The notes: generated from the letters alone by a model not told the origin. 53,304 nucleotides of DNA from a virus (IMGVR_UViG_3300028840_002576:1-53304); one strand, 5' to 3'; shown: positions 1 to 53,304, numbered from the stretch's first letter. Program-made: numbers and translations.

Positions 1-2
1 AT

Positions 3-308
3 GAGGTCGGCCTGGGTGACTCTTCCTTTCCGAAACAAAATGTAAACAAGATCCTCAATCGAGCCGTCAAGAAGTTTACCAAAAACTTTTACTTGATGGC
101 TACCATTCATTCTGCGGCAGTTCGCGGCTTCTCCTGCGATGATGCCATGGATATCGCTCAAAAGTCCTGTGATGCCGAGATAGATTCCGGCAAGACGCCA
201 GAGGAAATTTTAAGGGAGGTAGCAGATGTCAAAGCCGAAACCGATTTTTGTGGGAGTATTGACCAAAGAATCAGAAGAAGCGGACACGTCGATCGTTCTG
301 GATTCTAA
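3..308 (+). CDS. Hypothetical protein, 5'-truncated by window edge
   Basis: The frame of ORF 93..308 is open back to position 3. Its 3' end overlaps the next gene. Confidence 0.5.
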   Translation, partial: EVGLGDSSFPKQNVNKILNRAVKKFTKNFYLMATIHSAAVRGFSCDDAMDIAQKSCDAEIDSGKTPEEILREVADVKAETDFCGSIDQRIRRSGHVDRSGF

Positions 309-693
309 TAGTCAAAAGGCATTTAATGAGCACGCCAAAAAATTCAAGAAAGGCGAGAAAGTAAAATTCTCGATTAGCAGATTGACAAAGAAAAAGATCA
401 GATCAGTTGAACAGAATAATTATTACTGGGGATGCGTCATTAAGATCCTCGCCGATGACCTCGGATATGTTGGGCCGAACGAGAAAGAGATCCTGCACGA
501 AGAGCTCAAGGCGATGTTTCTGGTTAAGCGCGGCAAGCTTGGCGTACCCTACGTCGAAAAAACATCAGCATTAGGAACGGATCTATTCGAAAGATACCTG
601 CAGGCGATCCGGGACTGGGCCGACGAATTCCAGAATATCAAGATCCCATTGCCGAATGAGGTAGAAAGTTCAGATACTTACACAAGAATCTAA
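226..693 (+). CDS. NinB/DUF1367-like recombination-associated protein
   Basis: RSVEQNNYYWG...HEELK..FL...TS.L....F..YL pattern, typical of NinB-like phage proteins; RBS GGGAGG upstream. Confidence 0.6.
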   Translation: MSKPKPIFVGVLTKESEEADTSIVLDSNSQKAFNEHAKKFKKGEKVKFSISRLTKKKIRSVEQNNYYWGCVIKILADDLGYVGPNEKEILHEELKAMFLVKRGKLGVPYVEKTSALGTDLFERYLQAIRDWADEFQNIKIPLPNEVESSDTYTRI

Positions 694-709
694 AGGGGGA
701 ACTTTAAGG

Positions 710-1336
710 ATGGGTACTCAAACAGCTTCTTTAACTTACGATTTACTGCAGTTGATAAGCGATGATGACTTTGCTTCATTGGTACAACTTTCTGAATGGT
801 CTCAGCAAGATATCGAAGAAACCTTAAAGCTTATCATTAAGGTTGGTATGGATTCGATGGATTCAATTCGCTCGGCGATTGTTAAAGAGAAAAGAGAAAA
901 AGAAAGTAACCAAAGAAAAAGAGAAAAGAGAAATATAAAAAATAATTTATTATATAATATTAAAGAGCAGAAAGATATCTCAGTAAATTATAATACAAAT
1001 AATTTATCCCGCGATCCTAATCCAGAGCCCAAAAAATACGCCACTTCAATACCGAAGCGATGGGTTGACGACCGGGACAAGGGACGCATCACTGACTCGA
1101 AGTTGATCCAGTATGCGACCTCCAAAGGTTACGACTCGCATCGCATGAAGGAAGTATATTTCAGCTTCGTCGATCACAATCTTGCCAAAGGGAAAAAGTT
1201 TAAAGACTGGGTCCGGGCGTTTTACACCTGGATCAGGAATGATATAAAATTCCATGGGCCTCCGACTAAAGAGGCTACTTTGCCTGGAAGTGTGTTAAAA
1301 TCGTACAAAACGCTCAACCCTGAAGAGGTATTTTAA
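710..1336 (+). CDS. Putative replication initiator / helicase-loader partner
   Basis: C-terminal F.DH...KGKKFKDWVRAFYTWIRN motif, seen in phage replication proteins; low-complexity linker; immediately upstream of dnaB. Confidence 0.6.
   Translation: MGTQTASLTYDLLQLISDDDFASLVQLSEWSQQDIEETLKLIIKVGMDSMDSIRSAIVKEKREKESNQRKREKRNIKNNLLYNIKEQKDISVNYNTNNLSRDPNPEPKKYATSIPKRWVDDRDKGRITDSKLIQYATSKGYDSHRMKEVYFSFVDHNLAKGKKFKDWVRAFYTWIRNDIKFHGPPTKEATLPGSVLKSYKTLNPEEVF
1273..1301 (+). promoter_or_regulatory. Class A promoter-like motif (GGCTACTTTG-N10-TG-N-TAAAAT) upstream of dnaB
   Basis: Same sequence and spacing as the copies at 4055, 7213, 10607 and 20419. Confidence 0.6.
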
Positions 1337-1338
1337 CC

Positions 1339-2754
1339 ATGACCCAGATCACAGACAAGCCAATGCCAAACGATGAGAATCTCGAAGAGTCGATACTGTC
1401 AACTTGTTTCGTTGCCGGCGACGACCTGGTCGAGATTCTCGACCTCATTGAACCTGATTACTTCTACAAGACAGCTTACAAGATAATCTTTCAGGCGATA
1501 GTTGACATATCCTTCAAGGCGAGATCGGTCGATCTTGTTTCAGTTGTTACGAGGCTGACCGACAAGAAGCTTCTCGAGAAAGCCGGGGGCGCCCTAAAGA
1601 TATCTCAGATAGTCGACGCTCCAATAGCGGTTGATATTGAATATTCCTGCAAGAAACTCGAAGAGAAATTTCTATACCGCAAGGCGATCGAATACTGCTA
1701 TGCCACAATCAAAAAATGTCAGCTTGGCCAGGATGAATTTGACGATGTTATTGATTACTTTGTTGATTCATCCCACAAGATTGCAGACGGGACCAAGGCC
1801 GGGGATCCTGTGATCAAGATGCAGGATGCCGTATTGGCCGCTGTGGATGTCTATGAAGATAGATTTAAAAACAAAAAAATAGTCACCGGTGTACCATCCG
1901 GAATTCACGACCTCGACTACATGACATCCGGCTTTCAGCCTGGGGACTTCACATTAATCGCAGCCAGGCCGGCAATGGGGAAAACAGCTTTCGCTTTAAA
2001 CATTATCCGGAACAATGCCAAGAAGAAAATCGGCGGACTATTTCATTCGCTCGAGATGCCGGTACAGCAGTTGATGGACCGGTGGGTCGCGATGGAAACA
2101 AGAATAAACGGGATGAAGGTCAGGGTCGGTGATTTCACGAAAGACGAATTCGCAAAGGTGACCGATGCCGTTCAAAGCTTTTATGACCTGCCAATATTCA
2201 TCGATGACCGTGGCGGCCTGAAGTTCTCTGAGATCCGGAAAACTATTCGCCGGCAGGTAAAGATCCATCCTGAAATCAAATATGTCATTATCGACCATAT
2301 CCAGCTTGTCCATGGCAACAACCCGGACAACCGGAACAACGAGCTTGATGAGATCTCAATGGGATTCAAAACCCTGGCAAAGGAATTAAGGATAGCGATC
2401 ATAGGCCTCGCTCAGTTAAATCGTGGGCTTGAAAACAGGAACAATCCATTCAAGCGGCCGAAGCTTTCCGACCTCCGGGACAGCGGCACCCTCGAGCAGA
2501 ATACTGACAACGTGATATTTATTTATCGCCCTGCGGTCTATGGCGACAATCTTAATCCAGAAAATCCAGAAGAGCAGGTCGAGATCAATGAGTCTGACTG
2601 CGAACTGATAATAGCTAAACAGCGCAATGGGATGAACGGTAAGGTGCGATGTAACTTTTTTGATAAAATCCAGACATTTACGAGTCAGATGAAATCTTCA
2701 CCTGACGAACTATATGTCAAGAAAAATGAGGAGAAAAAGCATGAGCATGAATAA
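1339..2754 (+). CDS. dnaB: Replicative DNA helicase DnaB
   Basis: Walker A AARPAMGKT, SLEM, IIDHIQL, LAQLNR, RPKLSDLRDSGTLEQ and IIAKQRNG motifs; N-terminal DnaB domain. Confidence 0.97.
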   Translation: MTQITDKPMPNDENLEESILSTCFVAGDDLVEILDLIEPDYFYKTAYKIIFQAIVDISFKARSVDLVSVVTRLTDKKLLEKAGGALKISQIVDAPIAVDIEYSCKKLEEKFLYRKAIEYCYATIKKCQLGQDEFDDVIDYFVDSSHKIADGTKAGDPVIKMQDAVLAAVDVYEDRFKNKKIVTGVPSGIHDLDYMTSGFQPGDFTLIAARPAMGKTAFALNIIRNNAKKKIGGLFHSLEMPVQQLMDRWVAMETRINGMKVRVGDFTKDEFAKVTDAVQSFYDLPIFIDDRGGLKFSEIRKTIRRQVKIHPEIKYVIIDHIQLVHGNNPDNRNNELDEISMGFKTLAKELRIAIIGLAQLNRGLENRNNPFKRPKLSDLRDSGTLEQNTDNVIFIYRPAVYGDNLNPENPEEQVEINESDCELIIAKQRNGMNGKVRCNFFDKIQTFTSQMKSSPDELYVKKNEEKKHEHE

Positions 2755-4051
2755 AACCGAAATGATTTTAAAGGCTTACAAAGAAGATAAACATTTTAAC
2801 CGTGGTGAATTCTCAGATGAGCACGACATTAATCGATGTTTCATATCCGAGGTTATTGGTAGGTACAAGAAATCCGCTGGCTTAAAAAACAAAGTGAAAT
2901 TCCAGGGGGCGGATCCCGGGAGTGAGAAGGAATCGAAACAAATGGCGAAGATCACCGAGACCATGGATTCAATCCAGGTTGAGACGCAGGGCAAGGATAT
3001 CCGGACGGCCGACGGCGCCCTCGAGTACTGCGGAGTCGATACGGACAAATGGGTCATCACGAAGAAAATAGTTAACTTTTGGGATCAGTCAAAAGATCAG
3101 CGGAACTGGCAGGTCAAGGTATGGTTGTCCCCTAAGGAAGAGAGCTCGGTCGAGGAAACAATCGACAGACTCATGGAGCGCATGCCGGAATTCAAATATA
3201 GCAAATTTGAACCTAAGTCGGTGGCGAGCGGCTGGGACAACTCCGGGAACATGGCGGTGATTGCAAACCTGGACGCTCACCTGGGCAAGTTAGCTTGGGA
3301 TGCCGAGACCGGACAGGGCGATTATGATCTCAATATCGCAATAGATGATTATAATCACGTAACCGAAACGAACCTCCAGCGATGCGCAATGTTTAAGCCA
3401 GAAAGGATCATGTTCGTAATTGGGCAGGACTTAATGCACGTCGAGAACATGGAAGGCGTGACCCCGAAAGGAAAGAACGTCCTTGATACAGATACCAGGC
3501 TGCCCAAGCTTCAGGATGCCGCGATAGATATCACGATCCAGAGCATAATGAAATGTCGAGCGTTGGCGCCAGTAGAGGTTATCCTCGTCCAGGGAAACCA
3601 TGATCAGACGTCCTCTTTATGGCTTGCCAAAGTTATCAAGGCGTGGTTCAGAAATGATAAACACGTAACGGTTGACGACACTCCCCGGCTGCGCAAGGCC
3701 CGGAGGTGGGGCAAATGCTTTATCGGCATGGCCCATGAAGTTATGCCGTCGAAGATGCCGTTCCAAGTTGCTGAATTTGCAGTACAATTCAAAGAGGATT
3801 GGGCTAAGTCAGAATATTATGAATGCCTATTCGGACACAAGCACAAGAAGAATGAATATCGCGTTGGCAGCCAGGCGACTCACGGCACAATGTTATTTAG
3901 ACAGTTGACCGCATTAAGCCCGATCGACTTCTGGCACTATGAAAATCTATTTGTCGATGCCGTCCCCGGTGGCGAGGCCCTTGTCTACAACAAGACAACC
4001 GGCTGCATCGCAAACTTTACTGAGTGGTGCTTTCACAAAAAATCAAAATAA
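2741..4051 (+). CDS. Calcineurin-like metallophosphoesterase (phage nuclease-subunit type)
   Basis: DAHLG, GQDLMH, GNHD, AHE and GHKH motifs. Start placed at ATG 2741, after GAGGAG. Confidence 0.8.
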   Translation: MSMNKTEMILKAYKEDKHFNRGEFSDEHDINRCFISEVIGRYKKSAGLKNKVKFQGADPGSEKESKQMAKITETMDSIQVETQGKDIRTADGALEYCGVDTDKWVITKKIVNFWDQSKDQRNWQVKVWLSPKEESSVEETIDRLMERMPEFKYSKFEPKSVASGWDNSGNMAVIANLDAHLGKLAWDAETGQGDYDLNIAIDDYNHVTETNLQRCAMFKPERIMFVIGQDLMHVENMEGVTPKGKNVLDTDTRLPKLQDAAIDITIQSIMKCRALAPVEVILVQGNHDQTSSLWLAKVIKAWFRNDKHVTVDDTPRLRKARRWGKCFIGMAHEVMPSKMPFQVAEFAVQFKEDWAKSEYYECLFGHKHKKNEYRVGSQATHGTMLFRQLTALSPIDFWHYENLFVDAVPGGEALVYNKTTGCIANFTEWCFHKKSK

Positions 4052-4054
4052 GCA

Positions 4055-4083
4055 GGCTACTTTGCTCCGGGTTGTGGTATAAT
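4055..4083 (+). promoter_or_regulatory. Class A promoter-like motif
   Basis: GGCTACTTTG-ctccgggttg-TG-g-TATAAT, intergenic. Confidence 0.75.
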
Positions 4084-4109
4084 GTCTTTAAGCCAAACGG
4101 AGGATCGAC

Positions 4110-4388
4110 ATGGATAAAGACACTGTAATTCTACAATGCGAATCATGCCTGGACAAAACCGAAAGGCCGAGACTTAATTTATTCAATGGCCATTATCATT
4201 CCGATAGTGCCGAGTATGTTTGTGAAAAATGCCGTGGACACGTCCATGACGTAACGCATCGTGCCGGCGCTGTTTGTGCATCAGATATGGTTCTTTGTGA
4301 TATACAAGAGGATTTTATATCACCAGAATCACTACAACCGTGGAAAATATGGAAGGTTAACTCCAACTCAAGGGTTGGGAAACTCTAA
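4110..4388 (+). CDS. Small Zn-ribbon protein
   Basis: CESC...CEKC; RBS GGAGG. Confidence 0.65.
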   Translation: MDKDTVILQCESCLDKTERPRLNLFNGHYHSDSAEYVCEKCRGHVHDVTHRAGAVCASDMVLCDIQEDFISPESLQPWKIWKVNSNSRVGKL

Positions 4389-4401
4389 CAGGAGGAACAC
4401 A

Positions 4402-5145
4402 ATGAAAAACAAACTTTTTTCAATCTTAACAGCAGTTTGCATCACAATCGGCCTGGCAGCATTTTCAATGGCCGATGAGCCGGACGTTTTGCCAGATGGG
4501 CAACGTGCCTGCTACAATCAACCGGCAGTGGTTAACGAGATGCGTCTCGTGGTCGATGGATCAGATCCGCTGGTAAATCCGGATACCCACGCACTCAACA
4601 CCGAGAGTGCAGGCAAAGTATCCAACATGATGTACATCACTCCGAAAACGGTTGTTTTCAATCTTTTCTCAGGGATCTCGACAAGGGACTTTATCAACCT
4701 GAAAGACGATCTCAAGAAGCTTGAAGATTATACCGACAAAAGAGACGTCACGATGAACATCAATAGCCCGGGCGGATCCGCCTTTGATGGCCTTGCAATC
4801 GCCGGCTTGATCAAAGAGTACCGTGATAAGGGCTGGACAATTCGAGCTCACGCATACAGCATGGTAGCCAGCGCAGCCGTTCCGATCTATTCTGTATGCC
4901 GGCCGAGAGTTATAAATCCGGAGACCACGCTCATGGTTCACCAGGCGGCTATATGGAAATGGCCTGGACGAGAAACATCAGCGGATATCAAGTCCCAGGA
5001 TGCCATGATGGATATGTTGGGGACAAGATATATTAACTTGCTGGTTGAAAATTCCAATCTGTCCGCTGAAGAATGGAAGAAAAAAATCGACAAGACAACA
5101 TGGTTCACGCCTACGGAGGCCGAGGCCTGGGGTATGGTCGACTAA
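4402..5145 (+). CDS. ClpP/S14-like serine peptidase with N-terminal signal peptide
   Basis: INSPGGSAFDG, VASAA (Ser), LMVHQ (His), TWFTPTEA..WGMVD. Start at ATG 4402 after AGGAGG gives MKNKLFSILTAVCITIGLAAFSMA-DE. Confidence 0.85.
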   Translation: MKNKLFSILTAVCITIGLAAFSMADEPDVLPDGQRACYNQPAVVNEMRLVVDGSDPLVNPDTHALNTESAGKVSNMMYITPKTVVFNLFSGISTRDFINLKDDLKKLEDYTDKRDVTMNINSPGGSAFDGLAIAGLIKEYRDKGWTIRAHAYSMVASAAVPIYSVCRPRVINPETTLMVHQAAIWKWPGRETSADIKSQDAMMDMLGTRYINLLVENSNLSAEEWKKKIDKTTWFTPTEAEAWGMVD

Positions 5146-5238
5146 TCTAAAAGACCCGCATGTCAGGGGTGACGGGGAGGGCGGCTATAGACGCACCCGA
5201 GAACGACTCCCTGCGGGTCTCCATGCAGTTGTCTAAAC

Positions 5239-5274
5239 CAAGGGGGTTGACCGAGTTGTCAACTCCCTTGATTT
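5239..5274 (+). terminator. Putative hairpin/terminator
   Basis: CAAGGGGGTTGAC-loop-GTCAACTCCCTTG followed by ATTT. Confidence 0.45.
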
Positions 5275-5295
5275 ATGCAACAGGAGGTAGTTAGA

Positions 5296-5688
5296 ATGAG
5301 CAGTTTTACAACACCGTTAATGCTTGAATATTTAGATGGGACCATATGGCGCCTGTCTAAACCATTCATCTATTATTCAGATCTTTGCGGAGAGGAAAAG
5401 CGGGAATGGATCCGGGTGCCTATGGGATTCATTACGGATTTTGCAAGCATACCGCAGATCCTCTGGATAATCGAGAGGCCCACAGGACTCCATGGCAAGG
5501 CCGCCGTCCTTCACGACTGGCTATATCAAAATGGCTTGTACACAAGGAAGGTTTGTGATATGATATTCAGAGAAGCGATGGAGGTCTCAGGGGTGGAACC
5601 CTGGCGCCGGGAAGCGATGTATTATGCTGTTAGAACTTTTTCTTCAAAATATTATAAAAAAAAGCTTGACAGCACTGAAATTGTTTAG
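5296..5688 (+). CDS. DUF1353-family protein
   Basis: VPMGFITDFASIP..LW...AAVLHDWLY...CD.IF.EAM...V...R...MY.AVR signature. Confidence 0.85.
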   Translation: MSSFTTPLMLEYLDGTIWRLSKPFIYYSDLCGEEKREWIRVPMGFITDFASIPQILWIIERPTGLHGKAAVLHDWLYQNGLYTRKVCDMIFREAMEVSGVEPWRREAMYYAVRTFSSKYYKKKLDSTEIV

Positions 5689-5694
5689 TAAGAT
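5666..5694 (+). promoter_or_regulatory. Sigma70-type promoter driving the non-coding unit
   Basis: TTGACA-17nt-TAAGAT with A-rich upstream sequence. Confidence 0.7.
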
Positions 5695-5700
5695 TAGAGT

Positions 5701-5800
5701 TAAATCAACGGGTCACTGTCAGTCAAGTCTGTTATAAATCCTGATGGCCTATAGCCGGTAGGAGCCCGGAGTAAACATCCGAACCATACCCGCTGATTTA
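5701..5800 (+). ncRNA. Putative 100-nt structured RNA
   Basis: 5701-5713 pairs with 5788-5800 (12 of 13 positions); begins at the expected +1 of the promoter; internal hairpins; no credible ORF. Confidence 0.5.
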
Positions 5801-5808
5801 AAAAGGGC

Positions 5809-6022
5809 GCTCCAGTAGCATCCTGGTTCGACAGCCTCTTTGCCGAGGGGCAAGCATGGTATTGAATCACATATCACGACGGCCGGCAAGCCTGACTGAT
5901 GAGTGATCGGCACAATACTGAATCGGGTTGTAAGGGAAGCCATTGACCGGCATGGGGTGACGGAAAAGCCCTCCGCTCAACCATGTTCGATAGGTCTGCA
6001 GGTTCGAAGCCTGCCTGGAGCA
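5809..6022 (+). ncRNA. tRNA-like (possibly tmRNA-like) RNA with a large internal insertion
   Basis: 7-bp acceptor stem GCTCCAG/CTGGAGC+A; T8-A9-G10-C11; T-arm GCAGG-TTCGAAG-CCTGC (5998-6014); 214 nt in total. Confidence 0.75.
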
Positions 6023-6036
6023 CATAAAAAAAATAC

Positions 6037-6064
6037 TTGACATTCAAATTTAATGATATATAAT
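6037..6064 (+). promoter_or_regulatory. Sigma70-type promoter
   Basis: TTGACA-16nt-TATAAT preceded by an A-tract. Confidence 0.75.
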
Positions 6065-6070
6065 TAAACC

Positions 6071-6214
6071 ATGAAGCGGAAAAAAATTCATAATAAAAAG
6101 CAGTCGGAACAGAAAAGCATATTCAGAATACCGACCGCCAAACCTACCGACTGGCACCGGGACAAGTCGAAATATACCAGGCGCCAAAAATACAGGGAGG
6201 ATTACAATGGATAA
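6071..6214 (+). CDS. 47-aa basic protein, probably leaderless (not in ORF track)
   Basis: MKRKKIHNKKQSEQKSIFRIPTAKPTDWHRDKSKYTRRQKYREDYNG; the ATG starts 7 nt after the end of the -10 box; the stop overlaps the next gene. Confidence 0.6.
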   Translation: MKRKKIHNKKQSEQKSIFRIPTAKPTDWHRDKSKYTRRQKYREDYNG

Positions 6215-6425
6215 TGAAAAAATCAAAAGGGCCAGGGAAGAGGCGATTTATAAGATCGGCGAGCTTATCGATAACGATGACTTTGGCGGCATGACCACCG
6301 GAATGTGTAAGGTTCTCGGAATTAGCATGGACCAATTTTTGATCTATGCCCAGATGCCGGCGCACAATCAGAGGAACATAATCGTCTCTTTGTGGGAACA
6401 ACTTTCTAAAGAACTTTATTCCTAA
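6207..6425 (+). CDS. Hypothetical protein
   Basis: RBS GGGAGG; operon packing. Confidence 0.7.
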   Translation: MDNEKIKRAREEAIYKIGELIDNDDFGGMTTGMCKVLGISMDQFLIYAQMPAHNQRNIIVSLWEQLSKELYS

Positions 6426-6442
6426 TAATAACGGGGGACAAA

Positions 6443-6652
6443 ATGATTAATATAGCCACAATCCAAACAAGCTATCCCAAAGAACTCGACCAGTTTATAA
6501 ATGAATTCTACAGTAAATACGACGATGTCGAGGTTATTGCCTATAAAACAAATCATGACGGCACCGGGAAGCACGGCAAAATTTATATTACCGTCACGTT
6601 AAAGGGTGAAATATCCGAATGGGGAGAATTAAAATGTACCGAGAAATTTTAA
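6443..6652 (+). CDS. Hypothetical protein
   Basis: RBS GGGGGA. Confidence 0.65.
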   Translation: MINIATIQTSYPKELDQFINEFYSKYDDVEVIAYKTNHDGTGKHGKIYITVTLKGEISEWGELKCTEKF

Positions 6653-6792
6653 CGACACCGGCTGAGAGAGAGTACCGAGCCCTCAAAGAGCGAATCAAGA
6701 GAGAGGCGGAGCTACTGGATGAGCTTGGAAGGGAGAGAGAGGCTCTGGAGCTCGAGGAGATATATAAAATCATGCATGGGGAAACCGACTAA
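6634..6792 (+). CDS. 52-aa hypothetical protein (not in ORF track)
   Basis: RBS GGGGAG; the TAA overlaps the next ATG. Confidence 0.55.
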   Translation: MYREILTTPAEREYRALKERIKREAELLDELGREREALELEEIYKIMHGETD

Positions 6793-7037
6793 TGCCGAAA
6801 GCTAAACAAAAAAAGAAAGTTAAGTCGAAGCCTGCCTGGGCCAGGTCCGAGAAAACTGAGGACTATATCGCATATATCGAGGACGATAAGACTAAAGTAT
6901 TGGCATTGCCAGAGCACAATTATCTTGAAATGAAAGCCTTGTGCGAAAGCTGCGGTCTAACCGTCCTCGGTGTATTTGTATCAACAAATCAAGTACTTGC
7001 AAGGCAGTACGCAGACTCAGTATTGAGAAAGGATTAA
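6792..7037 (+). CDS. Hypothetical protein
   Basis: Translationally coupled ORF. Confidence 0.65.
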   Translation: MPKAKQKKKVKSKPAWARSEKTEDYIAYIEDDKTKVLALPEHNYLEMKALCESCGLTVLGVFVSTNQVLARQYADSVLRKD

Positions 7038-7039
7038 TT

Positions 7040-7213
7040 ATGAAGGATGAAATCGTAATCGAGAAGTGTATCCATCAGATCAACAGGCCTAACGCCTGCA
7101 CTACGACCGGATTCAACCAGGATGGTCGAGGTGACTGCAGGGTATGTGAGCCGCATCCGGATAATAAATATTGCACCCACTTTCATCCTGTTAAATTTTC
7201 TTGTGATATATAG
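7040..7213 (+). CDS. Small Cys-rich hypothetical protein
   Basis: Start at ATG 7040 after AAAGGA; several Cys/His residues. Confidence 0.55.
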   Translation: MKDEIVIEKCIHQINRPNACTTTGFNQDGRGDCRVCEPHPDNKYCTHFHPVKFSCDI

Positions 7214-7241
7214 GCTACTTTGCTCCAGCTTGTGATATAAT
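7213..7241 (+). promoter_or_regulatory. Class A promoter-like motif
   Basis: GGCTACTTTG-ctccagcttg-TG-a-TATAAT upstream of the ssb operon. Confidence 0.75.
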
Positions 7242-7270
7242 GTATTTAAAAGCTTGGGGAGAATGAGACT

Positions 7271-7609
7271 ATGCTCGAATCAATATTCTATTTATCACTT
7301 TTAGGGGTTGCAAGTTTTTTTCAAAATATGATGTTCACGCTGGTATCCAGATCGAGAAATTCAGCGGATCCAGCGTATCATCGTAAGTGTGCCTGGGGGT
7401 CAAATGGCATATGGTTTATCTGCCAGATCCTCATAGTTAAAAACGTATGGGCTTCGATTCACAATGGGAATTGGACCTATGCTATCATTGCCGGCGTGAT
7501 CTATTCCTTATCGACAACCGAGGGATCCGTTATGATGATGAAACGGCTTCTCAAGACCGAGAAAGGTATTAGACGGGTCGGCGCAAAAATAAACTCAGAG
7601 GAGAAATAA
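7271..7609 (+). CDS. Small membrane protein
   Basis: About three hydrophobic segments and a basic C-terminus. Confidence 0.7.
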   Translation: MLESIFYLSLLGVASFFQNMMFTLVSRSRNSADPAYHRKCAWGSNGIWFICQILIVKNVWASIHNGNWTYAIIAGVIYSLSTTEGSVMMMKRLLKTEKGIRRVGAKINSEEK

Positions 7610-7613
7610 TATC

Positions 7614-8048
7614 ATGAACACTTTCAATGAAGTAACAGGAATTTTTTGTCTTGGCCAGGATCCGGATCTTAGGTATACTCCGAGCGGCGTTGCCGTGGCG
7701 AGCTTTTCCGGCGCCTCAAATCACAGCTACAAGAAAGACGGTGAATGGGAGCAGGAAACCGAGTGGACGAATTTTACCGTCTGGTCGAAACAGGCCGAGC
7801 GTGTTGGCGAAATGCTCAAAAAGGGTAGCCTGGTATATATTGCCGGCCGCCTGAAAACCGATAAGTGGGAAGACAAAGAGGGGAACACCCGCTATTCGAC
7901 CAAGGTTATTGTCAGGAAGATCGAATTCCTTGCCAATTACAACAAGCCCGAGGGTGGATATCAACCGAAGGACGAGGACGTCCCCGGTGATTACAATCGC
8001 CAGAGCCCTGCAGCATCAAATTCAGTTGACGATGATATTCCTTTCTAA
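7614..8048 (+). CDS. ssb: Single-stranded DNA-binding protein
   Basis: LGQDPDLRYTPSG, LKKGSLVYIAGRLKTDKWEDKEG and C-terminal DDDIPF. Confidence 0.97.
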   Translation: MNTFNEVTGIFCLGQDPDLRYTPSGVAVASFSGASNHSYKKDGEWEQETEWTNFTVWSKQAERVGEMLKKGSLVYIAGRLKTDKWEDKEGNTRYSTKVIVRKIEFLANYNKPEGGYQPKDEDVPGDYNRQSPAASNSVDDDIPF

Positions 8049-8057
8049 GGTGCTGAA

Positions 8058-8591
8058 ATGATTAAGGTTCCAAATATGACATTGGCAATCGATCCCGGCC
8101 CGAAAGAGTCGGGATGGGTTGTTATAACCGACGACTTCAAACCGGTCATGTTCGACAAGGAAAAGAACAGCGCCATCCTTGCCCGAATGGACTGGTTTAA
8201 GGCTTCTATATCTGATGCCGTAATTGAGAAACCAGTGTGCATGAAATGGTCAGGCGCCAGTTTATCCGATACTGCAATAGTGGCTGGGATCTTCGCCGGC
8301 ATCTTAACTCTTAACGAATGCTTGCCCGTTTATCTGATTAATCGGGCGAAGGTAAGGGGGAAACTTAGTGGTAAAAACAGGGGGGACGCCGGAGTCATTG
8401 CCGAGTTGACCCGTCGCTTCTCCCCTGGGGTCTCTAATAAAGGTAAGGGGACCAAAGAAGAGCCAGGATTTTTTTACGGATTCAAAGACGATATCTGGCA
8501 GGCCTTTGCTGTAGGGGTTGTTTTGAAAGACCTGCTGAACGGTAACGCTAAAGATAAAAAATATATCGAGGACGGGAGGATCAAGATATGA
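8058..8591 (+). CDS. RuvC-like Holliday junction resolvase
   Basis: LAIDPGPKESGW, VIE and DIWQAFAVG motifs. Confidence 0.75.
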   Translation: MIKVPNMTLAIDPGPKESGWVVITDDFKPVMFDKEKNSAILARMDWFKASISDAVIEKPVCMKWSGASLSDTAIVAGIFAGILTLNECLPVYLINRAKVRGKLSGKNRGDAGVIAELTRRFSPGVSNKGKGTKEEPGFFYGFKDDIWQAFAVGVVLKDLLNGNAKDKKYIEDGRIKI

Positions 8592-9022
8592 CAGTCGATA
8601 GAGATGACGGAACACTGAGGACATTTGCATCCGGGGCGACCAGGGACACCGCCACCGGCAAGCTGGACATGGAGGGCTTCACGCATCCGATGGTTGAAAA
8701 GCAGTTCGCGAAATACATGAACATGCATCGATATCAATCAGACGGATCTCTTCGCGATAGCGATAATTGGCAAAAGGGAATTGACCTGGAGGCCTATGCA
8801 AAATCGCTGCGCCGGCATCACGATGATTTTTGGGCCGGCCATCGTGGATTCGAAAGCGAAAACGGCATGATTGCAGATCTATGCGGCATCCTGTTTAACG
8901 CCCGGGGGTATCTGTTTGAGATCTTGAAGGCCAGGGGCTTTGAGTTGCAGGAATTCGATAACGGCGATCCAATTCCTGAGAAAGTCGAGATGTTTAAAAG
9001 GCTGTCCGATGAAGCCAAATAG
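8588..9022 (+). CDS. dATP/dGTP diphosphohydrolase-like (DUF5664-type) protein
   Basis: RTFASGATRD...GK, DNWQKGI, SLRRH and ILFNA motifs. Confidence 0.7.
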   Translation: MTVDRDDGTLRTFASGATRDTATGKLDMEGFTHPMVEKQFAKYMNMHRYQSDGSLRDSDNWQKGIDLEAYAKSLRRHHDDFWAGHRGFESENGMIADLCGILFNARGYLFEILKARGFELQEFDNGDPIPEKVEMFKRLSDEAK

Positions 9023-9635
9023 GAAAGAGTATATTGTCCGGGACAAGCCGAACCCTTGCCCTGAGTGTCCATCATATAAAACATGCCGTAAATTGTGTGA
9101 GAAGGCCGAGCGGTGGGTTGATCAGGACAGTATTGGATCCAGTTCAAACGTGCTGCTCGAGAACGCTGGGAACGGAAGGGCTCTTTATGAAATGGGAGGG
9201 GACTTCCTGGACTTTGCACTTATGACAAATGATCCATCCAGAAACGCAATGGATTCAAGCGCATCCCAGGACGCCTGGGAAAAGATCCGCTGGATGAGAC
9301 TATCCGACAAGGTCACGAGGTTTATCTATTCTTATTATATGCTCGGGAAGAGGATCCGGGACATCGCTATAGAAGAGAACGCATCGTCACAGGCTATTGA
9401 CAAGCGGCATGTCCAGGCAAAGGCATCCATTAGAAATAGGCTAAAGAGGATCTCCAAGTGGGAGGCCTCCAGGGAATCAATGAATTTTAGATCAATTAAT
9501 CATTATGATATGGCCGCATTATTTTTTGGATATTTTTATCCCAGGCGCATCGTGTCAAGGATAGTTGGGGCTCATATTTCAACGGTAATGGCAGAGGTTG
9601 ATAGTAAAATCAGTACCTTAGATCAAAAGCGATAA
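9009..9635 (+). CDS. Putative transcription factor: Cys cluster plus sigma-region-4-like HTH(s)
   Basis: CPECPSYKTCRKLC; LSDK....I..YY..G..IRDIA......SQAI......AK; second HTH-like segment RRIVSRIVGAHISTV. Confidence 0.65.
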   Translation: MKPNRKEYIVRDKPNPCPECPSYKTCRKLCEKAERWVDQDSIGSSSNVLLENAGNGRALYEMGGDFLDFALMTNDPSRNAMDSSASQDAWEKIRWMRLSDKVTRFIYSYYMLGKRIRDIAIEENASSQAIDKRHVQAKASIRNRLKRISKWEASRESMNFRSINHYDMAALFFGYFYPRRIVSRIVGAHISTVMAEVDSKISTLDQKR

Positions 9636-9638
9636 TGC

Positions 9639-9662
9639 TCGACATGCTGTATATTGTAGAGG
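9639..9662 (+). promoter_or_regulatory. Class B motif (TCGACATGCTGTATATTGTAGAGG)
   Basis: Member of the recurring TTGACAT-type motif family found upstream of gene starts. Confidence 0.55.
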
Positions 9663-9671
9663 AGATACAGT

Positions 9672-10241
9672 ATGGAAGAGTTAAGCGAAACATTAGACAA
9701 TGATCATTTTCATAAATTCGTAACATATTCAAAACTATGGATAAAGCATCTCGGCCTCGGGGACTGGGAGATTAGGTACCTGTTCTGCGAGGCCGAAGAG
9801 GATTCACCGAGGGCCTCAGCGGAAATCGTCGACATCAATAATCGATTAGTATTTATCACGTTATACGATGACTGGGATATTAAACCTACCTGCCTGAACC
9901 TGAAGCGTGTGTCCTTGCACGAGGTCCTGGAAGTCCTATTGTCAGACTTCTGGCTACTGGCAGCAAACAGGGATGATTTTTCAGCGGCAAGGCTCGACCG
10001 GGAGAATCATCGAGTCATCCGGCGCCTTGAAAACTTTGTGGAGGGTATTCATGAGGGGGAAATCGATATTCGCGAAATTGGAAACGGAGAGGGATCCGAA
10101 ATACCTGAAGTTGATAACGACCCTGCCGTGCCTGGTAGTCGATTGCACGGTATCAAATTACTTGCCGGACGATGGATTAATCGCCTATCACCATTTAAGA
10201 GGCCTTGGCCTTGGCGGCGGGATGTCGATCAAGCCGAGTGA
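9672..10241 (+). CDS. Hypothetical protein, zincin-like HExxE motif
   Basis: W...LGLGDWEI...LHEVLEVLL; RBS GAGGAG. Confidence 0.65.
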   Translation: MEELSETLDNDHFHKFVTYSKLWIKHLGLGDWEIRYLFCEAEEDSPRASAEIVDINNRLVFITLYDDWDIKPTCLNLKRVSLHEVLEVLLSDFWLLAANRDDFSAARLDRENHRVIRRLENFVEGIHEGEIDIREIGNGEGSEIPEVDNDPAVPGSRLHGIKLLAGRWINRLSPFKRPWPWRRDVDQAE

Positions 10242-10386
10242 TTATTACACGATTCCGCTATGTGATAAGCACCATAAATTAATACATCAATCAGGGCTCA
10301 GTGCAATAAACCTTGACATGGTGTACATATTGAAATTTATTTCTGGAAACCTAATCAATTATATTACAAACCTCAGAGGAGAATGA
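10051..10386 (+). CDS. DUF968/Ref-like HNH-type Zn-binding protein
   Basis: YL..I..LPCLVVDC...YHHL...KPSDYYTIPLCDKHH..IH; start after GGAGGG. Confidence 0.75.
   Translation: MRGKSIFAKLETERDPKYLKLITTLPCLVVDCTVSNYLPDDGLIAYHHLRGLGLGGGMSIKPSDYYTIPLCDKHHKLIHQSGLSAINLDMVYILKFISGNLINYITNLRGE
10313..10336 (+). promoter_or_regulatory. Class B motif
   Basis: TTGACATGGTGTACATATTGAAAT upstream of the repeat peptide. Confidence 0.55.
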
Positions 10387-10388
10387 TC

Positions 10389-10538
10389 ATGAACCCGAAG
10401 AAAAATGAATTGAAATCAAAGAGCGAATTCCCCGGATCTGCCGGCAAAGGCAAATTGCCCAACGCCGAAAGTATCAAACCGAAACAGGAATTCCCTGGAA
10501 GTGCCGGCAAGGGAAGCTTGCCGAAGTCGAACAGCTAA
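10389..10538 (+). CDS. 49-aa peptide with internal duplication (not in ORF track)
   Basis: MNPKKNELKSKSEFPGSAGKGKLPNAESIKPKQEFPGSAGKGSLPKSNS; RBS GAGGAG. Confidence 0.7.
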   Translation: MNPKKNELKSKSEFPGSAGKGKLPNAESIKPKQEFPGSAGKGSLPKSNS

Positions 10539-10564
10539 TCAGCACCGAACACAAAACCATGGAA

Positions 10565-10604
10565 GAGGGGACTTGAAATTTTTTTCGGTCCCCTCGTGTT
10601 TTTT
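10565..10604 (+). terminator. Rho-independent terminator
   Basis: GAGGGGAC...GTCCCCTC followed by a T-run. Confidence 0.65.
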
Positions 10605-10606
10605 AA

Positions 10607-10635
10607 GGCTACTTTGATCAGAACTATGGTATAAT
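10607..10635 (+). promoter_or_regulatory. Class A promoter-like motif
   Basis: GGCTACTTTG-atcagaacta-TG-g-TATAAT upstream of the terS operon. Confidence 0.75.
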
Positions 10636-10667
10636 GTATTTAAAACGTCAAGGGGAGATATAGAACA

Positions 10668-10799
10668 ATGGCCGAGAACATGATGAATTCCGAGCATAAA
10701 GCGACAAATAAAAATTATCGCGACAATTACGATCGGATATTCCGCAACAACAAGGGGGACAAAAATGATCGAACGCGCAAGAATGGTAAAAAAGGATAG
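10668..10799 (+). CDS. 43-aa peptide with YRDNYDRIF motif (not in ORF track)
   Basis: RBS AGGGGAG; first ORF after a class A motif. Confidence 0.55.
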   Translation: MAENMMNSEHKATNKNYRDNYDRIFRNNKGDKNDRTRKNGKKG

Positions 10800-11022
10800 T
10801 ATCGATTACGACCACGAAGAAACCCGTCCTATGTGCGAAGGCTGCGAAAGCCTGTATGCTGGCGGGAGGATCCTAACCGGCTGGAAATGCATGGCCTATG
10901 CATCCAGGCCGTCCATGTACGTTCGAGCCAATGAATGCCCGAGAAATTCCAGGGCTCGCCGTCCGGCATGGCAGAAAGTTCGCGTTGGGCAAGGCCGTAC
11001 CTCTCAGGGAGGTAACCGATAA
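10765..11022 (+). CDS. Small Cys-rich basic protein
   Basis: CEGC...C...CP; stop coupled to the terS start. Confidence 0.7.
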   Translation: MIERARMVKKDSIDYDHEETRPMCEGCESLYAGGRILTGWKCMAYASRPSMYVRANECPRNSRARRPAWQKVRVGQGRTSQGGNR

Positions 11023-11648
11023 TGAACACCGGGATGACACTGGATGAAATCAGGGATGCCATTAGAAAGGTAGCCCTGAAACTATCCATTCCGCATAAAC
11101 GCTTTGCCGATGAATGGCTTGCCAATGGAAACAACGGGACGAAAGCATATCTCGCAATATTCAACACGAACAAGCCAGCGGTTGCCGGGACAGGGGCGCA
11201 TAAATTATTGCGCCGGTCTGACATAAAATCTTATATCGATCTGTGCAAACAATTCACCACCGACGAACTATTAAACCACCTTGCAGTAACAAAGAACCGT
11301 ATCATGGATGAAGAGGCTAAACTCGCATTTATTGATATCCGGAAAATGTTTGACGTCGAAGGCAATTTCCTTCCGCCTCATCTATGGCCTGAGGAGATTG
11401 CCAGGGCGGCCGCAGGGGTTGAGATCGATAAGAAGTGGGACTCCGAGCAGAACAAATGGCAATACAAATATAGAATCAAGCTTAATGACAAGGGCCGCGC
11501 ACTGAAACGCCTCGAGGACTGTCTGGGGATGACAAAGGCGCCAGAGTTAACCGATAAGCACGCCGACGTATTTAAGGGATTCCTTCATGCGATCGACGGA
11601 GAGACCCGGGGAAAGCTCCCCAGCGAATTGGAGGACGACGATGACTGA
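11022..11648 (+). CDS. terS: Terminase small subunit
   Basis: F.DEWL....NGTKAY...A...AHKLL....I..YI HTH; LAF.DIRKMFD..G; KIKL.DK..AL..L. Confidence 0.85.
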   Translation: MNTGMTLDEIRDAIRKVALKLSIPHKRFADEWLANGNNGTKAYLAIFNTNKPAVAGTGAHKLLRRSDIKSYIDLCKQFTTDELLNHLAVTKNRIMDEEAKLAFIDIRKMFDVEGNFLPPHLWPEEIARAAAGVEIDKKWDSEQNKWQYKYRIKLNDKGRALKRLEDCLGMTKAPELTDKHADVFKGFLHAIDGETRGKLPSELEDDDD

Positions 11649-11713
11649 TATCGGCATGGCCGTTGTTTTTGTTGCTGTAATATTTATACTATTTTTATTC
11701 GAAAGGAAATAAA

Positions 11714-11908
11714 ATGGCCTACAAAACCAAGATCGTATGTGATCGAAACAATTGCTCGAATACTAAAGATACCGCCCATGGAGTCCTACCTGACGGCTGG
11801 GGCATTACCGTTCACCTTAAACATCTCTGCAAGAACTGTAACGATAAGCTCGCAACCATGGAGCTCGAGCACGCAAGAAAGCTCCAGGACTTTTTTTCAG
11901 AAAAATAA
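11714..11908 (+). CDS. Small Zn-finger-like protein
   Basis: CDRNNC...LPDGW...HLCKNC. Confidence 0.65.
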   Translation: MAYKTKIVCDRNNCSNTKDTAHGVLPDGWGITVHLKHLCKNCNDKLATMELEHARKLQDFFSEK

Positions 11909-11916
11909 AAAAACAC

Positions 11917-11944
11917 TTGACATCACCTGAGAATGGTTTATAAT
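11917..11944 (+). promoter_or_regulatory. Sigma70-type (early) promoter
   Basis: TTGACA-16nt-TATAAT with an A-rich UP element. Confidence 0.75.
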
Positions 11945-11981
11945 TGTAATTAACAGTCAACAAAAACCTGGAGGCAAAATT

Positions 11982-12122
11982 ATGACCGAGAGAACAAACG
12001 CATTCGCAGAGGTACAAAGACTGCTAAACCAATTGGAGAGGGCGACGAACCTCGGGCATGAGCATGAGGTCCAGGCGGCCAGAATTCAAATCCTAAGAAT
12101 AATCAACATTTTAACCAATTAA
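11982..12122 (+). CDS. 46-aa hypothetical protein (not in ORF track)
   Basis: RBS GGAGG; first ORF after the promoter. Confidence 0.6.
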   Translation: MTERTNAFAEVQRLLNQLERATNLGHEHEVQAARIQILRIINILTN

Positions 12123-12132
12123 GGGGGGCGAG

Positions 12133-12408
12133 ATGTTGACATCCACTTTCAAACCATCAGCAGCAAATTATACTCACTATATCGAGACCGAGCTCGGCGA
12201 AGAGATCGAGCTCACTGTCTATTTCGACTTTCAGCCAGAGGAAAAAATGACCTGGGACTATCCGGGCTGTCCTGCAGATGCCGAGGTCACCGAGGTACTC
12301 ATCGCCGGCACGTCAATCGAAGTGTGCCTGATGCCTGACGAGGAAGCCAGTGTTGTAGAGAGCATTCTTGACAGTTCATACCATAGAGATTATAGGAATT
12401 TTTCATAA
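12133..12408 (+). CDS. Hypothetical acidic phage protein
   Basis: TWDYPGCP motif; RBS present. Confidence 0.7.
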   Translation: MLTSTFKPSAANYTHYIETELGEEIELTVYFDFQPEEKMTWDYPGCPADAEVTEVLIAGTSIEVCLMPDEEASVVESILDSSYHRDYRNFS

Positions 12409-12686
12409 TGATATTCAAAGTAAAGAAATCGACCATAGGCGAATATAACGGAGGGGTGACCTCTGGCAACTCCAATTGCTATTACAAGGGATCCTCGGTT
12501 TGCTGGATTGTTTCAGATAACAATATTGATTATATTGCATTGACCCGCAAACAAGATGCAATTGCCATGGCGGAATATTTTAACAAAATAAACTGGGATA
12601 GGCAAGGCGACCCTTTAATAGTATTTAAAAATCAATTAATACACATAGGCGATTTTGAAACGGTTGAAAAAATAAAAGAACTTTAA
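12408..12686 (+). CDS. Hypothetical protein
   Basis: TAATG coupling to the upstream ORF. Confidence 0.65.
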   Translation: MIFKVKKSTIGEYNGGVTSGNSNCYYKGSSVCWIVSDNNIDYIALTRKQDAIAMAEYFNKINWDRQGDPLIVFKNQLIHIGDFETVEKIKEL

Positions 12687-12694
12687 AAAAACGC

Positions 12695-12723
12695 TTGACA
12701 AGGTCAGATCTGTTTGATACAAT
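12695..12723 (+). promoter_or_regulatory. Sigma70-type (early) promoter
   Basis: TTGACA-17nt-TACAAT with extended -10 TG. Confidence 0.8.
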
Positions 12724-12754
12724 ATACTTAAACACTCAAACAGGGAGATAAAAA

Positions 12755-12973
12755 ATGAAGAACACAAAGCAAGGGACAATCGGATACGACGGAAGAACAA
12801 ACGACTGGTTTATTAAATTCACCGACACCAGCGACCTGATGGCTGCAGCCAGGCGTGAACGGAGAACCATCAGCATTTATGGTGGATTCTTTTCCAGGGA
12901 AAGCGCCGAGGTCTACTGCGAACAGAATAGGATCACTGTTAAAAATCCGATTATCACCGACGCCATCATCTAA
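12755..12973 (+). CDS. Hypothetical protein
   Basis: RBS AGGGAG. Confidence 0.7.
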   Translation: MKNTKQGTIGYDGRTNDWFIKFTDTSDLMAAARRERRTISIYGGFFSRESAEVYCEQNRITVKNPIITDAII

Positions 12974-12977
12974 ATTA

Positions 12978-13029
12978 TCTCTGCGATCGGAGATCCCGGG
13001 GATCGGCGACGGTCCCCTAACCTTAACAA
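12978..13029 (+). repeat. 52-bp double-hairpin direct repeat, copy 1
   Basis: 50/52 identical to 13215-13266. Confidence 0.92.
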
Positions 13030-13039
13030 GGGAGAAAAA

Positions 13040-13201
13040 ATGAACAGCATGACAATGAAAGAAATGTTGGACAGGGTGCGGGACAGGAAAGCGAACTTCC
13101 TTTATGGTTGTCCCTATTCAAAACTGTTAACGAATCACAAGGATTGTGTGGACGCTGTCATTAGGGTCGATTTCGACCATTACATGAAAAATCAGGACTA
13201 A
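13040..13201 (+). CDS. 53-aa hypothetical protein between the repeats (not in ORF track)
   Basis: RBS AGGGAG, ATG...TAA. Confidence 0.6.
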   Translation: MNSMTMKEMLDRVRDRKANFLYGCPYSKLLTNHKDCVDAVIRVDFDHYMKNQD

Positions 13202-13214
13202 ATGTTCAATTACG

Positions 13215-13266
13215 TCTCTGCGATCGGAGACTCCGGGGATCGGCGACGGTCCCCTAACCTTAACAA
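13215..13266 (+). repeat. 52-bp double-hairpin direct repeat, copy 2
   Basis: See copy 1. Confidence 0.92.
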
Positions 13267-13279
13267 TGGAAGGCAGACC

Positions 13280-13723
13280 ATGAAATACTTAGTAAGATCA
13301 AAAGTCAACAGGAAGATGGTCGAGTCGGATTCACCGTACAATGCGGTCAAATCAGTGTACACCGACTATGAGATTGGATTCTGCTCCCGCCTGGGAAACA
13401 GCTTCACCTATATGGTTGAGAAATCGGAGCTCACCGAATTCACCCAGTACGAGGTTAAGGTTTACGAAATTGACGAGGACAAACGCGAAAAGCATTGCTG
13501 TTTCAAAGAATTAAATATCAGCGGCAGATGCATCGCTAATTGCCATATGGCGAAAGTTGACATGGACTGCACTGGGGCAACAGGCCTCACGGCGGACTAT
13601 GACAGCCGGCATGAAGTGAGGGTATCTATGGGGCATATTGACGGAAGGACCTTGCCGGCGCCAGAAAACAAGGTCGAGAAAGATACCGAAGTTGAACTGG
13701 GGCGACGTTATTCACCTTATTAA
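13280..13723 (+). CDS. Hypothetical protein
   Basis: Start reassigned to ATG 13280, after the repeat and GGAAGG. Confidence 0.65.
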   Translation: MKYLVRSKVNRKMVESDSPYNAVKSVYTDYEIGFCSRLGNSFTYMVEKSELTEFTQYEVKVYEIDEDKREKHCCFKELNISGRCIANCHMAKVDMDCTGATGLTADYDSRHEVRVSMGHIDGRTLPAPENKVEKDTEVELGRRYSPY

Positions 13724-13751
13724 TGAACTATTAAACATGGAGGGTACTAAA

Positions 13752-14006
13752 ATGAATTCAATTCAATCTGTATTTTGGGGACCGACGGAAGCCTCGGAAT
13801 CTTTTATTCGACTCACAAGCTCGAATGAGATCGAGAAAGCTACCGAGGCACGCAGGAGTCTGAAGGATCTTAACAGCGCGAAGGCCATAACCACCGCAAG
13901 GCTATTCGGCAAGGACTGGGTCCGGATCGAACACTGGGATGGAGCCGTAAAGCTGGTAAACATGGACCACGTAATTGACATGGAGGTGACTGGCTTTGGC
14001 AAGTAA
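13752..14006 (+). CDS. Hypothetical protein
   Basis: RBS GGAGGG. Confidence 0.65.
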   Translation: MNSIQSVFWGPTEASESFIRLTSSNEIEKATEARRSLKDLNSAKAITTARLFGKDWVRIEHWDGAVKLVNMDHVIDMEVTGFGK

Positions 14007-14199
14007 GAAACCAGCGAAACCACCGGCAAAGGACCGATGGGAATTCATCCAGCATCACCGACATCCTGACACCGGGAATTATGTAACAACTATCTGGTAT
14101 GACAGGAAATCAAGGAAGTTCGAGTCGGTCCTTTCTGACATTGACAATGTGAAATTTGATACAATCGAAGAGGCTAAGGGCTTTTTAAATCGGCAATAA
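13996..14199 (+). CDS. Hypothetical protein
   Basis: TTG start with strong RBS GGAGGTGA. Confidence 0.6.
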   Translation: MASKKPAKPPAKDRWEFIQHHRHPDTGNYVTTIWYDRKSRKFESVLSDIDNVKFDTIEEAKGFLNRQ

Positions 14200-14215
14200 C
14201 GCCAAAGAAATCTTA

Positions 14216-14404
14216 ATGACGGAGGCTACTCTGATGGCAAAATGTGTTATAATGTTCGAAGGAACATACAGCGGGAATGTAATTCGAGTTCCCGACAAAA
14301 TGGCAAGGGACATCGTCCATGAAGGGCGAGGGGAATATGCATCGAAGCAGGCCTGGAAAGATGCCGGCCGCAGCAAAATCAAAAAGGAAGGGAGCAAGGT
14401 CTAA
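14216..14404 (+). CDS. Hypothetical protein (start uncertain)
   Basis: Coupled to the next ORF; 5' end overlapped by a class A motif. Confidence 0.55.
   Translation: MTEATLMAKCVIMFEGTYSGNVIRVPDKMARDIVHEGRGEYASKQAWKDAGRSKIKKEGSKV
14224..14253 (+). promoter_or_regulatory. Class A promoter-like motif (variant)
   Basis: GGCTACTCTG-N11-TG-t-TATAAT. Confidence 0.55.
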
Positions 14405-14910
14405 TGAAATCCTATCTTTGTTCAGAGTGTGGCGCCAATAGTGAAGACAGTCATCCGGGTTGGTGCCGTACAGGTAAAAATGAGAAGGAATTGTACGATT
14501 ACCTGCGTAAATCGCGAGCCAAGAAAGTTGATGTAAATAAGGCGCTTGCAGAGCTTCAGGGTCAGGTGATATCTCTCCTGAAGCTTGGTAACAGGACAGA
14601 CATCAAACTCCTCGAGCTCGAAGACGAAAACCGTGGGCTCAAAAGGGATCTACAGACAGCAAATTCATGTATTTCCATATTAAATGAGCAAGTTGCAGAT
14701 CTCAGTCGTAAGGTCAATACCCATATCGGTAATGACTTCAGGGTGGATCCGGACGGAGAGACCTGTGGAGAATGCGGCAACCCTCTTAATAACCACTTGA
14801 GGGAATGCTTATTTTATGACAAGATGACGCCTGCGCATCAATGTTTTACATGCCAGCAATATCGAGAATGTTTCAGCGGCATTGACAGCGAGTGTATTTT
14901 TAGTAAGTAA
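14404..14910 (+). CDS. Coiled-coil protein with Cys/His clusters
   Basis: CSEC..H..C, central heptad region, CGEC..H..C. Confidence 0.7.
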   Translation: MKSYLCSECGANSEDSHPGWCRTGKNEKELYDYLRKSRAKKVDVNKALAELQGQVISLLKLGNRTDIKLLELEDENRGLKRDLQTANSCISILNEQVADLSRKVNTHIGNDFRVDPDGETCGECGNPLNNHLRECLFYDKMTPAHQCFTCQQYRECFSGIDSECIFSK

Positions 14911-14919
14911 CTTTTTTTA

Positions 14920-14943
14920 TTGACATAATGTGCATAGTATAAC
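14920..14943 (+). promoter_or_regulatory. Class B motif
   Basis: TTGACATAATGTGCATAGTATAAC. Confidence 0.55.
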
Positions 14944-14973
14944 CAATAACTTTAACCTGGGGAGGATTTAAAA

Positions 14974-15810
14974 ATGAGCGAGAGTATCTTTTCAAAAGCC
15001 GATTCGTCGGTCTATTCAGAATTCCTTGACCTGGTCGAAAAAGTATTTCCGGAGCTATCCGGCTTCTCATTCGGCCTATTATTCCGCAGCAAAATGAAAA
15101 AGTCCCGGGGCAACCTGGTACTGGCAGAAATCTGCCTGCCAACAAAGCTGATGTCTTTCTTTGCAAAGAATGACGCCGGCAATCCGTATGATTATCTGAT
15201 GATCATCGACGAGATGGCCTGGGCCTGCGCCACTGCAGCAGACCGCACCCGCATCGTCCGCCATGAACTCCGACACGTCTTTGTTGACGAAAAGGGAAAT
15301 CCGAAACTGGTCGATCACGACTTTGCAGATTTTCATATCGAGGTCGAGCTCAACAGCGACGCTCCTATGTGGGGCTCAAATCTGGCAGAGGTCACCATGG
15401 CCGGCTACAAGCAGGTGAAGGACGGACAAAAGGATCCTCGGCAGAACAGAGCGGACGCCGAGGACCTGAAGCCAGTCACCAAAGAGCCGCAACGCCAGAC
15501 GCAGATCGAATCTGCAATTAAATCAGGCGTTAAGAAAGGAATGAATGACCTGAAGGGCAAGGCTGGGGATATTCCTTTGAAGACCGCCTCACAGCGAGCC
15601 AGGGACAAATACTTTGACCGATCGAAATCGGTTATGGAAAACCTCGAGGACAAGGGGCTCGTGAAACCGACAGGCGGCATCGACAGTCTGGAGGATGTTT
15701 ATGTAGATGACGGCGGCACAGGTGACTTTGTACCGAACCCGACCATCAACACCGGTAAATCTCTTGAGGAAATCGCGAAAGAGAAAGGCCTATTGGGGGA
15801 AACAGCGTAA
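14974..15810 (+). CDS. Putative phage metallopeptidase
   Basis: YLMIID..AW...IVRHELRHV...LVDHD..DF, a HExxH pattern; charged C-terminal tail. Confidence 0.75.
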   Translation: MSESIFSKADSSVYSEFLDLVEKVFPELSGFSFGLLFRSKMKKSRGNLVLAEICLPTKLMSFFAKNDAGNPYDYLMIIDEMAWACATAADRTRIVRHELRHVFVDEKGNPKLVDHDFADFHIEVELNSDAPMWGSNLAEVTMAGYKQVKDGQKDPRQNRADAEDLKPVTKEPQRQTQIESAIKSGVKKGMNDLKGKAGDIPLKTASQRARDKYFDRSKSVMENLEDKGLVKPTGGIDSLEDVYVDDGGTGDFVPNPTINTGKSLEEIAKEKGLLGETA

Positions 15811-15866
15811 ATTAATCAGGCGTCCTGGACAGTCCGGGGCGCCGCAACCATCCTACAGGGGGGACA

Positions 15867-16184
15867 ATGATCAAATTCATCCTACAATTAATTCTGATGA
15901 TTATAACATTTTGCATCCTGACATACGCAACTATTGTCCGGGCCGATGACTGTTCTCCCATGTACCTCCGGAACCATACCTTTCAATCTAATGGCTATTA
16001 CGAAGAGAACGGAACCGTCAAGTTTTACTGGGCGGCCAAGGATTATGATGGCGACGGCGAGATGGACGCCTATTTCCAAATATATAAGCTAATTACATTA
16101 ACAAGGGCGGACCTGTGTATTCGACCGTTAACAAATGAGCAGTTAAACAAACTAATATCTGGGAGGATTAAAAAAAATGATTAA
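15867..16184 (+). CDS. Exported/membrane-anchored protein with DxDxDG loop
   Basis: Hydrophobic N-terminus ending VRA-DD; DYDGDGEMD. Confidence 0.7.
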   Translation: MIKFILQLILMIITFCILTYATIVRADDCSPMYLRNHTFQSNGYYEENGTVKFYWAAKDYDGDGEMDAYFQIYKLITLTRADLCIRPLTNEQLNKLISGRIKKND

Positions 16185-17163
16185 AAGATTACTTTTATCA
16201 ACATTATCGGCATTGCTAATAATCTCAGCACCTTGTATTGCAAAAACTGGAATCGTCAGCGTCAGCGAACCATATTCAGCAACCTGGCTGACCGATGCGA
16301 GCCAAGAGGATTCTTTGAATAAAATAAGCGCATTACGGACAGCATTGTCTGTTACGCAGACACCGACAGACGAAAGACACGTAACGTATGCCATGAACAT
16401 TATCAATGATCCTGCAAATGCGATCTGGCCGGTAGGATCGAAAAGCTGTTTATCTTCAGCGACCGCGCTATATACCGACATCGACACCGCTCTCGCCGGT
16501 AACAACTCTTATAACCTGAAAATCGAGAACACCGGCTGGATGGGGATACCGAGGGCTCATTACACGGTTGTAATGGAGCCGACCGACAGTATCGGGCCAA
16601 GCATTTCTTTTGATAGATATTCTGGCGTCGCGATGAATATAATTGAAACTGTGTACACAACAAAGAAGATGGAGAACCCTGTTACCGGGATCCGGGATAA
16701 TTCTATTGTGTATATAACAACAAAGGTGGAGGATCCTGAGGCTACCCTGGATGAATGGGAAGCCACCGTTGGACCGATTACGCCGGAAGATCCTGTAAAT
16801 TGCCTGCTAAACGACCCAATAAACGGGACCGAGTGCTCAGTTGACGGAACAAATATAGTTGTCCTTCCAGGCCTGATGCCCGATATAGAGGCAGCCAAGA
16901 GCCGTCTGGATACTGCTGTGTATTCAGTAACCGACGGCCATCCCTGCGGAACAAGCATATCAAAGGCCTATTTCCCCAACGGTTGTTTAATGACCATGGG
17001 ACCGTGCGAAGGTATCAAGGGCGGTCTTGGAATGGGATGTGACTTTGCCGCAGAATTCGGAATCGATTATCTATCAAGATGCGTATGGGACAAAAACTAC
17101 GTCAACCTAACCTATTACCTTATTGCGTATCAAGAGACGGCCGGCAATCAAACCTGTGAATAA
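16177..17163 (+). CDS. Exported protein, Cys-containing C-terminus
   Basis: Signal-peptide-like MIKRLLLSTLSALLIISAPCIA. Confidence 0.75.
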   Translation: MIKRLLLSTLSALLIISAPCIAKTGIVSVSEPYSATWLTDASQEDSLNKISALRTALSVTQTPTDERHVTYAMNIINDPANAIWPVGSKSCLSSATALYTDIDTALAGNNSYNLKIENTGWMGIPRAHYTVVMEPTDSIGPSISFDRYSGVAMNIIETVYTTKKMENPVTGIRDNSIVYITTKVEDPEATLDEWEATVGPITPEDPVNCLLNDPINGTECSVDGTNIVVLPGLMPDIEAAKSRLDTAVYSVTDGHPCGTSISKAYFPNGCLMTMGPCEGIKGGLGMGCDFAAEFGIDYLSRCVWDKNYVNLTYYLIAYQETAGNQTCE

Positions 17164-17177
17164 GAGAGGACACTGAC

Positions 17178-17372
17178 ATGGGTGCTAAATACCCGGTACC
17201 TTTAATATTTAGGAACCAGAACCGAATCATGCGATGCCCGTTTTGTAATTGGACGGGAACCGCGATCGACATCGTCCGTTCACAGGGAACAGATACAAAT
17301 GTGATATTCCTTTGTCCGGATTGTGAATTACAAGAATACAGGGAGAATCAAAAGCATGATAAACACAATTAA
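17178..17372 (+). CDS. Zn-ribbon protein
   Basis: CPFC...CPDC; RBS GAGGA. Confidence 0.6.
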   Translation: MGAKYPVPLIFRNQNRIMRCPFCNWTGTAIDIVRSQGTDTNVIFLCPDCELQEYRENQKHDKHN

Positions 17373-17553
17373 GGCCTTCTTTTTACTCCTGGGATCCTGG
17401 ATCGAAAACATCCGCCTCCAGGCTGCCAGGTCCGTTTACAAGAGATCGATCTATCACGATCGGAAATCTGTGATGCACTGGCCCTTTCCATGGCGCCGGT
17501 ATCACAAAACCATGTCATATCTGCTCGCCAGATTAGGCAACATCATTTATTAG
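17356..17553 (+). CDS. Hypothetical protein
   Basis: RBS GGGAG. Confidence 0.55.
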   Translation: MINTIKAFFLLLGSWIENIRLQAARSVYKRSIYHDRKSVMHWPFPWRRYHKTMSYLLARLGNIIY

Positions 17554-17563
17554 GAGGATCACC

Positions 17564-17848
17564 ATGACACAAGCAACACATAAACTCGACGAAGAGTTGT
17601 TCAACAGTCCATTTGCACGCTTCAATATTGATACCATTAACAAAATGCTCCCTTTCAACCTGGTGGGTTGTGTCAAGAATATCACCCAAAGAAGGTCCGA
17701 AAGGTTATTTGGCAGTATGATAAGTGTTGACCTGGAACAACCAGATGGAAGTGTGGAGTCCATAGAGTTCCAAGTACCTAAAATGACTCTATTTATGGAC
17801 GTTTTTAGCTACATCGTCAAGCAGATAATTGAGCATTTCGATGAATAA
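17564..17848 (+). CDS. Hypothetical protein
   Basis: RBS AGGAGG. Confidence 0.7.
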   Translation: MTQATHKLDEELFNSPFARFNIDTINKMLPFNLVGCVKNITQRRSERLFGSMISVDLEQPDGSVESIEFQVPKMTLFMDVFSYIVKQIIEHFDE

Positions 17849-17931
17849 AGGCAGTTAAACTGGGTGAATTCTCAAATAGGATGGGCTTATTTGAGGAAAA
17901 CCTCAAACCTATAACAAGGGAGATTTGTATT

Positions 17932-18666
17932 ATGCATTCAGCTATTTGTAAAAAATGTGGAAATGAGTGGTTGTTAAATGGAAAGAAAGGCGGTCCATGT
18001 TGCGACTGTGACTGTTATTACCTCGGGATAGCCCTGGAGGCCGAATTGATAGCCATCAAGGCTGCGGCAAGTGACCGGGATGAGTTGTCATCCATGACCC
18101 TGGACGCTATGACCAGGTACGCAGAGTCCTTCAGGTATACGTTCATCGTCGAACACGACATGGAGGATGATCTCGAATTCGGCGCTCGGGTCCGGTCGAT
18201 CGATATCGAGGAGGAGGATAATGGCTGCGGCATGCTCGAGGAGGATGACGACATTGCTGGCGACATTATTTGCGACAGGTGCGAAAAGCATGTACCTGTT
18301 TGGAAAAGGCCCGGACAGGACGATGACGTAGCGCAAATGGATCACGTTGCCAATAAGCTTGGCTGGGGTCGGATCAAGGATGACGACGGCGACGACTGGG
18401 ATCTGTGTCCTGTATGCCTGCGGTTCTTTGATGATCTCAGGAGCCAGACATCCGATATGTTCCAGGACTTCTTTAACGGACATATCGAGAACGGCCGGCT
18501 GCAGGTAAAGGCAATCTCGACGCAGGACATTCCTGAGTACCTGAAGAATGAGACCTGCGATAATTGCGATAGTCTAAAGGATTGCGTCAGGAACTTTTAC
18601 GAGGTTAACAATTTTTTTGACCTTGACGATTGCAAGAATAACTGCGACAGTTGCAAATGTAAATAG
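17932..18666 (+). CDS. Acidic, multi-CxxC hypothetical protein
   Basis: Start after AGGGAG; many Cys pairs. Confidence 0.7.
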   Translation: MHSAICKKCGNEWLLNGKKGGPCCDCDCYYLGIALEAELIAIKAAASDRDELSSMTLDAMTRYAESFRYTFIVEHDMEDDLEFGARVRSIDIEEEDNGCGMLEEDDDIAGDIICDRCEKHVPVWKRPGQDDDVAQMDHVANKLGWGRIKDDDGDDWDLCPVCLRFFDDLRSQTSDMFQDFFNGHIENGRLQVKAISTQDIPEYLKNETCDNCDSLKDCVRNFYEVNNFFDLDDCKNNCDSCKCK

Positions 18667-18696
18667 CATTTGTAATAAATAAAGCATGTTACGATA

Positions 18697-18725
18697 GCCT
18701 GGGCCTTTCATGAGGGGGTCCAGGC
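18697..18725. other. Inverted repeat adjacent to the phased repeat array
   Basis: GCCTGGGCC...GGTCCAGGC. Confidence 0.55.
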
Positions 18726-18731
18726 ATTCGT

Positions 18732-18888
18732 ATATGTAATAAAAGAAGCTACTTACGTACCATTTGTAAGTGATATGTAATAATAAAAGCTACTTACGTA
18801 TCATTCACAAAGGATATGTAATAATAAAAGCTACTTACACAGAATCAAATGGGGATCAAATAAAAATGTCTAATGATAAAAGCTACTT
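18732..18888 (+). repeat. Phased AT-rich direct repeats (ATATGTAATAATAAAAGCTACTTAC)
   Basis: AGCTACTT cores at 18747, 18788, 18829 and 18881. Confidence 0.9.
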
Positions 18889-20401
18889 CGAAGAGATTGC
18901 CGGCAAGCTAAAAGATCAGCGTTGGCGACTTAACCATTTATATAAGATAGTTACGGACAAAGGACAGGTCGAAACCTTTAAAATGCGTCTCGCTCAGAAG
19001 CTATTGTATTTGAGCATGCACTACCTTAATATCGTACTGAAGAGCCGGCAGCACGGCATAACTACCTTTATTTGTTTGTTTTTCCTGGATACCTGCATGT
19101 TCAACAGCAACACGCACGCATGTATCATCGCCCATAACAAGGATGACGCCAAAGACTTCTTCAGCAAAAAGATTATGTTCGCATACAATAGCCTGCCAGA
19201 GTTGCTCCGGGAGAATATCGTTGCGAAGAGGGCCTCAACATCAGAGCTCCTGTTCAGTAATGGGTCATCTATCAGGGTCACCACCTCCGGCCGATCAGGG
19301 ACATATCAGCTTGTCCATGTATCTGAATTCGGTAAGATCTGCGCCAAGTATCCTCACAAGGCGGAGGAGATCATCACCGGTACCCTGAACGCGATCCACG
19401 CCGGCCAGATGGTATTCATCGAGTCTACCGCTGAAGGCCGGGAGGGTAAATTCTATGAGATGAGCACCGAGGCCGAGAAGTTAAAGAAGGCCCGGACGGA
19501 GCTAACAAAGCTTGACTGGAAATTCTTTTTCTTTGGATGGATGGACAACCCTCTGAATCAGTTAGAGACGAAAGATGCCAGGAGGGTGCCGATACCGCAA
19601 AGGTTTAAAGAATATTTCGAGAAGGTAGAGGCCAGGCTGCGTAGGATCATACCGATTGAGTTCAAGGCATGGTATGTTAAGAAGGAACGTGACCAGGGCG
19701 ATCTGATGTTCCGGGAGCACCCGAGCACGCCTGAAGAGGCCTTCATGCAGTCGATCAAGGGAGTCTATTATTCAACTCAATTCACATTCCTGCGGTCGCA
19801 CAACAGGATCACAAATGTACCTCATCATCCTGATTATACAGTCGATACATGGTGGGACCTGGGGTTCAATGACATTAACGCGATCTGGTTCATCCAGACC
19901 ATCGGCCGTGAGATCCGGGTCATCAATTACTATGCGAACTATGGCGAGGGCCTCGGGCATTATGCGCAGTATTTAAAGGACCTTGCAACTAAACTCAAGT
20001 ATAAATATGGGATCCATTATACGCCTCACGACATCGGGGTCCACGACTATTCGATCGGCCGTACCAGGCAGGCACTTGCAATGGACTATGGCCTGAAGCT
20101 GAAGAGGGTTGATAGGCTATCGATCGACTCCGGCATCGAGGCTGTCCGGAAGCTCCTCCCTCAGTGTGTATTCGACATCGAGAACTGTGACGAAGGCATC
20201 AAGGCCCTGGAGGCCTATCGGAAAGAATGGGATGAGAAAAAAGCTACTTACAGGGACAAGCCGTACCATGACTGGGCATCAAACGGGGCGGATGCATTCA
20301 GGACCGGGGCAACAGTCCATCCATTCACAAAGGTCAACTTCGAGCAGGTCGGCATGCAGCTTGTCCCCAAGGCACCACCGAATCCAAAGGCCTGGACATA
20401 A
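18866..20401 (+). CDS. terL: Terminase large subunit
   Basis: LKSRQHGITT (Walker A), VHVSEF (Walker B), IESTAEG, WDLG, HD and HDWASNGADAFR nuclease motifs. Confidence 0.96.
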   Translation: MSNDKSYFEEIAGKLKDQRWRLNHLYKIVTDKGQVETFKMRLAQKLLYLSMHYLNIVLKSRQHGITTFICLFFLDTCMFNSNTHACIIAHNKDDAKDFFSKKIMFAYNSLPELLRENIVAKRASTSELLFSNGSSIRVTTSGRSGTYQLVHVSEFGKICAKYPHKAEEIITGTLNAIHAGQMVFIESTAEGREGKFYEMSTEAEKLKKARTELTKLDWKFFFFGWMDNPLNQLETKDARRVPIPQRFKEYFEKVEARLRRIIPIEFKAWYVKKERDQGDLMFREHPSTPEEAFMQSIKGVYYSTQFTFLRSHNRITNVPHHPDYTVDTWWDLGFNDINAIWFIQTIGREIRVINYYANYGEGLGHYAQYLKDLATKLKYKYGIHYTPHDIGVHDYSIGRTRQALAMDYGLKLKRVDRLSIDSGIEAVRKLLPQCVFDIENCDEGIKALEAYRKEWDEKKATYRDKPYHDWASNGADAFRTGATVHPFTKVNFEQVGMQLVPKAPPNPKAWT

Positions 20402-20418
20402 TTTTTTTCATTTAAAGA

Positions 20419-20447
20419 GGCTACTTTGCTCGAGACTGTGTTATGAT
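20419..20447 (+). promoter_or_regulatory. Class A promoter-like motif
   Basis: GGCTACTTTG-ctcgagactg-TG-t-TATGAT. Confidence 0.7.
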
Positions 20448-20455
20448 TAGTTTAG

Positions 20456-20677
20456 ATGACAACAACAACCTATAACATGGAGGGCGATCAAATGGAAAGA
20501 CCGAGCTACGTTGGCAACAAATTCACGGCAGAATACAGAATGAATGATGACACTGTATGCCAAATCTCTTTTGTGGCAATGGATGAGATCAGGGCCAGGG
20601 AAGTGGCGAAGGAAATCGGCGTCAGCTATCTGTCCGGTAAATATCGTCACATTGCCATCAGGGAGGGGGACATCTAA
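20456..20677 (+). CDS. Hypothetical protein (true start may be downstream)
   Basis: ORF after the promoter motif; internal RBS GGAGGG. Confidence 0.6.
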   Translation: MTTTTYNMEGDQMERPSYVGNKFTAEYRMNDDTVCQISFVAMDEIRAREVAKEIGVSYLSGKYRHIAIREGDI

Positions 20678-20678
20678 G

Positions 20679-20933
20679 ATGGGGAGAATTGCCGGAGTTA
20701 AACACGTCAAGGGACAGCACGCCGGCCTCGAGAATGCCCTCGGTATCGATCCAAAGCTGTTCAATGTGATATTCACTTTGATCACCGGATCACCGACACT
20801 GGGCTCTGGCCACAAGCTTAAAATTGATCTATGGGATTGTCCGGAAGGGATCCGTTGCTTCAGGGACATCCTGTTCAAACCTACAACCTATCCGAAAAGA
20901 ACACCTAAACGTATGAGGGGATCTTCGAGATGA
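20679..20933 (+). CDS. Hypothetical protein
   Basis: RBS GGAGGGGG; ATGA coupling to the next ORF. Confidence 0.6.
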   Translation: MGRIAGVKHVKGQHAGLENALGIDPKLFNVIFTLITGSPTLGSGHKLKIDLWDCPEGIRCFRDILFKPTTYPKRTPKRMRGSSR

Positions 20934-21163
20934 GAAACTGCACCGCACCAGGAAAAAATTGCATGTGTCGAGTCCACGCCCACGACGTCTTTAAATGCGT
21001 CAAGAGCTCTAACGAGCATTGCACGCTTAAAGTGGCGGCCGATAATTTCCTTGAATTCATGAACAACCTGAGCCTGGATGAGCTCAACCTGATTGAAAGG
21101 TATATTAAATTGAGGGAGGCCTGGGATGACAAAGGACAGCGCCCGACGATTCGGCTTCTGTAA
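20930..21163 (+). CDS. Hypothetical Cys-containing protein
   Basis: Coupled ORF. Confidence 0.55.
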   Translation: MRNCTAPGKNCMCRVHAHDVFKCVKSSNEHCTLKVAADNFLEFMNNLSLDELNLIERYIKLREAWDDKGQRPTIRLL

Positions 21164-21389
21164 ACATTGCGCAGCCTTCGACAGGCACCAGCAGGAACCG
21201 AGATGCGGGGTTGTGAATAGCGATCCGATCAATTGCCTCCTGGACAAGGAAACAATCGAGCGATGGCGATCAGAGCACGGCCTCTGCGGTACGGTGAAAG
21301 CTTCGCCGGCTAAAGAGGCCTTTGGCAAGAGTGAGCATATTAAACGGCGCAGAGGCGCCTGGGGTGAATCTAAATACAAGGGAGAATGA
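21126..21389 (+). CDS. Hypothetical Cys-containing protein
   Basis: RBS GGGAGG; CKHC. Confidence 0.6.
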   Translation: MTKDSARRFGFCKHCAAFDRHQQEPRCGVVNSDPINCLLDKETIERWRSEHGLCGTVKASPAKEAFGKSEHIKRRRGAWGESKYKGE

Positions 21390-21784
21390 TCATGGAAAAA
21401 GTCAAAAGATATGCAGTGTCTTTGGTAACTCGGGGCGGATACGATGACAATATTAAGGTCAATACGATTATGGCCTTTTGCCGGTCCGCCGAGGAGGCTA
21501 TCGGGATCGCTGTGAAGCAGGAGGCGAACATGACCCACGACAACCTGAACATCATTGCCTTTGATGTTGCAGTTGATCATGGCGACGAATACCTGGATGA
21601 AGCCAGGCGGTATTACCTGCAGAACGGCAGGAAAAAGATTGCCACGATTAAACATATCCGCGATCTTTCCGGGAACAGTATCACCGGCAAGATGGGCCTG
21701 AAGGACGCCAAGGTCATGGTGGAGGAGGTCATTGACGCAATCGAAGATGAGGAGGTCGACGGTGACAAATTCGGAGCGTTATAA
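21386..21784 (+). CDS. Protein with ribosomal L7/L12 C-terminal-domain-like region
   Basis: KKIATIKHIRDLSG...MGLKDAKVMVE matches the bL12 CTD consensus K.I.VIK.VR..TG.GLKEAKDLVE. Confidence 0.75.
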   Translation: MIMEKVKRYAVSLVTRGGYDDNIKVNTIMAFCRSAEEAIGIAVKQEANMTHDNLNIIAFDVAVDHGDEYLDEARRYYLQNGRKKIATIKHIRDLSGNSITGKMGLKDAKVMVEEVIDAIEDEEVDGDKFGAL

Positions 21785-22106
21785 TATCGAGTTTATCAAA
21801 CCATTTGTCAGTATACCCGGACCTAAAGCCTCCGGGTTATCACTTGAACAATGCCTGGATTTTATGCATCATATGGAGCCCAGGACGTCTGGCTGGGAAC
21901 GGGTAATCACCAGGGACATCTATGGAAGGTGCCGGCATTGCAAGGCGCATTGTGGGTATGTCCGGATCCCAGCAAACCTTACATCGTACAGGGACATGAG
22001 GCTGCAGTCTGAAAGCGAACGGGACATGAAGACGGTCGAATTCCATTGCGAGGCCTGCGGGACCTTTACAAGGGTTGCGTACCAGGACCCTATCGCATTA
22101 ATGTAA
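21762..22106 (+). CDS. Zn-ribbon hypothetical protein
   Basis: CRHC...CEAC; GTG start after GAGGAGG (start approximate). Confidence 0.55.
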   Translation: MTNSERYNIEFIKPFVSIPGPKASGLSLEQCLDFMHHMEPRTSGWERVITRDIYGRCRHCKAHCGYVRIPANLTSYRDMRLQSESERDMKTVEFHCEACGTFTRVAYQDPIALM

Positions 22107-22122
22107 AAACATCATAAACATC

Positions 22123-22146
22123 TTGACATGCTGTACATTCCAAGGG
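22123..22146 (+). promoter_or_regulatory. Class B motif upstream of the portal operon
   Basis: TTGACATGCTGTACATTC. Confidence 0.55.
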
Positions 22147-22159
22147 GAGAGGTATTTCT

Positions 22160-22483
22160 ATGCTTGGAAAAAATGTCAGGATGTCCTCAAAAGATTTTCA
22201 ACCATTCTTACCGGATCATAAAGAGGGCTACCTCGAGCTTGAGCAGATCAGGCCCGGGGTTGTCTCTTGTCCATTCTGCGGAATCCTGATTGACATGAAG
22301 AACAATGCGTCAGTTAAGTCCTGCCATGAGGCTATCATGGTGATGTCTACGGACTCATGGGCCTCGGCGCCAATATGCAGTTGCCCTGGAGTGTGGGCGG
22401 TCTATTCGCCGAAAGAGGGGAAGTGGGCGGCAAGATATAATGCAAAGAAATCAAAGGGTTGGAGTAACCCTGAAGGAGAATAA
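22160..22483 (+). CDS. Hypothetical Zn-binding protein
   Basis: CPFC...CH...CSC. Confidence 0.7.
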   Translation: MLGKNVRMSSKDFQPFLPDHKEGYLELEQIRPGVVSCPFCGILIDMKNNASVKSCHEAIMVMSTDSWASAPICSCPGVWAVYSPKEGKWAARYNAKKSKGWSNPEGE

Positions 22484-22485
22484 AG

Positions 22486-24651
22486 ATGGCGGAAAGATTG
22501 GGATCGACGTTAAACCCTGGGCAGCCGGCAATATCAGATCACAGTGGCATGGTCCGGATGATAGGAAATAAAGAGCTCGACCAGATCAACAGCAAGGAGA
22601 AGAAGGACGATAAGCTTCAGCAGAAGCCGGAGCTCATAGGAATTGTTTCTCACCTCTCTATGTTATGGGAAGCCGCGAAGAACGCTAAATGGAATATTGA
22701 CGATCGACTGGCAGGATGCGCAAGAAAGCGCAAGGGTATTTATGAGCCGGAGGACCTATCGGCTATCCGGGAATTCGGCGGATCCGAGATATACATGATG
22801 CTAACCAATGTCAAGACCAGGTCAATCGAATCTCAGATCAAGGATATCATATTACCGGCCGGGGAGAAGCCCTGGGGTATCGATCCAACAGCGGTCCCGG
22901 ATATACCAAAGGAAGTTGTTGAGCGGGTTGTCAATGGACTGAAACAAGAATTGATAGAGATTATGAGCGTATTCGGCCCTGGGCTCGAGATCACGCCCGA
23001 GATGGTCGATATCCGCATGGCAGAGCTAATGGATGAAGCCAGGGCGGAGATCCGGAAGGTATCAAGGAACCAGTGCACAGATGCAGAGGCCTCCGTCGAG
23101 GACCTGCTCCAGGAGGGTGGGTTCTATGACGAACTCGCTGATTTTATTAAAGATTTCTCCACTTACCTTACAGCCTTTATCAGAGGGCCTTTCGTATTGA
23201 ATGAGCGGCAGCTTGTATGGAAGCAAGGACCGGATGGCAAATCCTTTCCTGATTACGAGAGCAAGCCTGTCATGAAATATAAGAGGGTATCACCTTTCGA
23301 TATCTATCCTGCGCCGGCAGCCAAGAACCTAAATGATGGATACCTGTTTGAGCGCATGCGGATCCGGCCGGCAGACCTGCAGAAAATGAAAGAATCGGAA
23401 GGCTTCAGCAAGATAGCGGTCGAAGCCACCTTGACCTCCCACAGGGGCGGATATCTTACGAACTGGTTGTGGACCGACCAGGAGAGGGCAAACCTCGAGG
23501 GAAGGCCTCAGGAGATCACAGATCCTACCTCAGTCATCGAGTGCTTACTATTTCATGGTGACATACCGGCCAGGTTACTGGCAGAATTCGGTATCAAGCA
23601 TGACGGAGATATATCAGACTCGGTCCCGGTTGCGGCCCTAATTTGCGGCAATCGTTGCCTCATGCTTCGAGTTAATCAGCACCCGCTGGGATGGAAGCCC
23701 TACTATGGCGCAAGCTTCGATCCTTCAGCAGACTCTATATGGGGCATGGCGCCGCCAGAACTGATGGAAGACTGCCAGCGTATGTGTAACGCTTCAGCCA
23801 GGGCGATGGCAAACAACATGGGTATTGCCTCTGGGCCTCAGGTCGAAGTCTTCAAGGATCGGATATCACCGCAGGAAGATGCGGAACGTATGTGGCCCTG
23901 GAAGGTATGGAAAACAGAAAGCGATCCGGCAGGAGGCGGCAAGCCTGCAATCAATTTCTATCAACCGAGTCTTGTTACCAGTCAGTTGATGGAGATATTC
24001 AATTTCTTTTACAACCAGGCCGGCGAACAACTTGGCGTGCCAGCATATGACCAGGGATCCGCAACAGGAAATGTCGGAGGCGCCGGCCAGACGGCCCACG
24101 GCCTCGCGATGTTAATGACGGCATCATCCAAGATTATGAAGGACGCGATCGGCTACATCGATCGAAACGTCATCAAGAAAGTTGTTTTCCAGACATGGCT
24201 ATATGCGATCACCTCCGGAAAGATGGAATACTCCGGGGATATCAATATCGTTGCCAGGGCCTCTGAGTATTTAATTATCGCTGAACAACTCCAGGCCAGG
24301 CGCCAGGAATTCTTAGCGTTCACGAACAATCCAGTTGACCTTTCAATTGTAGGCGTCGACGGAAGGGCCAAGGTCCTCCGCGAGACAGTCAAGTCCCTGA
24401 AGATGGACGGGGACGACATTATCCCACCTGAATGGGAGATTAACGCAGCGCAAGGCCAGTTGCCAGGCCAGATGGGCATGCCAGGGATGGAAGGGATGCC
24501 AGGACCGGGAGGTCCTCAGGGAGGCGGAGGCGGACCGCAGCCAGGCCAGGATTTATCAGAAAAACCAGTAGCAGATCAACCACCAGCTTATGAGGAGCCT
24601 ATCGGAGGGAAGCCACCGGTTGTGCCTCTTGAGCGAATGGCTAATATGTAA
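22486..24651 (+). CDS. Portal protein
   Basis: 721 aa, downstream of terL; RVSPFDIYP, SIWG....LM.D.Q..CN...RA..NN.GIASGPQ and TA.GL.ML motifs; G/P/M-rich tail. Confidence 0.9.
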   Translation: MAERLGSTLNPGQPAISDHSGMVRMIGNKELDQINSKEKKDDKLQQKPELIGIVSHLSMLWEAAKNAKWNIDDRLAGCARKRKGIYEPEDLSAIREFGGSEIYMMLTNVKTRSIESQIKDIILPAGEKPWGIDPTAVPDIPKEVVERVVNGLKQELIEIMSVFGPGLEITPEMVDIRMAELMDEARAEIRKVSRNQCTDAEASVEDLLQEGGFYDELADFIKDFSTYLTAFIRGPFVLNERQLVWKQGPDGKSFPDYESKPVMKYKRVSPFDIYPAPAAKNLNDGYLFERMRIRPADLQKMKESEGFSKIAVEATLTSHRGGYLTNWLWTDQERANLEGRPQEITDPTSVIECLLFHGDIPARLLAEFGIKHDGDISDSVPVAALICGNRCLMLRVNQHPLGWKPYYGASFDPSADSIWGMAPPELMEDCQRMCNASARAMANNMGIASGPQVEVFKDRISPQEDAERMWPWKVWKTESDPAGGGKPAINFYQPSLVTSQLMEIFNFFYNQAGEQLGVPAYDQGSATGNVGGAGQTAHGLAMLMTASSKIMKDAIGYIDRNVIKKVVFQTWLYAITSGKMEYSGDINIVARASEYLIIAEQLQARRQEFLAFTNNPVDLSIVGVDGRAKVLRETVKSLKMDGDDIIPPEWEINAAQGQLPGQMGMPGMEGMPGPGGPQGGGGGPQPGQDLSEKPVADQPPAYEEPIGGKPPVVPLERMANM

Positions 24652-24674
24652 AATAAAACAAGGAGGTTATACCA

Positions 24675-24839
24675 ATGGCAGACAATTCAAAAGTGAAATA
24701 CGTGACGAAGTCAACCGACTTGGATCCTGAAACCGGGAAGCCCAAGAAAAAGAAGACCACGGCTGGATCCTACAGCAAGCCCAGACGCAAAGGGTATGAA
24801 GACATGCTTAAAGAAGCCGGCACGGTCAGAGGTAAATAA
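24675..24839 (+). CDS. 54-aa basic protein (not in ORF track)
   Basis: Strong RBS AAGGAGGT; MADNSKVKYVTKS... Confidence 0.65.
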   Translation: MADNSKVKYVTKSTDLDPETGKPKKKKTTAGSYSKPRRKGYEDMLKEAGTVRGK

Positions 24840-24875
24840 TAGGACCGATTAGATTTTATAAACCAGGAGGAACAA

Positions 24876-25058
24876 ATGGATAAGAGCAAAATGGCGAAAG
24901 CCGACACGACAGTTCATTACAATATGTTCGCCGGCGACGACGGCCGAAACAAGATGTCGAGATGCCTGCAGGATCACTGCAAGTGCGGAAAGGAATGTTA
25001 TTGCCTTCCGGATTGTGGATCTGTATCAAATGATCCGCTTGACATCGATGAGAACTAA
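24876..25058 (+). CDS. Small Cys-rich protein
   Basis: RBS AGGAGG. Confidence 0.65.
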   Translation: MDKSKMAKADTTVHYNMFAGDDGRNKMSRCLQDHCKCGKECYCLPDCGSVSNDPLDIDEN

Positions 25059-25062
25059 ACTC

Positions 25063-25086
25063 TTGACATATCGAGCATATTATAAA
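25063..25086 (+). promoter_or_regulatory. Class B motif
   Basis: taaactcTTGACATATCGAGCATATTATAAA; near-identical to the copy at 53049. Confidence 0.55.
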
Positions 25087-25109
25087 CTATGAGCCTGGGG
25101 AGGCATTAA

Positions 25110-25427
25110 TTGAATTACGATTTACCATTAGACAATGATGTAGCAAAGGCCGTTTATGCCCTCGGTAGATTCGACGCTGAATACGCCGGCGATTATCGGG
25201 CATTTAATAAGTTGCTGAATTACCTCAACAAAAAGGTTCAGTCAGGTGCGCTAAATGTTTGCACCGAGCAGCATAGGGACCAGAGGGATGACAGCAAGGC
25301 CTTCGACCGGGGATACGTTAAAGGCGTTCATACAGTTGTAAAATTCCTTCTCGAGTCATACAGTCATGGCGAGGAATTATTGTACACGAACGAGCCAAAA
25401 AACCCAGTCACAAAAAGGATAGTATAA
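25110..25427 (+). CDS. Hypothetical protein
   Basis: TTG start with RBS GGGAGG. Confidence 0.65.
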   Translation: MNYDLPLDNDVAKAVYALGRFDAEYAGDYRAFNKLLNYLNKKVQSGALNVCTEQHRDQRDDSKAFDRGYVKGVHTVVKFLLESYSHGEELLYTNEPKNPVTKRIV

Positions 25428-25921
25428 TGGCAAAACTGTATCATATCTTTTTCATAGCACAAAAGCAGCAGTTCAATGTCGCAGGAACCGACTATTATGC
25501 ATGGGTAATCAACTCCGAAGGGGTTGATTACTATTTCATGGAGCCCGGAGATGATAGGCCGGATGGGTATCCCGTTAGGAATATAGTAAAGGTTATGGCA
25601 TCCTCAGGATCAAATGACATGCTATATTACGTTACAAATAACAGTCAGGTCGCATTAGCATGCACAAACGCAAGTGAATTTGCGGGTGGAAGCGACACGA
25701 CAACCGCTTCCGCCTGGATATCATTTTTATCGCTAAGCTTTCTCGGCGAGGCCGCGCATTCCCAGTTCGCAAACGGAGCAGCAGCTAAATTGGTTATTCC
25801 ATGTAGGTGGAAAGACGGAGGTAACTGGGTAAATGGTACCCTCGGAGATTGGATATTAGCAGGAAGTCCAATGTCCGGATTTCATGCCGACGTGTCCGTA
25901 TCGATCTTTGGAGCAAAATAA
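25427..25921 (+). CDS. Hypothetical protein, possibly associated with the spike
   Basis: Coupled on both sides. Confidence 0.7.
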   Translation: MAKLYHIFFIAQKQQFNVAGTDYYAWVINSEGVDYYFMEPGDDRPDGYPVRNIVKVMASSGSNDMLYYVTNNSQVALACTNASEFAGGSDTTTASAWISFLSLSFLGEAAHSQFANGAAAKLVIPCRWKDGGNWVNGTLGDWILAGSPMSGFHADVSVSIFGAK

Positions 25922-28123
25922 ATGCAAAAAATAGTAGATATTAATACCAAAGAGGCAACATCAGATAAAATTGGCGGACTTACATCGCCATCATTATTAA
26001 GATCATCAAGCGCAACCTATCTCGACAAATACGGTGTATTGCGGACGTCTCACGGTACCAGGGATCAAATAATAAATACGTCTGCACAGAACGACTTAGG
26101 TAATGCGAATTGGGATTTGAATGTAAGGGCGGCAAACTCTGATGGCAATGAACTTATAGCTAATACAGAAAATAACTATCACGGTGTTGGCCTAAACAAT
26201 TTAACTTCAGCTTATTGTTCTTACATATTTAGCGGTGAGTTTAAACAAGGCGCTGTCCCTTTCGTATTTTTAAGGTTATTATCCGTAGGTGATGCTTATT
26301 TCAATCTTTCTAATGGAACAATTGGAACCGTTGATAACGCCACCACTTACGGACCTATCGATCAAGGTGATGGTTGGTATCGTTGTGCTATTATAGTGAC
26401 TGCCACCGCAGACAATCAGGACTTTTATATTTACGCGGCAGATACTGGAGAAGATAGAACATATGAGGGCGATAATTCGACCCCTTCCATATACGCCCGA
26501 AATATGATGATCGAAGAGATCCCATCTGAAAACACTTACGGACCAGAGCTTATAACAAATGGCGACTTTACAGCTTGGACCGGTGATGACCCGGATGACT
26601 GGATAGTGGATGCCGAGGACGGAAGCAACTATATAACTGAACACGTTGACGGTGCCAGATTGGTAAGTGATGCTTCTGCTGCACTTTATATGCGACAAAC
26701 TGCCACGACCACGGCCGGGAAATGGTATGAAGTATCTATAACTGTTTCTAACTATGTCGAGGGAGATGTCAGGTTTGGATGGGATGACGAGAGTAATGCA
26801 AATCTTGGAGTTACCGGAAACGGAACCTACAAGATGTTGAGGCTGGCCACAGATACCGGATCAACCGTAAGACTTTTTCGAGACAATAGCGGTGCAACAG
26901 ATCTTGTCTATTCTGAGGTATCCGTTAAAGAAATTCCAGACTATGCAGTATCCGCACCCAGCGACTACGTCAATTCAGACACGATACCAGCAGAAACACG
27001 AATAACGGAAGACGGTTTGCTAATTGAGGGTCAAGGGATCAATTTAATTGATTATAGCAATGATTTTTCAAATTGGTCTAAAGGTGCAAATGTTACTGTT
27101 ACCTCAGATGCCGCTATTGGCCCAGACGGAACAGTATCAGCGTCAAAGTATAATATATCAGCAGCGTCTGGTAGATCAGTAGAGGCATTCATTGGTGGAA
27201 ATGCCGCGAGTAGAACAATGACGTTTAGTTTATGGGTGTACTCTGAAGCGGCAACCACTCTTACCGTTCGTTTTAGACGAGACGATGGTATATCGGACGG
27301 AGCGTTCACCTCGCAACCTGTAGGAGGTACAGGAAAGTGGACAAGGTACTCTTGGACTCATACCTATAGTGCGAATTCAACTTATCAATACTCTCCATAC
27401 TTCTTTGATGACTCCGGGAATACCGGGGATATGTTTTACTTTTATGGTGCACAATTAGAAGAAACACCATATGCAACCAGTTATATACCGACCAACGGCG
27501 CGCCTACAGTTCGTTTGACTGAGGCCTCCGACGATGCAGATCTAAACGGGTATACCTGGACTACAGGATCTGGGGTAAGTGCGGCTCTTGCGGATGCCGG
27601 GACAGCTATAATTGAGTGGAAGGCATTGCAGGATTATGATGCAGTAGATACGACATTCAGGGGAATACTGAAGTTTGACGACGACACAAGCATTACAAGG
27701 TTTATTTATTTCGATTCGACCGAGGGAAAGATAAAGGCCTATGACGGGACTAATAATCCAGAGCAGAATAACATCGACTGGTCTGAAGGCGATAATGTAA
27801 TTTCGGTTGTAAGGTGGGACGAAAACCTCGATCCGCCTAACGGTATATTTGGCATGAGAAATAAATTAAACTCTGATTGGGATGCAGGCGACACGCCAGT
27901 AGATACAGCCTTTGACGGTGGATTTACTGACGATGGTGTGACAAGGGTTGCGTTCAATAATGAATTACCAATTGTAATAAGTCGGATTGTCATATACAAT
28001 GACTATCTTACCGACGAGGATATCGAGAGCGAAATTTGGACACTGGCGGGAGGCCATGGGTGGGGTAAAAGGCGATTCGGTCAAAGACGATGGAAAAAAA
28101 TATTGTCACCATGGCATTATTAG
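25922..28123 (+). CDS. Head/tail spike-like protein with carbohydrate-binding (jelly-roll/LamG-like) domains
   Basis: R.S.ATY.D..GVL, GDGWYRC, ELITNGDF, GLLIEGQ..NLI.YSNDF and GAQLE....ATSYIPT.G....R motifs. Confidence 0.8.
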   Translation: MQKIVDINTKEATSDKIGGLTSPSLLRSSSATYLDKYGVLRTSHGTRDQIINTSAQNDLGNANWDLNVRAANSDGNELIANTENNYHGVGLNNLTSAYCSYIFSGEFKQGAVPFVFLRLLSVGDAYFNLSNGTIGTVDNATTYGPIDQGDGWYRCAIIVTATADNQDFYIYAADTGEDRTYEGDNSTPSIYARNMMIEEIPSENTYGPELITNGDFTAWTGDDPDDWIVDAEDGSNYITEHVDGARLVSDASAALYMRQTATTTAGKWYEVSITVSNYVEGDVRFGWDDESNANLGVTGNGTYKMLRLATDTGSTVRLFRDNSGATDLVYSEVSVKEIPDYAVSAPSDYVNSDTIPAETRITEDGLLIEGQGINLIDYSNDFSNWSKGANVTVTSDAAIGPDGTVSASKYNISAASGRSVEAFIGGNAASRTMTFSLWVYSEAATTLTVRFRRDDGISDGAFTSQPVGGTGKWTRYSWTHTYSANSTYQYSPYFFDDSGNTGDMFYFYGAQLEETPYATSYIPTNGAPTVRLTEASDDADLNGYTWTTGSGVSAALADAGTAIIEWKALQDYDAVDTTFRGILKFDDDTSITRFIYFDSTEGKIKAYDGTNNPEQNNIDWSEGDNVISVVRWDENLDPPNGIFGMRNKLNSDWDAGDTPVDTAFDGGFTDDGVTRVAFNNELPIVISRIVIYNDYLTDEDIESEIWTLAGGHGWGKRRFGQRRWKKILSPWHY

Positions 28124-28192
28124 AAGTACGAGGCATTTAACCTCAATCATACAAGACCGCCATCCCGAGCGGTATAGAAAAGGAGATTTATC

Positions 28193-28588
28193 ATGGGTTG
28201 GAGAGAAGACGTAAAAATAGGAGTCGGTCGCATTAGCGAACTGTACCTCGGAACAGGCAATGGCGATATGGGAACGAAAGTTACCACCACGCCTGCGAAC
28301 CTGAACCTTGTTACTACAGGCGTTGCCGCTGGTTACAAAGTAGCCAGAGGTACCGTGAGCGCGACAGCTTCAAAAGCAGTTGCAACCGGTCTAACCACCA
28401 TTCTCGGTTTTGCCCTGTCAGTCAATGGAGCCACCGCGACGCTGGTAAACGCAGCGCCTCAGTTGTCAGGAGCCATATCTGGCGGAACCTTGACCGTTTA
28501 CCGTTGGAAGCATACCGGTCCTTCGACAGCCACGCTGATTGCTGCCACCACTGGCGGATCAGTTGCGTGGGTAGCCGTAGGAACCTAA
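28193..28588 (+). CDS. Small A/G/T-rich virion structural protein
   Basis: Beta-rich composition, ends WVAVGT; strong RBS. Confidence 0.65.
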   Translation: MGWREDVKIGVGRISELYLGTGNGDMGTKVTTTPANLNLVTTGVAAGYKVARGTVSATASKAVATGLTTILGFALSVNGATATLVNAAPQLSGAISGGTLTVYRWKHTGPSTATLIAATTGGSVAWVAVGT

Positions 28589-28655
28589 TCAACTAATATG
28601 GGGACAATGGATAATCCGGCGTCCCCATAAATTTAACCTGGGGAGGAACAATACA

Positions 28656-29699
28656 ATGAAAAAGCTTAATATCTGCATGGTCTCATTTCATGGGTGTATA
28701 CGTGTTTTTAAAGAGACCCATATCCTGCAACAGGCCGGTCACACGGTCCACCACCTCGCAATGTCAGAAACTTTCGGATGGAATAAATACGAAACGCATA
28801 CCCTTTACGCGGACGAAGCCAGCGGCATCAGGGCGGTACAGATGCTCGACAATGCCGGCATCGATATATTCCACGTACACAATGAGCCTGACTGGATTGT
28901 ATCAATGGTCCGGAAGGGAACCGACAAGCCTATCGTCTATGACATCCACGACCTCGAACACCTTCGACACTCAGGAGGCCCTGACGAGCACGAATTAAAC
29001 GCTGTCCGCGATTGTGACGCTGTCATCCATACGTCAAGATATACTCAGGCCCAGTACGATAAGACCCATGGCCCGAAAAAAATCGACGGCATAGTATTGC
29101 CTAAGGTCCCCCGGGACTTTCTGGTACCAGAAAAGATGGCAAAGGCCTATGCACCGCATACCCTTGTTTATCAGGGAGGCCTCGCAGAGCAGGAGCAAAG
29201 ACACTACGGATCTGATGGTATTATGTACGAGAACTATCGATACTATGTTCAGATGGTATCCGGGATGGCCCTATGTGGATTCCAGTCCTTTTTATTTTCA
29301 GCCAGCACGCTGGTCGGCGGAGTCTATGAGGGAGCAGGCGCCATTGTCTTTCCGGCACAACCATGGATCACCTTATTAAAGGCGATCAGTCCCTATCAAA
29401 TAGGATTCGTCGGAGCAACAACGCATTGTGATCTGATGCAGTATTCAAGCCCAAACAAGCTATTTGAATACATAGCGGCCGGAGTTGTACCGGTTGTAAT
29501 GTATGCAAAGCACGCCGCAGAGATCACCGAGAACCTCGGTTGCGGAATTGTCCTGGACGTTGCGAACCCGATACAGGGACAGCTTGACCAGGACGAGATC
29601 ATAGAAAAACACAACCGCTTATTAGAGATCCGCGAATCGATTGTCATGGAGGATGAGCTTCCTGTCATCGAAGAGATCTATCAGCAATTATTATCCTAA
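28656..29699 (+). CDS. GT-B fold glycosyltransferase (GT4-like)
   Basis: GHTVH, DIFHVHNEPD, PIVYDIHD, LVYQGGL and SPNKLFEYIAAGVVPV motifs. Confidence 0.88.
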   Translation: MKKLNICMVSFHGCIRVFKETHILQQAGHTVHHLAMSETFGWNKYETHTLYADEASGIRAVQMLDNAGIDIFHVHNEPDWIVSMVRKGTDKPIVYDIHDLEHLRHSGGPDEHELNAVRDCDAVIHTSRYTQAQYDKTHGPKKIDGIVLPKVPRDFLVPEKMAKAYAPHTLVYQGGLAEQEQRHYGSDGIMYENYRYYVQMVSGMALCGFQSFLFSASTLVGGVYEGAGAIVFPAQPWITLLKAISPYQIGFVGATTHCDLMQYSSPNKLFEYIAAGVVPVVMYAKHAAEITENLGCGIVLDVANPIQGQLDQDEIIEKHNRLLEIRESIVMEDELPVIEEIYQQLLS

Positions 29700-29711
29700 G
29701 GGGGGATTATC

Positions 29712-30401
29712 ATGGAGCAGTGGACACATATCGTAGGATTCACCAGGGGCGGAACTTCATGGATCAAAACGATCCTATCTAATCACCCGGAGATTACATC
29801 GGCACCAGGCGAGAACGTGATATTTCGGGATGAGAATAGGTGGCATGGAATAGAGCAAATGTTAATAGATGAATTCGGAAAACAGATGTATAAATTCCGC
29901 TTACACCTCTTAACCAAGGCGCCTCTTGATATGATGCACCTGGATCGATGGCAATTATGCTGCAGCCAGGCCAATATAGTTGTGATGATGAGGGATCCTC
30001 GAGATTGTGTGGCCTCTCATCACTTTGGCGATAGGCCATGGATGAACAAGGGCCAGAACGCAACGCCTCACGGTGTAATGGAGAAACTGAAGAAGTACCT
30101 CCTCCGGGCAGAGCCGTTCTTTACGTGTGACAACTTGACGGTTGTTAAATACGAGGATCTGCATATGGCACCGCTCGCAACTCTCGAGCACCTATTTAAA
30201 AACATGGGCATCGATAGCCGGCCAGAGGTAGTTGAATATTGCCATCAGAAATCTCGGTTTGAAGCCAGGACAGGCCGGAAGCCCGGGACCGAGGATCCTA
30301 TGGCTCATTTACGCAAGGGAATTATGGGGGACTGGAAGAGGATGGACTATGATTTTTCCCCATACAACGAATTTATCCGAGACTGCGGGTATGAAATATG
30401 A
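29712..30401 (+). CDS. PAPS-dependent sulfotransferase
   Basis: 5'-PSB GFTRGGTSW, L.NHPEI, 3'-PB RDPRDCVAS, VKYEDL and RKGIMGDWK motifs. Confidence 0.92.
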   Translation: MEQWTHIVGFTRGGTSWIKTILSNHPEITSAPGENVIFRDENRWHGIEQMLIDEFGKQMYKFRLHLLTKAPLDMMHLDRWQLCCSQANIVVMMRDPRDCVASHHFGDRPWMNKGQNATPHGVMEKLKKYLLRAEPFFTCDNLTVVKYEDLHMAPLATLEHLFKNMGIDSRPEVVEYCHQKSRFEARTGRKPGTEDPMAHLRKGIMGDWKRMDYDFSPYNEFIRDCGYEI

Positions 30402-30549
30402 AGTATTCAAGCTACTTATGCGCAATTGCAAGCATTGTCAATGCTATGCGCAGGACTTAAAATACTGTTATTGTTTACAAAAATTTATATTCCAAATGGG
30501 AGGAGAGGAAAAATGCAAGAAAATCAGCAAGATACTAAAAGAATCATAA
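30391..30549 (+). CDS. Small Cys-rich protein
   Basis: CKHCQC...CYC; overlaps the sulfotransferase stop. Confidence 0.45.
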   Translation: MKYEVFKLLMRNCKHCQCYAQDLKYCYCLQKFIFQMGGEEKCKKISKILKES

Positions 30550-30755
30550 CACCGGAACAGATCAAACAGGGCGAATGTATGGACAAGATCAATACGATCC
30601 TGCATCAATATAACATGGCTCTTGTTCCCATCTTCAAATTCGACGGCGTCCGCCTGGATGCCAGGGTTGCCATTACAGAAAGGCCGAAGCTTGGACCGGA
30701 CGGAATGCCCTTGCCGCCTGCACCGACACCTTGCATGAAGGGAGGCGCCAAATAA
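30513..30755 (+). CDS. Hypothetical protein
   Basis: RBS GGAGGAG. Confidence 0.65.
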   Translation: MQENQQDTKRIITPEQIKQGECMDKINTILHQYNMALVPIFKFDGVRLDARVAITERPKLGPDGMPLPPAPTPCMKGGAK

Positions 30756-31153
30756 TGCCGGAATATCTCGAGGATATTAAAAAGGACTTCGAGGATAATT
30801 ATGAAGAGGTCCGGAAGCAATGCAAACCGATCACCTTTGATTCTGTTTTGTGGGCCAGGGAGTATAGAATGCACTCTATGAACAAGGGCCTGGATAAGCT
30901 GGGATTCAATCCAATGAATATCATGAACAATGCGACGACTCAGGAAATCGCAGAGGAGATGATCAACCAGGCATTAATCAAGAACGGTATCCATATCGAA
31001 GACTGGTCAGACAAGGAATGTGAGGAAGAGAAGAGAGGCCTCTACATCTTTAAGAATGGAGAGCTTGTATACTTTATCTCACATATCGAACAGAGTAACA
31101 ATATGATCGGAAAGAAAACTTTTACGGTCAGAACAAATATTGTTGTCAATTAA
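30755..31153 (+). CDS. Hypothetical protein
   Basis: TAATG coupling; RBS GGAGG. Confidence 0.7.
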   Translation: MPEYLEDIKKDFEDNYEEVRKQCKPITFDSVLWAREYRMHSMNKGLDKLGFNPMNIMNNATTQEIAEEMINQALIKNGIHIEDWSDKECEEEKRGLYIFKNGELVYFISHIEQSNNMIGKKTFTVRTNIVVN

Positions 31154-31210
31154 ATTCAGCTACTTATGAATTTTTTATGGGGTGGAGCATTAAGAAACCG
31201 TATTTTATAG

Positions 31211-31234
31211 TTGACATATTGTATAACTATAAAA
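31211..31234 (+). promoter_or_regulatory. Class B motif upstream of scaffold/capsid
   Basis: TTGACATATTGTATAACTATAAAA. Confidence 0.55.
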
Positions 31235-31308
31235 GGTATTTGTATTTGGACTCCTGGATTCAGTAATTGAACACCGCGACTATATCGCGACTCATGGAGG
31301 GAGCAATC

Positions 31309-32298
31309 ATGCCGAAACAAGAAGACCTGTCAAACGTACCAGCATCAGTCTTGAAGCAGCAACGAGACGCAGAACGAAAGATAGAGGCTCTTACATCCGA
31401 ACCGACTCCGGACCCAGTCCAGAACACCGAACCGAATCAGAGCCCGGAACCAACGACCGAACAAGAACCGGTTAAGACCGAGAATCAAGAGCCGGTCAAG
31501 CAAGTTGTCGAGCCTGCCATCGTGGATGATCAAACATCCGGGCAGTGGGAACACAAGTACAAAGTTCTCCAGGGCAAATACGACAAGGAAGTCGGGGATC
31601 TTCGTGGCGAAGTTGCAAGCCTAAAGTCAATGATGGAGCGCCAGACAAAAATCATCGATGGTCTCGAATCATCGAATAACAATGCGCCGGAGAAATCAAT
31701 TGATCTTGAAGACCTGGATCTCGAAGCCTACGAAGGATGGGGCGATGAGATGAAACCTTTAGTAACACAGGTCAACACGCTAAAAGCAATTATCAAGGAC
31801 CAGGCCGCCGTTATCGATGGATTGAGATCAAATCCTCAGGCTGACGACAGCATCACAGAGAGAATCAATTCACTCGAGTCAGAATCAAGAGAGGCCCGGG
31901 TATCCAAATACCTCGAGACCCTTGATAACACAATCAACGGAAACTGGCGACAGTTAAATGTCGATGCCGGTTTTAACGCATGGCTGAACGAATCAGATCC
32001 AATGTCCATGATGGTCAGAAGGAATCTGTTAGAGGCAGCCGCCGAGAATCTCCGGGGCGCCCAGGTAGCGAGCATCTTTAATCAGTATATCGGCTCGCAG
32101 GGGAAATCACAGAGCAAGGTATCAGTGGCAAGCGAATTGCCAGACGGAAGCGGCTCAGGCGACGATACACCGGCGCCGAAAGCTTCAGTCACAGAAGCAG
32201 ACGTAAAGAAAGCCCAGCAGGACTTTATTCGTGGTCGGATCACCGAGGACGAATATGACAAGGTCTATGCTAAGTTCCAAAGAACACTTAGGAGGTAA
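31309..32298 (+). CDS. Capsid scaffolding protein
   Basis: P/E/Q-rich N-terminus, WEHKYKVLQGKY coiled coil, W..LN.D..F..WL...DP; directly upstream of the MCP. Confidence 0.8.
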   Translation: MPKQEDLSNVPASVLKQQRDAERKIEALTSEPTPDPVQNTEPNQSPEPTTEQEPVKTENQEPVKQVVEPAIVDDQTSGQWEHKYKVLQGKYDKEVGDLRGEVASLKSMMERQTKIIDGLESSNNNAPEKSIDLEDLDLEAYEGWGDEMKPLVTQVNTLKAIIKDQAAVIDGLRSNPQADDSITERINSLESESREARVSKYLETLDNTINGNWRQLNVDAGFNAWLNESDPMSMMVRRNLLEAAAENLRGAQVASIFNQYIGSQGKSQSKVSVASELPDGSGSGDDTPAPKASVTEADVKKAQQDFIRGRITEDEYDKVYAKFQRTLRR

Positions 32299-32310
32299 AT
32301 ATCCTAAACG

Positions 32311-32360
32311 GATAATAGCCTCCTGAAAAGAATAACAAATTTAATTAGGAGGCTATTATC
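32311..32360 (+). promoter_or_regulatory. Hairpin sequestering the MCP Shine-Dalgarno
   Basis: Perfect 14-bp inverted repeat GATAATAGCCTCCT / AGGAGGCTATTATC. Confidence 0.75.
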
Positions 32361-33281
32361 ATGGCTATTTCAGTTGCACCAGGAACACCCCAATATAGTG
32401 GGAATTTCATCCCGGAAATATGGTCCGGCAAACTGCTTGTAAAGTTTTATGCCGCCACCGTTTCCGCCGCCATTTGTAACACCGATTATGAAGGCGAAAT
32501 CAAAGACGTAGGTGACAAAGTTCAGGTCCGCACCGTTCCTGATATCGTTATCCGCGATTACGTCAAAAATCAATCCCTGCAGATCCAACGACCCGACTCT
32601 CCCAAGAAAGAGATGCCGATCGACAAAGCCAAATATTTCAACTTTATTTGTGACGACATCGACAAGCATCAGACCGACGTGTCCTTGATGGACTCTTGGA
32701 GCCGCGACGCTTCACAGCAGATGAAAGTCACGGTCGACGAGGAATTCCTTGGCGATGTTTACTCCGATGCCCACGCCTCGAATAAAGGCATCACCGCTGG
32801 CGTCAAGTCCGGCGACATCGATCTCGGAACTACCGGAGATCCTGCAATCATAACGAAAGCCAGTGTCCTCGACTTCTTGGTCGACGTTGGAACCGTTATG
32901 GACGAACAGAACTTACCCGAGGAATCTCGGTATGCCGTAATTCCGCCTTGGATGGCCGGCATGATAAAGAAATCCGATCTCAAAGACGCTTCACTCGCCG
33001 GCGACGGCACAAGCATAATGAGAAACGGACGGATAGGCATGATCGACCGCCTGGTCATCTACGTATCCAACCTGTTAACCTCCGCCACCGACGGCGCCTA
33101 TACCGCTTACCATGCAATCGCTGGTCACAAAGCCGGTATCTCTTGGGCTGCCCAGATGACGAAGATGGAAAGTCTTCGAGCGGAGTCCACCTTTGGCACC
33201 TTGGTTCGTGGCCTGAACGTGTACGGATACAAAGTACTGAAGACCGAAGCCCTCTGCGACCTTTATATCGCGAGAGGATAA
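32361..33281 (+). CDS. Major capsid protein
   Basis: FIPEIWSGKLL, NTDYEGEI...GD.V.V, G.IGMIDRL.IY.SN and F...VRGL.VYGYKVL motifs. Confidence 0.93.
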   Translation: MAISVAPGTPQYSGNFIPEIWSGKLLVKFYAATVSAAICNTDYEGEIKDVGDKVQVRTVPDIVIRDYVKNQSLQIQRPDSPKKEMPIDKAKYFNFICDDIDKHQTDVSLMDSWSRDASQQMKVTVDEEFLGDVYSDAHASNKGITAGVKSGDIDLGTTGDPAIITKASVLDFLVDVGTVMDEQNLPEESRYAVIPPWMAGMIKKSDLKDASLAGDGTSIMRNGRIGMIDRLVIYVSNLLTSATDGAYTAYHAIAGHKAGISWAAQMTKMESLRAESTFGTLVRGLNVYGYKVLKTEALCDLYIARG

Positions 33282-33309
33282 TTAGCGTACCCCCGCTCCC
33301 CCCAGGCGT

Positions 33310-33346
33310 TCCGGTGACCGTGACCTCTGAACTCCGGTCACCGGAT
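33310..33346. other. Strong intergenic hairpin after the MCP (stabiliser, processing site or attenuator)
   Basis: TCCGGTGACCG...CGGTCACCGGA, 11-bp stem, no U-tract. Confidence 0.55.
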
Positions 33347-33407
33347 AAACTAAAAGGGGACGGAACAATTTAAAATTAACAAAATCATTTTAAGGAGATT
33401 TTTAATC

Positions 33408-33908
33408 ATGGCTGAATATCAATTTATCGGAGAGAGCAACGCAGTGGCTTACGAAGCCCCCGGCTACGTGGTTATGAAGAAATATGTTGACGTTGCCGCT
33501 CTTATCGCAGCTCCGCAGATGCTCGCTTTAGCCTCTGCGCCGAACACCCCGCTTACGTCTTTCACCGGCTTCGCGGCCGCTGACGTAGTGAATCTATTCC
33601 ATGTACCCGCTGGATTCGTCGCTCGTATGGCCGGCATGTACGTGCAGTCCGCTGACACCAACGCCGCCACCATCGCGCTGGGTATTGGTGGAGCAACCGC
33701 AGCTTTCATGGCCGCCACCGCTATCAACAGTACCGGCGCCACCATCACAGTTGTTGGCGATGCCTATGGTGCCAACTCGCTGATGGCCAAAGAATTTGTG
33801 GCAAATGACACGGTCGACGCCCTGCTCGCATCAGCGACGGCTATCGATGCCAAAATTCACTTTTTCTTGGAAGGCTACAAGGCTTTTGATATCACTTCCG
33901 TAGTGTAA
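33408..33908 (+). CDS. Probable capsid decoration/cement protein
   Basis: Ala-rich beta protein directly after the MCP, with strong RBS. Confidence 0.7.
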   Translation: MAEYQFIGESNAVAYEAPGYVVMKKYVDVAALIAAPQMLALASAPNTPLTSFTGFAAADVVNLFHVPAGFVARMAGMYVQSADTNAATIALGIGGATAAFMAATAINSTGATITVVGDAYGANSLMAKEFVANDTVDALLASATAIDAKIHFFLEGYKAFDITSVV

Positions 33909-33917
33909 CCATAAACC

Positions 33918-33941
33918 TTGACATGTTGTATATTTTAAAAG
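33918..33941 (+). promoter_or_regulatory. Class B motif
   Basis: taaaccTTGACATGTTGTATATTTTAAAAG. Confidence 0.55.
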
Positions 33942-33978
33942 GGACTTACCCGATCTCTATCAGGGAGGTCCCTTTTTT
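33937..33978 (+). terminator. Rho-independent terminator after the capsid genes
   Basis: AAAAGGGAC...GTCCCTTTTTT. Confidence 0.7.
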
Positions 33979-34008
33979 ACTTAACAAAATAAACCTGGGG
34001 AGGATGTT

Positions 34009-34584
34009 ATGAAAGAAGTAGATAAATCAGAAAATCTATGGCTATTACAAACCTATGACAACGGGGACTTTCATATTTATGGATGGACGCCGGCACTCGC
34101 GAAAAAGAACCTGCGGCCAATCACCGATGAACAAGCGAACCATTTGATGCAGCTTATCAGGTCGAAGCGAAACAATGTAAAATATGTCGATGATCCCGGG
34201 GATCTCTTCATGACACAGGAAGAACTCTCGAAGCTTATCAAGGTAAAGCCGAGGGCCGACATGGAGGACGATATCGAGGACGACGACGAAAATACTCGCG
34301 AACTCATTAAGTCAGTGGTTAAAACAGACAAAGTAGATGAGCCAAAGAATCTTGATGAAGTTCGCGACATCAATATCTCGCAGGAGGATATCATGGCCGC
34401 AGAGTTGAAGGCCATACAGGCATTCAAGCACAAATCTTCCCTCGAGAAACATATGCTTGAAAAGTATCAACTCGAAATTCCGCCAGGACGCTTCTCGGTT
34501 ATGAAGGCCCTCGCGAACAAAATGATTACCGATCTCGCTAAAGAGAACCGGTTGTACATGGTTGATGGCCTGATCGAAGCTTAA
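34009..34584 (+). CDS. Hypothetical protein (head module)
   Basis: IYGWTPALAK motif; strong RBS. Confidence 0.75.
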   Translation: MKEVDKSENLWLLQTYDNGDFHIYGWTPALAKKNLRPITDEQANHLMQLIRSKRNNVKYVDDPGDLFMTQEELSKLIKVKPRADMEDDIEDDDENTRELIKSVVKTDKVDEPKNLDEVRDINISQEDIMAAELKAIQAFKHKSSLEKHMLEKYQLEIPPGRFSVMKALANKMITDLAKENRLYMVDGLIEA

Positions 34585-34596
34585 TAGGAGGAACAG

Positions 34597-35349
34597 ATGG
34601 CAAGCAAGGACGTATCAGACTATCGAGACGAGGTGAGCTTTTATATAAAGAACGCCACCAAATCAACAAATACAACCTTTATCGATAAACAAATAGTCCG
34701 GATCCTGCGTGACTTTTGCAAGGACACCTGGATCTGGCGCTATGATCTTACCGAAATAGACGTAGTCGCCGACCAGGCGAACTATACCTTATCACTACCC
34801 ACGACCGACGGCGCCGCAGAATTGGTAATGGTCGACTGGGTCAAGTACAAATCCGATGGGCTCGATGATGATCAATACACCTACGTCGAGCCTATTAATC
34901 TATTGACCGAAGAAATACCGTCAGGGACCTCGAAGTTCTCCGGTGGATTCGTGGAGAGCTCCGGGAACGCACCGCAAGTATTCTGGGTTGATCCTGACGA
35001 CACCCTATGGATCAAACCGACTCCGAATTCCACAGCAGCAGGCACCGCAAATATGAAGGTCAAAGTCATTGTTATGCCGGCATTGACCGCCACGAAGGCG
35101 CCGATCTTTCTATACAACGACTGGCTGGAAGTAATTGCAAAGGGAGTTGCCGCCAGGGTATGCAATATGGCCGGCGAGCGATGGTATGATCCGAAGCTTT
35201 CTGACAGGTATAGAATGCAGTACGAACAAGCCAAGACCGATGAGGCCGAGGCCCAGAGATGGCAGGGCAAGAACAGGAAGCAGATGGTCATCAGACCTCA
35301 TAAGGCTTACACCGGTGGGGCAAGATCATTTTCAAGGGGAGTCTTTTAA
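34597..35349 (+). CDS. Head-tail adaptor protein
   Basis: R.FC..T.IWR..L, L.I.PTP and W.E.IA.G..AR......WYDP motifs; position in the module. Confidence 0.75.
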   Translation: MASKDVSDYRDEVSFYIKNATKSTNTTFIDKQIVRILRDFCKDTWIWRYDLTEIDVVADQANYTLSLPTTDGAAELVMVDWVKYKSDGLDDDQYTYVEPINLLTEEIPSGTSKFSGGFVESSGNAPQVFWVDPDDTLWIKPTPNSTAAGTANMKVKVIVMPALTATKAPIFLYNDWLEVIAKGVAARVCNMAGERWYDPKLSDRYRMQYEQAKTDEAEAQRWQGKNRKQMVIRPHKAYTGGARSFSRGVF

Positions 35350-37856
35350 TGAACGAAGTCCCTCAAAAAAGATACTCGATTAACAGATCCGGATCCGCGC
35401 CGGCAGCCGGAGGAGTCAATACATATCACGACAAGCCTACCCTGGAGCTCGGAGGATATTCGAACGCTGAGAACGTCCGGATCCATGGTACAGCACTCGA
35501 GATGCGCGGAGGTCTCACGCCTCACAACAAGACAGCAGAGGCATCAGCTATAAATAACTTATATTCTTACAAATGTGATCGAAATGCAGCTATTAGCTTC
35601 TTTGCCCAGCTTGCCGATGGGGACGTTCTCGAAGCAGATGAGAAGCCACCGACAACCGCAGGGTCAAACGACTTTGGCGATGTTGTCATGGATTATAGCG
35701 CACTGAAGGGCAATGCCTCCGGGGCAACCTTGTTACCGGCATCCTTCGCAAAGAACGACGACACCTTGATACATTCAAATGGAATGATGCAGCATGTTAT
35801 CTGGCCAGGCCCAGATGCAGCGCCGAGAGCAGTCTACTGGCAGAACTCAGCAGCAACACCGGTCAGGGTCAATGATGGAGGGGTTGATTATAGCAACCTA
35901 TTGACCGACAACGAGAACACCGACGAGACCCCGACCTTGACGTATACCGTCGCGAACTATGACGGACTCTATATCTGTACTGACTTCAAGGCTAATTCAT
36001 TCACATTTAATCTTGGATCAGTGGTTGCCAATGGGACGACGACCGCAAAGATCCAGAGCTTTAACGGTACCGGATTCACAGACGCAACGACCGGGACCGA
36101 TGGAACCAGCGGCCTCCAGCAGGATGGAACCTTTACCTTTACCGCTGCGGCCGGGGAAGTTCCAACCTTCATGTTTGGTATGTCAGGATACTGGTATCGA
36201 CTATATATCAGCGCAGGCGATGCAACAGAAACACTTCGATTTGTCGAGGTCTCGTACACCGGGGCATGGCAGACGATCGAAAACGTGATGGACCATTATC
36301 CATATTCAGTTGTAGAGGTAGCGGTCGAAGGCGCCACAGCAGCAGAATACAGGACATATGCAGCCTCGGTTGTAGATATATCGAGCCTTCCAACAGGCGA
36401 CTATGTCTATGTCGCAACGACAGATATGGCGTGGGCTCTTCAATTCGACGTAGGATCAACACCGAATACCACCGCTTCCACAACTATATCCGCTGTGGAA
36501 TTGTGGACAAACGCCTCCGGGTGGGCCGCAGTATCGGGACTCGAGGACGGAACCGCTGGCATGTCTCAATCAGGGGTTGTATCCTGGATCCGATCTGATT
36601 ATGACAAGCAATCTTTTAATGGTTCAAGCAACCACCTATACTGGCTACGCTTCAAGTTTGATGATGATATATCAGCAGAAACAACCTTTGGCGTCCAGGC
36701 AATCAGTTATTTTGATATCGAGAATCTCGGGACGACAGGCCTAATATCGACATCGTGGAAGGATCGTGGCGTTTATTCCTTTGGAAAGTTCCCGAGAGAT
36801 TTATATGTGTCGAGAAAGAGCCGACCGAATATATTGAATGGAGATGACTTTGCGATCCTTTCACCTGGGGACGGCCGCAGGAACCCTGCAGTCGCTTGCC
36901 AATCATTCCATAATGAGCTCATGGTATGGCAACGGGAGGAAGGCACGCAGGGTGGATGCCTAACGGTATTCGAAGGTTATTCTCCGTCAACCTTTGGAAA
37001 GCTTGTGCTATCAACAAAAATAGGATCCTTTTCCCAGAAGTCAACCTGCATAATGGATGGAGCCCTATTGACGACCAGGACCGACGAGACGGCCCAGACG
37101 CTCGCATTTTTCATTTCTCATTATGGCGTGTTCATGTCTGATGGTCGAGTTGTCAAGATGATATCCGAACCGATACAGAATTATTTTGAGCCAGGACGGT
37201 CAGAGTGCATTACCCGGGGACAAGAGAATAAAATGTGGATAGGCATCGACTCTGCAAAGAAGGTCCTCCGGCTGGGACTGGTATCCGGATCCGGGGCAAC
37301 AAAGCCGAACGTATTCCCGGTCTATGATCTAATGTCCGGAATGTGGTCCTTTGATGTATTCCCGACAGGCGCCGACGGGACCGGTATATATCCGACCTGT
37401 TTCGCCGAGGTCGAGGCTAACTCTGGTGATATATTTAGTCTACAGTATATGGGCGATGACTACGGACGTGTATACAAAAGTGACAATTCAATCACCTATG
37501 ACCAGGCCAATGCAACGGCGGTCTATATTACATGCAAGACTCGTGCCGAATTCAGTAATGGCGGAAACCTCCTGGATCTCAGGGAAGTCACATTGAGAGG
37601 TGGAGCCAATTCGGATTACACCTTAACAAAGAAAATTTATGTCAATAACGTATTAGACTCGAATGAGACCGAGACCTTCACAATGTCAGATGCAGACTCC
37701 GGAAGCACATACCGCGAGCGCATACTCGAGAGGGCTTATACTGAATTCCATTTATCATTAGAGTTGTCCTGGGTGGATGCAGAAAGTGGAGGGAACGCCG
37801 CACCGTCAATGTATGATATTATATACGACCTCGGTGCAGAGCCGAAGAAACGGTAA
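35349..37856 (+). CDS. Tail tubular/nozzle (P22 gp10 / T7 gp12-like) protein
   Basis: 835 aa, beta-rich; N-terminal GG.N...A.NV; FF.SH.GVF.SDG..V..ISEPIQ; follows the adaptor. Confidence 0.75.
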   Translation: MNEVPQKRYSINRSGSAPAAGGVNTYHDKPTLELGGYSNAENVRIHGTALEMRGGLTPHNKTAEASAINNLYSYKCDRNAAISFFAQLADGDVLEADEKPPTTAGSNDFGDVVMDYSALKGNASGATLLPASFAKNDDTLIHSNGMMQHVIWPGPDAAPRAVYWQNSAATPVRVNDGGVDYSNLLTDNENTDETPTLTYTVANYDGLYICTDFKANSFTFNLGSVVANGTTTAKIQSFNGTGFTDATTGTDGTSGLQQDGTFTFTAAAGEVPTFMFGMSGYWYRLYISAGDATETLRFVEVSYTGAWQTIENVMDHYPYSVVEVAVEGATAAEYRTYAASVVDISSLPTGDYVYVATTDMAWALQFDVGSTPNTTASTTISAVELWTNASGWAAVSGLEDGTAGMSQSGVVSWIRSDYDKQSFNGSSNHLYWLRFKFDDDISAETTFGVQAISYFDIENLGTTGLISTSWKDRGVYSFGKFPRDLYVSRKSRPNILNGDDFAILSPGDGRRNPAVACQSFHNELMVWQREEGTQGGCLTVFEGYSPSTFGKLVLSTKIGSFSQKSTCIMDGALLTTRTDETAQTLAFFISHYGVFMSDGRVVKMISEPIQNYFEPGRSECITRGQENKMWIGIDSAKKVLRLGLVSGSGATKPNVFPVYDLMSGMWSFDVFPTGADGTGIYPTCFAEVEANSGDIFSLQYMGDDYGRVYKSDNSITYDQANATAVYITCKTRAEFSNGGNLLDLREVTLRGGANSDYTLTKKIYVNNVLDSNETETFTMSDADSGSTYRERILERAYTEFHLSLELSWVDAESGGNAAPSMYDIIYDLGAEPKKR

Positions 37857-39181
37857 TGAAGGATTATTCAAGAAAATCCTATATATCAACAAATCCTTAC
37901 CCGGAATACATGAAGGTCAATCCGAGTAAGGCAATCTGGAATACCATCCTTGAGGTGTACCCGTTCCTGTCAGAGTTTTCTCAGAGTCAATTGGGATCAT
38001 TCGATCGATCGGTTGAGGATTACCTGCGACAGTCGGAAAGGAAAAAGCCTTATAACGGCAGGCCATTCGAAATGATGGAGGACGAATTCGAGGGATTTCC
38101 AGGTATTTGGCCGGATCTTCCTCCAGGAGAATTCGACTTTCCATGGTCGACTCCGGGCAATTTACCAACCCCAGACACGTTTACCGGTGGCGCCGCTCAC
38201 TTCTCGGTCAATATCCAATACTGCTATTGCGAGGGCGGCGGACAAGAGGTGACGGCCAGGGGGTCCCAGAATATCCTATCAGTTTCTCCAGAGGTAGGAT
38301 CCATTGACGGAATAGTTGTGCAGAATGCAAGGACATGGGTATTCACATACACCGCTCCTGCGGAGGTATTCGGGGCAGTCGAATTCACTGTAAAGATGGT
38401 GGACCCTACAACAGGACTCGTCGGAAATGCGACTGACAGTATTATTAAATGCTCGACATCTTCATGCTGCGATGATGTCGACGAGATGACCTGGGATAGC
38501 TCAACGAGCGCATCAACGATCAATAGGGAAACAAGCGCAACGGTAGCGGTCCAGGACGGAAGAGGTACTTATACGTGGTCTGTTTCAGGTACCGACGTCA
38601 CCCTCGAGAACGAGACAACAACAGGGACATCCAATACCCTTATTGCCGGCGCCTCAGCGTGCGGAACGGCAGTAATAACGGTTGAGGATGGTTGCGAGAC
38701 GGTTGTTACCGGGGAGGTGCGAGTAGTCGAAGGGAGCTCATGGCAGCAGGAAGGCGGAGATCCTAATTGCTGTATGGGTGGGAATACCGCATACGCAGGC
38801 GGACCCCAGCCAGGAACAGGGTCATATACCCAGACGGTAACCTCTGGAGGAACAAGGCAGAGCGAAACAGTGGCAGGCCCTTCAACAGGAGGCGGATGTA
38901 CCAGTTGTGGGGCTGCGTGTGCGACTGGAGCGGATAATTTCTGTTTAACATGGGGGTCATATAGAAATAATAGTTCGCCGCTATGTTTTAATGGATTTTC
39001 AGGATACTACCCAACACTGCCTCAGTCATCTCCAGATGGATGTTACTGTGCGGATCACGGTGCGAGCCAGTGCGCCGGTGGATCAGGCAGGCAGTGTACG
39101 CCGGCAAACGAAACTGTTTATATAGCGCACAAATATGTTGTTACAAGCCAGGTATGCGAAAAATGGAAATGCAATCCATAA
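37856..39181 (+). CDS. Putative tail-associated protein with Ig-like region and Cys-rich C-terminus
   Basis: G.G.YTWSVSG Ig-like motif; about 20 Cys. Confidence 0.6.
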   Translation: MKDYSRKSYISTNPYPEYMKVNPSKAIWNTILEVYPFLSEFSQSQLGSFDRSVEDYLRQSERKKPYNGRPFEMMEDEFEGFPGIWPDLPPGEFDFPWSTPGNLPTPDTFTGGAAHFSVNIQYCYCEGGGQEVTARGSQNILSVSPEVGSIDGIVVQNARTWVFTYTAPAEVFGAVEFTVKMVDPTTGLVGNATDSIIKCSTSSCCDDVDEMTWDSSTSASTINRETSATVAVQDGRGTYTWSVSGTDVTLENETTTGTSNTLIAGASACGTAVITVEDGCETVVTGEVRVVEGSSWQQEGGDPNCCMGGNTAYAGGPQPGTGSYTQTVTSGGTRQSETVAGPSTGGGCTSCGAACATGADNFCLTWGSYRNNSSPLCFNGFSGYYPTLPQSSPDGCYCADHGASQCAGGSGRQCTPANETVYIAHKYVVTSQVCEKWKCNP

Positions 39182-39190
39182 GGGGGAATC

Positions 39191-39673
39191 ATGGGATTAT
39201 CGGATAAAAGATTTACAGAGATAGCGAATTTATTTAGCGTATTTACGTTCAGCATGATGCAGGGATTTGTGCAAATGTCTAACATGCTGAAAAAACATGG
39301 AATAAGACCGGAAGAGATTGACGAGTACGTTCAAGAAAACCGGGAAGCCATGAATCAGGGCGTAAATTTCAACAGGGATTACATGCAGGGAAAAATCAAA
39401 ATGAAGACATGCCCGAAGTGCGGCGGCGTTATGGAGCTCGAGACGGTTAATACGTGTAAAGGAAATCAGGTACCAGGCGGATTTAAAAGTGTCTATACCT
39501 GCTCGAGATATACAGAGTGCGGCCATCAGATGTTCAGTAAAAATTCAGTGGCAATTGAACAGTATAAACACTGGAAAAAGATCGGCGCATTTGATAAGTA
39601 TCGACAGAAGCGACAGAGGACGCACAACGGACCAGCGATCAATGTTGAGAAGGAAATGGCTAAAGTCAAATAA
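39191..39673 (+). CDS. Zn-ribbon protein
   Basis: CPKCGGVM...CSRYTECGH. Confidence 0.7.
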   Translation: MGLSDKRFTEIANLFSVFTFSMMQGFVQMSNMLKKHGIRPEEIDEYVQENREAMNQGVNFNRDYMQGKIKMKTCPKCGGVMELETVNTCKGNQVPGGFKSVYTCSRYTECGHQMFSKNSVAIEQYKHWKKIGAFDKYRQKRQRTHNGPAINVEKEMAKVK

Positions 39674-39676
39674 ATC

Positions 39677-39700
39677 ACGACATGATGTACATATTATAAG
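39677..39700 (+). promoter_or_regulatory. Class B motif upstream of the ejection-protein genes
   Basis: taaatcACGACATGATGTACATATTATAAG. Confidence 0.55.
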
Positions 39701-39720
39701 CTAATTACAGGAGTTAAAAA

Positions 39721-40629
39721 ATGGCAGATACATGGTATGAATCTAAATCAGCGCCGTCACCAAAAGGGGAGTTTACCCCCGTTAACGTCTCGCAATATAC
39801 AACGGGTGGAACGATGGACGACTACAAGGGATGGGGGACATCATACGGCGGGAACAGATCGACATCTTTTGCCCAGCCAAGAGCGGATTATTTGCAGCAA
39901 GCTATTGATATTTATGACAGATATAACCAACAGCAATCATCTCGTAGCTCTGGTGGGGATGGTGAGGTGTATGTAACTAATTACCCATCAACCTTTAAGA
40001 CCGGTCAATCCGCTGATGAGAATCTTGGACAGCGCGGAGGAGGCGCCTATACCAGGGGAGGGCAGCCGGCATTTCAGAGGACAATCCAGCCTCTTCAGGC
40101 GGTCGAAGTACCAGAGGCTCCAGAGTTCAAGGCAAGAAAATATAAGCCGCCAGAGGAAGATCCGAGAGTCTACTCGAAGGCCAGGGACGAAGCAATGGGT
40201 CCGGGCCTCCGGGCTCTGCGGGAAGGCACCAGGGAGGCGATCTCAACATCTCAATCTCTTGACAATCCGAATGCCAGAGGCCTTTTTATAAAACAGGCCC
40301 TCCAGGGCTACGGCTCAGGTCTCGAGGGCGTATCTTCCGCAGCCGGCAAGGAAGCCAGATCGGTTGCCGGCGCAAAGAGAGCAGAGCAGCTAAACATTTA
40401 CAATACAAAATACCAGGCCAGATCAGCGGCCGACAAAATAAATTATCAGGCTAAGGTTAACCAGATGGCCCAGGACTTCGCCCAGCAACAGCAAATAGCC
40501 CAGGCGAACTATCAGATGCAATTCAATACGGATCCTCGTTTTAAACTGCCCGGAGATACAGGGGCAACAGGAAGCAACTTCGTAAAGGGATTCGGATGGA
40601 AAAAAGCCACTGGTAACTTTTATATGTAA
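39721..40629 (+). CDS. Probable internal virion / ejection protein
   Basis: G/S/Q/A-rich helical composition; position after the nozzle gene. Confidence 0.6.
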   Translation: MADTWYESKSAPSPKGEFTPVNVSQYTTGGTMDDYKGWGTSYGGNRSTSFAQPRADYLQQAIDIYDRYNQQQSSRSSGGDGEVYVTNYPSTFKTGQSADENLGQRGGGAYTRGGQPAFQRTIQPLQAVEVPEAPEFKARKYKPPEEDPRVYSKARDEAMGPGLRALREGTREAISTSQSLDNPNARGLFIKQALQGYGSGLEGVSSAAGKEARSVAGAKRAEQLNIYNTKYQARSAADKINYQAKVNQMAQDFAQQQQIAQANYQMQFNTDPRFKLPGDTGATGSNFVKGFGWKKATGNFYM

Positions 40630-40640
40630 AGAGGATAAAA

Positions 40641-41597
40641 ATGGCAGCTAATTACTCAACAAACCCGACAAACCCCACAAATCAAAACGGCGGAGTGTTG
40701 CCGGCAGATATGCAGGGTCAACAAGGAATGGTACCTCCCCCGGGTGGCATGCAGAATCCCAAGAGTATTAGGGACTATGTTGCCGCAGCCAGGTCAGCTA
40801 AAGCAGTTCCTACGTTTACAAATGTTCCGGAAACGCCAGGATTCTTTATAGATGATAGGCAGCAGTCCGGAGCTATACCAGAGGGACCTCAGAGCGAATA
40901 CGAGTCAATACCTTTCGCCGAGCGTATCAAAATGGATCCATGGAAAAGAGCACAATCGAGAGTCCAGACAATGCTACCTGAACTATGGGAAGCAACCTTT
41001 CCTGGATACCAGCAGGGCGCCACGCTATCGAACGACCAGATGGCCCAGTGGAATAAGGTGGTCCAGAATTTAACCGCGAATCTAATTAAGCATTATGACA
41101 AGCAATTCGAATGGTCCATGAAAAACGAAATGAAGAACGCAGAGACCAGAGAGAAGGATAAGAAATTCTGGCAGTCGAAATTTGTCGATGCACAGTTGAG
41201 AGGACAGCCTGTACGGAAGCCAGACGGAAGCCCGATGACGGAGGCCGAGTTTGTCAATGAGAGATTATCCGCAGCAGATGAGATGAGATTCAAAGAGGAC
41301 GTTACTAAACAGGAAAGGATCTCGTCACAGGCAACGGAGAACCTGACTCCCGGAACCGTAACCAAGGCCATGAAGAAGAACCCTAATCTTGCCAGGGCGA
41401 TACGCCTGCAGATCCGGACCTTCGTGGAGGATGGCGTCGGCCGGAAGCTCAATGACGATGAATACCGGCAGCTAATGAAAAACCCGGATGCCCAGGACCT
41501 TATCAACGAGGCATCTAAGGACGCAGTTGATTATTACTCTGACAAGATCATGGAGGAGTTATCCGGAAAAACTCAGGGAATGGAAGTACCTGAATAA
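40641..41597 (+). CDS. Probable internal virion / ejection protein
   Basis: P/Q/M-rich N-terminus, helical; precedes the giant gene. Confidence 0.6.
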   Translation: MAANYSTNPTNPTNQNGGVLPADMQGQQGMVPPPGGMQNPKSIRDYVAAARSAKAVPTFTNVPETPGFFIDDRQQSGAIPEGPQSEYESIPFAERIKMDPWKRAQSRVQTMLPELWEATFPGYQQGATLSNDQMAQWNKVVQNLTANLIKHYDKQFEWSMKNEMKNAETREKDKKFWQSKFVDAQLRGQPVRKPDGSPMTEAEFVNERLSAADEMRFKEDVTKQERISSQATENLTPGTVTKAMKKNPNLARAIRLQIRTFVEDGVGRKLNDDEYRQLMKNPDAQDLINEASKDAVDYYSDKIMEELSGKTQGMEVPE

Positions 41598-41667
41598 CAG
41601 AAATCACGCACTATAACATCCAGAGTGTTAGCGTGCAACACTAAATCACTCTTTAGGGAGACAACAA

Positions 41668-44600
41668 ATGGCAGACGAAACACCGAAAATGGATTGGAGC
41701 ATTTTGCTTCAGGATGATGAACCAATTTCAGAAACACCGGCAGTACCAGAGTTGCCGGAACAACCCCAGCAGGAACAGACCTGGGGATCCATTGCTAATC
41801 AAGATTGGTCGGAAGTGGATCCGGTTGACCCTGCTATCCCCGCCGAGCCTGCGCCTTTTTCCTCTGAATATGAGGGGTGGAAGGCTATTAAGGAAGGCAC
41901 GAAAGCACTCCCTAAATATTTCTCTCAAATTCCAAAATCTATTCAAGAAACAAGGAAAGAACTGTTCGACAAGATTGGAGCAGTTGATCCGGTTGAAGCT
42001 ATGCCAGAGGGCGTTCAGGATTTTATGGGCGCCATTGATATAGCCAGAAACCCGCTGGCAGGCCTCGGCAAGCTACTTTCCTATGGCGATGAGCAGGGCT
42101 TCTTTGATGCAGATCAGGATTACGCGAAACGCAAAGAGAATAAAGACACCTATACAAAATACTTTGAAGATCTCACCCAGATGGGACCCCAGACAATCCT
42201 GAACTATGTTGCTGGTGGTATCGGAGGATGGGCCGGCGTCGCAGCAACCGCAGGCGGCCAGATCTACGGTGGATCATATATGAATTTCCGTGAAAAAGGC
42301 AACACTCCCATGGAGTCCATGGCCCTTGCCCTCACCGACACAGCAATCCAGTTGCCGATTGAAGTCCTATTGACAACCGCTATTATCAAAGGTCCCAAGG
42401 GTGCGATGAACCTCGGCAAAAAGCTTCCAGGTGGAAATAAGATATTTACAAATATCGAGAAGGGCCTCAAGACAAAATTTAAGAACGGCGAGAAGTTCGC
42501 CCAGTTTGCGGACAGCTATGCCGGTAGAATTCTCGGCGGTGGTATGGCAGAAGGAGCCGAGGAATTCGTCCAGAGTCTCTCCGGGATCCTGACGGAGCTC
42601 GCCGGCCAGTGGCTTCGAGACGAAGAGATTACCGCGGAAGGAATACGAAAACTCATCAAAGAGAAAACATCAGAGGGCCTATGGTCCGCTCTGGTTGCAT
42701 TCCCCCTCGGTGGTCTCGGTGGTGGCGTTGGTAAAGTTCTCGAGCCAGTCAAGGACAAAAAGGATCCTAACGATAATATCATTCCTGATGCCGGCAAGCC
42801 TGCTATCAATCCGGATCCGGCGACTGAGAAAATCGATGCGGCCAATATCCTCGAGGAGGCCGGCAAGCGATGGCTGGAAGAGGAAGAGGCAGCCGCAGGA
42901 GCTCCCCCGGTAGATGAAACCCAGATAGAGATAGGTCCTGATACCGTTATCGGTGGACCCCAGGAGATCGGTCCGGACACGGTGATCGGTGGTCCCGCTC
43001 AAGACTTTTCAGTAATTGCTGAAGAGCCCGAAACCACTGAAAGATTCAGAGTTGAAACAACCCCGGATCATCCAGCCGCAGAGTTCTATGGCCTGAAAAA
43101 GGGCGATAAGAAACACGCCATATCTATTACAGATAAGGAATCCCCTGCATACAAAGCGACCTTTGTGGCCGAGATGGGCAAAGAGGATGTAGCTATCGCC
43201 AAGAAGGAAATGGAATTCCAGGCCGGCAAGCGCGACGAGGAAGGCTTTATTAATACCTGGATGGCTAACCCGGAAGCTCGGCCGTGGTGGGCATCAAAGC
43301 AGAAGCCGGTTGAATTGAAATCCTACAGCACAGACCTTGAGCAGATATATAACGACTCCATCATGCAGCGTGGGGACCTGAGCATGAGAGAGGAATCATA
43401 TGCAGTCAACAGCTTCAGGGAGTTAATTGAAGAAGATACAGGCGCATCAGACATTTATGGCGATGACTTTATATCTCAGATGAAGGATGAAGAGCTCCGT
43501 CCGGCCCAACGTGCTTGGAAAAATATAATCGAGAAATTTTTTGATCGACCTGTGTTCTATGTAAAAGAGAGCGAGGCCTCCAAGAATGACATGGCAAGTC
43601 CGGTAAAGCAATACAGGGCTGCAGCAAACCCAGTCCAGGGAGCAGTAATCTTATTCGACAACCAGACAGCGGCAAACGTCGGAAGCATGTTCCACGAACT
43701 AACCCACAACATGCGCAAGACAGCGCCACAACTTTACGGAAAGTTACACAAGTTTATCCAGGAGAACGTTGATAAACAGAGCGACGCATTCAAGAGGCTC
43801 GAGCGTGCGGTCAGGAAGGCCTATGGTGGGCGTGACCGTGAGGGACTAATTCAAGAGGAGATCAATACCGCTATCATTACGGACCTTGTAAAGGGTGACG
43901 TATTCCAGGGGGAATTGTTTCGTAAGCTAAAGGCCCAGGACCCCGGAACATTCGAACGCCTTGCAAAGCATATAAAAAATGCTCTCAAAAAATTAGTTGA
44001 ATACATTACCAGGCATAGGAACAAGCCAGGGTATGCAGCACTCCTGAACGATGTTAAAAAAGCGGAGAAAGAAATCGCAAACATCTTTGCAGAATTCCAG
44101 GCTGAAACGCAAAAGGGACCGTGGGTGAGAGGTATGTCGGTTGCAGCCATTAAAAGAAATTCTGAAACCCTTATGCTCGAGCTCAAGAAAGACCAGACAA
44201 TAAATAATAAATTCACCTCCAAGATGGTCGACACAATAAGCAAGAAATTACAGGGTACCGGTGACGCCGGCCAGATGAGAGCGACAATAGAATCATGGAT
44301 CATGAAGGGCGAGATCAAGGAAGAGGAGTATCGATGGTCCGGGCTCGATGAATTCCTGATGTCCTGGGAATTGGCAAACGGCAAAAAGAAAATAACGAAA
44401 GACCGTATCCTGCAGCACATTGCCGAGAACGCCGTCCAGATCGAGGAGGATATTAGGTCAACCACAGGCGAAGATGTTGAGAAAATCGATATACCACAGG
44501 CGGAGGAGGATATCGCCAAGATAGAGTACTACCTGAAGGATTCGTATGGCATAACGCTGCGAAAGGAATTCAGGGGTAACAATCAACCATATTTCAATGA

Positions 44601-47600
44601 GATAATGTTCAAGGATTATGACGAAGACACAAAGCCTTATTACCTTACAGATCCAGGGATAAAAGCAGTTATACTCGAGAAAGCCGGCGAAGAAGCACTT
44701 GAGTTTGTTAATAATGCGGTAAAAACCCAGACAGAGGTTAGTGACTATCGCGCCTTTCTTTACACAAGAGGTGAGGGCGGAGTTTTATACCAAGGTTATG
44801 TTGCAGAGGGTCCTTATAAATCATATTCAGAAGTTCTCTTGTCTGTACCAAATATCGACGACATGGATGGCGGCCATTGGAGGAAGAACAAAAAAGTTAT
44901 CGCCCACGCGAGGGTAACGGAAAGAACTCATCCTGATGGAGATGAAATATTTCATGTCGACGAGATCCAGAGCGACCTACATCAAAGGGGCAGGGTCCAT
45001 GGATACCGTTCAGAGAAGGAAAAAATAAAAGAACTCCCAGAAGGATCTCGAGTTGAACAAATCCCGGTAGTCGGAAAAAGGGCCGGACGCTGGAGAGTAG
45101 AACTCCCGGCTGGAACTAAGACGCAGTACGGTGGATATATATTCAATGGAGACACAAGGGACGAGGCGATACAGAGCGCCCTTGATGAGATGAATCAATT
45201 CCAAAATAAACAGGCTCCTGACGCACCATTCAAGAAGGGCTGGGAGTTACTCGTATTAAAGAGAATGGTCCGAATGGCTGCAGACCAAAACAAGGCTGCG
45301 ATTACGTGGGACATAGGACAGAACCAGGCTGACCGTTATGACCTCAGGAAATTTGTGAAAGAGGTGGGATACTCTATCTCCACTGAGAACTTATGGGCCT
45401 ATGACGATAATGATACAGAGGTTATCAGTGAAGATGTCGAAGTCGATGAGCTTGATAAAATTAAAGAGTATCTCGGCGAAGAGGTAGGCCAAAGACTCAT
45501 AGACAAGATCGAATCGAGGAAGTGGGAACGTGGAGAATACACTACAACCTTTGACGAGGACGAGGGAAAATGGGTGCTTGTAGATCCAAACGGAGAACTG
45601 TTTCACGACCAGGGTGGTGACCTCTTAACATTCGACGAGGAGTATGAGGCCCGTGAAACCCTTGAAGAGTTCCTGGATAGATCCGATGAGCGTGAGGGTG
45701 GCGTTCGCATTAGAGGGCTCGAGCTTGAAACCGGTGGCGAAGGTATGATTGGCTTTTATGACAAGAAGCTTCCTGCCATTGCCAATAAATTCTTTGGTAA
45801 AAAGAAATGGGGCAATTCAAAGGTATTCAAGACAAAGCTTGACGGAACAAGTGAAAATGAAATCGTAAAGCCAGACGTTTATGTTGACGGCGTCCTTGTT
45901 ACAGACAGAAACCTCAACCGGTTCATCAGAAATTTTGAGGATGAGGATATCGACTTCATGATAAAAGAGGCGATTGAGTGGAGGGAAAAGACGACAACAT
46001 ATTCTGCTCATGAACTGAGGGATGATATAGTCAAGTACCTCGAAGGCCTAAAAGAAAAAGGCTCAACGATTGAATGGAAGAATCCGGAAACACAGTTCGA
46101 AGTATGGGCTCTGCCTATAACAAAACAAATGAAGAAAGCTTCGCAAGAGGGCTTGATGCCTCTGTTCCAGAAGAAGCTTGATGTCGACACCAACAAGACA
46201 GCAGGCCCGGAGCTTGCCGCCAGTGCTATTGAGAATGCAGTACTTGGAGTTGGTGAGGTTAAGATAGACAGCGGTGACTTTGCTTCAGGAGATATGCTTA
46301 GGAGTATAGGCTTCGAAAGCACAAGGGCCGGCAATTATAAATTTGACAGGAGGATACCGAAAGATGTTGATATCATTAAAGGACTGTACAAGGCTTCTTG
46401 GAATACAGACCTCGAATCTAATCGGGCCGCAAAGATCGTTCTTGATAAGATCTCTCAGCAGCTTAATAAACAGAAGAGGACGGAACTGGGTCGAGAAGAA
46501 CAGAAGCGAGGTAAGGAAACGCTTAAAGAATACCTTAACGACTCTTGGGAAACCCACAGCATAGCGTCAAAGGAAACCAGTAAGGGTGACCTTCGTGCGA
46601 CAAAGAATATATTGTTAAGGCCAAATGGAGTGAAGTCCGGAAAGGGCCGGCAGTTGATGGTACAGGTATCGAACAACTTCGCCAGGGAAGAAGCGACACA
46701 AATGGGCGACAGTTATTTTGACACCCTATACTCAAAACGAGAGGGATACGACCGTCCATCAGACTTTTGGGAAGTTCCTGAATGGATGGGGCGCCTCGCT
46801 AAATCTATGCCCAAAGCAGACGTCTATGTGGTAAGAAATATTGCAGAGGCAAAGAAGTTTATTGAGCAGGCCGGATATGGCGACAATATTTTCTTCAGTG
46901 CAATGGATGCAAATAAGGACGTCATCAAAACAATTATATCCGATTACAGTGGCAAGGTTAAGATCGGTGGTTATACGGATCCTAATTACTTTGGAAAGAA
47001 AGCAACCTTCCTCGGTAGCCCGGAAGAGGCCGCCCAGTCAGTCGGAGTTGAATTTAAGCCTGGAGTTGATTACAGACATTTCAAGGGTACGAAAACGATA
47101 CCAAGGCTCGAGATGTCCAGGGGATGCCGGCACAAGTGCGCATTCTGCACGGTAGAGAAATCGATAGTTGCCGCAACCGATGAGCAGATCGATGATCAAC
47201 TCGAGAACTTCAAGTCACTGGATTACAAGCTTGTTTATCTGAATGACAAGACCTTTGGCCAGGCAAAGAACTTCGAGAAGCTAATCGATATCAAGAAGAA
47301 GATCGAAGCTGTCAATCCTAATTTCCAGGGATTCATAATCCAGACAACAGCACCACAGTTCTTAAAAATGAGCGATAGCTTTCTCCGGGAGTCCGGCATT
47401 AAGTTTGTCGAGCTCGGAGCAGAGACTATCAATGATGATATCCTCGCCAAGATAAATAAGCCGCACAGGGTAGCTCATATAGAGAAGGCCGCCGAGAAGA
47501 TCCGTAGGCTCAAGATGAACTTTGTCCCCAATATCATGGTTGGCCTTGCAGGAGTTGACAAGGGAAAGCTCTGGACAGAGACCATCAAAACATATGGGAA

Positions 47601-50600
47601 CACCCTCAAATTCTTAAAGAAGCATAAGGATATTGTTTCTCACGTCAATGTATATGTTCTTGCAACATACGAAGGCACCGCCCTTCATGAACAACTCGGA
47701 ACCAATGAAGTGGACTCCGATGAAAACGTCATTGAAAAGTCATGGCTGAAAAATCAAAAGCTTCATGAGAAATTTTATGGCGATGTTCTGGAATACGGAA
47801 CACAGCAATTAAATGAACAAAGAGATCTTGGCGAACTAACAAATGAAGAGATCGAAAAGATGTCTTTCGAGGAGAGGGCTAAATTAATCCTCGGACCAGA
47901 TGCAAGCTTTGACGACATTGACAAACTTGCCGGACAGGCAAAGGATGTTGTTGACAGCTTGACGCCAGACCTGCAGAAAGATATCGAGGATGATATCAAG
48001 AAAGGCGCCAAGGCTGAAGGTGAGCCAGGTACCGAGTCTTATCAAAAGGGACAGTATCAAATATTCGAAATAGCCAGCAAGGCAAAGGGCCTAAAGAAGG
48101 TCCGGAAATATCTTGAAACAGTCGACGAGATGAATGGGCTTCCGGTTACACCAGAGCTTATAGAGAATCTCGGAAGGCTTGCAGACAAGCTATCTTCAGA
48201 CAGAAAGCGAGCAAACAAATTCAAGAAAGTTATACAATATCGAGACGAACTTGCTACAGGAAAGGCAACTCTCAATGATCCAGAATTCGTGAAGAAGTGC
48301 GAGAAGGTAGGAGGTATCCAGCCCTACACCGTGAGACATACCGCTGACAACTTCTTTATAGGTCGGAATATGCGGTATGGTAAATTCGAGGAAGCCGGAA
48401 AGCTATCTATATTCGACACTGGTGACCAGGGGAAGACGACAAAGAAATCGTATATCGATCCTGTCACTGGCCGTACAAAGTATATAGAGAAGAGATACGA
48501 CTCTGAGGGCAACAGGCTTATTGAGGCGCCAATATTCTCAACCGATCGAGCGACCAGGCTGAAGCAGATCAAAAAGATTGTGCTTAAAAATAAGCAATAC
48601 CAGTCATGGTATCAGAACTGGAAAGACTTTATGTGGCAGTTCATAAAGAATGATGTTGACGAGACGAAGTTAAAGAGGATTATAACCATATCCGGCATGC
48701 TCGGCGCAGGCAAATCGCCACAATCACAGCAGGCTATATGGGCCGAAACAATCAATCAACTCGAGCATGGCATGAGGCCTCGTAAAGTTGCCGGCCAAGA
48801 GCTTCCAAAGATCATGGATATCTGGAATGGTAAATATGATGAGCTCCTCGGGAAGACCGATGATGAAAGTATTGCCGAGATCCAGGCAACATTCGGCAGA
48901 AAGATAGGGCCTTACCTGGCAGCCGCGATGGATCCTAATAGTCCTAATGTTCTTGTTCTTGATAGGCATATGCCGAAGGGATGGGGATATAACGTCCTCG
49001 CAACAAAGGATAACCCCCAAGGTGGATGGAATATGCATCCCGCAGTTGAAGCAGAAATATCAAGGGACATATTTGAGGTGGCAAAGGACCTGAAGATTTC
49101 AGTTGCAGGAGTACAGGCCGCATTATGGTTTGACTTCAGAACCCCTGCGGCAGACGTCTCTGACATAGTCGAGCTCTCACAGGTGCAGCCAGGTAAAAAT
49201 GTTCCGTTCGTATTTCACAAGCAGACATTTCCGGATCCTGGAGTTGGTATTCATTACAAAAAAACTCCGATGAAGCCAGGCGATTATGTTGTTGGTGCGT
49301 CAGCAGATGGAAAGGTTAAATATAATTCATACTCAATGACAGATATTGGAGAACGCATCGCCAGAGGTACTAAGGACTGGCCCTATCAACCGGTTGTCTA
49401 TATGTACACTCCAGGCGCAAGGCCGGAGACCTCTGTTCGAGGTGGCGGACGCAAGGGATATACCTTTAAATTTTCGAATCAGAGAATTTATGATGGAGTC
49501 AACGACCCATATAAATACTGGGATACCGCCAGGAGAGAGCACAAGGAGTCTCCAGAGGCCTCACTGACAAACATCTTTCTCACGCTCGTAAAGAGAACGG
49601 ATCAATACGATGGCGCACTTGTTACGCCGGCTCACGGTGACAAGCCATGGATGATGATTTTCGACCAGGCCGCTGTAGACGACTTTCCGGAATTAACGAA
49701 CGTCGGCATCTCAGATATCGTCGAATCTATCGAGGGGAAAAGGGATGTTGTCAGGGCAACCAAGTCGATGGCAAGCAGGGCGAAACAGTTTGAAAAGTAC
49801 CTTAAATGGGTAAAGGATCATGGTAGGAAATATAGCGAGGTAACCATAGAAAGATCTTATTATTCACTTGCCAGGTTCGAGGGTGCAACAAGTGGACAGC
49901 ATGAGCCAGGTATCGGCTTAAAGCTTGATGGTCCATTGAGATCACAGAGAGCTTATCTTGCTGAAGTCGCAATATCAAGAGGACAGCGCGAAGCATACTT
50001 GATTCACGAACCGCGAACGGAAATGGACTATCCGGACTACATTGACTGGTCAGAGGCAAAGATGTTTATATTCAAGGCCATCAATGAATACAATGAAAAT
50101 CCGGAGAAGCTTGCCAAAGACCTTTCTGCAGCAGGCTTGAAGGAATTCAATATAGTAATGTCCCCGTCTTCAGGGATACTGACTATCGAGCAAGTTGTGT
50201 TCTCAGATGAGAATGCAAAGCAGATGGCAGATATCATGGAGAAGTTCGCAGACAAGGGACATCCCCACAACCAGGTAAAAACAATCCATACCGAGGTTAT
50301 CACAGATGAGTCTGGTATGGAAATGATAAAGGAATACTGGGGAAATAAAAAAGGCGAGGAGATTATAGAAAATGCCAAAGAAAGAGGAGAAAAATACCAA
50401 GAAGGATTACGTCGCAGAGTTGATAAGCAGAGGGCTTCTCAGAGAAAAGACACCGGAGATAAAAAACCTAAAGGGTCAGACGATTCTGGACTTGGGACAG
50501 ACCTCCAGGTCAGAGTAGACGACAAGAAGACTCAAGAGGTTCTTGACCGTGTAGGCAGGAACCCTGTAAAAACTATCGACACAATTAAAGAAAAGCTTGA

Positions 50601-53052
50601 CTATAAGCCAGGGAAATTCACGACCTCGTATATCGATAAGCTTCATCCGCTAAAGATGTATGCCGGCGCGAAGTCCTCGAGCTACATGCAGCACAGGTCT
50701 ATACCAGGCGTGCAGTCCTCTATTAATGCAATGATGGAGCACGGTACACTGAAGATGGACAAGTCGGGAGTATTGACGACGGACACAAAAGGCAAGGGCT
50801 TCATACCATTCCTGAAGTCTCTGAAGGGTGATAGCGACAAATTCTTTTATTGGTTAATAGCCCAGAGGGATCAGGCCAGGGAAAAAAGAGACTCGAAATA
50901 TAAACCCATGTTCACGCAAGAGGAACGAAATCGCATATTTTCTTGGACAGGAAAACGGTCGAAAACAGGAAAATCATGGGGCGAGGTTAATGCTGAATTC
51001 AGAAAGTTCAATGACTCAGTCCTGCAGGTAGGCATCGATTCAGGCCTCCTGGATCCGGCGATGGTCGCACAGTTCAGGGATCAATTCTATATTCCGTTTT
51101 ACCGTATATTCGAGGATGAGAATACGACCGCTGAATTTATCAAGGCGCCTGTCAATACAAAGAAGATCATTGCGGCTCAGATCAAAAAGCTGAAGGGATC
51201 TAAGAAAAAGATCGGGGATCCGCTCGAGAATATTCTCGCGAACTGGTCGCACCTTATCAAGCAGTCCATGGCTAACAGTGCCAGGCGATCGTCCTTCAGG
51301 GAATTACAGGACGTATTAACAGAAAACCTGGAGCCGGCAGTTGAAGCGGTACCGTGGAGCGAGACCGTGATATTCAAGTCCGGTGACGATGGAAAAACAA
51401 CATTCGTATACCCGAAGGACAACGTCGAGGTTCTTGGATTTAAAGACAAGGGCAAGACCCAGTTCTTCAAGGTGAATGATCCGGAACTGTTTCAGGCCCT
51501 ATCGCTTCAGAATAACATGAGATTGCCGGCATGGTTGTCAGCGATCCTCGGGGCTCCAAAGGCTCTGTTAACATTCGGTGCCACAATAACGCCGAGCTTT
51601 ATCGCAGCAAATGCAACTCGGGACACGTTGCACACATACACAATAAGCAAGGGATTTAAGCCTTTCTGGGATACCATGAAGGGATTCTATAAAACACTGG
51701 TCAAGGATCAGGACTATGTTGAATATATGGCATCCGGGAATTCATTTGTTGGTAGTTATGTGAAAGCCGAGACCCCGGAAAAATTCTCCAAGTACGCAAA
51801 AAAGATTGCCAAGAAAGAGGGACAGGGCGCACTCCGCAGGATACTGAGCTCACCTTCAAAGCTCTGGAGATTCTGGGAGGGATTTACAGAGGCTTCAGAA
51901 AATGCAACGAGATTAGCCCTATATTCGAAGAGGCGTGCAGAGGGATACAGTATCCTTGAATCATCCTTCGAAGCCCGGGACATAATGGACTTTCAAAAGA
52001 AAGGCGCCAGTCCGGTCATCCAATATTTGATCGCGACAATTCCATTCCTGAATGCCAGGATCCAGGGACTCGCACGCATGGGCTCTGCAATGGCGGAGAA
52101 TCCAAAGATGTATGCATTAAAGGGCGCCTCGGTCGCAATGGCATCAATTGCACTATGGGCCGCCTTCGCAGATGACGATCGATACAAAGAGCTCGAGGAC
52201 TGGGAACGGTTTTCATATTACCATTTCTGGATCGGTGATAAGCATTTCAGAATTCCTAAACCATTTGAGACCGGCGTTATCTGGTCATCAGCATGGACAG
52301 CCGCAGCAGACGTGATCAAGGGCAACAACGAGGCCAAGCATATTACCAGGTTTATTGGTGCCGCTCTTCTTGATACGTTCGCATTCAACCCAGTTCCGCA
52401 GGCAGCCAGGCCAATACTCGAACAGTACATGAACAAGGTATTTTTCACTGGCAGACCGATTGAGTCTATGGGTATGCAATATAAAGAGCCGGCAAATAGA
52501 TATTATCCATGGGATAGTGAATCAGCTATCGTCCTGGGCAAGGCTCTTGGCGTATCTCCCAAGAGGATCCAGGCCCTTATCCGGGGGTATCTGGCAGGCC
52601 TCGGTATGGGAATCATGGGTGCCGCTGATATCATGGTTAGACAATTTGGCGAATGGCCTGAACGTCCGGAATCTGGAATAGAGTCATATCCGATGATCGG
52701 CAGATTTGTCAGGTCAACACCGAACAGATACTCAAGATATCAGAGTGAATTCTATGACATATACGACGAACTTAATCTATTACATAAGAAAGTTAGAGAC
52801 GCTGATGCGGAGGGTGACTTTGCCGGCGCCGAGGAGATCCGGAAGGCGAACCAGAAAAAATTCGAAGCATTCCCACAGGCTAAGATTATTCGCCGGAATC
52901 TTGCACGCATACGAAAAAACACTCTTGCAATATGGAAAGACAAAACAATGAGCGCCGAAAATAAACGCGAGGAGCTCGACAGATTAACAACTAAAAGGAA
53001 TACCCAGGTCAAAGAATTTTATGACTGGTATAAGAAAGCTATAAACTCTTGA
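41668..53052 (+). CDS. Giant polyvalent internal virion protein (metallopeptidase-like, radical SAM, HhH-like, LPD38)
   Basis: 3794 aa; HELTH at ~aa 676; DEIQSDLHQRGR at ~aa 1098; CRHKCAFC at aa 1820-1827; LDRH...QAALW at ~aa 2432-2487; LPD38-like Y.EL.DWER..Y.HF......RIPKPFE.G at ~aa 3505-3535. Confidence 0.9.
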   Translation: MADETPKMDWSILLQDDEPISETPAVPELPEQPQQEQTWGSIANQDWSEVDPVDPAIPAEPAPFSSEYEGWKAIKEGTKALPKYFSQIPKSIQETRKELFDKIGAVDPVEAMPEGVQDFMGAIDIARNPLAGLGKLLSYGDEQGFFDADQDYAKRKENKDTYTKYFEDLTQMGPQTILNYVAGGIGGWAGVAATAGGQIYGGSYMNFREKGNTPMESMALALTDTAIQLPIEVLLTTAIIKGPKGAMNLGKKLPGGNKIFTNIEKGLKTKFKNGEKFAQFADSYAGRILGGGMAEGAEEFVQSLSGILTELAGQWLRDEEITAEGIRKLIKEKTSEGLWSALVAFPLGGLGGGVGKVLEPVKDKKDPNDNIIPDAGKPAINPDPATEKIDAANILEEAGKRWLEEEEAAAGAPPVDETQIEIGPDTVIGGPQEIGPDTVIGGPAQDFSVIAEEPETTERFRVETTPDHPAAEFYGLKKGDKKHAISITDKESPAYKATFVAEMGKEDVAIAKKEMEFQAGKRDEEGFINTWMANPEARPWWASKQKPVELKSYSTDLEQIYNDSIMQRGDLSMREESYAVNSFRELIEEDTGASDIYGDDFISQMKDEELRPAQRAWKNIIEKFFDRPVFYVKESEASKNDMASPVKQYRAAANPVQGAVILFDNQTAANVGSMFHELTHNMRKTAPQLYGKLHKFIQENVDKQSDAFKRLERAVRKAYGGRDREGLIQEEINTAIITDLVKGDVFQGELFRKLKAQDPGTFERLAKHIKNALKKLVEYITRHRNKPGYAALLNDVKKAEKEIANIFAEFQAETQKGPWVRGMSVAAIKRNSETLMLELKKDQTINNKFTSKMVDTISKKLQGTGDAGQMRATIESWIMKGEIKEEEYRWSGLDEFLMSWELANGKKKITKDRILQHIAENAVQIEEDIRSTTGEDVEKIDIPQAEEDIAKIEYYLKDSYGITLRKEFRGNNQPYFNEIMFKDYDEDTKPYYLTDPGIKAVILEKAGEEALEFVNNAVKTQTEVSDYRAFLYTRGEGGVLYQGYVAEGPYKSYSEVLLSVPNIDDMDGGHWRKNKKVIAHARVTERTHPDGDEIFHVDEIQSDLHQRGRVHGYRSEKEKIKELPEGSRVEQIPVVGKRAGRWRVELPAGTKTQYGGYIFNGDTRDEAIQSALDEMNQFQNKQAPDAPFKKGWELLVLKRMVRMAADQNKAAITWDIGQNQADRYDLRKFVKEVGYSISTENLWAYDDNDTEVISEDVEVDELDKIKEYLGEEVGQRLIDKIESRKWERGEYTTTFDEDEGKWVLVDPNGELFHDQGGDLLTFDEEYEARETLEEFLDRSDEREGGVRIRGLELETGGEGMIGFYDKKLPAIANKFFGKKKWGNSKVFKTKLDGTSENEIVKPDVYVDGVLVTDRNLNRFIRNFEDEDIDFMIKEAIEWREKTTTYSAHELRDDIVKYLEGLKEKGSTIEWKNPETQFEVWALPITKQMKKASQEGLMPLFQKKLDVDTNKTAGPELAASAIENAVLGVGEVKIDSGDFASGDMLRSIGFESTRAGNYKFDRRIPKDVDIIKGLYKASWNTDLESNRAAKIVLDKISQQLNKQKRTELGREEQKRGKETLKEYLNDSWETHSIASKETSKGDLRATKNILLRPNGVKSGKGRQLMVQVSNNFAREEATQMGDSYFDTLYSKREGYDRPSDFWEVPEWMGRLAKSMPKADVYVVRNIAEAKKFIEQAGYGDNIFFSAMDANKDVIKTIISDYSGKVKIGGYTDPNYFGKKATFLGSPEEAAQSVGVEFKPGVDYRHFKGTKTIPRLEMSRGCRHKCAFCTVEKSIVAATDEQIDDQLENFKSLDYKLVYLNDKTFGQAKNFEKLIDIKKKIEAVNPNFQGFIIQTTAPQFLKMSDSFLRESGIKFVELGAETINDDILAKINKPHRVAHIEKAAEKIRRLKMNFVPNIMVGLAGVDKGKLWTETIKTYGNTLKFLKKHKDIVSHVNVYVLATYEGTALHEQLGTNEVDSDENVIEKSWLKNQKLHEKFYGDVLEYGTQQLNEQRDLGELTNEEIEKMSFEERAKLILGPDASFDDIDKLAGQAKDVVDSLTPDLQKDIEDDIKKGAKAEGEPGTESYQKGQYQIFEIASKAKGLKKVRKYLETVDEMNGLPVTPELIENLGRLADKLSSDRKRANKFKKVIQYRDELATGKATLNDPEFVKKCEKVGGIQPYTVRHTADNFFIGRNMRYGKFEEAGKLSIFDTGDQGKTTKKSYIDPVTGRTKYIEKRYDSEGNRLIEAPIFSTDRATRLKQIKKIVLKNKQYQSWYQNWKDFMWQFIKNDVDETKLKRIITISGMLGAGKSPQSQQAIWAETINQLEHGMRPRKVAGQELPKIMDIWNGKYDELLGKTDDESIAEIQATFGRKIGPYLAAAMDPNSPNVLVLDRHMPKGWGYNVLATKDNPQGGWNMHPAVEAEISRDIFEVAKDLKISVAGVQAALWFDFRTPAADVSDIVELSQVQPGKNVPFVFHKQTFPDPGVGIHYKKTPMKPGDYVVGASADGKVKYNSYSMTDIGERIARGTKDWPYQPVVYMYTPGARPETSVRGGGRKGYTFKFSNQRIYDGVNDPYKYWDTARREHKESPEASLTNIFLTLVKRTDQYDGALVTPAHGDKPWMMIFDQAAVDDFPELTNVGISDIVESIEGKRDVVRATKSMASRAKQFEKYLKWVKDHGRKYSEVTIERSYYSLARFEGATSGQHEPGIGLKLDGPLRSQRAYLAEVAISRGQREAYLIHEPRTEMDYPDYIDWSEAKMFIFKAINEYNENPEKLAKDLSAAGLKEFNIVMSPSSGILTIEQVVFSDENAKQMADIMEKFADKGHPHNQVKTIHTEVITDESGMEMIKEYWGNKKGEEIIENAKERGEKYQEGLRRRVDKQRASQRKDTGDKKPKGSDDSGLGTDLQVRVDDKKTQEVLDRVGRNPVKTIDTIKEKLDYKPGKFTTSYIDKLHPLKMYAGAKSSSYMQHRSIPGVQSSINAMMEHGTLKMDKSGVLTTDTKGKGFIPFLKSLKGDSDKFFYWLIAQRDQAREKRDSKYKPMFTQEERNRIFSWTGKRSKTGKSWGEVNAEFRKFNDSVLQVGIDSGLLDPAMVAQFRDQFYIPFYRIFEDENTTAEFIKAPVNTKKIIAAQIKKLKGSKKKIGDPLENILANWSHLIKQSMANSARRSSFRELQDVLTENLEPAVEAVPWSETVIFKSGDDGKTTFVYPKDNVEVLGFKDKGKTQFFKVNDPELFQALSLQNNMRLPAWLSAILGAPKALLTFGATITPSFIAANATRDTLHTYTISKGFKPFWDTMKGFYKTLVKDQDYVEYMASGNSFVGSYVKAETPEKFSKYAKKIAKKEGQGALRRILSSPSKLWRFWEGFTEASENATRLALYSKRRAEGYSILESSFEARDIMDFQKKGASPVIQYLIATIPFLNARIQGLARMGSAMAENPKMYALKGASVAMASIALWAAFADDDRYKELEDWERFSYYHFWIGDKHFRIPKPFETGVIWSSAWTAAADVIKGNNEAKHITRFIGAALLDTFAFNPVPQAARPILEQYMNKVFFTGRPIESMGMQYKEPANRYYPWDSESAIVLGKALGVSPKRIQALIRGYLAGLGMGIMGAADIMVRQFGEWPERPESGIESYPMIGRFVRSTPNRYSRYQSEFYDIYDELNLLHKKVRDADAEGDFAGAEEIRKANQKKFEAFPQAKIIRRNLARIRKNTLAIWKDKTMSAENKREELDRLTTKRNTQVKEFYDWYKKAINS
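42928..42996 (+). repeat. In-frame tandem peptide repeat EIGPDTVIGGP x2
   Basis: Identical peptide with synonymous nucleotide divergence. Confidence 0.85.
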
Positions 53053-53072
53053 CATAGTGAGTATTCTATAAG
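53049..53072 (+). promoter_or_regulatory. Class B motif
   Basis: taaactcTTGACATAGTGAGTATTCTATAAG. Confidence 0.55.
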
Positions 53073-53097
53073 ATTAAAATAAAGAAGGAGTAAAATC

Positions 53098-53304
53098 ATG
53101 GCCAGTTTTATTTCAGTTATAAAAGTTTTCAACGCGAAAGCGATCACACAAAATACCGCTGCAAATTATATTCTCGACCTAAGCCGTTATAATTGCGAGG
53201 GATTCTTTTCGATGCAGATCGAAATCGCTGGTGCCGGTAACGTGACCTTGACATATTCATTGTCAAATGATGGCACGAATTACATCACGCCGTCAGGAAC
53301 AGCA
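53098..53304 (+). CDS. Probable structural protein, 3'-truncated by window edge
   Basis: RBS AAGGAG; open to the end of the window: MASFISVIKVF...TYSLSNDGTNYIT. Confidence 0.65.
   Translation, partial: MASFISVIKVFNAKAITQNTAANYILDLSRYNCEGFFSMQIEIAGAGNVTLTYSLSNDGTNYITPSGTA

Follow-up and report, generated by a model that had tools for sequence, protein, structure and literature searches.

The 53,304-nucleotide viral DNA analysed here (the window) encodes a giant protein, P0001, in which residues ~1655–2050 form an intact, strongly constrained two-domain radical SAM module; cluster binding and catalysis are predicted for it. In our judgement there is about an even chance that this module is an injected cassette, serving as a counter-defence or takeover effector through nucleoside, nucleotide or DNA-base chemistry. 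Its features, in window coordinates, are as follows.

41668–53052, + strand: P0001, giant ORF of 3794 aa (ORF list and translation); polyvalent, ejection-type protein
43693–43707, + strand: HELTH (HExxH) motif, aa 676–680; possible zincin-type processing peptidase, by motif only
46630–47817, + strand: radical SAM module, aa ~1655–2050, limits set by homologues
46642–47046, + strand: predicted N-terminal Rossmann-like (B12-binding-like) domain, five strands with connecting helices (DSSP of the model; two-domain matches)
46897–46899, + strand: S1744, serine of the FSA(L/M)D strand, Ser in 100% of 281 modules
46966–46974, + strand: G1767-G1768-Y1769 (GGY), conserved at 99%, 98% and 98% in 281 modules
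47110–47562, + strand: radical SAM core, Pfam PF04055, aa 1815–1965 (profile match)
47125–47148, + strand: CxxxCxxC, C1820/C1824/C1827, predicted [4Fe-4S] ligands (motif; invariant in 281/281 modules)
50626–53004, + strand: conserved C-terminal region with LPD38, aa 2987–3779 (phrog_18222, E 2e-101; LPD38, E 3e-38)

Sequence evidence for the module

The Pfam Radical_SAM profile matches P0001 at aa 1815–1965 with an E-value of 3e-13 and 50.7 bits (gathering cut-off 29.5), and a six-frame search returned 55.7 bits at nt 47110–47562. The CxxxCxxC motif, for which the composition of P0001 gives an expected count of 4e-6, comprises three of the four cysteines in the whole 3794-aa protein. It lies in RLEMSRGCRHKCAFC (aa 1813–1827, nt 47104–47148), and an earlier sequence-only reading had located it exactly, at nt 47125–47148. 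All seven peptide strings quoted in that reading are in frame within one uninterrupted ORF, the others being IFFSAMDAN (aa 1741–1749), VKIGGY (1764–1769), VYLNDKTF (1856–1863), SGIKFVELGAETINDDILAKINK (1909–1931), NIMVGL (1955–1960) and LATYEGT (1998–2004). Homologues align to residues ~3–398 of the translated segment 46627–47868, and aa 1651–2050 are covered by 265–310 of 311 stored relatives, the flanks by at most 50, a sharp drop at either boundary. The extent first proposed, 46650–47810, agrees with the homologue-defined 46630–47817, and all 32 aligned family members match PF04055.

Predicted structure and comparison with known enzymes

The AF2 model of the module (pLDDT 93.6, pTM 0.90) shows a predicted fold in which a cobalamin-type Rossmann-like domain is joined to a partial TIM barrel with a single predicted [4Fe-4S] site at C1820/C1824/C1827. 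The strands of the N-domain fall at model residues 9–14, 64–69, 88–92, 111–115 and 126–128 (DSSP). The partial barrel anticipated by the sequence-only reading is present in the model. Together with the Pfam score above its cut-off, this two-domain architecture bears out the description of a complete radical SAM module, with a Rossmann-like domain where class B enzymes bind cobalamin.

A Foldseek search of the PDB gave 139 matches at E up to 0.001, the best 50 of which are all radical SAM enzymes. Matches spanning both domains, to QCMT/MgmA (9ccb), AprD4 (6fd2), CysS, OxsB, TsrM, RimO and MiaB, start at model residues 1–8. Over both domains, the structural Z-scores are 21.9 for QCMT/MgmA (316 aligned residues), 21.6 for AprD4 (354 aligned), 19.8 for CysS, 19.4 for RimO, 19.3 for MiaB, 18.5 for OxsB and 17.6 for TsrM, and core-only radical SAM enzymes reach 14–16. 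The family profile, run against the PDB, matched RimO best (2.5e-10), followed by 9ccb (1.8e-7) and AprD4 (8e-6).

The class I cobalamin-dependent enzymes (QCMT/MgmA 9CCB, CysS, OxsB, TsrM and TokK) share with the module a five-strand Rossmann domain followed by the barrel, with Z-scores of 17.6–21.9. However, the identity is only 11–16%, and the scores fall hundreds of bits short of all curated cut-offs. The module is also shorter (~395 aa), lacks the C-terminal domains of TokK, OxsB and CysS, and, unlike these enzymes, is embedded in a phage virion protein. AprD4, a radical SAM 1,2-diol dehydratase, is the top Foldseek match (E 2e-14, TMq 0.63) and gives the longest aligned stretch among the top structural matches, but its identity to the module is 15–16% and its profile match covers the core only. 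Moreover, its substrate is an aminoglycoside, and nothing ties the phage family to aminoglycosides.

The five-strand Rossmann-type N-domain of the model, with 9ccb, CysS, OxsB and TsrM matches across both domains, conforms to the class B fold, and a B12-binding radical SAM cluster is within the top three ESM Atlas neighbours. Of the two profiles proposed for the check, Radical_SAM was found, whereas the B12-binding profile PF02310 has no match in P0001, and no family member reaches its cut-off of 32.1 bits. Sub-threshold matches occur in two of the 32 aligned members, in P0023 and in the Aliirhizobium protein (scores of 25.1 and 24.1 against 32.1). The best curated NCBIfam matches are TIGR04072 (40 bits against a cut-off of 360), HpnJ and PhpK. 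Fold alone does not settle cobalamin binding, since AprD4 and ArsL have the same kind of N-domain with no cobalamin bound, according to excerpts of a published account (PMC12931638). The same excerpts describe class I enzymes as binding cobalamin base-off, without a His ligand, a mode that fits the lack of any conserved His in the 281 modules. A further hint is a PduO cobalamin adenosyltransferase gene adjoining one cellular homologue. Most speculatively, the chemistry may either be assisted by cobalamin, in the manner of class B enzymes, or do without it in a rearrangement or dehydration like that of AprD4.

Conservation and distribution of the family

The Cys triad, whose conservation was a point to be verified, is invariant in all 281 homologous modules, and ~25 further positions show little or no variation, to the same degree in the 172 fused and the 90 solo forms. 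The invariant N-domain positions include E1702, P1704, W1706, S1744 and GGY; S1744 and GGY may resemble the SxL and GG elements, respectively, of cobalamin-binding domains. In comparison with a related phage locus (L002), pN reaches its minimum of 0.098 in the module; the part preceding the module has 0.318, the part following it 0.191 and the C-terminus 0.114, with synonymous sites saturated between the two loci. These values indicate strong purifying selection on the module.

The module is carried by 115 giant metagenomic phage proteins with variable partners, namely DUF7178 (37), ART-PolyVal (34), PF26092 (20), LPD38 (16) and InPase (9); GNAT and NUDIX domains also flank it. Among 76 viral loci, 52 have frames of at least 1113 aa and 21 have the module on its own. 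The stand-alone phage versions are ~380–560 aa long and are surrounded by small non-structural ORFs, which fits an early function; bacterial copies are rare. The family comprises at least 295 clusters at 50% identity, and two tblastn searches of the cultured phage collection found the module in none. The sequence-only reading knew of no characterised example, and literature searches likewise turned up no published description. The family is thus large, mostly viral and as yet without a description; it moves as a cassette between polyvalent proteins and also exists as stand-alone phage genes. In uncultured phages it is a standard cassette of polyvalent proteins.

Carrier protein and delivery

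P0001 is the closing gene of a + strand structural block, with genes for the large terminase, portal, tail protein, major head protein and virion structural protein upstream on the same strand. The fusion of the module to an LPD38 virion-type protein is real: LPD38 (aa 3503–3667, nt 52174–52668, E 3e-38 in Pfam) lies in the same ORF. With its giant size, multiple domains, LPD38 beside unrelated enzymatic domains and virion-gene neighbourhood, P0001 has the make-up of an LPD38-type polyvalent protein. No Pfam peptidase match was found for the HELTH-bearing protein at E up to 1.

The C-terminal region has tblastn matches in 55 cultured phage records, among them the ~3200-aa proteins of Aeromonas phage phiARM81mr and Vibrio phage 1.232.O; with PTXU04, 99% of the length of the P0001 C-terminus aligns at 27% identity. 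The LPD38 polyvalent proteins phi24B gp47, PTXU04_00025, phiARM81mr p69 and Vibrio phage 1.232.O gp28 are likewise giant and multi-domain, are encoded after structural genes, and share with P0001 a homologous C-terminal region of ~800 aa, but none of these cultured examples has the radical SAM module; this domain is swapped among the relatives of P0001. In excerpts of the respective reports, phi24B gp47 is an abundant virion protein by proteomics, and it is proposed to be encapsidated and ejected (bioRxiv 10.64898/2026.04.10.717836), while PTXU04_00025 is required for efficient infection (bioRxiv 10.1101/2023.09.18.558157). Polyvalent proteins in general have been read as effectors injected together with DNA (Iyer et al., PMC5512222). 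As its LPD38 relatives have been shown or proposed to be virion-packaged ejection proteins, it is plausible by analogy that P0001 is packaged and ejected with the DNA.

The closest cultured portal relatives are phages of Rhizobium, Pelagibacter and Roseobacter-group hosts, and the closest relatives of the C-terminal region are phages of Aeromonas, Achromobacter, E. coli, Vibrio, Pelagibacter and Bacillus. The suggestion that the phage is likely one of an anaerobe finds no support in these relatives, which infect aerobes, or in the cellular homologues, found in the isolates Halovulum marinum and Aliirhizobium smilacinae. With nearest cultured relatives that infect aerobes, an oxygen-labile cluster carried in the particle would be exposed to air, which counts against injection.

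Proposed action and substrate

If injected, P0001 would travel inside the capsid and leave it along with the DNA, its LPD38-type delivery bringing the module into the host cytoplasm just as infection begins. It might arrive as a holoenzyme or as an apoprotein loaded by the host Fe-S machinery, with the cluster reduced by host flavodoxin or ferredoxin. SAM cleavage would then yield a 5'-deoxyadenosyl radical, and hydrogen abstraction would initiate a reaction serving the phage as a counter-defence or takeover effector. The most speculative step is the substrate, which may be a nucleoside, a nucleotide or a DNA base.

Gene context points weakly to chemistry of this kind. Of 84 loci scanned, 29 have DUF7178 either fused to the module or no more than 10 kb away from it, and the DUF7178 fold resembles HhH-GPD glycosylases (the best 22 matches listed are all of that superfamily, best Z 11.1). 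A parallel is offered by gp53 of phage M6. This SPL-like radical SAM isomerase takes part in thymidine hypermodification, where it acts on the bases of DNA after replication, and its gene adjoins that of an HhH glycosylase-like enzyme (PMC8989533, excerpts). However, gp53 comes from another radical SAM clade: its structure is modelled on spore photoproduct lyase, an enzyme absent from the best 50 structural matches listed for the module. It is also a stand-alone replication-phase enzyme, whereas the module is a domain of a virion protein. P0001 itself contains no DUF7178. Since DUF7178 occurs in 44 cultured phage records and the module in none (the two tblastn searches), the association is not obligate and may merely reflect a common "early effector" status. 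The pI of the module, 7.2 in P0001 with a family median of 5.9, is acidic, unlike most DNA-binding enzymes, and counts against a DNA substrate.

The two homologues from bacterial isolates, those of Halovulum marinum and Aliirhizobium smilacinae, keep 25–27 of 27 family invariants, and each lies beside genes for a class II aldolase and a PNP-family phosphorylase. Enzymes of these two types act in 5'-deoxyadenosine salvage, and the neighbourhood could reflect mere salvage of this by-product. The stand-alone forms and the two bacterial operons offer tractable entry points to the substrate. We regard as possible, though doubtful, a broader picture in which tailed phages, including lineages with cultured kin that infect aerobic marine and soil bacteria, preload and inject a radical SAM enzyme, possibly cobalamin-assisted, that elsewhere is an early gene and was captured by a few bacteria into a nucleoside-type operon.

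Polyvalent ejection proteins are thought to bear the phage's first-minute weapons, and the main text of the catalogue of Iyer et al. (2017, PMC5512222), whose full domain list is in external files, does not contain the word "radical" and offers no radical SAM enzyme. Were the injected-effector reading true, the module would found a new class of phage effector, as the first Fe-S radical enzyme to be injected, and radical reactions on a nucleotide, a defence signal or the incoming DNA would rank with the earliest steps of infection. Activity after injection would widen phage effector chemistry to the activation of unreactive C–H bonds. It would also call for an explanation of how an oxygen-labile cluster persists in the virion or is rebuilt afterwards, and would supply enzymology with a small scaffold (395 aa) of the class B or AprD4 type.

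Alternative explanations

Action late in the producing cell, where the module would modify progeny DNA before or during packaging, or a virion component (perhaps P0001), its presence in the particle being incidental, is unlikely but deserves consideration. The P0001 gene lies within the late structural block; the producing cell provides SAM, reductant and Fe-S assembly, so that particles of phages with aerobe-infecting relatives need hold no oxygen-labile cluster; and M6 gp53 shows that a radical SAM enzyme of a phage can work on DNA once it has been replicated. Against this stand the stand-alone copies among small non-structural ORFs, the pairing of the module in giant proteins with ART-PolyVal, InPase, GNAT and NUDIX domains, and the view of polyvalent proteins as DNA-co-injected effectors.

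More improbable still is a role as SAM consumer, in which repeated reductive cleavage would drain SAM or generate 5'-deoxyadenosine, thereby disabling restriction that depends on SAM, or other defences, a functional parallel to the SAM-degrading enzyme of phage T3. The phosphorylase and aldolase beside the cellular homologues do suggest a high 5'-deoxyadenosine output. However, catalysis by radical SAM enzymes is slow, with an electron required for each turnover, and one or a few injected copies would remove little SAM; furthermore, ~25 invariant positions beyond the cluster motif, including those of the N-domain, speak for a site that binds a particular substrate or cofactor.

That the module is a non-catalytic remnant, decayed or serving only as structure, might be imagined because all curated NCBIfam radical SAM families scored far under their cut-offs, but this is very improbable in view of the invariant triad, the lowest non-synonymous divergence within P0001, the high model confidence and the invariants common to fused, solo and cellular forms.

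Least credible is a methylthiotransferase of MiaB/RimO type acting on host tRNA or a ribosomal protein, the "MiaB-like" identity of the sequence-only reading: the two-domain layout and close core shared with MiaB, RimO and MtaB (including a "GxPGET"-type strand), the strong RimO and MiaB matches and the "MiaB" label of relatives in some database sources favour it, but no Cys column besides the triad reaches 30% in the 281 modules, so that the defining auxiliary [4Fe-4S] cluster, which takes three N-domain cysteines, cannot form and the identity is effectively refuted. In addition, the module stops near aa 2050 without the Pfam TRAM domain of those enzymes, and its TIGR00089 score is 29.3 bits against a cut-off of 251.

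Architecture of the Giant Protein and Its Radical SAM Module

The IMG/VR record is linear, comprises 53,304 bp, and is estimated to be 85% complete. ORF 41668–53052 (+) translates into a single uninterrupted frame of 3794 residues, in which every peptide string named in a previous sequence-only reading is located in frame at its reported place. As proposed there, the CxxxCxxC motif at nt 47125–47148 is formed by Cys1820, Cys1824, and Cys1827. Pfam assigned Radical_SAM to residues 1815–1965 (E = 3e-13, 50.7 bits against a cut-off of 29.5) and LPD38 to residues 3503–3667 (E = 3e-38); both domains thus occur in one frame, in agreement with the suggested fusion. Relaxing the Pfam search to E values up to 1 brought in nothing further but a spurious Gag_p24 match, and NCBIfam matches to the giant protein were confined to the radical SAM region. 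The occurrence of CxxxCxxC expected from the composition of the protein is 4e-6. The radical SAM observation is therefore confirmed and above chance. Apart from the cluster motif, the protein is almost free of cysteine, since only four are present (residues 1820, 1824, 1827, and 2211), three of which form the motif.

Homologue alignments span residues ~3–398 of the translation of nt 46627–47868, i.e., residues ~1655–2050 of the giant protein. Residues 1651–2050 are covered by 265–310 of the 311 stored relatives compared with the giant protein, whereas either flank is covered by 50 at most, indicating that the module is a sharply bounded cassette.

An AlphaFold2 model of the module, built from a 32-sequence alignment, has a mean pLDDT of 93.6 and a pTM of 0.90. 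It consists of an N-terminal α/β domain with five strands (model residues 9–14, 64–69, 88–92, 111–115, and 126–128), followed by a radical SAM barrel. Both the Rossmann-like segment and the barrel anticipated by the sequence-only reading are thus present in the model. In a Foldseek search of the PDB, there were 139 matches at E values up to 0.001; AprD4 ranked first (E = 2e-14), ahead of MtaB, RimO, MiaB, OxsB, MgmA/QCMT, TsrM, CysS, and TokK. The matches were re-scored with VIA-align as follows.

Structural matches to the module model (VIA-align)
MgmA/QCMT (PDB 9ccb): Z 21.9, 316 aligned residues, RMSD 3.5
AprD4: Z 21.6, 354 aligned residues, RMSD 3.6
CysS: Z 19.8
RimO: Z 19.4
MiaB: Z 19.3
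OxsB: Z 18.5
TsrM: Z 17.6
Barrel-only enzymes (NifB, MqnE, HydE, and viperin): Z 14–16

The alignments to the first seven enzymes all begin within model residues 1–8, indicating that the N-terminal domain belongs to an established two-domain architecture rather than being there by chance. The family profile also matched RimO (2.5e-10), 9ccb (1.8e-7), and AprD4 (8e-6) in the PDB; the single module sequence gave nothing significant against PDB chains, the best match being an oligopeptidase (E = 0.08).

Enzyme Class and Possible Cobalamin Binding

The alignment of 281 full-length modules includes 172 from proteins of at least 1000 residues, 90 from proteins of at most 480 residues, and 19 from those in between. 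The CxxxCxxC triad, whose conservation the sequence-only reading had singled out as a check, is retained in all 281 modules. Because no other Cys column reaches 30%, the auxiliary cluster that defines MiaB and RimO is excluded. The description of the module as MiaB-like therefore has to be abandoned, and a MiaB-like function is rejected.

Whether the N-terminal domain binds cobalamin is a separate matter. No His is conserved in this domain across the 281 modules. According to the review PMC12931638, class I B12-dependent radical SAM enzymes bind base-off cobalamin without His, with which the sequence of the domain is compatible. Several lines of evidence lean towards cobalamin. The top NCBIfam matches are B12-binding radical SAM families, all far below their cut-offs and covering the core only, and a cluster named "B12-binding domain-containing radical SAM" is among the three nearest ESM Atlas clusters. 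Sub-threshold Pfam B12-binding matches fall on the N-terminal domain of the relative P0023 (25.1 bits) and the Aliirhizobium homologue (24.1 bits; cut-off, 32.1 bits), and on that of 2 of the 32 sequences used for the model. In addition, Ser1744 and Gly1767-Gly1768 are invariant or nearly so among modules, and are possibly akin to the SxL and GG elements found in cobalamin-binding domains. Yet AprD4, the joint top structural match, and ArsL, which is among the NCBIfam matches, are themselves cobalamin-free: the same review states that both have Rossmann-related domains but bind no cobalamin. Cobalamin is thus only a possible cofactor of the module.

Distribution and Conservation of the Module Family

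A search of 1.84 billion cluster representatives detected 735 proteins at E values up to 1e-3, the best 150 of which were listed, and 295 at E values up to 1e-30. The module occurs in 115 giant carriers of 2086–6640 residues, with 38–100% identity. Their precomputed Pfam partners include DUF7178 (37 proteins), ART-PolyVal (34), PF26092 (20), LPD38 (16), InPase (9), GNAT (7), and His_Phos_1 (6), among others. The PF26092 assignments (relatives P0007, P0009, P0012, and others) are precomputed; a Pfam run gave no PF26092 in P0009 or in another relative, P0037. Another 115 proteins of 227–725 residues match at E values up to 1e-5, many of them with 380–420 residues and alignments over ~94% of the query. 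In IMG/VR, 76 loci encode a relative: 52 frames of at least 1113 residues, 21 stand-alone genes (377–562 residues), and 3 cut by contig ends. Stand-alone homologues and LPD38 fusions, for which the sequence-only reading had proposed a search, therefore both exist. Among the names of cluster members, one reads "radical SAM protein [Zetaproteobacteria bacterium]". Neither the module nor a stand-alone homologue had a tblastn match in 50,697 cultured-phage records, and PHROGs contains no family for the module, its sole match extending over 50 residues (E = 0.0057).

Between the window phage and a related phage (locus L002), synonymous sites have reached saturation (pS ~0.73), and within the giant protein the module has the lowest non-synonymous divergence, 0.098. 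The corresponding values are 0.318 for the preceding segment, 0.191 for the following one, and 0.114 for the C-terminal region. The relative P0003 shows 91% identity in the module and 62% just upstream. Invariant residues are common to the fused and solo forms in the 281-module alignment. The low divergence and shared invariants indicate strong purifying selection, and the possibility that the module is a relic is rejected. Collectively, these results show an intact radical SAM module of class B/AprD4 architecture that is constrained and mobile between polyvalent proteins.

Polyvalent proteins with exchangeable enzymes are known, as is the radical SAM superfamily itself. A full-text literature search found no relevant description of radical SAM enzymes in polyvalent, injected, or giant virion proteins, in line with the sequence-only reading, which named no characterised example. 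Polyvalent proteins and radical SAM are named together in two papers; in one the mentions are unrelated, concerning DndC and an item of the reference list, and the other is PMC7159879. Iyer et al. 2017 never use the word "radical" in their main text; their external domain tables could bear on novelty. In the N4 paper, radical SAM is mentioned only together with an HExxH fold. In the literature that was searchable, neither the module family nor its position in ejection proteins is described.

Genomic Context, Host, and Proposed Delivery

All recognisable genes of the window are on the + strand, and the giant gene lies at the 3′ end.

Genes of the window
1339–2754 (+): DnaB-like helicase
2714–4051 (+): exonuclease
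4261–5145 (+): ClpP-like protease ("head maturation protease" ORF)
18770–20401 (+): large terminase
22486–24651 (+): portal
25922–28123 (+): tail protein
32361–33281 (+): major head protein
34597–35349 (+): virion structural protein
35349–41597 (+): five consecutive ORFs (835, 441, 160, 302, and 318 residues) after the virion structural protein and before the giant gene

The ClpP-like ORF is next to the genes for the helicase and the exonuclease; ~17 kb separate it from those for the portal and head. PHROGs returned no match to any of the five ORFs preceding the giant gene.

The closest cultured relatives of the portal are from Rhizobium phages (32% identity), pelagiphages HTVC103P, HTVC104P, and HTVC115P, Roseobacter CRP phages, and Sinorhizobium phage phiM6. 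No tRNA genes that could hint at the host were found in the window. Genome contigs representing 185,579 species, with a single genome per species, were scanned and revealed seven loci with the module, including those of the isolates Halovulum marinum and Aliirhizobium smilacinae; loci in metagenome-assembled genomes are labelled Dehalococcoidia, Polyangiaceae, Neptuniibacter, and Saccharimonadales. The named hosts of the portal relatives and the cellular isolates are aerobes. Nothing here points specifically to the anaerobic host previously suggested, and how an oxygen-labile cluster would fare in a free particle becomes a real concern.

The C-terminal 808 residues of the giant protein have matches in 55 cultured phage records, including E. 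coli phages PTXU04 and Pondi, pelagiphages, and Bacillus phages of the Page group. A C-terminal relative of ~3200 residues in Aeromonas phage phiARM81mr is annotated "putative virion structural protein". The 3292-residue relative of Vibrio phage 1.232.O (record positions 19865–29743) has an annotated N6-adenine DNA methylase domain but lacks the radical SAM module, which illustrates cassette exchange on a conserved LPD38 scaffold. For phi24B, the preprint bioRxiv 10.64898/2026.04.10.717836 reports that gp47, its LPD38 protein, is plentiful in the proteome of the virion yet invisible in the reconstruction, and proposes it as an encapsidated ejection protein. A CRISPRi-ART preprint, bioRxiv 10.1101/2023.09.18.558157, reports the LPD38 protein of PTXU04 to be critical for efficient infection. 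From these LPD38 relatives we reasonably infer, rather than observe, that the giant protein of the window is packaged and ejected.

Neighbours of Stand-Alone and Bacterial Homologues

Neighbour clustering was performed around 20 stand-alone genes, leaving out L073, whose layout duplicates that of L072. DUF7178 (PF23802) was the sole recurrent neighbour, found at seven loci by clustering and Pfam and at eight with a local HMM; no other conserved partner emerged from the 20 genes. Only in L072 and L074 is the stand-alone gene immediately preceded by a D12 DNA methyltransferase.

DUF7178 (PF23802) loci
L058, 5982–6584 (+): DUF7178, with homologues in L051, L054, L062, L064, L065, L067, L070, and L080

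DUF7178 is directly downstream of the radical SAM gene in L058 and L070. When fusions are counted, it occurs within 29 of the 84 scanned loci; the locus scan found none in the window. A DUF7178 model from seven sequences (pLDDT 85.8) was compared with structure representatives: the top 22 matches all belong to the HhH-GPD glycosylase superfamily, followed by a match with a Z of only 4.9. The best is TM1821 Ogg (Z 11.1, 175 aligned residues), and the next are Mag1, AGOG, EndoIII, MutY, OGG1, and the queuine-salvage enzyme DUF2419, whereas the Foldseek E-values for the model are weak (0.18 or higher). The invariant Lys109 and Asp129 are 20 residues apart, a spacing presumably like that of the Lys/Asp pair of bifunctional HhH-GPD enzymes. 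DUF7178 is thus predicted to have an HhH-GPD DNA-glycosylase-like fold. The name was not mentioned in a full-text literature search. DUF7178 occurs by itself in 44 records of cultured phages, among them gp9 of Roseobacter phage SIO1 and cyanopodovirus gp9; since neither radical SAM query matched these records, the link between the two proteins is not obligate.

The Aliirhizobium and Halovulum homologues are 29–30% identical to the window module and 48% to each other, and retain 27 and 25 of the 27 family invariants, respectively.

Bacterial loci
L084, 5404–12866: Aliirhizobium smilacinae operon
L082, 3730–6660: Halovulum marinum neighbourhood

Each homologue adjoins a class II aldolase and a PNP_UDP_1 phosphorylase; compared between the two genomes, these enzymes are 52% and 35% identical, respectively. 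The Aliirhizobium operon also encodes an aldehyde dehydrogenase, a PduO-type cobalamin adenosyltransferase, and an amino-acid-type ABC transporter. Such neighbours could act on a substrate or product resembling a nucleoside, or could salvage 5′-deoxyadenosine. Scans of 301 class-level and 401 family-level genomes for Aliirhizobium, and of 401 family-level genomes for Halovulum, returned no homologues other than those of the query genomes. Cellular copies of the module are rare.

Possible Function of the Module

With a median pI of 5.9 the module is acidic, a property that lends no support to direct binding of DNA. Since the viral and cellular partners appear to be enzymes that cut N-glycosidic bonds, a nucleoside, nucleotide, or DNA base is weakly favoured as the substrate. 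As part of an ejection protein, the module would be delivered with the DNA, and its cluster would be reduced by a host flavodoxin or ferredoxin. Cleavage of SAM would then yield a 5′-deoxyadenosyl radical, which might, speculatively, attack a nucleotide-type target as infection begins. Alternatively, the enzyme may act late, in the producing cell, although we consider this timing unlikely. That SAM is cleaved simply to consume it seems more improbable still.

Additional Features of the Giant Protein

Two further segments lie upstream of the module. A single HExxH motif (HELTH, residues 676–680, nt 43693–43707 (+)) may mark a processing peptidase of the zincin type, such as other polyvalent proteins carry; it has no Pfam peptidase match. 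Near the N-terminus, a Gly/Ala-rich hydrophobic stretch (residues ~170–360, nt ~42170–42750 (+)), e.g., GGIGGWAGVAATAGG, may, judging from the translation, be a membrane-inserting part of an ejection protein. It is followed by a short tandem duplication in which IGPDTVIGGP occurs twice (residues ~430–455).
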